Made by a program: the position numbers and the translations under genes | Assembly (NCBI RefSeq): GCF_005696695.1 | Contig: NZ_CP040006.1 | Location: forward strand, 690,001 to 722,000 | Origin: Schaalia odontolytica | Lineage (GTDB): Bacteria; Actinomycetota; Actinomycetes; Actinomycetales; Actinomycetaceae | Reading direction: 5' to 3' | Length of the DNA: 32,000 nt | Shown: positions 1 to 32,000 of the stretch, piece by piece | Layout: each line of letters starts with the position of its first letter | How positions within the stretch are numbered: position 1 is the first letter of the stretch | The notes under the pieces: model-generated | Seen by the model: only the letters and a program-made list of their open reading frames with translations | What the model was told of the DNA's origin: nothing | Database searches by the model: none

Positions 1-1
1 C

Positions 2-889
2 CTCCTCGGGGGCCTCGGGCCCCGGATCGTTGGGTCCAAAGACGATGTGGAAGGGCTCGTGGGTGACCCGATCCTGGGGATCTGGAATGCGCATGTAATC
101 CCCGTAGCCGCGCGTGAGCACGACGTCGTAAGCGGCCGGGATGCGCACCGTGATGTCCTCGAAGGGAACGGAGCGGGCCGGGAAGAGCTCGGCCTCGGAG
201 GCGCTCCAGCGGCGAGGATCGCGCGTCGAAAAATCACCGAAGAGGATTGAGTCGTCGGCTGCCTTCTGCGGATTCTCACGACCCTTGAGGGCGGCGCGCA
301 GCCAGCGACGGTACAGCGAGGCCTCGTTGACGCGCAGCGCCCGCATGCCCCAGTGGGCGCAGGCCATCGCCGCGGAGGCCAGCTGGCGCGCGGGCGTGGG
401 CAGACCCGTCGGCGGGTTGGGGATGGAGCGCAGGAACATGAGGCGCGCCCATAGCCAGGTGCCGCGCGACTGGGCGCGGAAGCGGCCGGGGTCGTCCGCG
501 ATCTCATCCAGGACGAACAGATCCACGCCGATCGGCATGCGGAACGAGCGGTCCTTCGCGACCTTCGAGACGAACTCCGAGCCCTTCAGGCCCAGGACGC
601 CGAAGCTGATCGGGTAGTCGGGGTGAGTGGCGGGGGAAGCGATGAAGAACTCGTCCCTGAGGAGGGCGGGAGCCTCGGCGATGAAACGTTCGTAATCCGC
701 CCGGGGCATGCACACGTCCCCGTCGTCGTCCCACGGGATGAAACCCTGGTGGCGCACAGCCCCGATCGCAGTGCCGCCGTAGGCGACGTAACGAATATCC
801 AGGAGTGTGCAGACGCGATCGATTTCGGCCAGGCATCGCTTGGTGACGCGCTGAATGGCTGCCAGGGTTGCGGGCTCTGCTGCGCTCAT
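2..889 (-). CDS. licD: LicD-family phosphocholine (CDP-alcohol) transferase, paralog 1; 3' end runs off the window
   Basis: Absent from the ORF track because no stop is reached before position 1. I translated the minus strand by hand from ATG 889..887 (GGAGA about 8 nt upstream) and got 296 sense codons with no stop: MSAAEPATLAAIQRVTKRCLAEIDRVCTLLDIRYVAYGGTAIGAVRHQGFIPWDDDGDVCMPRADYERFIAEAPALL... The YGGT.(I/L)GA.RH.GFIPWDDD.D block is the LicD signature. It is clearly paralogous to the adjacent gene. Confidence 0.8.
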   Translation of the reverse strand, partial: MSAAEPATLAAIQRVTKRCLAEIDRVCTLLDIRYVAYGGTAIGAVRHQGFIPWDDDGDVCMPRADYERFIAEAPALLRDEFFIASPATHPDYPISFGVLGLKGSEFVSKVAKDRSFRMPIGVDLFVLDEIADDPGRFRAQSRGTWLWARLMFLRSIPNPPTGLPTPARQLASAAMACAHWGMRALRVNEASLYRRWLRAALKGRENPQKAADDSILFGDFSTRDPRRWSASEAELFPARSVPFEDITVRIPAAYDVVLTRGYGDYMRIPDPQDRVTHEPFHIVFGPNDPGPEAPEE

Positions 890-920
890 CAGTTCTCCGA
901 TCGTTTCAGGGCCGTGGGGC

Positions 921-1778
921 TTACAGGCTGTCGGCGTAGGGGCCGAAGTCGATGACGGCGGCCTCGTGGTTGTAACGCTGCTCCGGGGGAGGCAGCTGCA
1001 TGTAGTCGCCGTATCCGCGGCGCAGCAGGGCGTCGTATTCGTTCTGGATCATCACCGTGATGTCCTCGAAAGGAACGTCGCGGGTGGGGAAGAACTCCTC
1101 CTCGCGCACGATCCAGTTCTGCGGGTCGCGCATCGTGAAGTCGGCGTACACGCCCGTGCCCGTGCCCTCGTATCGGCGAACCGCGCGCTCCCACCGAGCC
1201 TGCAGGCTCGCCGGCGTCGCGCGTACCGCCTTCAGGCCGAGGTGCGCGAGGGTCGTCGCCGAGAAAATCAGGGCCTTCTTCCAGGTGGGAGTGTTGATCA
1301 GGTGGGGCCGAGGCGTGCCCTGGAGGAACAGCAGGCGACCCCACAGCCACGACTGGCGCGACATCTCCTGGAAGGCCTTCTCGTCGGCCGGAATCTCATC
1401 GAGGGGCAGGATGTCCAGGAAGAAGGGCATCCGGTACTTCGAGTCCTTGTCCGCCTCGGGGATCAACAGGGTTCCCGGCATGACCATCTTCGTGAACATG
1501 AAGGGGAAATCGTCGCGCGTGCGCGTGTTATCCAGGCGGAAACGCTCATCGAGCAGGGCGGGAGCCTCGGCCAGGAAGCGCTCGTAGTCGGCGCGCGTCA
1601 TCATCACGTCGATGTCGTCATCCCACGGAATAAAGCCGCCGTGGCGGATCGCGCCGATCGCGGTGCCGCCGTAGATCGCGTAGGACACCCCGATGTGTCG
1701 GCACACCCGGTCCAGCTCGGCCAGGATCAGCGTCAGGAGCTTCTGGACCTTACGCAGGTCGGTCTCGGGTGTCGTCAT
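921..1778 (-). CDS. licD: LicD-family phosphocholine (CDP-alcohol) transferase, paralog 2
   Basis: Track ORF 921..1838. I prefer the internal ATG at 1778 (MTTPETDLRKVQKLL...) over the GTG at 1838. Motifs: YGGTAIGAIRHGGFIPWDDDIDVMMTRADYERF, and C-terminal RRGYGDYMQLPP. Lies 31 nt upstream of paralog 1. Confidence 0.85.
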   Translation of the reverse strand: MTTPETDLRKVQKLLTLILAELDRVCRHIGVSYAIYGGTAIGAIRHGGFIPWDDDIDVMMTRADYERFLAEAPALLDERFRLDNTRTRDDFPFMFTKMVMPGTLLIPEADKDSKYRMPFFLDILPLDEIPADEKAFQEMSRQSWLWGRLLFLQGTPRPHLINTPTWKKALIFSATTLAHLGLKAVRATPASLQARWERAVRRYEGTGTGVYADFTMRDPQNWIVREEEFFPTRDVPFEDITVMIQNEYDALLRRGYGDYMQLPPPEQRYNHEAAVIDFGPYADSL

Positions 1779-1840
1779 CAGTCCTCCGAATATGACAAAG
1801 CGGGTGAGCACACGTGCGCTCACCCGCCATTGTCTCACGG

Positions 1841-2809
1841 CTACTGGCCGCTGACCTTCTCCGCGCGCCTGGGAAGCAGGTCACCCCACGAGGGGGTGGC
1901 CGCCAGGACCGTGCCCACGAGGATCACGACGCAGCACACCACCTGGGTGGCCGTGGGCACCGTGCCCTGCAGGACGAGAGCGAAGATGATCGCCCAGGCC
2001 GAGTACGAGATGTTCAGGGCCATGCCGCGCGACGCGCCGATCGCCGACAACGCCTTGTAGTAGAAGAGGTACGAGGCCGTTCCCGCCAGGCCCGCCAGCG
2101 CCACGACGCCCGCCGACAGGTGAGCCAGCGAATGCAGTGTGAAGCCGAAGACTCCGGCGATGGGGGCCACGATGAACAGGTACACGACCGCCGAGGTCGT
2201 CTCGCGGATCTGGAGGGCCACCTCGTTATCCACGGCCTCGTCGCGCATGCCCCACGTGAGGATCACGGCCTCGGACCCCCAACCGATCACGCAGGCCAGC
2301 GCGCCGACCACGCCGAGGATCGCATTGCCGCCCTCGATCGGCTCCGACGTCGCCGACCAACCCGTCGCGACGATGGCCGCGAGGGCGACCAGCAGGGCCG
2401 CGATCTGGCGGGGAGCCATGCGCTCCTTCAAGAGGATGAAAGCCAGAAGGGTGCCGAGCGCCGGGTAGAATGTCGAGATGATCGCGGTCAGGCCAGGGCC
2501 GATGTTGTCGATAGCGATCAGGTAACCGCTCATGCCGATCGGGCCGCCCAGCAGAGCCGCCGCAATCACCGACTTGCCCGGGCGCGTCCGCAGCGCCGCC
2601 CAGGTGTCCTTCAGACGACCACGAACCGCCATGTACGCGAGCAGAATCACGGCGCACGCGACGTCGTGCAGGACCGCGCCGGCGAGCGCCGACTGGCCGA
2701 AGTCGGCAAATGGGATCATGGCCAGTGCGATCGCCAGCACGACCGTGTCGAGGCCCCACAGGACGCCCGAGAAGATTCCGTAACGCTTGCCTCCGTGCTG
2801 AGTTTTCAT
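1841..2809 (-). CDS. licB: DMT/EamA-family permease, LicB-like (putative choline transporter)
   Basis: 322 aa and almost entirely hydrophobic, with about 10 TM segments in two halves as in EamA/DMT carriers. ATG 2809 overlaps the stop of the upstream fusion gene (ATGA). It sits between licCA and licD, as in lic loci. Choline as substrate is inferred from context only. Confidence 0.65.
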   Translation of the reverse strand: MKTQHGGKRYGIFSGVLWGLDTVVLAIALAMIPFADFGQSALAGAVLHDVACAVILLAYMAVRGRLKDTWAALRTRPGKSVIAAALLGGPIGMSGYLIAIDNIGPGLTAIISTFYPALGTLLAFILLKERMAPRQIAALLVALAAIVATGWSATSEPIEGGNAILGVVGALACVIGWGSEAVILTWGMRDEAVDNEVALQIRETTSAVVYLFIVAPIAGVFGFTLHSLAHLSAGVVALAGLAGTASYLFYYKALSAIGASRGMALNISYSAWAIIFALVLQGTVPTATQVVCCVVILVGTVLAATPSWGDLLPRRAEKVSGQ

Positions 2810-4635
2810 GCCAGTTCACCTTCCGTGGAGATCTGAGTGCTCGAGGCGGCCTCGTAGGCTGCGAGCAGGGAATCGAGCGTGCGTGTCGCGTGCGAGTAGT
2901 AGATGTAGAGCCATTCGCCGACGTCGTCGCCTTCGGCCTCCTTGACCAGCGCCCACAGGTACCAGCACCAGCCGGCGAACACCTCGTAGGCGAAGAAGTG
3001 GCGCGCCTCGCGCTCGGAGGGGGCGTGGCCCAGGTAGTACTCCAGGGCGGCGGCCGCGCGCTCGCGGGTCATCTCCGCCGTGCACACGGTCATCGTGCCG
3101 AAGTCGGCGGCCATGTCCGACATGCCCGCGTACTCCCAGTCGATGAGGCTGATCTTTCCGTCCTTGTCCACCAGGAAGTTTGGCGGGAAGAAGTCGTTGT
3201 GCGAGGGGACTTTATCGAAGCCATCCGCGTCAGCGAAGGCCTTCAGCCGCAGGACCTTGTCGCGCAGCTCAAAGTATCCGGGCACGTCGATGGGGCCGAA
3301 GGCCTTGAGGAGGCCCTCGTAGCGCAAGCCTTCGGTGACAAAGTCGAAGGAGCGGTCCAGGATTCGGCCGGAGGTGTGCAGCGCGCGATCCATCTCCATC
3401 GCGGCCTTGAGCTCCTCGTCGCGGGTGACGTCCAGGTTGCGCACGTCGCGCACGAAGCGCGAGATCTTCCAGCCGGCCGCGGGGTCGCCCGTGAGGAAGG
3501 TGTCGTCGATGCCGAGCTCGGCGGCCAGGCGTAGGCCGGCGAACTCCGCGCTGCGGTCCACGATCTTCTCCGTGCCGATGCCCGGGTGGCGGTAGACGTA
3601 TTCGTCGTCGCCCACGGCGAAGTGGCACGACAGGTTCGTGATGCCCTGCTTGAGCGGGTAGAAGTCGCGGATGTCCGACTTCTGGCAGCCCAGGGTGGCC
3701 ACGATGTGATCGAAGACCTCGGAGTCGACGTTCTCCATGAACAGGGGGTCGAAGCTGCGCAGCTCGTCGACCGAGTCGAACTCGTGGATGACCCCGTCCG
3801 GGTAGCGGCGGATCACCATGTCGAAGGACTTGATGTGGTCCAGGTAGATGGACTCCCACAGCTTCGACACCGTCTCGGGCAGGTGGTAGACCTGTTCGAG
3901 GATCTCGCGGAACTTCGCGGAAAAGACGCGGTCGAAGTAGACGTGGCCGAGCATGACCCACGCGTCGGCTCCGCCCACGGTTGCGCCCGTGATGCGGTCG
4001 CCCGGGCCCGTCTTGATGCACCACTCGTCGGTGGGGCCCTCGACGTAGTTCGCTGAGTAGTAGGCCTTGTAGACGTAGGGCTCGAAGGGGTTGGTCGTGA
4101 AGTAGTCGTCCGAAGAGCACACGTAGGTGTTGTCGAGGCGGTCCTTCACGAGCCACAGGGACCCGTTGTTGTTGCGCGTGGAGTACTCGCGGTTGACGAT
4201 GATGTCGACGCCGTACTTGTCGGCCAGGTAGAAGAAGTATTCCTTCTTGTAGCCCACGACCAGCGTGATGTTCGTGATGCCGGCTTCGTGGAGCTGGCGG
4301 ATCTGACGCTCGACGAGGATCTCTCCGCGCACCTTGAGCGTGCCCTTGGGGCGCTCGTAGCTGATGGGAGCGAAGCGCGAGGACAGGCCCGCGGCCATGA
4401 TGACGGCGCCCGTGACGCGGTAGGGCTCGAGGGCCTCGCGGCCCGCGTCGGTGATCGCGCGCTCGTCGATGTAGCCGGCGGCCTCGCACTCGCGGGTGGC
4501 GGTGTTGACGCGCCCCAGGCTCATGCCGGTGGCCTCCGACAGGGCCCGCTGCGTGAGGGGAGAGTCGGCCTTGGCCAGTGCGTTCAGGATGTTGAATTGG
4601 GGCTCGCTGAGCGTGCCGACGTTGGTCGTGGGCAT
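2806..4635 (-). CDS. licCA: Tri-domain fusion: N-terminal winged-HTH + LicC-like CTP:phosphocholine cytidylyltransferase + LicA-like choline kinase
   Basis: 609 aa. Residues 10-60: MarR-like wHTH (LSEPQFNILNALAKADSPLTQRALSEATGMSLGRVNTATRECEAAGYI). Residues 75-300: nucleotidyltransferase (AVIMAAGLSSRFAPISYERPKGTLKVRGEILVERQI). Residues 305-585: choline/APH-type kinase with Brenner motif PSHNDFFPPNFLV and choline-kinase motif LIDWEYAGMSD. SD-like AAAGGTGA lies upstream of ATG 4635. Confidence 0.85.
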   Translation of the reverse strand: MPTTNVGTLSEPQFNILNALAKADSPLTQRALSEATGMSLGRVNTATRECEAAGYIDERAITDAGREALEPYRVTGAVIMAAGLSSRFAPISYERPKGTLKVRGEILVERQIRQLHEAGITNITLVVGYKKEYFFYLADKYGVDIIVNREYSTRNNNGSLWLVKDRLDNTYVCSSDDYFTTNPFEPYVYKAYYSANYVEGPTDEWCIKTGPGDRITGATVGGADAWVMLGHVYFDRVFSAKFREILEQVYHLPETVSKLWESIYLDHIKSFDMVIRRYPDGVIHEFDSVDELRSFDPLFMENVDSEVFDHIVATLGCQKSDIRDFYPLKQGITNLSCHFAVGDDEYVYRHPGIGTEKIVDRSAEFAGLRLAAELGIDDTFLTGDPAAGWKISRFVRDVRNLDVTRDEELKAAMEMDRALHTSGRILDRSFDFVTEGLRYEGLLKAFGPIDVPGYFELRDKVLRLKAFADADGFDKVPSHNDFFPPNFLVDKDGKISLIDWEYAGMSDMAADFGTMTVCTAEMTRERAAAALEYYLGHAPSEREARHFFAYEVFAGWCWYLWALVKEAEGDDVGEWLYIYYSHATRTLDSLLAAYEAASSTQISTEGELA

Positions 4636-4681
4636 GCGATCACCTTTCGTTCATGGAAGCCACTTGGGCGCTACATGTTCG

Positions 4682-4710
4682 AGCGTAGCACTATTGGGCG
4701 GATTTGTGAA
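4682..4710 (-). promoter_or_regulatory. Candidate sigma-70-type promoter of the lic operon (TTCACA-17 nt-TACGCT)
   Basis: Read on the minus strand in the 94-nt gap before licCA. -35 TTCACA is the complement of 4705..4710, the spacer is 17 nt, and -10 TACGCT (TAnnnT) is the complement of 4682..4687. This would give a 5'UTR of about 40 nt. Sequence match only. Confidence 0.3.
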
Positions 4711-4729
4711 CGGTTTGGGTGTGAAGTGT

Positions 4730-6283
4730 CTATCGACGAGGCTCGGGCGCCTTTTCGGGCGAGCGTTGCCACAAGAAAACGGCCAGGCCAATTGCAAGCG
4801 CGCCAGCGAGAGCGCCAAGGATCCACACGGCCATCGGTCCGATCGGAGCCGTTGGCCACCACCACTCGTTCCCCGCGCTCAGGTTCCGCGTCGACAGGTC
4901 GATGGGGTAGCCGTGCTGCGTGCGTCCGAACGCGTAGCGCTCGATGACGAGGTAGAGAGCCCGGGCGTTGGTGAGGGTCCATATCGCCGCCACGAGCCCC
5001 GTGCCTACGCGCCCGGCGATGCTCGTGGGGAGGTGGAATGCCTCGCTGCCCACGCGCCGCCCCTCATCGTTCGCGCGTGCGGGGGAGGGGGCCAGGAGCA
5101 TGAGCAGGAATACCGCGAAGAGCGGCAGCATGTAGCGCGGTTGGTAGGTGAGGACGTTGTTGAAGTGTCCGCGCAGGCCAATCACCACGGGAACACCCGT
5201 GATTGCACCGGCCACCGTGATCGCCGACAGAGCCTTGCGCCAGGACAGCGAACGCAGCGACCAACACAGAACCGCGACGACCACGATGGAGGCGCCGTAG
5301 GACACGGTGCCCTGGTAGGACACGTCGTTCCACCCCGGTCCCAGCAGGTGCCCGACGAAGCCGCGCAGGTAGTTGGGTAGTGAGGACACGTTGAGCCACG
5401 CGATGTGTTTGAGAGAGTATTCCGCCAGTTCGTTACCCGAACCCAGGTGCGAGGCAGCCACGTTCGTGCGAGCCATGACCCAGATGCCCACGACAGAGGC
5501 GACGCATGCCAGGGTTGCCTCGGGAATGATGCGCTTGGTCAGCGGCACCGCGAAGGCCAGGGCGACAGTGACGACGAAGAGGAAGAAGGCGCTGTCGCCG
5601 CGGGACGTGCATGCCAAGACCGCGCCGGCTAGGGCGCAGGCGATCAGGCCCACCCGGCGTTGCCCCACCGAACGGGTGGCGGCCAGTAGCCCAGCGGCAA
5701 ACGCAAACGTGCCCGTCATCGCCCACGACGAGGGGTTCATGCCGGCAACGAAATAGAAGCCCATCGGCAGCCACGCGACCGTCACGGCGACGCTGATCGC
5801 GCGCTTCAGCCCCGAATCCGCCAGAGCGATGATCGCCCCGATCAGGCCGATCGCCAGCAGCGTGTTCACCGTGCGCAGCGCGAGGACCGCGTGGCTCGTC
5901 GAGCGCTGCACGAAGAGGTGGGCGAACTGGTAGTAGCCCCACGGGTAGTTTCCGTCGTCCCAGCGCAGGGTCGGCGCCAGCTCCTCGTCCGAGGCATTGA
6001 GGGCGCACAGAGCGGAATTGTCATGGTCGAAGGCGTAGCAGGTGACGTACTCCTTGGCCAGCGACTGCGGCACCATGACGGCCTTCTCGCCGTCCTTGGT
6101 GGAAATCTGGCAGCCCGTCTTGTCCACCGGGGGAGGGCACCACATGGAGCCGACGTGGAAGTCCTCGTCCGGGGAGGAGCCGACCGGGGACGCCACGACC
6201 CACGCCAGCGACGCCGCAATGACCGCGGCAACGAGGATGAGCACCGCGACGAGCGTGCGGCGCTGCGGGGCGGACGTGGACAT
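4730..6283 (-). CDS. Polytopic membrane protein, DUF2142-like (putative GT-C-fold glycosyltransferase), paralog 1
   Basis: Track ORF 4730..6487 trimmed to ATG 6283 (MSTSAPQRRTLVAVLILVAAV...), which has GAAGGAGG 7 nt upstream. The 68 upstream codons are P/R/S-rich and overlap the GT4 gene end. There are more than 10 hydrophobic segments. PDEDFH follows TM1 directly, and the first outside loop has four Cys. Paralog of 20228..21793. Confidence 0.75.
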   Translation of the reverse strand: MSTSAPQRRTLVAVLILVAAVIAASLAWVVASPVGSSPDEDFHVGSMWCPPPVDKTGCQISTKDGEKAVMVPQSLAKEYVTCYAFDHDNSALCALNASDEELAPTLRWDDGNYPWGYYQFAHLFVQRSTSHAVLALRTVNTLLAIGLIGAIIALADSGLKRAISVAVTVAWLPMGFYFVAGMNPSSWAMTGTFAFAAGLLAATRSVGQRRVGLIACALAGAVLACTSRGDSAFFLFVVTVALAFAVPLTKRIIPEATLACVASVVGIWVMARTNVAASHLGSGNELAEYSLKHIAWLNVSSLPNYLRGFVGHLLGPGWNDVSYQGTVSYGASIVVVAVLCWSLRSLSWRKALSAITVAGAITGVPVVIGLRGHFNNVLTYQPRYMLPLFAVFLLMLLAPSPARANDEGRRVGSEAFHLPTSIAGRVGTGLVAAIWTLTNARALYLVIERYAFGRTQHGYPIDLSTRNLSAGNEWWWPTAPIGPMAVWILGALAGALAIGLAVFLWQRSPEKAPEPRR

Positions 6284-6311
6284 GCGGCGGCCTCCTTCGG
6301 GCGCGGTCGAC

Positions 6312-7475
6312 TCAGAAATGGGCGGCGGCGCGGAACGCCTCGATGTGGACGGAAGCGGCGCGGGCCCACGTGAACTCGTCGGCGCGCGGAATCGCAGCAG
6401 CCCCCAGGGCCTCGCGGCGAGCCGGGTCGTCCAGCAGCTCAGTGAGGGCCGAGGCGATCGAGTCGGGGTCGATGTCGCAGTAGGCAACGGCGTCGCCGCC
6501 GACCTCCGGCAGAGAGGTCAGGCGGGTCGTCAGTGTCGCGGCACCGCAGCTCATCGCCTCCAGGACCGGCAGGCCGAAGCCCTCCGCGATCGAGGGATAG
6601 GCCAAAATAACGCAGCCTGAGAGGAAACCGGGCAGGTCCTCGAGGGGCAGGTAACCGGGGCGCAGGACCGTCAGGTGCTCAGGCACCGAGGCCAGGGCCG
6701 GGTCGATGTCCTCGTCCCACCCCTTGCCGCCGGCCAATACGAGGGCCGGGGGATTCGGGCGATCCGAGACGGCCTTCACCCAGCCACGCACCAGGTTCGG
6801 CACGTTCTTGCGGGGCTCCAGCGTGCCCAGGAAGCCGATGTAGTCGCGGCCCTCCAAGCCCAGCGAGGCCTTGACGCGCTCGCGCTCGGCGTCCGAGACC
6901 GGGTGGAAGATCGAGCGATCCACGCCGTGGTAGGCGACGTAGAACTGCGAGGGGTCTCCGCCCGCGTACTTGATGGTCTCGTCGCGCGTGGCCAGAGAGG
7001 GCACCACGAGGGCGTCCGCGCGGCGAATCGCGCGGCGAATTGCTGCCGTGAAGAAACGCTGCTTGAGGCGCGAATGAGCCTGTGGGTGCGAGAAGAACGT
7101 CGCGTCGTGCAGCGTGATAACGACCGGAACGCCCGGGAACTGCGGAGACGTGTAGTGCGGGGAGTGCAGGACGTCGGGACGGACCTTGCGGATCAGCTTG
7201 GGCAGGCCCGTCTGCTCCCACGCCATGCGCGCGGGGCGGGACTCGAAGCGCTGCGAAATTGGGATGATGCGGGCCGAAGGCAGGCGCGTCGCGAAGTGCT
7301 CGGCGTCGCGCTCCTGGACCGCCATCGTCAGGTCCACGCCCTGCTCGACCAGCTCCGGCACCAGGTCGTCCACGTAGCGGCCGACGCCGCCCAGGTCTGC
7401 GGGGATCGCGGTGCCGTCCAGCAGGACGCGGATCGGATGCGAGTGAGAAACGAAGTGGGCCACGATCATCCCCAT
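6312..7475 (-). CDS. GT4-family glycosyltransferase (RgpA/rhamnosyl- or mannosyltransferase-like)
   Basis: Track ORF 6312..8159 trimmed to MGMIVAHFVSHSHPIRVLLDGTAIPADLGGVGRYV (ATG 7475 or 7469). GT4 C-terminal signature EGFGLPVLEAMSCGAATLTT. The upstream 228 codons are antisense to the neighbouring GT4 gene and are R/G/D/V-rich. Confidence 0.85.
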   Translation of the reverse strand: MGMIVAHFVSHSHPIRVLLDGTAIPADLGGVGRYVDDLVPELVEQGVDLTMAVQERDAEHFATRLPSARIIPISQRFESRPARMAWEQTGLPKLIRKVRPDVLHSPHYTSPQFPGVPVVITLHDATFFSHPQAHSRLKQRFFTAAIRRAIRRADALVVPSLATRDETIKYAGGDPSQFYVAYHGVDRSIFHPVSDAERERVKASLGLEGRDYIGFLGTLEPRKNVPNLVRGWVKAVSDRPNPPALVLAGGKGWDEDIDPALASVPEHLTVLRPGYLPLEDLPGFLSGCVILAYPSIAEGFGLPVLEAMSCGAATLTTRLTSLPEVGGDAVAYCDIDPDSIASALTELLDDPARREALGAAAIPRADEFTWARAASVHIEAFRAAAHF

Positions 7476-7574
7476 TGGGTCGGGAGCAACAACTATTCCC
7501 CTTATCGTATGCCATTTTGCGCTCGCGGATACTTTTGTTACCGCCCCCGCGCGCCCGTGAACTACCCTGGATGT

Positions 7575-8690
7575 ATGAGCGTCAACGTTGGAATGGTCGT
7601 CGAGCAAATGTGGCAGCCGGTGCCCGGAGGATCGGGCCGGTACATCATCGAGGTCGCCGCCCGTCTGGCAGACCAGGGCGTGCGTGCTATCGGTATCGCC
7701 GCACGGCGCGGTGCGGGCGAGCCCACACCGAACGAGGTGGGCCTGACCATCCCCGTGCTTAACTCGGCGCTGCCTCGCCGCGCCCTGTACGCGGCGTGGG
7801 ACCGACTGGGTACCCCCAGCGTGGATCGGATGCTCGGCGTCGGTTCGGGTGGGGGAGCGGATGTCGTGCACGCGACCACCTGGGCGATCCCGCCGACCTC
7901 GCGCCCCCTGGCCGTCACCGTCCACGACGTCGCCTTCCTGCGCGACCCCGACCACTTCACGACCCACGGGTCGGCCTACTTCCACCGCGCCCTCGAGATC
8001 ACGAGGAAGCGTGCAGACGCGATCATCGTGCCCTCGCAGGCCACCGCCGACGACTGTGTCGAAGCGGGCTTGGACGCCTCGCGCATCACCGTCATCCCGC
8101 ACGGCCTGAGCCACACTCCCGTCACCGATGCGCAGGTGGAGGAGTTCCGCTCCCGCCACGGCCTCGAACGCCCCTACGTCCTGTGGGTCGGCACCCGTGA
8201 GCCCCGCAAGAACCTGCCCACCCTGCTCGCGGCCTACGAGCAGCTACAGGGCACCGACCTCGACCTCGTCCTCGTGGGGCCCGCCGGATGGGGAAGCGAC
8301 CCCACCGACGCGCCGCTTCCCGCCGGGCGCGTTCACGTCCTCGGACGTCTCGACGACACTGACCTGGCCTGCGCGTACGCGGGTGCGCGCGTCTTCACCT
8401 TCCCTTCGATCTGGGAGGGCTTCGGCCTGCCCGTCCTCGAGGCCATGGCGCACGGAACGCCCGTCGTGACCAGCGCGGACACGTGCATGGCGGAGATTAC
8501 GGGCGCCGACGCCGGTCTCCTCGTGCCGGCCACCGACGCCTCGGCCCTGGCCGAAGCCCTTGAGGCAGCTGCCGGCAGCGAGCACGACCGGCTCGCCGCC
8601 GCCGGTATCGAGCGCGCCCGCGACTACACGTGGGAGGCCTCCGCCGCCGCTCACGCCGCCATCTACGCGTCCCTGGCAGGTGACCGATGA
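7575..8690 (+). CDS. GT4-family glycosyltransferase
   Basis: Track ORF 6675..8690 trimmed to ATG 7575 (MSVNVGMVVEQMWQPVPGGSGRYIIEVAARL; ATG 7593 is an alternative). Signature EGFGLPVLEAMAHGTPVVTS. Divergent from 6312..7475 across a 99-nt gap. Confidence 0.85.
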   Translation: MSVNVGMVVEQMWQPVPGGSGRYIIEVAARLADQGVRAIGIAARRGAGEPTPNEVGLTIPVLNSALPRRALYAAWDRLGTPSVDRMLGVGSGGGADVVHATTWAIPPTSRPLAVTVHDVAFLRDPDHFTTHGSAYFHRALEITRKRADAIIVPSQATADDCVEAGLDASRITVIPHGLSHTPVTDAQVEEFRSRHGLERPYVLWVGTREPRKNLPTLLAAYEQLQGTDLDLVLVGPAGWGSDPTDAPLPAGRVHVLGRLDDTDLACAYAGARVFTFPSIWEGFGLPVLEAMAHGTPVVTSADTCMAEITGADAGLLVPATDASALAEALEAAAGSEHDRLAAAGIERARDYTWEASAAAHAAIYASLAGDR

Positions 8691-9679
8691 GGGCGCGCAG
8701 CGCGAGGGTCATCCTCGTCAACTGGAAGAACGCGCCGCTCACCCTGCGCGCCGCCCACTCCATCGCCCCGCAGATGGGGGAGGGGGACCACCTCGTCATC
8801 GTCGACAATGGATCCGACGACGACTCGCTCATCGTCCTGCGCGAGGGACTCGACGAGCTGCGCGGCGCCGCCGATCCCGCGCGCGTCTCCCTCGTCAACG
8901 CCGGGACGAACGACGGCTTCGGCGCCGGCGTCATGGCCGGAGCGGCCGGCCTGAGCGAAGATGCCGTCGTCCTACTCAACAACGACGCGACCGTGCGCGA
9001 CGGATTCCTCGACGCGCTCCTGGAGCCCCTGAGCGGGACCGTGGGAGCCACGACGGCCCTCATCTTGCTGACCGGCACCTGGCGTCCCTCCGCCCCCTCC
9101 GACACGGAGTTCCTCGTCGCCCGCGACGGCAGCCGCTGGACGCGCGTCGCCGACGGAGACAGCGGCGGGCAGGTCCTCATCAACTCCACCGGCAACGAGG
9201 TCGATCACGCAGGCAACGGCTACGACCGCTCCTGGCTGGACCCCGCCAACTCCCCGCTGCCCGCCCCCGAGGTCTTCGGCCTGTGCGGCGGCGCCTGCGC
9301 GATCGACGCCGACGCGTGGCGAGCTGTCGGGGGAGTGCGCACCGACCTGTTCATGTACTACGAGGACACCGACCTGTCCTACAAGCTGCGTGAGGCCGGG
9401 TACGAGGTGCGCTTCGTCGCCGGTGCCGTCGTCGACCATGAGCACGCGGCCTCCTCGGGCACGTCCTCGCCCATGTTCCTGCGGGTCAACGCGCGCAACC
9501 GCATCATCGTCGCCGCCCAGCACGCCCCCTGGGGCGTCGTCGCACGTGCCATCGCCCGCTCGATTGCTCGGGCGGTGCGCTCGGGTGGACGGGGACCGGT
9601 CGCCCGCGGAGTCCTCCAGGGGCTCCTCGCCCTGCCCCGCGCGCTGCGCCACCGCACCGCGCTGCCTCCCCGACGATAG
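8687..9679 (+). CDS. GT2-family glycosyltransferase (WbbL/rhamnosyltransferase-like)
   Basis: 330 aa. ATG overlaps the upstream stop (ATGA). Motifs: VILVNWKN, IVDNGSDDDS, NAGTNDGFGAGV, LLNNDATV, YYEDTDLSYKLREAGY. Confidence 0.8.
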   Translation: MRARSARVILVNWKNAPLTLRAAHSIAPQMGEGDHLVIVDNGSDDDSLIVLREGLDELRGAADPARVSLVNAGTNDGFGAGVMAGAAGLSEDAVVLLNNDATVRDGFLDALLEPLSGTVGATTALILLTGTWRPSAPSDTEFLVARDGSRWTRVADGDSGGQVLINSTGNEVDHAGNGYDRSWLDPANSPLPAPEVFGLCGGACAIDADAWRAVGGVRTDLFMYYEDTDLSYKLREAGYEVRFVAGAVVDHEHAASSGTSSPMFLRVNARNRIIVAAQHAPWGVVARAIARSIARAVRSGGRGPVARGVLQGLLALPRALRHRTALPPRR

Positions 9680-9685
9680 GGGAGT

Positions 9686-9705
9686 CGGCCTCGTGGACGA
9701 GGCCG
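9686..9705 (+). terminator. GC-rich hairpin after the GT2 gene (8-bp stem, 4-nt loop, no U-tract)
   Basis: CGGCCTCG-TGGA-CGAGGCCG, 7 nt after the stop at 9679. No T-run follows, so it may attenuate or stabilise mRNA rather than terminate fully. Confidence 0.3.
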
Positions 9706-9764
9706 GGGCCGATGGGTGCGTCACGGCACACAACGCGGGGCGGAGCTGCGTAGCGCCTACGCCT

Positions 9765-9773
9765 TGATAGACT
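9765..9773 (+). promoter_or_regulatory. Extended -10 promoter element TGATAGACT; predicts a leaderless mRNA starting at ATG 9781
   Basis: TGnTAnnnT match. The last base of the hexamer is 7 nt before the A of ATG 9781. No Shine-Dalgarno sequence is present in 9774..9780. Confidence 0.4.
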
Positions 9774-9780
9774 GACTGAC

Positions 9781-10632
9781 ATGGTGAAGACTGTCCTCGT
9801 TACCGGAGCCGGTGGCTACATTGGCCGCCACATTGTTCACGCCCTGCTGGAGCGCGGCCTCGACGTCAGCGTCGTCGACTTCCGCCTCGACGGTGTCGAC
9901 GAGCGCGCGCGCCGCATCGACACCCAGATTTTCAGCGGAGACGCTGACATCTACGACCAGCTCGGACGCCCGGACGTGGTCCTGCACCTCGCGTGGCGCG
10001 ACGGCTTTGTGCACAACTCGCCGGCCCACATCGAGGACCTGCCCGCGCACTACCGCTTCATCGAGAACCTCCTCGAGGGCGGCTGCACCCACCTGGCCGT
10101 CATGGGTTCCATGCACGAGGTCGGCTACTGGGAGGGCGCCATCGACGAAAACTCCCCGTGCAACCCCGCCTCGCTGTACGGCATCTCCAAGAACGCGCTG
10201 CGACAGATCACGTCGCTGCTGACCGCCAAGCACGGCGCGACCATGCAGTGGCTGCGCGGCTACTACATCGTCGGCGACGACGCGCACGGCTCCTCGATCT
10301 TCTCCAAGCTCCTGGCCGCCGCCCAGGAAGGCAAGAAGACCTTCCCCTTCACCACGGGCAAGAACCTCTACGACTTCATCTCCATCCAGGGACTGGCCTA
10401 CCAGATCGCGGCCGCCGTCTCCCAGGACGAGGTCACCGGCATCATCAACATCTGCAGCGGCGAGCCGATGAGCCTCGCCGACCGCGTCGAGGCCTACATC
10501 CGCGAGAACAACCTGGACATCGCCCTCGAGTACGGGGCCTTCCCGGATCGTCCCTACGATTCGCCCGGAGTGTGGGGCGACGCCACGAAGATCCGCCAGA
10601 TCCTGGCCACCGTCGACGGCACGGGGGAGTAA
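9781..10632 (+). CDS. NAD(P)-dependent epimerase/dehydratase-family SDR (probable nucleotide-6-deoxyhexose 4-reductase/epimerase)
   Basis: 283 aa. Rossmann motif VLVTGAGGYIGRHIV and catalytic YxxxK as LYGISKNAL. Its size and position in a rhamnose-type cluster resemble RmlD/Tll-type reductases. Exact specificity cannot be assigned. Confidence 0.75.
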   Translation: MVKTVLVTGAGGYIGRHIVHALLERGLDVSVVDFRLDGVDERARRIDTQIFSGDADIYDQLGRPDVVLHLAWRDGFVHNSPAHIEDLPAHYRFIENLLEGGCTHLAVMGSMHEVGYWEGAIDENSPCNPASLYGISKNALRQITSLLTAKHGATMQWLRGYYIVGDDAHGSSIFSKLLAAAQEGKKTFPFTTGKNLYDFISIQGLAYQIAAAVSQDEVTGIINICSGEPMSLADRVEAYIRENNLDIALEYGAFPDRPYDSPGVWGDATKIRQILATVDGTGE

Positions 10633-10636
10633 GGCC

Positions 10637-12499
10637 GTGAAGCGCGCCGGTATTTTCCTGTTCTTTGATCCCCAGGGCCTCGTCGATGACTACATCGTGG
10701 AGTGCCTGACCTCGCTGCGCGAGTACCTTGATGAGATCCTCGTCGTTTCCAACTCTCCTCTGGACGACACTGCTCGTGAGCGCCTCCTCAAGGGCGCCAC
10801 CGAGGTCTTCGAGCGCGAAAACACCGGCTTCGACGTGGGCGGCTACCGCGACGGCATCGCCCGCTTCGGCTGGGACCGCCTCGGCCAGATCGACGAGCTG
10901 ATCCTCTTCAACTACACCTTCTTCGCACCCGTCAACCCGTGGAAGAACCTCTTCGACCGCGTGGACGCCGCCGGAGCTGTGGACTTCTGGGGCATCACCG
11001 AACACGACGAGGTGCGCCCCCACCCCTTCCTGGCAGCCACCCGCATGCCGCGCCACATCCAGTCCCACTGGATCGCCGTGCGCAACCCGCTGCTCAGCTC
11101 CCCGGACTTCCGCAAGTACTGGGACGAGATGCCCCCGATCCGCTCCTACAACGACTCGATCCAGTGGCACGAGTCGCGCTTCACGGAGTACTTCGGCAAC
11201 CTCGGCTACACGCACGTCGTGGCCTACCCGCGCGAGGACTACCCGTCGCGCAACCCCGTCTTCGACAACGCCTCGATGCTGCTCGCGGACGGCTGCCCGA
11301 TCCTCAAGCGCCGCAACCTCTTCCACGACCCGCTCTACCTGGACCGCCACGCGATCATCGGCGCGGACATGCTGGAGCTGGCGGAAAAGGCCGGCTACGA
11401 CACCGACCTGATCCTCACGAACCTCGCGCGCACCTCGCGTCCGCGTGACCTCGTGACCAACGCGGGCCTGACGACGGTCATCTCCCCGCGCGCCGACCAG
11501 GCCACCCTGGACGCCGCCGCCTCCCTGAAGGTCCTCGCGGTCGCACACATCTTCTACGCCGACATGGCCGACGAGATCCTCGACCGCCTGAGCGTCCTGC
11601 CCGACGGCTACCACCTGGTGGCCACGACCTCGAACGAGGAGAACAAGGCCCTTATCGAGGCACGCGCCCAGGAACGGGGCGTGGACGCCGACGTGCGCGT
11701 CGTGTCCTCCAACCGCGGCCGCGACATCGGCGCGTTCCTGGTGGATTGTGGCGACGTGCTCACCTCCGGCGAGTACGACATCGTCGTGAAGATCCACTCC
11801 AAGAAGTCCGTCCAGGACGACTACAACGCCGCCCAGCTTTTCAAGGAGCACCTCTACGACAACCTGCTGGCTTCCTCCGATCACGTGGCCGGCATCCTCG
11901 CCGAGTTCGCCGCCCACCCGGGCCTGGGCATGGCGATCGCACCCATGCCGCACATGGGCTACCCGACGATGGGCCACGCGTGGTTCGCGAACCGCGCCCC
12001 CGCCCGCGAGTTCGCCAAGAAGGTCGGCATCACCGTCCCCTTCGACGACCACCAGCCGCTGGCCCCCTACGGCTCCATGTTCATCGCGCGCCCGGAGGCC
12101 CTGTCCCTGCTGACCGGCGCGGGCCTCGTCCCCGAGGACTTCCCGGAAGAAGGCGGCTACAAGGACGGCTCCCTGGCGCACGTCATCGAGCGCCTCCTGT
12201 CCTACGCGGTCCTGTCGCGCGGCTACTACGTGCGCCCCGTCATGACCCCGAAGTGGGCGGGCGTGTACTACGGCTACCTCGAGTACAAGCTGGCGGCGAC
12301 CTCGTCGATGATGCCCGCCTTCGCGATCGACCAGGTGCCCTTCCTGAAGGCGCGCATGGGCGCGGTCCCGAACCTGCTGGGCGCCGTCAAGACCAACATC
12401 ATGGTGCGCACGCCCGGACTGGGGAACGCGCTCAAGCCGGCGTACCGCGCGGCCCGCGGAGTCGCCCACAAGATCCGATCCATGAAGGGTGAGCGATGA
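10637..12499 (+). CDS. Rhamnan synthesis protein F (RgpF) family glycosyltransferase
   Basis: 620 aa with a GTG start 4 nt after the SDR stop. The N-terminal block AGIFLFFDPQGLVDDYIVECL...ERENTGFDVGGYRDGI...DFWGIT and the duplicated domain organisation match my recollection of the RgpF family. Confidence 0.75.
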   Translation: MKRAGIFLFFDPQGLVDDYIVECLTSLREYLDEILVVSNSPLDDTARERLLKGATEVFERENTGFDVGGYRDGIARFGWDRLGQIDELILFNYTFFAPVNPWKNLFDRVDAAGAVDFWGITEHDEVRPHPFLAATRMPRHIQSHWIAVRNPLLSSPDFRKYWDEMPPIRSYNDSIQWHESRFTEYFGNLGYTHVVAYPREDYPSRNPVFDNASMLLADGCPILKRRNLFHDPLYLDRHAIIGADMLELAEKAGYDTDLILTNLARTSRPRDLVTNAGLTTVISPRADQATLDAAASLKVLAVAHIFYADMADEILDRLSVLPDGYHLVATTSNEENKALIEARAQERGVDADVRVVSSNRGRDIGAFLVDCGDVLTSGEYDIVVKIHSKKSVQDDYNAAQLFKEHLYDNLLASSDHVAGILAEFAAHPGLGMAIAPMPHMGYPTMGHAWFANRAPAREFAKKVGITVPFDDHQPLAPYGSMFIARPEALSLLTGAGLVPEDFPEEGGYKDGSLAHVIERLLSYAVLSRGYYVRPVMTPKWAGVYYGYLEYKLAATSSMMPAFAIDQVPFLKARMGAVPNLLGAVKTNIMVRTPGLGNALKPAYRAARGVAHKIRSMKGER

Positions 12500-13767
12500 G
12501 CCTGGCCTCCACGATCCGGGCTGCGGCCCCTCACACGCCCCAGTCCGTCGCGCAGGCATTCAACTCCAGGTCCAACTCGATCGGGTTTTTGCGCTGGCTG
12601 ATGGCCTTCATGGTCATCTTCTCGCATGCCGGACCGATCGCCGGATTCTACGGCGGCGAGGACCTGGGCGTGCAGATCTCCAAGGAGCAGTCCATCGGTG
12701 GCGTCGCCGTCGCAGGATTCTTCTTTTTCTCGGGCTTCCTGATCACGCGCTCGCGCATGGGACGCGCGACGATCTGGCGCTACATGTGGCGCCGCGTCCT
12801 GCGAATTTTCCCGGCCTTCTGGGCGGCCCTGCTCTTCACGGTCGGCATCCTCGCGCCGATCGCGTACTGGCACACGTTCCACAACATCTCCGGATACCTG
12901 CACCCGGCCACCGAGTCCCCACTCACGTACTTTGTGAACAACATGTGGCTGAACCTGGGCCAGCGCAATATCGCCGGCATGGGCGAGAACCTGCCGTACT
13001 ACATCTTGCACGGCGCCCGTGACTGGAACGGCTCGGCCTGGACACTCATCTACGAGTTCAAGGCCTACATCCTGGTGGCGATCCTCGGCCTGTTCGGAGC
13101 GCTCGCGAACCGCAAGGTCGGCGGCGCCTTCGCCCTCGTGCTGATCGCCCTCAACGCTCTGCAGTGGATGGGCGCGGGTCAGGTCTCCAACGTCAACTAC
13201 CTGCTGCGCGACCCCTACATGCTGATGTTCATGGGCCCCTTCGCCTTCGGCATGCTGTTCACGCTCTACGGCGACAAGATCCCCATGGACTCGCGCCTGG
13301 CGTGGGGCGGCCTCATCTTCGGAGTGCTCTCCTACGCGTCGGGCGGCTGGAACATCGTCGGCCAGTACGGTTTCCTGTACTTCCTCATGTACCTGGCGAT
13401 TCGCCTGCCCCTGCAGAACTGGGAGAAGCACGGCGACCTGTCCTACGGCATCTACATCTACGCATGGCCGATCATGGCGTTCGCCGCCTACTTCCACCTG
13501 CAGGATCGTGGCTGGATCGCCTACCACCTGACGGTTGTCGTGACCGTGCACATCCTGGCCTACCTGTCGTGGCACCTCATCGAGAAGCCTGCGATGAGCC
13601 TGAAGAACTATCTGCCGCGCTGGATGGATAAGCTCATTGAGCACTTCCGTCCCACGTACGAGGCCGTGGCCCGCCGCATCGTCACGCCGGCCCTGTCCTC
13701 GACCAGGATTGCGACGGTCATGGAGGCCGAAGAGGCGGCCGCACGCAGCGAGGAGGAGACCAAGTGA
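12496..13767 (+). CDS. Acyltransferase-3 (AT3) family integral membrane O-acyltransferase
   Basis: 423 aa. ATGA overlap with the RgpF-family gene. N-terminal AT3 signature NSIGFLRWLMAFMVIFSHAG, about 10 TM segments, and a charged cytoplasmic tail. Confidence 0.8.
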   Translation: MSLASTIRAAAPHTPQSVAQAFNSRSNSIGFLRWLMAFMVIFSHAGPIAGFYGGEDLGVQISKEQSIGGVAVAGFFFFSGFLITRSRMGRATIWRYMWRRVLRIFPAFWAALLFTVGILAPIAYWHTFHNISGYLHPATESPLTYFVNNMWLNLGQRNIAGMGENLPYYILHGARDWNGSAWTLIYEFKAYILVAILGLFGALANRKVGGAFALVLIALNALQWMGAGQVSNVNYLLRDPYMLMFMGPFAFGMLFTLYGDKIPMDSRLAWGGLIFGVLSYASGGWNIVGQYGFLYFLMYLAIRLPLQNWEKHGDLSYGIYIYAWPIMAFAAYFHLQDRGWIAYHLTVVVTVHILAYLSWHLIEKPAMSLKNYLPRWMDKLIEHFRPTYEAVARRIVTPALSSTRIATVMEAEEAAARSEEETK

Positions 13768-15068
13768 GCGAGAAGAAGGCCGCCGGCCAGTTCAAGGAAT
13801 CCGAGTCCGGTCTGCGCGACGTCTCCTTTGACGAGGGGGTTCCCGCCGGCTCATGGAAGCGCCGCCTCCACTACGTGCCCCTCGCCGTTCTCCTTGCGGG
13901 CGCGTGTGCGGCCACCGGCGTGGGCACCTGGTACAAGGTCACCCACCCCGCTCCTCAGCCAGCTGCGGCACCCGCTGCCCAGGCCTCGTCCTTCGCGCGC
14001 ACCACGCCCCAGTCCCTGCCCGAGGTCTGCGCCCCCACCCCGCGCGCCGACGTGGGCCCGTGGACGCCCGGCGTGGCCGGCACCGCGGGCTACCTGCCCA
14101 CGGACGCCGCCCAGGCCTCGTTCGAGCAGTCCATGACCGGCGTGACCACGTATGTTCAGGGCCGCGACGGCTACCTGTTCCTCTCCGACGTCTTCAACGC
14201 GAACTTCTCCCAGGCGCTGGGCCGCGTGCGCCCCACCCCCGAGCAGGTGAGCGCGTGGGACCGCTACATGAGCGGCATCGAGACCGCCGCGAGCGAGCAG
14301 GGCGCGACCGCGCTGTTTGTGCCCGCCCCGGCCACGTGGGACGTCTACTCCGACAAGCTGCCCCAGTGGGCCGACCCGCTGATGGGCACGACCTCCCTGG
14401 ATCTCATGCGCTCGGCGCTGCCCGCCCACGCGTGGGTGGACGTGCGCGAGGGCCTGCGCGAGGCCCGCGAGGGGAGCGAGGCACCGCTGTACTCGGCGGT
14501 CAACCCCCACTGGTCGCCCTACGCCGCGCACGTCGCGTGGAACCAGACGCTGTCCTGCCTGGCCGCGGTCAACCCGCAGCTTGAGGGCCTGCCCTCCCTG
14601 ACGCCGTCCGGCGTGAGCGGCGTGGACGCCCCCAACGAGTACGAGGCCCTGGGAGCCCCCGCCCAGGCGGGGCCGTGGGCGGTCCCCACATACGAGCAGG
14701 ACCCGGGCAGCGTTCACCTCCTGCAGCTGGAGAGCCGCGACGATCTGGCCGACACCGCCGCGCGCCTGGCCGAGGTGACGGGCGCCCCCGAGGTGTCCCT
14801 GGCCAGCCCCGTCGACTTCCAGAACAAGCCGGCGCTCACCTACAACCCGAACGGACGCGGCACCGCGCTCATCGTGCGTGACTCCCAGGGCAACAACCTG
14901 GGACCCGACGTGGCCGCGACCTTCGAGTACACGATCCAGGTCGGCCACGCCCTCGACTCCGAGCAGCCGACGGACGTCGCCGCCCTCATCGAGGCCTACA
15001 AGCCCAGCGTCGTGATCGTGGAGTTCACGCAGCGCTACCTCGCGCTCACGCCGGCCGCAGGCAAGTAG
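13764..15068 (+). CDS. Membrane-anchored extracytoplasmic AlgJ/AlgX-like (SGNH-like) O-acetyltransferase partner
   Basis: 434 aa. GTG start overlaps the AT3 stop (GTGA), with AGGAGGAG upstream. One N-terminal TM segment (YVPLAVLLAGACAATGVGTWY). Motifs resembling AlgJ/AlgX: GRDGYLFLSD, VPAPATWDVYSDKLP, NPHWSPYAA (canonical D.HW) and LIVRDSQGNNL (canonical GDSF). Confidence 0.55.
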   Translation: MSEKKAAGQFKESESGLRDVSFDEGVPAGSWKRRLHYVPLAVLLAGACAATGVGTWYKVTHPAPQPAAAPAAQASSFARTTPQSLPEVCAPTPRADVGPWTPGVAGTAGYLPTDAAQASFEQSMTGVTTYVQGRDGYLFLSDVFNANFSQALGRVRPTPEQVSAWDRYMSGIETAASEQGATALFVPAPATWDVYSDKLPQWADPLMGTTSLDLMRSALPAHAWVDVREGLREAREGSEAPLYSAVNPHWSPYAAHVAWNQTLSCLAAVNPQLEGLPSLTPSGVSGVDAPNEYEALGAPAQAGPWAVPTYEQDPGSVHLLQLESRDDLADTAARLAEVTGAPEVSLASPVDFQNKPALTYNPNGRGTALIVRDSQGNNLGPDVAATFEYTIQVGHALDSEQPTDVAALIEAYKPSVVIVEFTQRYLALTPAAGK

Positions 15069-15096
15069 AATAGATTTCCTGACCACGACAGAAGCG

Positions 15097-15951
15097 ATGG
15101 GAGTAGCCGTGTCTGAGACGAAACGGGTCATTGACCTGACGATGCGCATGGCGCAGCGCTCGATCTCCTCGGAGTTCAAGGGCACCGCGCTCGGCCGCCT
15201 GTGGTCCTTCATCAACCCGATCGCCACGATCGCCGTGTACGCGCTGATCTTCGGCGTCGTCTTCCGAGGCGAGGCCGACAAGGGCGTGAACTCGGGTCTG
15301 TCCTCCTTCGCGCTGTGGATCGGCGTAGGCGTCATCGCCTGGAACTTCATGTCGAGCGGTATCCAGCGCGGCATGGACTCCCTCGTGGGTAACTCCGGCC
15401 TGCTCACCAAGGTCTACTTCCCGCGTCAGGTCCTCATCTACTCCTCGGTGCTGGCCCTGGCCTACGACTTCGCCTTCGAGCTGGGCGTCATCATCCTCAT
15501 CATGTGCATCGCCGGCGGCCCCGGCGTGCTGCTCATGATCCCCGCGGTCATCGTGATCACGCTGCTCGCGATGCTCTTCGTGATCGGCATGGGCCTCATC
15601 TTGTCGGTTGCCTCGGTCTACTTCCGCGACATCTCGCACCTGTGGCAGATCTTCAACCAGATCTGGATGTACGCCTCCGGCGTCGTCTTCTCCCTGTCGA
15701 TGCTCAACAAGGTCCAGACCGACCTGGCGGCCAAGGGCTGGACCTGGGGAGGCGAGCCGCTTCCAATCGTCACGATCTTCCGTCTCAACCCCGCCGAGCT
15801 CTTCCTTGAGGCCTACCGCTCGACGCTGTACGGCTTCGCGATGCCGTCCTGGCAGGTGTGGCTCGGCTGCGCCGCCTGGGCATTCGGCATCTTCGGCCTC
15901 GGCTCGCTGATCTTCCGCCGCTTCTCGGCACGAATCGTGGAGGAACTCTGA
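15097..15951 (+). CDS. ABC-2 type polysaccharide export permease (Wzm/RgpC/TagG-like)
   Basis: 284 aa with 6 predicted TM segments. N-terminal LTMRMAQRSISSEFKGTALGRLWSFINP is typical of ABC-2 glycan exporters. Its stop overlaps the ATPase start (TGATG). Confidence 0.85.
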   Translation: MGVAVSETKRVIDLTMRMAQRSISSEFKGTALGRLWSFINPIATIAVYALIFGVVFRGEADKGVNSGLSSFALWIGVGVIAWNFMSSGIQRGMDSLVGNSGLLTKVYFPRQVLIYSSVLALAYDFAFELGVIILIMCIAGGPGVLLMIPAVIVITLLAMLFVIGMGLILSVASVYFRDISHLWQIFNQIWMYASGVVFSLSMLNKVQTDLAAKGWTWGGEPLPIVTIFRLNPAELFLEAYRSTLYGFAMPSWQVWLGCAAWAFGIFGLGSLIFRRFSARIVEEL

Positions 15952-17243
15952 TGACGAACGCGATTTCGGTGGAGGGCGTCTCCAAGCGCTTCCGCATCTA
16001 CAAGAACCGCAACCAGTCCCTTAAGGGCGCGTTCCTGCAGCGGTCGCGCGCGCAGTTCGAGGAGTTCTGGGCTCTCGACGACGTCTCCTTTGAGATCCCG
16101 CAGGGCAAGACCTTTGGCCTGCTCGGACACAACGGTTCGGGCAAGTCGACGCTGCTCAAGTGCATCGCGAAGATCCTCACCCCGGACAGAGGAACGATCT
16201 CCTCGACGGGACGCATGGCCGCCATGCTCGAGGTCGGCTCCGGCTTCCACCCCGAGCTGTCGGGCCGCGAGAACATCTACCTCAACGGCGCGATCCTGGG
16301 CATGAGCAAGAAGGAGATCGACTCCAAGCTGGATGCGATCATCGACTTCTCCGGCGTCGAGCGCTTCATCGATCAGCCGGTCAAGAACTACTCCTCGGGC
16401 ATGTACGTGCGCCTGGGCTTCTCCGTGTCGATCCACGTCGAGCCGGACATCCTCCTCGTCGACGAGGTCCTGGCCGTGGGCGACATGGAATTCCAGAACA
16501 AGTGCATGGACAAGTTCGCCCAGCTCAAGGACCAGGGGCGCACGGTCGTCGTCGTGTCCCACGGCCTCGAGCAGATGCGCACCTTCTGTGACCAGGCCGC
16601 GTGGCTGGATCACGGCACGCTCGTCGACGTGGGCGCGGCCGCCGAGGTCATCGATACCTACTCCGACGTGGCTCACCACGCCGTCGAGGTCGAGGGTGGC
16701 GGTACGCGCTTCGGTAGCGGCGAGGCCATGATCGAGCGCATCGAACTGCTGAACGCCTCCGGCGAGCCCACGTCGCTCGTGTACCCGGGCGATCCCGTGC
16801 GCCTGCGCCTGCACTACCGTGCGAACGAGCGCATCGAATCCCCGGTCTTCGGCGCCTCCATCGACACTCGTGAGGGCGTCTTCGTGTGGGGCCTGCACGG
16901 CATGGACGCCTGCTACGTGCCGACGTCGATCGAGCCGGGCACCGGTCACCTCGACATCGAGATCCCGCGTCTGACCTTCAACCCGGGTGCCTACACGATC
17001 TCCGCGGCCATCCAGAACCACGACATGACCAGCGTCATCGACGCCCTGCAGAAGGCGCGCCGCTTCGACGTCCTGCCAGGCCCAGGCATGGAGTCCGGCG
17101 GCCTGGTGAACCTGGGAGCGTCGTTCACGGACCTGACGCCCGCACGCCCCATGCGTGACGTGCCCAAGCGCGGCGCCGCCGACTACGAGCACCTCGCGCG
17201 CATGCAGGCCCAGCAGGCCGACGCGCTCGAAAACGAGGACTGA
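15951..17243 (+). CDS. ABC transporter ATPase (Wzt/RgpD/TagH-like) with C-terminal Wzt_C-like glycan-binding domain
   Basis: Track ORF 15858..17243 trimmed to ATG 15951 (MTNAISVEGVSKRF). Walker A GHNGSGKST, signature YSSGM, Walker B ILLVDE. Residues 252-395 (RFGSGEAMIERIELLNASGEP...VRLRLHY...PVFGASI...GAYTISAAI) resemble the beta-sandwich Wzt C-terminal domain. Confidence 0.85.
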   Translation: MTNAISVEGVSKRFRIYKNRNQSLKGAFLQRSRAQFEEFWALDDVSFEIPQGKTFGLLGHNGSGKSTLLKCIAKILTPDRGTISSTGRMAAMLEVGSGFHPELSGRENIYLNGAILGMSKKEIDSKLDAIIDFSGVERFIDQPVKNYSSGMYVRLGFSVSIHVEPDILLVDEVLAVGDMEFQNKCMDKFAQLKDQGRTVVVVSHGLEQMRTFCDQAAWLDHGTLVDVGAAAEVIDTYSDVAHHAVEVEGGGTRFGSGEAMIERIELLNASGEPTSLVYPGDPVRLRLHYRANERIESPVFGASIDTREGVFVWGLHGMDACYVPTSIEPGTGHLDIEIPRLTFNPGAYTISAAIQNHDMTSVIDALQKARRFDVLPGPGMESGGLVNLGASFTDLTPARPMRDVPKRGAADYEHLARMQAQQADALENED

Positions 17244-17263
17244 CGGACGCGTCAGCGTTCGAG

Positions 17264-17305
17264 GCCGGGGCCCAGCGGTGTGATGCCGCCGGGCCCCGGC
17301 TTTTT
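17264..17305 (+). terminator. Rho-independent terminator of the polysaccharide operon
   Basis: GCCGGGGCCC (17264-17273) pairs with GGGCCCCGGC (17291-17300). An inner GCGG/CCGC extension is present, and TTTTT follows at 17301-17305. It starts 21 nt after the stop codon. Confidence 0.8.
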
Positions 17306-17393
17306 GTCGAGTTGGTGGCTCAAATGCGCCCGCGTTATGTGAGGAGCGTCCTACACTTATAGGAGAACTGTTTTCCAGCGACAAGGCACTGTC

Positions 17394-19118
17394 ATGGCAT
17401 CGACGCCCACACTCGCCCGCCGCGCACTCGCGCGCGCCCTCACCGCAGCCCTGACCCTCGCGCTCATCGCCCTGCCCGCGCAGGCCCGCGCCGACGCCGG
17501 GGACGAGGCCACACCGCAGTCCGCAGCCGACACTTCCACCGCGGCCCAGTCCGCCTCGCTTGCCGCGCCGTCGGCTTCGCCCAGCCCCGAGGCCACGGAC
17601 GCGCCCGAGCCCGCCACCCCCAGCGCGAGCGACGAGGATCGGGCGGCCCCGGCCTCGTCGGAGAGTGACGAACCCCCGACGATGGACGCGCCAAACGAGA
17701 CCGGGAGGGGCGCGTGGGTGCGCGACTCGATCGGCTGGTGGTGGCGGCGCGCCGACGGCACCTACCCCGCCTCCCAGTGGGTGCGGATTGGGGACGCGCG
17801 CTACTTCTTCTACGACAGTGGCTACATGGCCACCGGCTGGTTTCGTGACCGTGCCGACTGGTTCTTCCTGGCTCCCTCCGGGGCGCTCGTCGGAGGCTGG
17901 CTCTACGACGGCGGCTCCTGGTACTACCTGGATCCCGCCAGTGGCGTCATGCGTACGGGGCTCACGCCCGTGGATGGCACGTGGTACTACCTGGGTTCCT
18001 CGGGTGCGATGCGTACCGGCTGGGAGCACCTCTTCGACGGGTGGCACTACTTCGCCTCCAACGGTGCGCAGATCGGCGGCTGGCTGCGCGACGGGGGCCA
18101 GTGGTACTACCTGGATCCCGACACTGGCGTCATGCGTACGGGTATGACCGGCGTAGATGGCACGTGGTACTACCTGGACTCCTCGGGTGTGATGCGCACC
18201 GGCTGGGTCCGCCTCGCTGACGGCTGGCACTTCTTCGCATCCAGCGGCGCCCAGATGGGAGGCTGGCTGCGCGACGGGGGAGAGTGGTATTACCTCGACC
18301 CCGACACCGGCATCATGCGCACCGCGCCTCTGGAGCTGAACGGCCGCCGCTACGAGTTCGACTCCTCGGGCGCATGGCGCGGGTACGAGGCGCCGGCCGG
18401 CTACCTGCAGCCCACCGACCACATCACGGGCCTCGGGGACGCGACTAACACGCTCACCTGGGGGATGAACGGCACCAAGGTACGTATCGTCCAGGTACGC
18501 CTCGGGCTGTGGCATGCAAACAAACTTGCCTCCGTCGACGCGCCCTTCGTGGCCGCCGTCAAAAACTTCCAGCAGCGCGCAGGCCTGCCCGTCACCGGCG
18601 TCGTTGACAAGGCCACCTGGGATGCGATGGACACCGGCTACCCGTGGACCGTCGACCAGTACCAGGCCACGCCGCTGCCCCTGACGGCCACGCGCTCCGA
18701 GCGGGTCGAGGCCATGATCGGGTACGCGTGGAACCAGACTGGCTCGTCCTACACGTGGGGAGGGGCAGGCCCCTACGACCAGGGATTTGACTGCTCGGGC
18801 CTGGTCCTTCAATCCCTTTACTCCGCGGGCTTGGATCCCCAGCCCATCGACGTCATCAAGCACGCGTGGCCCTCCTACCGCACGTCGCAGGAGCTCTACG
18901 CATACCCGCGCTTCCAGCACGTGCCCCTCTCTCAGCGCCAGCGTGGCGACCTCATCTTCTACACGACGAGCGGCACCGTCACGCACGTCGCGATCTACCT
19001 GGGGGACGACATGGTCGTCCACACGGACTGGATGGGGCGCCCCGCCCGCATGCAGCACATCACCGCCGGATACGGGTGGGACCGCATGACGCCAGACGTC
19101 GTGCGCCCGCTGCCCTAG
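17394..19118 (+). CDS. Secreted cell-wall hydrolase: signal peptide + A/P/S/D/E-rich linker + about 10 CW_binding_1 (choline/cell-wall-binding) repeats + PG_binding_1-like domain + NlpC/P60 endopeptidase
   Basis: 574 aa. Signal peptide MASTPTLARRALARALTAALTLALIALPAQARA. Twenty-residue repeats of the form G.WYYLD..G.M.TGW occupy residues 108-328. VRIVQVRLGL...FQQRAGLPVTGVVDKATWDAM resembles PG_binding_1. The NlpC/P60 catalytic region includes GFDCSGLV, RGDLIFY and THVAIYLG..MVVH. Confidence 0.85.
   Translation: MASTPTLARRALARALTAALTLALIALPAQARADAGDEATPQSAADTSTAAQSASLAAPSASPSPEATDAPEPATPSASDEDRAAPASSESDEPPTMDAPNETGRGAWVRDSIGWWWRRADGTYPASQWVRIGDARYFFYDSGYMATGWFRDRADWFFLAPSGALVGGWLYDGGSWYYLDPASGVMRTGLTPVDGTWYYLGSSGAMRTGWEHLFDGWHYFASNGAQIGGWLRDGGQWYYLDPDTGVMRTGMTGVDGTWYYLDSSGVMRTGWVRLADGWHFFASSGAQMGGWLRDGGEWYYLDPDTGIMRTAPLELNGRRYEFDSSGAWRGYEAPAGYLQPTDHITGLGDATNTLTWGMNGTKVRIVQVRLGLWHANKLASVDAPFVAAVKNFQQRAGLPVTGVVDKATWDAMDTGYPWTVDQYQATPLPLTATRSERVEAMIGYAWNQTGSSYTWGGAGPYDQGFDCSGLVLQSLYSAGLDPQPIDVIKHAWPSYRTSQELYAYPRFQHVPLSQRQRGDLIFYTTSGTVTHVAIYLGDDMVVHTDWMGRPARMQHITAGYGWDRMTPDVVRPLP
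17898..18323 (+). repeat. In-frame tandem 183-bp (61-aa) super-repeat, about 2.3 copies, inside the hydrolase gene
   Basis: The W codon of GGWL(Y/R)DGG recurs at 17898, 18081 and 18264, exactly 183 nt apart. Each unit encodes three 20-21-aa cell-wall-binding repeats (WLRDGG.WYYLDPDTG.MRTG / ..VDGTWYYL.SSG.MRTGW / ....DGWH.FAS.GAQ.GG). Confidence 0.85.
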
Positions 19119-19133
19119 GGCAGAAACGGAAGC

Positions 19134-19165
19134 GGGCCGGCCGTGGAGTGTTCCACGGCCGGCCC
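19134..19165. terminator. Bidirectional terminator hairpin between convergent genes
   Basis: Perfect 14-bp stem GGGCCGGCCGTGGA / TCCACGGCCGGCCC with a 4-nt loop (GTGT). It lies between the stop at 19118 (+) and the stop at 19188 (-). There is no strong U-tract on either side. Confidence 0.7.
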
Positions 19166-19187
19166 GTCTGTCTGAGATAGGGGGTCC

Positions 19188-20231
19188 TCAGCGCCCCAGA
19201 AGGCGACGCAGGATGCGCTTGGGCAGGGACGCCGTACGACGCAGCGACTGCTGCAGGGACGAGCCAGCATCAAGCTGCTCGCGCAGGGCGCTCACCTCTC
19301 CGCGCAGCTCGTGCACCTGCTCGTGCAAGGCCGTCATCGTGTTCAGCATGTTCACGTGCACGAGGTTGAGCGAGGAGTGGAAGCCCGAATCCACGCGCGC
19401 CAGCTCCTCGCGCATCCGGCGGTAGTACTCCGCCGACAGCAGAGCCTGGCCCAGATGCGGGGACGAAGGATCCTCCGTCGCCAGCATCGCGCGCAGGTAG
19501 CGGTCGCGGATATGCAGGTTGTCCCACTTGTGCAGGTACGCGTCCGTGACGACGGAATTGCCCAGGGCCGCGTCCATCGTGTCGCGGTGGTGCCAGTAGG
19601 CCAGCGGCTCGCCATCGATGAAGCCGACCGGCGAGTCCGCCAGGAGGCGCAGGTTGAAATCCCAGTCCGCCTGCGTCTGCAGGGACCCGTCCCAGTGACC
19701 CACGCGGTCCGCAACCTCGCGGCGGATCAGCTGAGAGATCGGCGGCGTGTAGTTCTCCACCATCATGTCCACGAGGGACAGGCCGTAGTTATCCGTCGAC
19801 AGGACCTCGCGCTCGATCTCGATGCAGGTGCCGTCGGCGCGCACGCGCTCGCGGATGATCTCACAGCGGGTGGCGACGCCGCCCGCCTCGGGGTGCTCGT
19901 CCAGGTAGGCGACCGTCTTCTTCAGGAAGTGCGGGTGCCAGGAGTCGTCATCGTCGTGGACCGCGTAGTAGCGGTTGTGCGACGCTGCCAGGCCCGACTC
20001 GAGCGCGGCCTCGCGGCCGTTCGAGACCTCGTTCGTGACGATCGTAATCTTCGAACGTACGGCGCTCTTCTGCTTCTTGACGATCTCGCGGACCTCGGCC
20101 TCGTCGCCGGCGTCGTTGACGATGACGACCTCGTAGTCGTCGAAGGTCTGAGAAGCGATCGATGCGAGGGCACGGGTGAGCATCGCCGGGCGATTACGCG
20201 TGCGCACGACGACGGTGACTGTTGCGCTCAT
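19188..20231 (-). CDS. GT2-family glycosyltransferase with C-terminal coiled-coil/amphipathic tail
   Basis: 347 aa. Motifs: VTVVVRTRNRPAMLTRALASIASQTF, VIVNDAGDE, and the DxD-type VHDDDDSW. The last roughly 75 residues (EELARVDSG...LNTMTALHEQVHELRGEVSALREQLDAG...LPKRILRRLLGR) are heptad-like and end in a basic amphipathic helix. ATG overlaps the upstream stop (ATGA). Confidence 0.8.
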   Translation of the reverse strand: MSATVTVVVRTRNRPAMLTRALASIASQTFDDYEVVIVNDAGDEAEVREIVKKQKSAVRSKITIVTNEVSNGREAALESGLAASHNRYYAVHDDDDSWHPHFLKKTVAYLDEHPEAGGVATRCEIIRERVRADGTCIEIEREVLSTDNYGLSLVDMMVENYTPPISQLIRREVADRVGHWDGSLQTQADWDFNLRLLADSPVGFIDGEPLAYWHHRDTMDAALGNSVVTDAYLHKWDNLHIRDRYLRAMLATEDPSSPHLGQALLSAEYYRRMREELARVDSGFHSSLNLVHVNMLNTMTALHEQVHELRGEVSALREQLDAGSSLQQSLRRTASLPKRILRRLLGR

Positions 20232-21793
20232 GCGGTTTCTTCCTCTTCGGTCGGAGTGGTCGAGGCGGGCACCTCCGCCTGGCGGTTACGCAGCAGGTAG
20301 ATGGCGCTCGCCAGGGCAAGTGCGTATCCCAGGGAGGCCAGGCCCCACAGGGCCATCGGGCTCAGCGGCATGTCGGCCCACCACCACTGGATGTCACCAT
20401 TCAGGTTACCCGGTGCGATCCACCCCATGTGGCGGATCGACAGCAGGCCTCGGACGTAGCGGGCGATCGTCGTGTGCATCGCAACCGCGTCGACGACGCT
20501 CAGGAAGAACACGAACATGACGATCTGGCCGCGGGTCAGCGAGGACTTCTTGATGGCGCAGGAGAGCCAGATGAGTAGCCACGTGCCCAGCAGCGGCAGG
20601 GCGTAGCGCGAGTGGTAGCCGCCGAGGTTGGGGAAGGTCGGAGGGGTTGCGATCAGCAGCGGGATGCCCGCCATCGCGCCGAAGACGACGAAGGCAGCCA
20701 GGATCTTGCGCAGGCTCATCGTGCGTGCCCCGTAGAAGACGACCGCGCCCAGGACGAGGAGGCCAAGGATCGTCGTGTAGCCCGGCAGAGGAGTGTCGCG
20801 CCAGCCGGGGCCGGAGTACAAACCGGTGAAGCCCGCGAAGTACTCGGGCAGGTAGCGGATGTTCATGATCGCGACCTCGATGCGCTCACGCAGGGTCACC
20901 GAGGCCTCGGACTGGGCGATGTGGCCGGACTGGCCGGAGCCGAGCATGCACCAGATGCCGATGACGCTCAGGACGGACGCGATGCCGATCTCGGGTAGGT
21001 GGCGGCGGCGGGCTGCCAGGATGAGGACGCCGAGGGAGGCCACGAAGACGTAGAAGGCGGCGTCGCCTCGCGAGCCGTAGCACAGCAGGGAGGCTAGGGC
21101 GCCCACGCCGAGGAGCGTCCAGCGGCGCCACCCCTGTGCGTTCAGCGCGCCGTAGAGAGCCGCGCCGTAGGTGAAGACGCCCGTGATCGCCCACGAGGAG
21201 GGGTTGTTGGAGGCAATGAAGTACAGTCCCATCGGCGTCCACGCGACGAGCGCGGCCAGCGCGGTCGCGCGGCGGACCTCGCGGGTCGACAGCGCGCAGA
21301 CAGCGCCGATCAGCACGATCGCGATGCCGACGTTGATCGAGCGCATGATCCACACGGAGTGCTCCACGTTGTGGCCCGCGAACAGGTGGTGGAATTGGTA
21401 GAAGCCGTAGGGGTACTGGCCGTCGTTGTATCGGTACGACGGGTACATCGTGTCGTCCGAGTAGTCATGGATGCACGCGTGGGATTTGTCGGGGCTGAAG
21501 GCCTCGCACTGTGCGTGGGACGTGGTCACGGGGGCCATGACGTATAGATCGCCGTCGATCGTGGTCGTGTCGCAGCCCGTGGATTCGATGGGGCGCGGAC
21601 ACCACGTGGAGACGAGGTGGTAGTCGTCGTCCGGAGAGGCGCCCGGAGGAGAGGCGAAGATCCAGCCCGTGGCCACGGAGAGGATACCCAGGGCCAAGAT
21701 GACGAAGGCCAGAGGTCGCGCTGCGGTAGAGACGAAACGATCCCGCGCGGGAGCGAGGTGGTCGACGAGCGCACGTGCCATGAAATGAGCCAA
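20228..21793 (-). CDS. Polytopic membrane protein, DUF2142-like (putative GT-C-fold glycosyltransferase), paralog 2
   Basis: 521 aa with more than 10 hydrophobic segments. PDDDYH follows TM1, and four Cys lie in the first outside loop. Colinear similarity to 4730..6283, for example YP.G.YQF.HLF and NPSSWA.TG. The start could also be ATG 21781. Confidence 0.75.
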   Translation of the reverse strand: MAHFMARALVDHLAPARDRFVSTAARPLAFVILALGILSVATGWIFASPPGASPDDDYHLVSTWCPRPIESTGCDTTTIDGDLYVMAPVTTSHAQCEAFSPDKSHACIHDYSDDTMYPSYRYNDGQYPYGFYQFHHLFAGHNVEHSVWIMRSINVGIAIVLIGAVCALSTREVRRATALAALVAWTPMGLYFIASNNPSSWAITGVFTYGAALYGALNAQGWRRWTLLGVGALASLLCYGSRGDAAFYVFVASLGVLILAARRRHLPEIGIASVLSVIGIWCMLGSGQSGHIAQSEASVTLRERIEVAIMNIRYLPEYFAGFTGLYSGPGWRDTPLPGYTTILGLLVLGAVVFYGARTMSLRKILAAFVVFGAMAGIPLLIATPPTFPNLGGYHSRYALPLLGTWLLIWLSCAIKKSSLTRGQIVMFVFFLSVVDAVAMHTTIARYVRGLLSIRHMGWIAPGNLNGDIQWWWADMPLSPMALWGLASLGYALALASAIYLLRNRQAEVPASTTPTEEEETA

Positions 21794-21865
21794 TCTGTCC
21801 GGGATAGGTACGTCTAATGTACACGAGTCCGGGCGTGGCCCGGCGGGTGCGAGTCCGCCCAGAGG

Positions 21866-22492
21866 CTAGAAAACGACGGGCCAGTGAGGCATGCAGGTCG
21901 TCAGCGTGGCGTGAGCGGTCGTGGCCTCGGCGAGGGCCTGTGTGTAGGCGGGATTGACCTCGGGTTGTTCGCCGCGCTTGAGTGCCGCCTCCGCCGCGTC
22001 GGGATCGGCGAACTCGGGGATTGCGCCGGAGTCGAGGGACGCGTTGCGCTCGACGTAGACCGCGAGGGCCGCCAGGGCCTGCTTGGAGGTCTCGTCCGTG
22101 GCCGCCTGGGTGAGGCGGTCGGAGTAGTCAGTCTTGAAGGCGGCCGCGAAGGCCTCCCACGCGCGGTGGCGTTCGTCCGCGCTGGTTTCCCCCGATCGCT
22201 TGGCCGCCAGAGACCTGTAGGCCTGGCCGGTCTCGGAGCCGTTGAGCGCCTCGGTGAAAATCTCATCCATGGCGGCGCATCCGGGGGAGGCCGCGTGCAG
22301 GGTCGGCATCGCCGAGCTCGACGGCTGGCCGGGGTCTCCCGCGGAAACGGAGGCTGCGGGCGTCGACTGAGCGCTCTGGGTGTCCTCGAGCATGGAGCAC
22401 GAGGCCGTGGAAAGGGCGCAGAGGGCGAGCAGCGCGAGCGAGGGGACGAGACGAGTCACGAGAGGTCCGTTTCTGTTGGGGAATACGTCCAA
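21866..22492 (-). CDS. Putative lipoprotein of unknown function
   Basis: 208 aa. Signal peptide with a lipobox-like LALLALCALSTASC. The mature part is Ala/Glu-rich and helical-looking. I recognise no family motif. Confidence 0.55.
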   Translation of the reverse strand: MDVFPNRNGPLVTRLVPSLALLALCALSTASCSMLEDTQSAQSTPAASVSAGDPGQPSSSAMPTLHAASPGCAAMDEIFTEALNGSETGQAYRSLAAKRSGETSADERHRAWEAFAAAFKTDYSDRLTQAATDETSKQALAALAVYVERNASLDSGAIPEFADPDAAEAALKRGEQPEVNPAYTQALAEATTAHATLTTCMPHWPVVF

Positions 22493-22588
22493 TTTATCAG
22501 CGCACTGTGGCCCCTCACGGGACCTCCAGCGTGGCGAATAGTGACGTATCCGACGGGTAAGTGGAGGTCAGTGGCGGGGAATGCGTGA

Positions 22589-23674
<1,086 letters not shown>

Positions 23675-23678
23675 TTCC

Positions 23679-24653
23679 TTGGATCGCGTGACCCGAGACG
23701 AGGCCGTGCCTCGCCCCCGAGTCACCGTCCTCATGGCCACCTACAACGGGATGGCCGAGGGCGGGGCGTGGCTCGACGAACAGGTGGACTCCGTGCTCGC
23801 CCAGGTGGGCGTGGACGTCCGTCTCGTCGTGTCCGACGACGCGTCGAGCGACGGGACGCGCGCACACCTCGAGGCGCGCGCCGCTGCCGACCCTCGGATC
23901 ACGGTGCTGCCCCAGCGCGACGGTACGCCGGGCGTGACGGGCAACTTCCTGCACCTTTTTACGACGCACGCCCCCGACGGCTCCTACGTCGCCTTCACCG
24001 ACCAGGATGACGTGTGGCACGAGGACAAGTTGAGTTCTCAGCTGGCCCTCATGGCCGATCGTGGGGCTGACGTCGTGTCTTCGAACGTGACGTCCTTCCA
24101 GTGGCTGCCCGACGGGGCAGTGGGGGAGCGTCGCCTCATTCGCAAGTCGCAGCCCCAGCGGGCCTGGGACTTTCTCTTCGAGGCCGCGGGGCCCGGCTCC
24201 ACCTACGTCTTCAGTCCGAAGGCCCACGAGGCTCTCGTGCAGGTGTTGGAAGGCCTCGACTACAGCGAGATCGGCGTGCACGACTGGTATGTCTACGCGC
24301 TGGCCCGCTCAATTGGCCTGACCTGGGTGATTGGTGAGGAACCGACGCTTGAATACCGTCAGCATGGCGGCAATGTGCAGGGCGCGAACTCCGGCTCCGG
24401 GGCGCGTGACGCCCGCATGGCCAAGCTGCGCAACGGCTTCTACCGCAACCAGTTCATTCTGACTGCCCGCACCGCGCAGAAGGTCGGCACGTTCGACGAG
24501 CGCCGCGCGCGCCAGCTGCGCGCCATCCTGCGTGAGCTCGAGGGGCAGGGTGCCGCCTCGAGGCTGCGCTTCGCCCTGCGCTGGCGTCAGATCCGCCGTG
24601 ACCGCATGGAGGGCCTCAAACTCGCTGCTGCGCGAGTCCTGGGCGTGTGGTGA
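23679..24653 (+). CDS. GT2-family glycosyltransferase (RgpB/rhamnosyltransferase-like)
   Basis: 324 aa. TTG start at 23679, with in-frame GTG 23688 as an alternative. Motifs: VTVLMATYNG, VVSDDASSDGT, GVTGNF and FTDQDDVWHEDKL, typical of rhamnosyltransferase-type GT2 enzymes. Confidence 0.8.
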   Translation: MDRVTRDEAVPRPRVTVLMATYNGMAEGGAWLDEQVDSVLAQVGVDVRLVVSDDASSDGTRAHLEARAAADPRITVLPQRDGTPGVTGNFLHLFTTHAPDGSYVAFTDQDDVWHEDKLSSQLALMADRGADVVSSNVTSFQWLPDGAVGERRLIRKSQPQRAWDFLFEAAGPGSTYVFSPKAHEALVQVLEGLDYSEIGVHDWYVYALARSIGLTWVIGEEPTLEYRQHGGNVQGANSGSGARDARMAKLRNGFYRNQFILTARTAQKVGTFDERRARQLRAILRELEGQGAASRLRFALRWRQIRRDRMEGLKLAAARVLGVW

Positions 24654-24657
24654 CCCT

Positions 24658-25365
24658 CTACCTCTGATAGGTGACGAGCCCGCCGTCCACGTCCTCCGTC
24701 GTCAGGATCTGCGTCAGCCTGTCTGGCGAGACGGCGTGCGGATCTATGACGACGACGGAGCGTCCCTGCATCCACTGATCCAAGACCTGGCCCGCACCCG
24801 TACGCGCATCCCACAGCAGCGCGACGCGGCTTCCCTGAACCGGCGCCGACGGGCGGGTCCCAGCCAGTGCCTCGTCGCGAGCCTGGAGAAGCAGCGGGGG
24901 AGTATCGACGACGAGGGCATCCGGCTGCGTGGCGATTTCCGCGAGGCCGTCGAGCGCTCCATCCAGGGGACCATCCCATGCGAACGACAGGTACTGCGCG
25001 GGTTGCGCCAGCACGTGCGCCCCGGCGTCCAGCGCGTCGGATGCTTCGGAACCGAGAATATTCGTGACGAAAAGGTCTCCGGGGAGCGGACGTCGTGTAT
25101 CGAGAACCTCCCATCCCATCGCCCGCGCTGCGATCTGCCAGAGGGAGTCCTGCCAGGGCTGAAGAGTCGTGTAGATGCGAGTTGGTGTCGCTTCGCCCGT
25201 GCCGAACAGGTCGGCCGCGAGTTCGTTTGTCAGGTAGTTCGCGATCTTCGCTAACCACCGGCTGACCACGGGTCCTCCCAGTTCAACCCGCTCCTGGCCG
25301 TATTGGGTGAGTGCTGGGCCTGACCATCCGTTAATCGCTGTGATACAGTAGGTGAGCCTGCTCAT
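24658..25365 (-). CDS. Conserved actinobacterial hypothetical protein (TIGR03089-like by recollection)
   Basis: Track ORF 24658..25419. I prefer ATG 25365 (MSRLTYCITAINGW...) because the 18 upstream codons lie in an AT-rich, atypical-codon stretch. PALTQYGQERVELGGPVVSRWLAKIANYLTNEL resembles the N-terminus of that family. No catalytic motif is recognised. Confidence 0.55.
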   Translation of the reverse strand: MSRLTYCITAINGWSGPALTQYGQERVELGGPVVSRWLAKIANYLTNELAADLFGTGEATPTRIYTTLQPWQDSLWQIAARAMGWEVLDTRRPLPGDLFVTNILGSEASDALDAGAHVLAQPAQYLSFAWDGPLDGALDGLAEIATQPDALVVDTPPLLLQARDEALAGTRPSAPVQGSRVALLWDARTGAGQVLDQWMQGRSVVVIDPHAVSPDRLTQILTTEDVDGGLVTYQR

Positions 25366-25514
25366 AGTTTCTAAGGACTTATTGTTCATGGTTTCAAGTA
25401 TATCGAAGGTCCCAGGCATACCAAGTACTTAGTAACTGTGAAGTCCTTGAAATAGGGCATTGTTTTACCGGTGGGTCAAGTGCTACGGAAAAGGTCTCAA
25501 TATCGCGAAACGGC

Positions 25515-25543
25515 TTGACTTCCTGCAATGACACGCGTGTAAT
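25515..25543 (+). promoter_or_regulatory. Candidate whiB promoter (TTGACT-17 nt-TGTAAT)
   Basis: -35 TTGACT at 25515..25520, 17-nt spacer, -10 TGTAAT at 25538..25543. It lies inside an AT-rich intergenic island of about 45% GC. AAGGAG at 25567..25572 sits 8 nt before ATG 25581. Confidence 0.45.
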
Positions 25544-25580
25544 TCTCGTATTGATCGATTCGTTATAAGGAGCTCCCGCA

Positions 25581-25877
25581 ATGTGGAACATCTTCGGTGA
25601 CGGGCCCATCGAGTGGTCCGAGGACGCCGACGCGGCGCAGTACGCCCGCATTGACGGCCCCCTTGCGTGGCAGCAGCACGCCCTGTGCGCGCAGACGGAT
25701 CCTGAGGCGTTTTTCCCTGAAAAGGGCGGCTCCACTCGCGAGGCTAAGGCCGTTTGTCAGGCCTGCCAGGTGCGCGAAGAATGCCTGGAATACGCGCTGG
25801 CTAACGACGAGCGCTTTGGTATTTGGGGTGGCATGTCCGAGCGCGAGAGGCGGCGCCTGCGCCGTATGGCCGGTTGA
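25581..25877 (+). CDS. whiB: WhiB-family Fe-S transcription factor (WhiB2/WhmD-like)
   Basis: 98 aa. Four Cys in Wbl spacing (C-x22-C-x2-C-x5-C: CAQTDPEAFFPEKGGSTREAKAVCQACQVREEC), the GIWGG turn, and a basic tail RERRRLRR. Confidence 0.92.
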   Translation: MWNIFGDGPIEWSEDADAAQYARIDGPLAWQQHALCAQTDPEAFFPEKGGSTREAKAVCQACQVREECLEYALANDERFGIWGGMSERERRRLRRMAG

Positions 25878-28800
25878 GTCCGACGCAGCGCTCCGTCGGT
25901 GCGATCCTTGTCACAAGGGGAGAGGCGCCGCTGACCCAGTCCGTTTTGCGGGCCATCGAGAATCAATCGGTGGCCCCGCATTCGTTGACCATCATTGACG
26001 TCGCAGGGCGCCACGTCACCCCTTTCCCTGCTGATCGAGTTCCCGACGGTGCCGAGCTCGTGCGCGTCGGCCGCGCCCGCAACCTCGGCGACGCGATTCG
26101 TCGAGCCCACGCGCAGGGTGCCCGCTTTGCGTCGGAGCAGTGGTGGTGGATCCTGCATGAGGACAGCGCCCCCGAACCCGAGTGTCTTGACGAGCTCATC
26201 CAGGCCGCCGCCGTCGGTAGGACCGTCGGAGCTGTCGGCGTCAAGCAGATGAGCTGGGACGGCAGTCGGCTCCTCGAACTCGGAATCTTTGCCACGGCCA
26301 GTGCCCGCCGACTCGAGCGTATCGGCGATGACGACATCGACCAGGGCCAGCACGATGGCACGAGCGACGTCCTCGGCGTCGGCACCGCCGGTCTGTTCAT
26401 CAGTGCCGAGGCCTACGAGGCCGTCGGCGGCTTCGATCCCGCACTCGGCCCCTTCGGTGACGGCCTCGACCTGGGGCGCCGCCTGCACCTGGCCGGATAT
26501 CGCGTCATTGTGGCCCCCAAGGCGCGCGTACGTCACGCCCGCGTCTCTCTCTACTCCGGCCTCGACGGCGCTTCGGACACGGACCACAGCGAACCGACGG
26601 GGGATGTCTCCGACGCCGTCGTCGATGGCAACGACGCGACCGATGGATCGTTCCGCAAGCGCCGCTACGCCCAGATGTACAACTGGTGCAAGGCGGTGCC
26701 CGCCCTCATCCTGCCGTTCTTGGCGCTGTGGCTCCTCGTGTGGAGTCCCGCCCGCGCCCTCGGACGCATTCTGACGGGCCGGGCCTCACTGGCTCTGCCC
26801 GAAATCGGCGCCCTCGTCTCCCTGATTGGCGCGACCCCGCGCCTGCTGGCGGGGCGTGCACGCGCAGCTCAGTCGCGCCGCGTTCCCCGCTCGGCCCTGC
26901 GCGCGCTTGAGACGGCTCCCGCCCTGCTGCGCAAGGAACCCGCAGGCGTGGACGAAGATGAACATGGAGAGCGGATCGATCCGCTGGTTGTTGCCTCGAT
27001 GCGGCGCTACCGCTTCCGCTCGGCATCAACTGCCCTGGGGCTCCTCATCCTGACTGCCGCCCTGGCACTCATGCAGTGGTGGGGGACAGCGGGGGGCCTC
27101 GTGGGTGGCGCGTGGGTGTCCCTGCCCTCCTCGTGGTCCGAGCTGTGGGCCGCCGCGTGGTCCGCGTGGATTCCGGGTGGTGACGGGTACGCCGGCGGGG
27201 CTGATCCGCTGACGATCCTCATGGCGATTCTCAGCGCTCCGTTTGCACCCATGGGCATCACCCCGGGAGCTCTCGCCACCTTCCTGCTTGTCGCATCAAC
27301 GCCGATCGCCGCGATGGTGGCATGGAATCCCTCGCGCGTGCTCGCCTCGTCGCTGCGCGTTCGCTTCCTCGTGTCCCTTGCCTGGTCGCTCGCCCCGTCC
27401 CTGCTCATGAGCGCCACGCACGGCGTTCTCGCAGCGACCCTCGCGCACGCGGCCCTGCCTGTCTTTGTTGCCTACTGTGTGGGTCAGCCGAAGCCTCTGC
27501 TGGTAGCCGGTGCCGGCGGCGTCGACGAGGCCCCGCTGCGTCCGCGTGGAGTCAACGGCGGATGCGCCGCTCTTGCCCTCGTCATTCTGGCCTGCTGCGC
27601 TCCCTGGACACTCCCGCTGGGTGCGGGTGTGCTGGCGTGGCGCTCGCGTCGTTCTCTCCTCGTGGCACTGCCCGCCCTCGTCCTCCTCGTGCCCACCTAC
27701 GTCTCGATCGCGGCGCGACCCTCGGCGTGGCCGGCGCTCGCCTCGACGAGCGGGGGAGTGCACGCCTACACGCGCGCCGACTCGTGGATGGCGATGCTTG
27801 GCATGCCCGCCGCGCCGTCAACGCCCCTCGAGGCTGTTGCCCTGGGTACTATCGGTGCCGGCGTGATCGCCGCCGCGGGCATTGCTCTCCTGCGCCTGCG
27901 TACTCGCTTCGCTGCACTCGCCTTCTGCGGAGCCCTCGTGGCCGCCGCGGCCGGCTGGGTAGCCGCACAGATCGGCGTGGGCATCTCCGGTGCGTTCGTC
28001 GCTCACGCATGGACCGCTCCCGCGCTGTCGCTGTCTTTCGGAGCCCTGCTCGTGCTCGCCGCCCGATCTGGTTCGGGCAGCGAAGACGAGGCCGATGGCC
28101 CTCGCCCCGCATGGGACGGCTCTCGTCCCTTCACCGTGCGCGCGCTCGGCGCCCTGAGCGCGCTCGTTCTGCTAGGTGCAGGAGGAGTCGTGGCAGCCTC
28201 CGCCTTCGCCGCACGTGGCGACGCAGCGGACACCCCGACCTTCACGCTCGCGCAGCGCTCGACCGTTTCCCCGATGTCCTCGCCGATCGTCTCCGCTGTC
28301 GCCTCGCAGGCTCAGCGCTCGACGCGCGCGGGACGCATCCTTGTCCTCGACGGTGACCCCACGAACGGCACGGTCAACGCGTTCCTGTGGCGCGGCTCGG
28401 GCCCCTCCCTGACCGATGGCTCGCCGGCAACGCGCGCCGTCGCCCTCGCTCGTGCTCGCTCAGGTGCTGCGGAAGGAGTCCTGCGCGACCCTGCTACGGC
28501 GTCACTTGCCCAGGCGGCCTACACCCTCGTCGTCTACCCCGATGACGCGACCGTGGCGACCCTGGCCGCCCACGATATCGACACGATCCTGGTGCCCCTG
28601 GGCGCCAGCGGATCCCAGGCCCTGACCTCCGGACTCGACCGAGCCTCCGGCCTCGAAAAGGTTGGCGACACGAACTCGGGCACCGTCTGGCGTGTGCGCC
28701 CCGGCGGCGTGACCCCGTCGCGCGTCCGCGTTGAATCGGCGTCCGGCGTGACTACCCCGGTCGGCGGCAGCCAGCTCAGCGTCAGCGGAGACGTTGATGC

Positions 28801-29038
28801 GAGCGGCACCCTGATCCTCGCCGAGCGCGCCGACTCCGGATGGCGCGCATCCGTCGACGGCACCGCGCTGGCCGCCACTGAAGCAGCCGACGGATGGTCA
28901 CAAGCCTTCGAGATGCCTACCGCAGGGCACCTGACGCTCACTTACAGCGCGTGGTGGATCATCCCCTGGCAGATCGCCTCCGGCGTGTGCCTGGTCGTCG
29001 CCGCAGCAAGCGCCCTATCTGCGTGGAGGAAGAGATGA
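25874..29038 (+). CDS. Large GT2-family glycosyltransferase fused to a polytopic membrane region and a C-terminal extracytoplasmic domain
   Basis: Track ORF 25823..29038. The only in-frame start candidates before the first GT2 strand (SVGAILVTRG) are TTG 25874 and TTG 25823; TTG 25874 overlaps the whiB stop as TTGA. GT2 motifs: ILHEDSAPEPECLDEL, GTAGLFISAEAYEAVGGFD, DLGRRLHLAGYRV. More than 12 hydrophobic segments occupy residues 290-800. A soluble-looking domain follows, ending in a final TM segment (WWIIPWQIASGVCLVVAAASAL). Confidence 0.75.
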   Translation: MSPTQRSVGAILVTRGEAPLTQSVLRAIENQSVAPHSLTIIDVAGRHVTPFPADRVPDGAELVRVGRARNLGDAIRRAHAQGARFASEQWWWILHEDSAPEPECLDELIQAAAVGRTVGAVGVKQMSWDGSRLLELGIFATASARRLERIGDDDIDQGQHDGTSDVLGVGTAGLFISAEAYEAVGGFDPALGPFGDGLDLGRRLHLAGYRVIVAPKARVRHARVSLYSGLDGASDTDHSEPTGDVSDAVVDGNDATDGSFRKRRYAQMYNWCKAVPALILPFLALWLLVWSPARALGRILTGRASLALPEIGALVSLIGATPRLLAGRARAAQSRRVPRSALRALETAPALLRKEPAGVDEDEHGERIDPLVVASMRRYRFRSASTALGLLILTAALALMQWWGTAGGLVGGAWVSLPSSWSELWAAAWSAWIPGGDGYAGGADPLTILMAILSAPFAPMGITPGALATFLLVASTPIAAMVAWNPSRVLASSLRVRFLVSLAWSLAPSLLMSATHGVLAATLAHAALPVFVAYCVGQPKPLLVAGAGGVDEAPLRPRGVNGGCAALALVILACCAPWTLPLGAGVLAWRSRRSLLVALPALVLLVPTYVSIAARPSAWPALASTSGGVHAYTRADSWMAMLGMPAAPSTPLEAVALGTIGAGVIAAAGIALLRLRTRFAALAFCGALVAAAAGWVAAQIGVGISGAFVAHAWTAPALSLSFGALLVLAARSGSGSEDEADGPRPAWDGSRPFTVRALGALSALVLLGAGGVVAASAFAARGDAADTPTFTLAQRSTVSPMSSPIVSAVASQAQRSTRAGRILVLDGDPTNGTVNAFLWRGSGPSLTDGSPATRAVALARARSGAAEGVLRDPATASLAQAAYTLVVYPDDATVATLAAHDIDTILVPLGASGSQALTSGLDRASGLEKVGDTNSGTVWRVRPGGVTPSRVRVESASGVTTPVGGSQLSVSGDVDASGTLILAERADSGWRASVDGTALAATEAADGWSQAFEMPTAGHLTLTYSAWWIIPWQIASGVCLVVAAASALSAWRKR

Positions 29039-30579
29039 CGAAGCGCCCAGCCAACTCCCTGACGACCCTGGTGGGAGCGGGGATCGCCGCGGCGGTTGTG
29101 GCCTCGGCGTCCATGTGGGTGTCGTCTGCTCCTGCCGCGGTGGAAGGTACTGCGCAGAGCGCGCACCCCTCGCAGGTCCAGCTCGCTTGCCCTTCCGGCA
29201 TTGTTGACCCCTTTGAGACCACGAACATCGCGGCGGGCACTACCTGGTCCTCGCTGGCGACGGCTCCCGTGTCTCCCGCACCCGCTTCTGTCACAGGGCA
29301 GGGCGGTGTCATCCCGACGGCCCTCACCCTCGCCGGTCAGGGCGGCGGTGAACTCGCCGGCCTGAGCGCCGTCGGCTGCGCGGCCGCTCGCACATCTCAG
29401 TGGATCGCGACCGGTGCGACCACCGCGGGTGCCGACATGGTCCTGATCCTGTCCAACCCCGGACCCACAGCCTCGGTCGTCAGCATCGATGGGTACGGTG
29501 CGTCGGGGCCGCTCAACGCAGCGCCGCGTCAGGTGACAGTCCCCGCACGATCCTCGGCCTCGGTGCTGCTCGCCGGATGGTTCCCCGACGAGAGCGCACT
29601 GGCCGTGCATGTGACCGCCGACGGGGGAGGGGTTGCTGCCTGGGCGCAGGCCTCCCTCATGAACGGTGAAATCCCGCAGGGCACCACCCTGGCTTCCGCG
29701 GTCGTGCCCGCAACCACGCAGACCATCCTCGGCGTGGACCCGAAGGGAACCTCCCTGCTGCGCCTTGCCTCGCCGTCGGGAGAGGCCCACGTGAGCGTCT
29801 CCGTCGCCGATTCGACCGGCGTGCACCCCCTGGCTGGAGGCGAGGCGACGGTCGCCGAAGGCACCACCCTCGACATGCCCCTCGACGGCGCGTCCAGTGA
29901 CTCCAGTCCGATCACGCTCATTGTGACCTCCGATCGCGAGGTTGTGGCTCAGACGACGACAATCACCCTCGGTGCGCCGTGGGCGCAGCGAGCGAGTGCC
30001 TGGATCATGCGGTCCAACGCGACTCCCGCCACAGCTCTGACTGAGGCGACTATTCCCGGCGCCACTCAGATTGAGGGCATGGGACGCCAGGTCCTCTCCA
30101 CGACGCCGATCCGTGCCACCTCCCTGGCCACCAATTCGGGCGTCACCAACGTGCGCGCGAGCCTCCTGCTCTACGCACCCGCGGAGGCCCAGGCCTCGTC
30201 GAACGATCAAGGCGTCGCCTCATCGGATGCCCCCAGCCCGAGCGCAACCCCCGACATCTGGGCGTCGCCCTCGCCGAGCGGCGGGCAGTCCGGGACGAGC
30301 CAGTCCGGCGCCGATCAGGACCCACAGTCGAGCGGTACGTCTGCTTCCACACCCGGAGCGGTCGCCGTGCGCGTGGGCGGGCGCACCATCTACGTTGCAC
30401 CCGGGATCCCCACCCTCGTGGATCTGCCCGACAACGGCGGAACCCTCAGCGCGGACTCTCCGATCCAGGCGGCTATCGTCGTCTCCGCGGACACGGCTGT
30501 GGGTCGCATGACCACGACGTGGAACGTGGGCACGGAAGGCATCAGCGCCGTCAGCGGCGCCATCCGCACCACCAACTGA
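29035..30579 (+). CDS. Membrane-anchored exported protein, DUF5719-like (by recollection), Ala/Ser/Thr/Gly-rich
   Basis: Track ORF 28894..30579 trimmed to ATG 29035, which overlaps the upstream stop (ATGA). N-terminal TM anchor LTTLVGAGIAAAVVASASMWV. Beta-rich repeats such as MVLILSNPGPTASVVSIDGYGASGP. An S/P/G/Q low-complexity stretch lies near the C-terminus. Confidence 0.6.
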   Translation: MTKRPANSLTTLVGAGIAAAVVASASMWVSSAPAAVEGTAQSAHPSQVQLACPSGIVDPFETTNIAAGTTWSSLATAPVSPAPASVTGQGGVIPTALTLAGQGGGELAGLSAVGCAAARTSQWIATGATTAGADMVLILSNPGPTASVVSIDGYGASGPLNAAPRQVTVPARSSASVLLAGWFPDESALAVHVTADGGGVAAWAQASLMNGEIPQGTTLASAVVPATTQTILGVDPKGTSLLRLASPSGEAHVSVSVADSTGVHPLAGGEATVAEGTTLDMPLDGASSDSSPITLIVTSDREVVAQTTTITLGAPWAQRASAWIMRSNATPATALTEATIPGATQIEGMGRQVLSTTPIRATSLATNSGVTNVRASLLLYAPAEAQASSNDQGVASSDAPSPSATPDIWASPSPSGGQSGTSQSGADQDPQSSGTSASTPGAVAVRVGGRTIYVAPGIPTLVDLPDNGGTLSADSPIQAAIVVSADTAVGRMTTTWNVGTEGISAVSGAIRTTN

Positions 30580-30587
30580 AGCGCCGA

Positions 30588-31010
30588 TCAGCGCATCGCG
30601 TCGTCGATCTCGTCCGGCGGCAACGCCAGGATGTGGCTGATGCGCTCGATCAATACCCTGCGCGTCATAACCGCGACCTCCTCCGGGGCGCACCGCAGCG
30701 TGATCGGCAAGCGATAGACGACGATACGATCATGCAGACCGCGACGCCGATCCGCCGGGAAAATACGCGCGACGACGACGTTGTGAGACTCCCAGGGAGC
30801 AGGATTCGACGGGGGAACATCCTCGACCGCAAACTCAATCGTGGCCACCTGCGGCCATCGACGAATGAGCTCGGTGACGAGTTCGCCGACCATCAGATCG
30901 AAATCCTCACGCCGCGTCCTCCACGCCGGAGTCCCCGGGAAAAACAGGGGACCGCGCGGACCGCGACCGTGGCGGTCACGACTCGAAACATGGCGGCGCG
31001 TAGGAAACAC
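30588..31010 (-). CDS. Zinicin-like/DUF1025 'metallopeptidase family' protein, canonical HExxH not present
   Basis: Track ORF 30588..31232 trimmed to GTG 31010 (VFPTRRHVSSRDRHGRGPRGP...). The longer version overlaps the divergent DUF3499 gene. Family-like blocks: RDRHGRG.RGP, FDLMVGELVTELIRRWPQ, EFAVEDVPP, RIVVYRLP. The position where HExxH is expected reads VLIERISHIL. Confidence 0.55.
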   Translation of the reverse strand: MFPTRRHVSSRDRHGRGPRGPLFFPGTPAWRTRREDFDLMVGELVTELIRRWPQVATIEFAVEDVPPSNPAPWESHNVVVARIFPADRRRGLHDRIVVYRLPITLRCAPEEVAVMTRRVLIERISHILALPPDEIDDAMR

Positions 31011-31079
31011 CCCCTCAGGGTAGGCGTATGGCGCGCCGAAGCGGGCGATACCGGTACAGAGTGTCGTACTCTTAGGGGC

Positions 31080-31532
31080 GTGATTGCCCAACGCCACTGC
31101 TCCAAGCCCGGCTGCTCCACGGTCGCCGTCGCCACCCTGACCTACGACTACCGTGACTCGACGGTCGTTGTCGGCCCCCTCGCGACTGTCGCCGACCCTA
31201 ACTCTTACGACCTGTGCGAGGAACACGCGCACAACCTCACCGCGCCGCTCGGCTGGCAGGTCGTGCGTTTGGCAACCACCTTCGAACCCGCTCCGCCCTC
31301 GGGGGATGACCTCGCGGCGCTCGTCGATGCTGTGCGCAGGGTCGCCCAGGAGGCGCAGGCAGCCCCGGCGCCGCCTCAGGAGCCCCGCAAGCCGACCACC
31401 GGACCGTTCGGGCCCGCGCGTTCCGTGGGGACCCCCGACACCTCGAGCCCGCTCGATCCGTCGAGCCCCTACGCGCGACGCCGCGCCCAGTTCACCGTCG
31501 TCGACGGCACGGACAACGAGGATAACGGCTAG
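31080..31532 (+). CDS. DUF3499-family protein (Cys/His zinc-ribbon-like N-terminus)
   Basis: Track ORF 30519..31532 trimmed to GTG 31080. HCSKPGCSTVAVATLTYDYRDSTVVVGPLATVADPNSYDLCEEHAHNLTAPLGWQVVRL matches my recollection of the DUF3499 core. The C-terminal half is Pro/Ala-rich and looks disordered. Confidence 0.6.
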   Translation: MIAQRHCSKPGCSTVAVATLTYDYRDSTVVVGPLATVADPNSYDLCEEHAHNLTAPLGWQVVRLATTFEPAPPSGDDLAALVDAVRRVAQEAQAAPAPPQEPRKPTTGPFGPARSVGTPDTSSPLDPSSPYARRRAQFTVVDGTDNEDNG

Positions 31533-31538
31533 GGGTTA

Positions 31539-32000
31539 CTACAGGCCGAAACGAGCCTGCGTCGCCTCGTGGAAACGAGCCTGGCCGCGCGAGCGGCGCT
31601 CAGCCTCCCGACCCCAGTCGCGATCCCTGCGGGCCACCAGCACGGCCGCAATCACAACCTCCGGGTGGAGGCCATCGGGGAGGGGAGTCTGCACGCGACG
31701 CGACAGGCGCTGTGCGAGCGAGACGGCGACCTGTCCTCGCACGTCCGTCTTCAACGAACGATTCGACTGCAGGAAGGCACGAGCCTCGGCGACGAGGGCA
31801 TCGTCGAGGGGAAGGATTGTCGCGGTGCGCGCCCAGTCTTCGAGGCCCGGCGGCAGCACGAGCGGCGGGTAGAACACGGATGCGCCCTGTGAACACACCA
31901 TCGTCCCGGCCGCCAGATCGCCCAGGCGCTTGCCTTTTGAACTCATGATCTCCGCGAGTGCAGCCAGGCCACCAAAGGTCGCCCAGTTCTCCAGAATGCC
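31539..32000 (-). CDS. RDD-family membrane protein, C-terminal part (5' end beyond the window)
   Basis: The frame stays open from 31946 to the window edge (...GILENWATFGGLAALAEIMSSKGKRLGDLAAGTMV...). GKRLGDLAAGT is the conserved end of the RDD domain. A soluble C-terminal tail follows. Confidence 0.5.
   Translation of the reverse strand, partial: GILENWATFGGLAALAEIMSSKGKRLGDLAAGTMVCSQGASVFYPPLVLPPGLEDWARTATILPLDDALVAEARAFLQSNRSLKTDVRGQVAVSLAQRLSRRVQTPLPDGLHPEVVIAAVLVARRDRDWGREAERRSRGQARFHEATQARFGL

Follow-up and report, generated by a model that had tools for sequence, protein, structure and literature searches.

The lic genes described here and the polysaccharide locus in which they lie very probably form a pathway, predicted from sequence, that decorates the surface of Schaalia odontolytica XH001, an oral bacterium, with phosphocholine (P-Cho), and the predicted gene set for choline import and P-Cho attachment to a wall sugar polymer is complete. 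The window (the whole stretch of 32,000 nucleotides that was analysed) is 100% identical over 14,635 bases to Schaalia (Actinomyces) odontolytica XH001. Earlier publications already mention the lic gene set of this strain, and related bacteria commonly carry one; the new lead from this locus is an inverted repeat upstream of licCA. Actinomyces species are long-known reactors with the anti-P-Cho antibody TEPC-15. Both A. viscosus and A. gerencseriae bind this antibody, and a 2023 survey reported that TEPC-15-positive Actinomyces possess Lic-1 enzymes (PMC10434233). In addition, a 2024 preprint lists a phosphocholine-decoration system within the rhamnose-polysaccharide loci of XH001 (PMC11623550). 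The first-pass annotation of this DNA knew of no genetically characterised P-Cho wall-glycan system in Actinomycetota. This holds for experimental characterisation, of which none was found in the searchable literature, but these two works weaken its premise of novelty.

Organization of the lic Locus

Four co-directional lic genes (licCA, licB, licD-1, and licD-2) were called on the minus strand, joined by a 4-nt overlap or by gaps of 62 nt or less, as had been described in the first-pass annotation. The domain matches of their products, given below, lie far beyond chance. The operon opens with a gene for a GT4 glycosyltransferase of 387 aa (positions 6312 to 7475, minus strand; Pfam GT4 domains), called in a locus that extends past the window edge (L001), and includes upstream of licCA a gene for a polytopic DUF2142 membrane protein of 517 aa (4730 to 6283, minus strand; PF09913, E = 1.6e-32) with about 10 hydrophobic segments. 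DUF2142 proteins are also contained in streptococcal rgp loci (PMC9746298). According to the gene calls in L001, the operon runs on beyond the window start. A divergent rhamnan-type operon (7575 to 17243, plus strand; gene calls and Pfam, RgpF E = 6e-137) encodes GT4, GT2, NAD-epimerase, RgpF, and acyltransferase_3 proteins, an AlgX-like SGNH protein, an ABC-2 permease, and a Wzt ATPase with a Wzt_C domain; its XH001 genes have been named Rha-CWPS genes (PMC11623550). The Pfam matches thus agree with the neighbours claimed earlier, that is, a same-strand pair (GT4 and DUF2142) and a divergent RgpF/ABC-2 permease/Wzt operon, and the wall-polysaccharide setting proposed for the module was correct. 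The winged-helix domain, the continuation of the operon with flippase-like and GT4 genes, the choline-binding-repeat gene, and the inverted repeat, all treated below, were absent from that annotation.

The same logic of uptake, kinase, cytidylyltransferase, and transferase is found in the single lic1 operon (licA-licB-licC-licD) of Haemophilus influenzae, from which the Schaalia module differs in its fused enzymes, its two LicD genes, and its predicted target, a Gram-positive wall glycan instead of LOS. Unlike in H. influenzae lic1, no phase-variation tandem repeats (tetranucleotide or other) were found at the Schaalia lic genes. Another related system is lic1/lic2 of Streptococcus pneumoniae, which comprises the same four enzyme and transporter families; for three of these families, the closest relatives of solved structure are the pneumococcal proteins. 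On the other hand, the high-GC actinobacterium Schaalia has LicC and LicA fused in this order behind an extra N-terminal winged helix, and the locus that contains its lic genes is one for a rhamnose polysaccharide, with an ABC exporter, and not one for a ribitol-phosphate teichoic acid; no tarI or tarJ genes were seen in the Schaalia locus. At least 540 stretches of a species-representative genome collection contain the LicC-LicA fusion, and all context counts given here were taken over 80 species-level licCA loci, in 70 of which licB follows licCA. In A. gerencseriae DSM 6844, for example, the order is licCA-licB-licD-flippase (locus L018).

Predicted Choline Uptake and Activation

The licCA gene (2806 to 4635, minus strand; ATG start) encodes a protein of 609 aa in which a winged helix, a LicC-type CTP:phosphocholine cytidylyltransferase, and a LicA-type choline kinase were recognised from the ORF, motifs, Pfam, PDB, and Foldseek. 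The motifs reported earlier were found again: VIMAAGLSSRF from residue 78, PSHNDFFPPNFLV at 477, and LIDWEYAGMSD at 497. Whole pneumococcal LicC aligns with the cytidylyltransferase domain (residues 73–299; 3739 to 4419, minus strand), which matches NTP_transf_3 (E = 3.6e-9) in Pfam and PDB 1jyk (E = 6e-37) in sequence searches, and the kinase domain (residues 313–589; 2869 to 3699, minus strand), which was aligned to LicA, matches PDB 4r77 (E = 7e-27). The top Foldseek matches of the LicCA AlphaFold model (pLDDT 76) were pneumococcal LicA (TM 0.82) and LicC (TM 0.81); the next ranks were choline/ethanolamine kinases of several kingdoms and a few N-acetylhexosamine 1-kinases, and an aminoglycoside kinase first appeared at rank 42. 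The licB gene (1841 to 2809, minus strand) overlaps licCA by 4 nt and encodes a 322-aa DMT/EamA choline permease (EamA E = 7e-18), a family assignment made already in the first-pass annotation, with a full-length match to pneumococcal LicB (PDB 7b0k, E = 2e-34). The seven choline-box and three proton-coupling residues of LicB, read against PMC8890701, are all conserved (W17, H43, Y109, W167, E170, R191, Y233, Y236, N252, and Y255). The earlier identities of LicC, LicA, and LicB are therefore upheld against solved structures (1jyk, 4r77, and 7b0k). Given these binding residues, LicB would import choline; by homology and fold, the LicA domain would phosphorylate it, and the LicC domain would turn P-Cho and CTP into CDP-choline.

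Alternatively, the module might handle another amino alcohol (such as ethanolamine or a methylated ethanolamine) instead of choline, which we consider unlikely. This reading draws on the divergence of the kinase domain, which in Pfam scores higher with the generic APH family (51 bits, E = 7e-13) than with Choline_kinase (32 bits; 29.5 bits against a cut-off of 29 in the domain search), whereas pneumococcal LicA gives 80 bits with Choline_kinase and 45 bits with APH. The first-pass annotation had counted a best score to non-choline APH families against its proposal, and formally (51 versus 32 bits) this is the ranking obtained. The best curated NCBIfam match of the domain is likewise a non-choline kinase, far under the cut-off. 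The LicC pocket is also altered: equivalents of W136 and D107 are retained and D105, D192, R129, and Y190 are replaced by S, E, V, and L, respectively, and among these are the two positions whose role in discriminating by size between P-Cho and smaller substrates has been discussed (PMC6697681); the changes at D105, D192, and Y190 favour another substrate, as does the promiscuity reported for pneumococcal LicB (PMC8890701). However, the entire trimethylammonium aromatic box of LicB is kept, and the kinase domain retains LicA residues T29, D176, N181, D194, E196, Y197, W251, and W254, with Y268 replaced by W and V178 by F (residue roles from PMC4364537), so that the catalytic residues and the aromatic cage are conserved, the cage being in part more aromatic. 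In addition, the closest structures are choline kinases, choline-binding-repeat proteins are linked to the lic module in many genomes, and related Actinomyces are TEPC-15 positive (PMC10434233). Structure and residue evidence outweighs the Pfam ranking; the domain is predicted to be a choline kinase, albeit a divergent one.

LicD Paralogs and the Proposed Acceptor Glycan

The gene licD-1 (921 to 1778, minus strand), 62 nt from licB, encodes a LicD-family phosphotransferase of 285 aa (PF04991, E = 1e-37; DxD-containing motif) whose ATG start codon is accompanied by a ribosome-binding site, GGAGG; the longest ORF extends to a GTG at 1838. After a gap of 31 nt follows its paralog licD-2 (2 to 889, minus strand; PF04991, E = 4.5e-31), which is cut by the window edge after 296 of its 299 codons and complete in L001. 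The two products are 46% identical, and both carry the motif YGGTAIGA.RH.GFIPWDDD.D reported in the first-pass annotation. The sole PDB relative of the licD-1 product is the remote FKRP, a ribitol-phosphate transferase, and none of the curated equivalog models searched matched LicD; its specificity is not readable from these comparisons. As judged from family and context, the paralogs would move P-Cho from CDP-choline to lipid-linked glycan sugars on the cytoplasmic side of the membrane.

LicCA might also supply CDP-choline for membrane phosphatidylcholine rather than for glycan decoration. Treponema denticola LicCA, whose product feeds phosphatidylcholine synthesis, likewise joins LicC-like and LicA-like domains in one polypeptide. 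Nevertheless, this is highly improbable for Schaalia, whose fusion adds a winged helix and lies among LicD and glycan genes: the operon is without CDP-alcohol phosphatidyltransferase or choline phosphotransferase and has in their place a pair of LicD genes together with glycosyltransferase and flippase-like genes; choline-binding proteins are co-located with lic genes, and 70/80 loci have a LicD gene no farther than 10 kb from licCA.

Just past the window edge, L001 contains a gene for a 449-aa Wzx/TacF-like flippase, which is the first one after licD-2 in the downstream direction, and a GT4 gene. The 449-aa protein itself, too divergent for a direct TacF or Pfam match (zero family matches in the Pfam search), gave an unusable structure model (pLDDT 42); 9 of the 18 members of its family match Polysacc_synt (MOP/Wzx flippase family), which points to a LicD-plus-flippase unit, two LicD paralogs beside a MOP-type flippase-like gene, like the pneumococcal lic2 unit with tacF, licD1, and licD2 (PMC4364537). 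In the loci inspected in detail, the homologue of this protein adjoins LicD. Since the flippase-like gene lies downstream of licD-2 and the DUF2142 gene upstream, a flipped side-chain route is favoured, in which P-Cho would be placed on a short side-chain unit that is flipped separately and joined extracellularly to the ABC-exported rhamnan. A like assembly by two pathways has been proposed for the rhamnose polysaccharides of lactococci and streptococci; the Rgp/Rha-CWPS loci of Lactococcus and Streptococcus thermophilus also combine RgpF, an ABC-2/Wzt exporter, GT2/GT4, DUF2142-type, and Wzx-like flippase genes. P-Cho decoration of these polysaccharides was not found described in the literature searched, and the actinobacterial locus is a predicted one.

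The acceptor and the side-chain route are read from gene order only, and the choice between this route and direct rhamnan decoration or a separate polymer is roughly balanced. That the same pathway has another acceptor, either undecaprenyl-linked rhamnan before ABC export or a separate teichoic-acid-like or lipid-anchored polymer, is possible rather than probable. LicD enzymes work on the cytoplasmic side, where the rhamnan is completed ahead of Wzm/Wzt export, and the Wzt ATPase carries Wzt_C, a domain that in other systems recognises a terminal chain modification. Moreover, no more than 6 of the 80 loci have RgpF at a distance of up to 10 kb from licCA, so lic genes need not go with rhamnan; the preprint places the decoration, by analogy, on 'teichoic acids' (PMC11623550), and a separate cluster for a glycerol-phosphate polymer is present at another site in XH001 (PMC11032452). 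Against another acceptor, the lic genes share their operon with two GT4 genes, DUF2142, and the flippase-like protein, a homologue of which is encoded no farther than 10 kb from licCA in 64/80 loci, a linkage needless for an ABC-exported polymer.

Choline-Binding Repeats

Beyond the rhamnan-type operon, a secreted protein of 574 aa (17394 to 19118, plus strand; Pfam) combines about 11 choline-binding repeats with PG_binding_1 and NlpC/P60 endopeptidase domains. Its repeats (Choline_bind_3, 132 bits; Choline_bind_1, 113 bits) score 190 bits with pneumococcal PspC and 177 bits with PspA versus 62 with a glucan-binding repeat model, so this wall hydrolase bears repeats of the pneumococcal type. 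Repeats of this type can also bind non-choline ligands. Choline-binding repeats occur within 10 kb of licCA in 34 of the 80 loci, and this linkage, with the repeat type, suggests that wall P-Cho may anchor such proteins, for example the NlpC/P60 hydrolase of the locus.

A Winged Helix and an Inverted Repeat at licCA

The N-terminus of LicCA is a MarR-type winged-helix domain (residues 9–72; 4420 to 4611, minus strand; HTH_24 E = 7e-10, MarR_2 E = 1.8e-8), modelled by AlphaFold with a pLDDT of about 90 and a helix-helix-helix-hairpin-helix topology, and kept in LicCA homologues of as low as 28–35% identity. The start codon of licCA is preceded, at a distance of 41 nt, by a 35-bp inverted repeat, GTTCACAAATCCGCCCAATAGTGCTACGCTCGAAC (4677 to 4711, minus strand), a candidate operator of consensus GTTCA-N25-YGAAC whose half-sites flank a promoter-like TTCACA-17 nt-TACGCT and which was matched in the 32-kb window once, here only (0.23 expected). 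GTTCA-N24-26-YGAAC is present upstream of licCA in 78/80 loci, versus 0.0056 per 290 bp elsewhere, and likewise in two low-GC relatives. This recurrence before licCA suggests that LicCA regulates its own gene through the repeat by means of the fused domain; from their co-conservation, the winged helix probably binds GTTCA-N25-YGAAC over the licCA promoter, and the enzyme would be its own regulator. The fused regulator-like domain and the conserved upstream site appear to be undescribed so far. For dimers of the MarR type, a spacing such as that between the centres of the candidate half-sites, about 30 bp, is unusual. Finally, the enzyme-repressor fusions NadR and BirA, without sequence relationship to LicCA, whose DNA binding is predicted, likewise join a DNA-binding domain to enzymes of a possibly controlled pathway, and the overlap of the conserved repeat with the gene's own promoter is a further likeness; NadR consists of HTH, nucleotidyltransferase, and kinase parts, enzyme types that match those of LicCA.

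The lic gene module and its source

The lic module of Schaalia odontolytica belongs to the Lic-1 family of phosphocholine (P-Cho) decoration systems; the feature is real, and its interpretation as a route to P-Cho decoration of a surface glycan is supported and highly probable. Four genes on the minus strand make up the module in the window, all of them at the positions reported by the first-pass annotation. The fusion gene licCA (2806-4635) encodes 609 aa from an ATG start preceded by a GAAAGGTGA ribosome-binding site. It overlaps by 4 nt with licB (1841-2809), which codes for an EamA permease of 322 aa, and 62 nt after licB comes licD-1 (921-1778; 285 aa from its ATG, with a GGAGG site). The last gene, licD-2, starts at 889, 31 nt after licD-1, and is cut by the window edge, so that 296 of 299 codons are included. 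The nucleotidyltransferase loop and the two kinase motifs quoted for the fusion are present at residues 78, 477 and 497, and the quoted LicD motif was confirmed in both paralogs, which share 46% identity. The Pfam searches proposed as a check gave the expected families: LicD (PF04991) for the two LicD proteins (E = 1e-37 and 4.5e-31), which also carry the DxD motif on inspection; EamA for the permease (E = 7e-18); and NTP_transf_3 (3.6e-9), APH (7e-13) and, barely over the cut-off, Choline_kinase for the fusion. The description of the neighborhood held as well, with a same-strand pair of GT4 and DUF2142 genes upstream of the module and a facing Rgp-type operon in which Pfam recognizes GT4, GT2, epimerase, RgpF (E = 6e-137), acyltransferase, AlgX-like, ABC-2 permease and Wzt ATPase (with a Wzt_C domain) genes. 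In NCBIfam, the fusion, the permease and the LicD proteins have no match near any equivalog cut-off; the top kinase match, to the guanitoxin kinase GntI, reached 77 bits where the cut-off is 357 and was taken to be uninformative.

Contig LLVT01000002.1 of assembly GCA_001462375.1 encodes an identical copy of the fusion protein and agrees at 100% identity with bases 1-14,635 of the window. The genome accession LLVT00000000 belongs to XH001, a strain of Actinomyces (now Schaalia) odontolytica that serves as host to the Saccharibacteria epibiont TM7x (PMC6166536). Tandem repeats of the kind involved in phase variation were looked for in positions 1-8000 and none of note was found, and a scan for consensus promoters and terminators gave no result above chance. 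Three very long open reading frames at 10445-12559 (-), 15813-19058 (-) and 6675-8690 (+) lie opposite real genes or prolong them at the 5' end, and were discarded as artefacts of the 67% G+C content.

Probable choline specificity of the permease and enzymes

A search of solved structures aligned LicB over its full length to the pneumococcal protein 7b0k (E = 2e-34). In that structure, choline is held by a trimethylammonium box (W17, Y109, W167, Y233, and Y255) and hydroxyl ligands (Y236 and N252), and proton coupling involves H43, E170, and R191 (PMC8890701). All ten residues are identical in the LicB of the window, which has the 10-TM form of a DMT permease. The LicC-type domain matches pneumococcal LicC (1jyk) over its entire length (E = 6e-37) and retains W136, W191, and D107, with D105 replaced by S, D192 by E, R129 by V, and Y190 by L. 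D105 and D192 have been discussed as making room for P-Cho as opposed to the smaller aminoethylphosphonate (PMC6697681). Because of these four replacements, the specificity of the predicted LicC pocket cannot be called from the sequence.

For the LicA-type domain, the best solved-structure match is pneumococcal LicA (4r77, E = 7e-27), followed by a choline/ethanolamine kinase family protein. The choline cage of LicA is formed by Y197, W251, W254, Y268, and V178, while T29 and D176 contact the hydroxyl group (PMC4364537). Y197, W251, W254, T29, D176, N181, D194, and E196 are retained in the fusion, and Y268 and V178 are replaced by W and F. The protein-kinase-like fold, the Brenner and choline-kinase motifs and the cage place the domain among LicA-type kinases, with the reservation that its Pfam Choline_kinase score (30-32 bits) is below that for APH. 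An AlphaFold model of the fusion, built from 24 sequences (pLDDT 76), was compared with the PDB by means of Foldseek; LicA with bound choline (TM 0.82) and LicC (TM 0.81) were ranked first. Choline/ethanolamine kinases of Mesorhizobium, Plasmodium, Cryptosporidium, and human came next, interspersed with a few N-acetylhexosamine 1-kinases, and the first aminoglycoside phosphotransferase appeared at rank 42.

The possibility that the module acts on another amino alcohol has to be considered at this point. The first-pass annotation had named a best score of the kinase domain on non-choline APH families as evidence against choline, and the Pfam result does formally go that way (APH 51 vs. Choline_kinase 32 bits); as a control, pneumococcal LicA scores 45 and 80 bits, respectively. 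Weighed above these profile scores, however, are the structural neighbors and the choline-binding residues, for which reason the choline kinase reading is kept and another amino alcohol is considered improbable. By profile, the domain is a divergent predicted choline kinase. On the choline reading, LicB would import choline, the LicA domain would phosphorylate it and the LicC domain would activate it to CDP-choline, all steps supported by homology; LicD-1 and LicD-2, judging from their family and context, would then transfer P-Cho onto a glycan. The finding of a lic module is correct, but already known as annotation. Two features seem not to have been described before: the winged helix fused to the enzymes, together with its conserved operator-like site, and the tight genomic linkage of the module to choline-binding-repeat proteins that is seen across Coriobacteriia.

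A winged helix and a conserved inverted repeat

Residues 9-72 of LicCA form a winged helix of the MarR type (Pfam HTH_24, E = 7e-10; MarR_2, E = 1.8e-8), modeled by AlphaFold with a pLDDT of about 90 as helix-helix-helix-hairpin-helix. The first-pass annotation had overlooked this domain. In the searchable literature, from which most subscription journals are missing, no description was found of an HTH-LicC-LicA regulator or of its operator. One cluster representative that appeared to be domain-less (P0269) has the winged helix after all, as a separate ORF of 50 aa just upstream. Such a 50-aa ORF, directly 5' of the LicC-LicA gene, is seen at L087:304-456 on a metagenome contig of low GC and reflects either a natural split of the gene or an error in sequencing.

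When the DNA upstream of licCA was aligned for 11 Actinomycetaceae, GTTCA and GAAC blocks were found to be invariant within divergent surroundings. The element is an inverted repeat of the form GTTCA-N24-26-YGAAC. In the window it spans 35 bp at 4677-4711 (minus strand), 41 nt before the licCA ATG, as a candidate operator flanking a promoter-like TTCACA-17 nt-TACGCT, and is the one match in 32 kb, where 0.23 are expected. Among 80 species-level licCA loci (the best 80 of at least 540), 78 have the repeat within 260 nt upstream of licCA; the rest of this 1.5 Mb contains 29 sites, counting both strands, which amounts to 0.0056 for a stretch of comparable length. With a looser assignment (within 350 nt of the licCA start), 109 of 127 sites lie upstream of licCA. 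The spacer is 25 nt long in 74 of 100 distinct sites and the half-site extends to (T/C)GTTCA(A); tandem double copies occur in Collinsella, Atopobium fossor, and others. The site has also been found in two metagenomic relatives of 40-51% GC whose fusions have the winged helix and share 34-35% identity with the query (L095:1929-1988, at -72/-48; L096:1948-1981, at -53). Of four distant relatives with the winged helix, two have the site; it is absent upstream in two winged-helix relatives, one gene lying directly behind another and the other coding for a very divergent Erysipelothrix protein. No site was found in two relatives that lack the winged helix, for each of which 400 nt or more of upstream sequence is available. 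This control set is small (two other such fusions have too little upstream DNA or lie directly behind another gene), and its support for an association between domain and site is suggestive only. In four Olsenella/Tractidigestivibacter loci in which licB does not follow licCA (L045, L046, L051, and L052, at about 11850-11930), a second copy of the repeat is located just downstream of licCA, before the next gene, which hints at a small regulon.

The simplest reading of the conservation of both domain and site is that the winged helix binds the candidate repeat and that LicCA would thus autoregulate as an enzyme-repressor. We give this prediction about an even chance of being correct, because binding is only predicted, the control set is small and a half-site separation of 30 bp is unusual for MarR-type dimers; the 25-nt spacer of the candidate operator is likewise atypical for regulators of this type. 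If autoregulation holds, LicCA would be a three-function protein combining enzyme and transcription regulator as NadR does, and could be likened to BirA as an enzyme-repressor. The maker of CDP-choline would then also set the transcription of the choline-decoration genes, perhaps responding to choline, P-Cho, or CDP-choline. Such a P-Cho display circuit, undescribed so far, would be common to Actinomycetaceae, Coriobacteriia, and some low-GC bacteria, and in XH001 choline availability could be tied to the surface that the Saccharibacteria epibiont and phages recognize. The conserved operator-like site is a simple handle on the regulation of P-Cho decoration.

Operon continuation and candidate acceptor

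Unnoticed in the first-pass annotation, the operon continues past the window edge on the XH001 contig (L001:14643-17184, just beyond window position 1). There, licD-2 overlaps by 4 nt with the gene of a polytopic membrane protein of 449 aa, which is followed by another GT4 gene. Neither as a single sequence nor as an 18-sequence profile did the 449-aa protein match anything in Pfam, NCBIfam, or PDB, and its AlphaFold model, from 13 close homologues, reached a pLDDT of 42 and was left unused for fold search. Polysacc_synt (PF01943), the MOP/Wzx flippase family, is matched by 9 of 18 aligned homologues of this protein (best E = 2e-8), and its NCBI product name is 'lipopolysaccharide biosynthesis protein.' The pneumococcal lic2 unit consists of tacF, licD1, and licD2 (PMC4364537), and the likeness between both loci lies in LicD genes adjoining a flippase or flippase-like gene. 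A LicD-flippase fusion ORF in one relative (L023) turned out to be an artefact of an in-frame stop read through, and was dropped on re-called ORFs. Judging from locus-tag spacing, the downstream GT4 gene may correspond to APY09_RS05455, the 'putative galactosyltransferase' that was a target in PMC11623550, and the RgpF of the window appears to be the rgpF APY09_RS05510 of the same work.

Following the two-pathway assembly put forward for S. thermophilus and L. lactis as an analogy, we infer that the acceptor would be a side-chain unit made by the GT4 enzymes and flipped by the 449-aa protein, and that the DUF2142 protein would join the P-Cho side chain to the ABC-exported rhamnan. Polytopic proteins of the DUF2142 type occur in rgp loci (PMC9746298). 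A serious rival, to which we assign a chance clearly short of even, is that P-Cho is put directly on the rhamnan or on another polymer. The link to the rhamnan is specific to S. odontolytica and close relatives, since RgpF is encoded within 10 kb of licCA in just six of the 80 loci (the best 80 of at least 540).

One neighboring gene was also overlooked in the first-pass annotation. Directly after the Wzt gene, this gene at 17394-19118 (+) codes for a secreted protein of 574 aa with about 11 choline-binding repeats, PG_binding_1, and an NlpC/P60 endopeptidase domain. Its Pfam scores are 132 bits for Choline_bind_3 and 113 for Choline_bind_1, and its repeats give 190 bits with the pneumococcal PspC model, 177 with PspA, and 62 with the glucan-binding repeat. 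Tandem repeats of about 20 aa (GW...WYY...G.M.TG) together with a functional domain make it a choline-binding protein of the pneumococcal type, predicted to bind choline. The 'choline binding proteins' of XH001 had already been reported as TM7x-induced (PMC6166536). Adjoining the hydrolase gene, at 19188-21793 (-), there is another GT2-DUF2142 gene pair (347 and 521 aa), the second of its kind, arranged as one would expect if sugars were added outside the cytoplasm from a lipid-linked monosaccharide. The pair of acyltransferase_3 and AlgX-like SGNH genes at 12496-15068 (+) suggests polysaccharide O-acetylation, and the Wzt ATPase with its Wzt_C domain is encoded at 15858-17243 (+). In other systems, Wzt_C recognizes a terminal modification of the chain. 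On one metagenome contig (L004:9088-9906), the DUF2142 gene upstream of licCA was called at 272 aa vs. 517, which may reflect either a disrupted gene or faulty assembly.

P-Cho on bacterial surfaces has effects on adhesion, on the binding of C-reactive protein, on recognition by natural antibodies, and on how wall hydrolases are anchored. The TEPC-15 reactivity of oral Actinomyces has been on record for decades. A 2023 survey lists A. viscosus and A. gerencseriae as reactors and says that they have the Lic-1 pathway enzymes (PMC10434233); the lic cluster is present in A. gerencseriae DSM 6844, which lends indirect support to the predicted incorporation of choline as P-Cho into a surface glycan. 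XH001 is genetically tractable and the model host of TM7x, the attachment of which needs the rhamnose-containing wall glycans of the host; most genes of the rhamnose wall polysaccharide could not be deleted in this strain (PMC11623550). This tractability and the dependence of TM7x on rhamnose glycans make the locus a source of concrete targets (licCA, licD-1, licD-2, the flippase-like gene, and the choline-binding hydrolase) with which to ask which glycan bears P-Cho and whether P-Cho affects the binding of epibionts or phages.

Distribution and variation of the locus

An exhaustive profile-free search (E <= 1e-30) retrieved 503 cluster representatives at 50% identity, many of which span query residues 9-590, that is, all three domains. 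Among the named carriers of the fusion are Phoenicibacter, a coriobacterium, and Erysipelothrix, a firmicute; the Phoenicibacter version has 889 aa, with an additional C-terminal region. A scan of one genome per species gave at least 540 confirmed stretches, the best 80 of which were used for locus counts and belong to Actinomyces, Schaalia, Ruaniaceae, Propioniciclava, Atopobium, Olsenella, Adlercreutzia, Eggerthellaceae, Slackia, and Collinsella. Among these best 80 of at least 540, licB follows licCA in 70, and within 10 kb of licCA there is a LicD gene in 70, a homologue of the 449-aa protein in 64 (adjoining LicD in the loci examined in detail) and choline-binding repeats in 34. Collinsella has several choline-binding-repeat genes beside the module, one of them coding for an NlpC/P60 protein. 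Gut Coriobacteriia, Collinsella for example, carry the module widely, and P-Cho walls may be common among human-associated Actinomycetota.

Among close relatives, a comparison of L008, L009, and L011 with L007, L010, and L012 showed licCA, licB, the upstream GT4, and RgpF to be at least 90% identical, while the LicD, DUF2142, and flippase-like genes are replaced, cut down to one LicD (54-60% identity), or missing. This pattern resembles a variable 'serotype' cassette in a conserved frame. Two or three LicC-LicA fusion paralogs lie near one another in several coriobacterial or metagenomic loci (L044, L047, L048, L057, L058, and L095:55-1803). Finally, the locus in NZ_JVKM01000063.1 (L007), labeled 'Xylanimonas cellulosilytica strain 352_XCEL,' has 97-99% protein identity to that of S. 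odontolytica XH001, and the assembly is probably mislabeled.

Follow-up and report, generated by a model that had tools for sequence, protein, structure and literature searches.

The protein encoded directly after a wall-polysaccharide exporter of Schaalia odontolytica combines an NlpC/P60 cysteine peptidase domain with a PG_binding_1 module and an array of choline-binding-type repeats, and it is probably a secreted endopeptidase (hereafter, the hydrolase) that stays anchored to the wall of its producer through the repeats and the PG_binding_1 module, with a phosphocholine (P-Cho)-bearing glycan made by the surrounding locus as the target of the repeats. The gene lies in a stretch of 32,000 nucleotides, the whole of which was analyzed and is called the window here. 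By homology, the window also contains the complete Lic-1 pathway set of LicA, LicB, LicC and LicD. The hydrolase is a recombination, module by module, of well-known parts, and we regard it as a further member of the choline-binding protein (CBP) family, from an actinobacterial choline-wall system that has been little studied.

Domain Organization of the Hydrolase

The reading frame of the hydrolase has a GC3 of 0.88, a value that genuine genes of this window (67% GC) typically show, and its position matches slot APY09_05545 of S. odontolytica XH001. Its product is labeled "C40 family peptidase" in the public annotation. Two long ORFs that overlap it, 15813-19058(-) and 17560-18147(+), were rejected as genes (GC3 0.64, no support). 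The N terminus, MASTPTLARRALARALTAALTLALIALPAQARA, is by inspection alone a plausible signal peptide, without a lipobox; it contains an RR pair, so export by the Tat route is possible. In Pfam searches the protein matched Choline_bind_3 (5.1e-39, six stretches) and Choline_bind_1 (2.7e-33, seven stretches), both above the curated cut-offs, as well as PG_binding_1 (40.2 bits against a gathering score of 23) and NLPC_P60 (8.2e-16; 58.3 bits against a cut-off of 23). These four Pfam domains are common to more than 120 homolog clusters. An AF2 model, obtained from a shallow alignment (at least 79% identity), is confident for the repeat solenoid only; because pLDDT is below 50 in the PG_binding_1 and NlpC/P60 halves, we make no structural statement on them. 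The features of the window are listed in Table 1.

Table 1. Coordinates of the hydrolase, its domains and the neighboring elements in the window
Feature	Position	Strand	Basis
lic module: two licD, licB-type permease, HTH-LicC-LicA fusion	1..4635	-	Pfam, frame recovery, PDB matches
licD, cut by the left window edge	to 889	-	Pfam, frame recovery
licD	921-1838	-	Pfam, frame recovery
licB-type permease	1841-2809	-	full-length LicB homolog, 7b0k 2.2e-34
HTH-LicC-LicA fusion, one protein	2806-4635	-	LicC 1jyk 5.7e-37, LicA 4r77 7.3e-27
Rhamnan-type wall-polysaccharide locus	4730..17243	.	Pfam, NCBIfam TagH/Wzt, synteny
Wzm, exporter, immediately upstream of hydrolase	15097-15951		
Wzt with Wzt_C domain, exporter, immediately upstream of hydrolase	15951-17243		
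Intrinsic terminator after wzt	17264..17305	+	15-bp stem with one mismatch, 7-nt loop, TTTTT; scan, sequence
Nearly invariant block CCTACACTTATAGGAGAACTGTT, ~22-44 nt 5' of ATG	17350..17372	+	alignment of relatives
Hydrolase gene, 574 aa, ATG start	17394..19118	+	ORF, GC3, Pfam, homologs
Predicted signal peptide, aa 1-33 (ending …LPAQARA, then DAG)	17394..17492	+	sequence inspection; conserved in orthologs
Ala/Ser/Pro/Asp/Glu-rich linker, aa 34-106, predicted disordered	17493..17711	+	sequence; pLDDT 23-45
Eleven choline-binding-type beta-hairpin repeats, aa 107-331	17712..18386	+	Pfam, unit census, TRF, AF2, Foldseek
PG_binding_1 peptidoglycan-binding module, aa ~351-415	18444..18638	+	Pfam 4e-10; SleB alignment
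NlpC/P60 (C40) cysteine peptidase domain, aa ~438-571	18705..19106	+	Pfam; RipC 8idc, RipA, 8auc alignments
GC-rich hairpin, 15-bp stem	19133..19166	.	between convergent hydrolase and GT2 genes; scan
Predicted lipoprotein, 208 aa	21866..22492	-	translation; conserved neighborhood

The Repeats Are Closest to the Choline-Binding Module of Pce

Inspection by eye and a repeat HMM delimit 10-11 repeat units of 20-21 aa each between residues ~107 and 331, and in the AF2 model the same region forms 22 strands, that is 11 hairpins, with pLDDT values of 78-92. Three unit types make up a super-repeat of 61 aa (183 bp), which TRF reports as a 183-bp period present 2.3 times at 82% identity. The leading Trp is absent from every third unit and thus a third of the interfaces are noncanonical. 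With the choline cage taken as Trp1 and Trp8 of unit n and Tyr/Phe of unit n+1, plus Met/Leu, and judged from the sequence, the canonical Trp-Trp-Tyr/Phe arrangement is present at six of the nine repeat interfaces. Trp occupies unit position 1 in 7/10 units and position 8 in 8/10, while the Met/Leu of the cage is found in 7/10, and the pattern is also kept in orthologs of only 50-65% identity. The cage aromatics, on which a prior reading of the DNA (the sequence-only reading) had made its choline proposal depend, are in this sense retained, both here and across orthologs. That reading had also described one secreted protein combining about ten repeats with PG_binding_1-like and NlpC/P60 domains, and the HMM searches match all of these, with the repeats numbering 10-11.

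Foldseek comparison of the confident repeat model placed Pce/CbpE (2bib) first, with an E value of 6e-24 and 35% identity over 231 columns (rmsd 4.0), making its choline-binding module the closest solved structure to the repeats. CbpJ and CbpF rank next, followed at lower ranks by clostridial toxins (17-25% identity) and glucansucrases (~19-20%). Pce itself is an esterase of the metallo-beta-lactamase fold that removes P-Cho, whereas the hydrolase is predicted to cleave peptidoglycan. Membership in the PspA and PspC families was rejected, as the NCBIfam scores of 177 (cut-off 850) and 190 (cut-off 700) come from matches to the repeat region only.

The same repeat fold binds glucans in glucansucrases and glycans in clostridial toxins. 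The glucan-binding domains of the former and the CROPs of the latter share the beta-solenoid of the hydrolase and match it strongly in sequence, and the repeats might accordingly be a lectin, directed at the rhamnose-type backbone of the locus or at the streptococcal glucans of plaque, with the lic genes merely co-resident. Such a lectin would fit the sub-threshold match to TIGR04035 glucan_65_rpt (62.1 bits against a cut-off of 147.7), the three-unit super-repeat, which recalls long-period glucan-binding domains, and the missing first Trp at one-third of the interfaces. We nevertheless consider it unlikely. The alignments show Trp at position 8 in Pce and Lys, His or Phe in the TcdA repeats, and the hydrolase has retained this Trp, which toxin repeats lack; the Pce module is nearest at 35% identity, compared with at most 25% for the toxins and ~20% for the glucansucrases. 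In addition, a genuine phosphorylcholine esterase of the Pce type, encoded in an orthologous neighborhood, bears the same kind of repeats, and the family has kept the full lic pathway (see below). Most likely, the repeats attach the enzyme to phosphocholine on its own wall polymer.

The hydrolase is the one repeat protein of the 32-kb window, within which there is no second repeat protein or Pce-like gene. A search of 50,697 phage records for endolysins of Schaalia or Actinomyces phages that share these repeats gave none; the best phage repeat matches are in Eggerthella phage PMBT5 and in streptococcal or clostridial phages.

An Intact NlpC/P60 Triad Follows a Peptidoglycan-Binding Module

The catalytic domain contains the triad Cys467/His531/His543 in the motifs GFDCSGLV, THVAIYLG and VVHT, which include those cited in the sequence-only reading. 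In alignment the three residues coincide with the catalytic ones of RipC (8idc), and they do not vary among 31 homologs; the domain was also aligned to RipA and to C. glutamicum 8auc. The hydrolase is by sequence an NlpC/P60-class enzyme, a predicted peptidoglycan endopeptidase and not an amidase, as had been proposed. Its closest catalytic-domain relatives, RipA, RipC and C. glutamicum/DIP1281, have the same Cys-His-His/Glu geometry and are secreted proteins that act in septation or remodeling. The likeness is confined to the catalytic domain, and assignment to the corresponding equivalogs was rejected (NCBIfam scores for RipA, RipC and DIP1281 of 43.9, 50.6 and 51.6 against cut-offs of 625, 425 and 517, respectively). 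While proteins of the RipA/RipC type are positioned by coiled-coil partners (such as FtsEX or RpfB), the hydrolase has no coiled-coil and instead contains the repeats and the PG_binding_1 module, the latter aligning over residues 351-415 to positions 4-69 of the SleB N-terminal domain.

The architecture is otherwise that of LytA, LytB, LytC and Cpl-1, which like the hydrolase are wall hydrolases with tandem hairpin repeats of ~20 aa and Trp/Trp/Tyr cages; the N-terminal placement of the repeats is shared with LytB and LytC. LytA-type proteins hold noncovalently to a wall polymer that carries P-Cho in a producer with licA/B/C/D, and choline binding by the hydrolase is predicted by analogy. There are, however, differences. 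The catalytic module is NlpC/P60 rather than the Amidase_2, GH73 or GH25 of the pneumococcal and Cpl-1 enzymes, the PG_binding_1 module is additional, and the producer belongs to the phylum Actinomycetota. A further distinction is the presumed carrier, a rhamnan-type polysaccharide exported by Wzm/Wzt, compared with the flippase-exported teichoic acid of pneumococcus.

Some choline-binding proteins, PspA and CbpA among them, act as adhesins, and the best NCBIfam matches of the hydrolase are to their repeat regions. It could thus be imagined as a wall scaffold or adhesin whose repeats serve biofilm formation or host adhesion and whose NlpC/P60 domain is catalytically irrelevant, as in RipD, and the discussion of one study does tie the choline-binding protein genes of XH001 to biofilm (PMC6166536). 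The invariance of the catalytic Cys, His and His, embedded in motifs as found in active enzymes, and the score of 30 against a cut-off of 215 for the model of the inactive RipD make this idea very improbable.

A Complete lic Writer Occupies the Opposite Side of the Glycan Locus

The lic module consists of two licD genes (LicD Pfam match 1e-37, plus the second copy), a licB-type permease gene and a gene for an HTH-LicC-LicA fusion, the product of which carries the public label "MarR family transcriptional regulator." The sequence-only reading had postulated such a writer, in an actinobacterium, and on both points the present data agree, the host belonging to the S. odontolytica group. It had also set the hydrolase next to the glycan and lic genes. 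The hydrolase is indeed part of the same glycan locus; adjacency to lic did not hold, as the lic genes are ~12.8 kb away at the opposite end of that locus. Between them are DUF2142, a divergent GT4 pair, GT2, an epimerase, RgpF, Acyl_transf_3 together with an AlgX-like protein, and finally Wzm and Wzt. The rhamnan-type polysaccharide made by this locus is presumed to be the P-Cho carrier.

In a Tn-seq study of XH001, the lic genes except licB, the glycosyltransferases and the exporter were classed as putatively essential, and the four tags at the hydrolase position are absent from that list (PMC12369343 Table S2), which suggests that the hydrolase is dispensable in vitro. With the licB-type permease off the list and licC/A/D on it, the fit is less neat than in pneumococcus. 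Both TEPC-15 reactivity and Lic-1 genes have been reported for A. viscosus and A. gerencseriae (PMC10434233), and the choline-binding protein genes of XH001 had already been mentioned in PMC6166536; up-regulation of CBPs in XH001 is credited, at second hand, to He et al. 2015. Though Lic-1 genes in Actinomyces and CBPs in XH001 have thus been mentioned, a choline system has not been described before in this bacterial group.

The Locus Is Conserved in Relatives, Some of Them with Pce-Type Neighbors

The place of the hydrolase in the wall-glycan locus is fixed across about 30 genomes. The HTH-LicC-LicA fusion is conserved at 70% identity or more across Actinomycetaceae; among the species concerned, A. 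mediterranea encodes a hydrolase ortholog as well. In an A. israelii-type contig the lic module is again located within a rhamnose-glycan locus. No lic genes were found within ±10 kb of distant hydrolase orthologs, which is uninformative because lic is 12.8 kb away in S. odontolytica itself.

In other Actinomyces, several of the orthologs have further repeat proteins beside them. A protein with Amidase_2, repeats and Glucosaminidase flanks the hydrolase ortholog in L020, L021, L022, L027 and L029, and a second repeat protein is encoded downstream of the ortholog in L020, L027 and L029. In L020 this second protein is a full-length homolog of Pce (2bib, 1.5e-92), with a catalytic domain that is 46% identical and keeps the motif THxHSDHIG, and that of L027 is likewise Pce-like (2bib, 8.7e-59). 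At least six named species of Actinomyces/Schaalia have Pce-like proteins. The link of Pce to S. odontolytica is made by orthology with other genera and by an unassigned contig of matching GC content.

Flanking Elements and Possible Targets of the Hydrolase

The hydrolase gene, directly after the Wzm/Wzt exporter genes, is flanked by two hairpins, in agreement with the sequence-only reading, which had placed it in a unit of its own between two terminators, just downstream of the exporter. The upstream stem (17264-17300) is followed by TTTTT and shows compensatory changes in the relatives L012, L013 and L016; the downstream hairpin is probably a bidirectional terminator. The nearly invariant block before the ATG is a candidate promoter, with a -10-like TACACT, or a leader element. 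As a sigma-70 consensus scan returned no promoter sites and the support is that of conservation only, we infer rather than assign promoter status. Rfam searches of the whole window gave no matches, so that no riboswitch (c-di-AMP ydaO or other) was detected in the 150-nt leader. The 208-aa predicted lipoprotein, which has no Pfam or NCBIfam match, is encoded two genes from the hydrolase here and adjoins its ortholog in distant Actinomyces.

These features raise the question of whose wall is cut. Pneumococcal CbpD, described as a CBP fratricin (PMC9910801), likewise unites a peptidoglycan-binding module and choline-binding repeats with a cysteine peptidase that is papain-like and falls in the same clan as NlpC/P60. 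The two wall-targeting modules noted in the sequence-only reading are both present in the hydrolase, yet given this precedent they do not set it apart. The hydrolase might, by this parallel, bind phosphocholine and act on others, as a bacteriolysin against P-Cho-positive mitis-group streptococci, which share its oral niche, or against sibling cells, with the lipoprotein as a possible immunity protein or inhibitor. Its apparent dispensability in vitro, its own promoter-like region and terminators, and the lipoprotein conserved beside the gene in distant species are compatible with such a role. However, the order of modules in CbpD (CHAP, two SH3b, choline-binding domain) is the reverse of that in the hydrolase, which has NlpC/P60 and PG_binding_1 in their stead, and we see no sign of competence control or a fratricide role, nor any evident bacteriocin-type regulation. 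That the gene keeps its spot, throughout the family, in the locus for the producer's own wall polymer points to housekeeping, and the catalytic domain is nearest to the division and remodeling hydrolases RipC, RipA and DIP1281. Collectively, we consider action on other cells improbable, more so than a lectin function of the repeats, and favor an enzyme that acts on the wall of its producer.

Proposed Mechanism and Wider Reading

For such an enzyme the following steps can be envisaged. LicB would take up choline, the fused LicC-LicA would produce CDP-choline, and the two LicD transferases would add phosphocholine to the lipid-linked glycan in the cytoplasm, after which Wzm/Wzt would export the decorated rhamnose-type wall polysaccharide. 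The hydrolase would be retained by two noncovalent anchors. The first would be the N-terminal 11-repeat solenoid, with ~6 inter-hairpin pockets (Trp-Trp-Tyr/Phe plus Met/Leu) that would hold phosphocholine, and the second the PG_binding_1 module, docking on peptidoglycan. The Cys467/His531/His543 site would then cut stem peptides, presumably at the gamma-D-Glu-diamino-acid bond, and the outcome would be wall remodeling or daughter-cell separation.

We are evenly divided on a broader reading, that of an Actinomycetaceae-wide "choline wall economy" resembling that of pneumococcus and built on an ABC-exported rhamnose-type polysaccharide, not on teichoic acid. Its essential writer would comprise LicB, the fused HTH-LicC-LicA and the two LicD proteins; its readers would be the NlpC/P60 hydrolase, the amidase-glucosaminidase and repeat-only proteins; and its eraser would be the Pce ortholog. 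Oral streptococci may have been partners in an exchange of some of the parts, for instance of Pce, which shares 46% identity with its pneumococcal counterpart.

Choline-dependent wall biology is regarded as a trademark of pneumococcus and of the species closely related to it, in which it is a drug and vaccine target. If the same choline logic holds in Actinomycetaceae, it would reach a second phylum and a different class of polymer. The long-known reactivity of oral Actinomyces with anti-phosphorylcholine antibodies would then be accounted for, and choline washes, lic depletion and probes made from the repeat domain would provide a handle on the surface of S. odontolytica XH001, the strain that serves as model host for the ultrasmall epibiont TM7x. 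Should the choline economy prove true, phosphocholine would rank among the core features of the wall, and possibly the essential ones, in abundant oral commensals, which could bear on anti-PC immunity, on CRP binding, and on recognition by the Saccharibacteria TM7x and by phages.

The Hydrolase Gene and Its Domains

A secreted hydrolase with choline-binding repeats had been proposed by the sequence-only reading, and an ATG-started ORF of 574 aa was found exactly where it had been placed (see table). Its GC3 of 0.88 is as for real genes of the 67% GC window; a long antisense ORF overlapping it (GC3 of 0.64) was rejected as a composition artefact. A Pfam search reported four domains, each above its own curated cut-off: Choline_bind_3 (5.1e-39, six stretches), Choline_bind_1 (2.7e-33, seven stretches), PG_binding_1 (4e-10), and NLPC_P60 (8.2e-16). 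The N terminus, MASTPTLARRALARALTAALTLALIALPAQARA followed by DAG, looks like a signal peptide; it has an RR pair and lacks a lipobox. After it come ~70 residues of Ala/Ser/Pro/acidic linker that are disordered in the structure model. Protein identity to the hydrolase is 90–94% in Schaalia odontolytica UMB0018, Schaalia sp. ORNL0103, and Pauljensenia isolates, falling to 50–67% in S. georgiae, A. urogenitalis, A. mediterranea, and A. johnsonii, and public annotation names the family merely "NlpC/P60 family protein / C40 family peptidase." Two records, "Xylanimonas cellulosilytica strain 352_XCEL" (L007, NZ_JVKM01000063.1) and "Sanguibacter keddieii strain 250_SKED" (L018, NZ_JVOJ01000037.1), also carry the locus, at 94–95% protein identity and in complete synteny with S. 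odontolytica; these genomes almost certainly belong to Schaalia and bear the wrong label.

Given the flanking hairpins and a conserved 23-nt block, it is also reasonable to regard the gene, as had been suggested, as its own unit between two terminators. The upstream hairpin, followed by TTTTT, comes next after the Wzt gene, and compensatory substitutions keep its stem in relatives, which argues that it is functional. The 23-nt block, CCTACACTTATAGGAGAACTGTT, is almost invariant within the species group and is a possible promoter. The second hairpin, of 15 bp, separates the hydrolase gene from a convergent GT2 gene. An Rfam search of the window found no riboswitch.

Coordinates of the features discussed, in the window or in relatives' loci (L-numbers)
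Sequence	Position	Strand	Feature
Window	2806-4635	-	609-aa fusion: MarR-type/winged-helix HTH, LicC (1jyk, 5.7e-37), LicA (4r77, 7.3e-27)
Window	6312-8159	-	Long ORF, GT4 match
Window	6675-8690	+	Long ORF, GT4 match
Window	12496-15068	+	Acyl_transf_3 and AlgX-like SGNH pair
Window	15951-17243	+	Exporter ATPase (Wzt), Wzt_C domain (1.2e-26)
Window	17264-17300		Hairpin stem
Window	17350-17372		Conserved block
Window	17394-19118	+	Hydrolase
Window	17890-18370		Part of the repeat array, polymorphic in super-repeat number
Window	19133-19166		Hairpin
Window	21866-22492	-	208-aa predicted lipoprotein
L020	5584-8604	-	Amidase_2-repeat-Glucosaminidase protein
L020	12112-13923	-	Pce/CbpE homolog
L027	5916-8810	-	Amidase_2-repeat-Glucosaminidase protein
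L027	12578-13747	-	Pce-type gene
L037	5603-7669	+	688-aa repeat-only protein
L037	10001-11497	+	498-aa Pce-like esterase (3e-35 vs CbpE)

The Repeat Array

Residues ~107–331 form 11 hairpin units of 20–21 aa each, and the AF2 model of this region has 22 strands at regular spacing (pLDDT 78–92). The units group into a 61-aa super-repeat of three types, WLRDGGxWYYLDPxxGVMRTG, xTxVDGTWYYLxSSGAMRTG, and WxxLxDGWH(Y/F)FASxGAQxGG, which in the DNA has a period of 183 bp (2.3 copies, 82% identity). Because homologs (P0001 and P0096 among them) are 513, 574, and 635 aa long and the L013 ortholog has 13 units, copy number changes by whole super-repeats. The count spans 4 to 14 units among orthologs, and this polymorphism points to frequent recombination inside the array; the units at either end are of distinctive types that all orthologs conserve.

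The units were scored, at the sequence level, at the positions that line the choline pocket of pneumococcal choline-binding proteins (CBPs): Trp occupies position 1 in 7 of 10 units and position 8 in 8 of 10, an aromatic pair occupies positions 9–10 in 9 of 10, Met/Leu is present in 7 of 10, and six of the nine interfaces are canonical. In every third unit the leading Trp is replaced by Leu, Met, or Pro. The cage residues are the same in orthologs at only 50–65% identity, and near-consensus units such as WLQLGSTWYYLHGDGHMATG are often present. Foldseek, run with the confident repeat model, ranked the choline-binding module of Pce at the top (E of 6e-24, 35% identity over 231 columns, rmsd 4.0 Å), followed by CbpJ and CbpF and then by toxin CROPs and glucansucrases at 17–25% identity. 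In the sequence alignments position 8 is Trp in Pce and hydrolase units and Lys, His, or Phe in TcdA units.

Pce-Type Esterases Beside Hydrolase Orthologs

Pce/CbpE is the pneumococcal teichoic-acid phosphorylcholine esterase, which trims phosphocholine (P-Cho) off wall polymers. When the repeat HMM was run over all fetched relatives' loci, a second, ~1,000-aa repeat protein was found upstream of the hydrolase ortholog in L020, L021, L022, L027, and L029, and a further one downstream in L020, L027, and L029. The former, encoded upstream of RmlB and the hydrolase ortholog, joins Amidase_2, choline-binding repeats, and a GH73 Glucosaminidase, and by its domains would effectively place pneumococcal LytA-like and LytB-like activities in one chain. 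The downstream protein joins a metallo-β-lactamase fold to repeats. Its L020 copy is a full-length Pce homolog (E = 1.5e-92 vs 2bib), the catalytic domain aligning over aa 97–345 at 46% identity with the metal-binding THxHSDHIG motif kept. In Actinomyces spp. (L020, L027, L029) the Pce-type gene and that of the hydrolase ortholog are two genes apart, and the high identity of these orthologs to pneumococcal Pce suggests exchange with oral streptococci. The copy in A. urogenitalis is Pce-like and looks N-terminally disrupted in the extracted ORF. Taken by itself, the catalytic domain has homologs in A. timonensis, A. marmotae, A. gaoshouyii, Actinomyces sp. B33, A. bovis, S. georgiae, and Eggerthella lenta. 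Because an eraser of this type would otherwise be senseless, P-Cho polymers should be present and the attached repeats should recognize them. It is unlikely that the repeats are a lectin for the polymer backbone or for plaque glucan: though the fold is common to glycan binders, a glucan-repeat model gives a sub-threshold match, and every third unit is noncanonical, the linkage of the repeats to Pce, their choline-cage residues, and the Foldseek ranking all weigh against this reading.

A separate contig, L037 (GC 0.668, as in the window), encodes a repeat-only protein and a Pce-like esterase with a vestigial repeat tail near nar and molybdopterin genes. This esterase may be the eraser of the S. 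odontolytica group.

The Catalytic Half

The C-terminal domain aligns with Mycobacterium tuberculosis RipC (8idc), with GFDCSGLV identical in both and hydrolase THVAIYLGDDMVVHT paired with SHAGIYIGDGLMVHS. The triad read from this alignment, Cys467/His531/His543, is invariant in a 31-sequence alignment, which contradicts the notion that the hydrolase is a noncatalytic adhesin and leaves that reading highly improbable. The nearest relatives of the domain are the actinobacterial RipC, RipA, and DIP1281 enzymes. Membership in these equivalogs was rejected, as all the models score far under their cut-offs, and therefore only the catalytic domain is common to them and the hydrolase. The AF2 model of this half is unreliable at the fold level (pLDDT <50).

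We consider it fairly probable that the hydrolase is a secreted DL-endopeptidase functioning in wall remodelling or separation. It would be held by about six choline pockets on the P-Cho of the cell's own wall glycan, and PG_binding_1 would dock it on peptidoglycan.

The lic Module and the Wall-Polysaccharide Locus

Judged by its genes, the window is a single large wall-polysaccharide locus. The lic module at its left end includes two licD genes, one of them cut by the window's edge, a LicB-type permease with a single PDB relative, pneumococcal LicB (7b0k, 2.2e-34), and a fusion of an HTH with LicC and LicA. The proposed writer of the P-Cho mark is thus confirmed at the level of homology. The hydrolase had been described as next to these genes; the module is in the window but lies 12.8 kb away, not beside it. 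At ≥70% identity the fusion is kept across Actinomycetaceae, namely in A. mediterranea, S. cardiffensis, A. israelii, A. vulturis, A. faecalis, Actinomyces sp. B33, and A. capricornis. A. mediterranea has both the fusion and a hydrolase ortholog (L028), and on an A. israelii-type contig the fusion is followed by licB and licD amid rhamnose-glycan genes. The fusion, which the annotation of S. odontolytica XH001 calls simply a "MarR family transcriptional regulator," may link the activation of choline to control of transcription.

The locus continues with DUF2142, a divergent GT4 pair, GT2, an epimerase, RgpF, the Acyl_transf_3/AlgX-like pair, Wzm, and Wzt, and then the hydrolase, GT2, DUF2142, a lipoprotein, RmlB, and more GT2 genes. 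The long ORFs with GT4 matches overlap because maximal ORFs run through each other in high-GC DNA; the XH001 annotation shows that they are a divergent pair of shorter GT4 genes (1,164 and 1,098 bp). The Acyl_transf_3/AlgX-like pair, which probably performs glycan O-acetylation, is missing from the otherwise syntenic L013 and L024 and appears to be a variable decoration cassette. In O-antigen systems the Wzt_C carbohydrate-binding domain reads a chain-terminating modification, and gatekeeping by TacF is described in pneumococcus. Speculatively, Wzt_C might by analogy make export depend on a terminal mark, for instance P-Cho.

In S. georgiae, as in all of the S. odontolytica-group loci, the hydrolase comes after Wzm/Wzt, and in more distant Actinomyces its ortholog lies between RmlB and a homolog of the 208-aa lipoprotein. 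Across the family, therefore, the hydrolase belongs stably to the wall-glycan locus. The lipoprotein (…LLALCALSTASC…) matched no Pfam or NCBIfam family. Its homolog directly adjoins the hydrolase ortholog in the distant Actinomyces (L020–L023, L027–L030), and it could be a partner or inhibitor of the hydrolase. As a candidate inhibitor it would fit a choline-directed bacteriolysin acting on P-Cho-bearing streptococci or siblings, a role to which we give little credence.

Putatively Essential Genes in Strain XH001

Saturated Tn-seq of XH001, host of the epibiont TM7x, yielded a list of putatively essential genes (PMC12369343, Table S2). This includes APY09_05475 and APY09_05480 (LicD), APY09_05490 ("MarR family," 1,830 bp), GT genes, the epimerase, RgpF, both ABC components, RmlB, and one GT2 (PMC12369343). 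The 1,830 bp is the exact length of the window's fusion gene, and gene lengths in XH001 and the window agree one for one. Four tags between the exporter and RmlB (05545–05560) match the hydrolase, GT2, DUF2142, and lipoprotein by position, and none is in Table S2, from which licB, DUF2142, and the acyltransferase/AlgX-like genes are also absent. Because the list includes the lic, GT, and exporter genes and omits the hydrolase tag, we infer a core function for the polymer and for its choline decoration and a dispensable or redundant role for the hydrolase, tags being assigned to genes by position and essentiality calls being able to reflect polarity.

Discussion

The domain combination of the hydrolase is not unprecedented, because pneumococcal CbpD (CHAP-SH3b-CBD) likewise joins a cysteine peptidase to a PG-binding module and choline-binding repeats. 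PMC9910801 places CbpD among the CBPs. In a 2023 survey (PMC10434233), A. viscosus and A. gerencseriae are TEPC-15 positive and have Lic-1 enzymes, without a defined P-Cho glycoconjugate, and a 2018 paper (PMC6166536), citing He et al. 2015, has genes for "choline binding proteins" rising in XH001 carrying TM7x. In the literature searched, no relevant account turned up of a phosphorylcholine esterase or of a choline-binding protein system from Actinomyces or Actinobacteria.

A search of phage records found no Schaalia phage carrying repeats of the hydrolase type; the closest phage-borne repeats are in the endolysin of Eggerthella phage PMBT5 (hits H1/H2, 42% identity). E. lenta, of the Coriobacteriia, has Pce-like metallo-β-lactamase-repeat proteins (P0250, P0282), and the choline/repeat system may therefore reach a second actinobacterial class. 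The putative choline system around the hydrolase is an actinobacterial version that the literature searched does not describe, with an ABC-exported polysaccharide as its presumed base.
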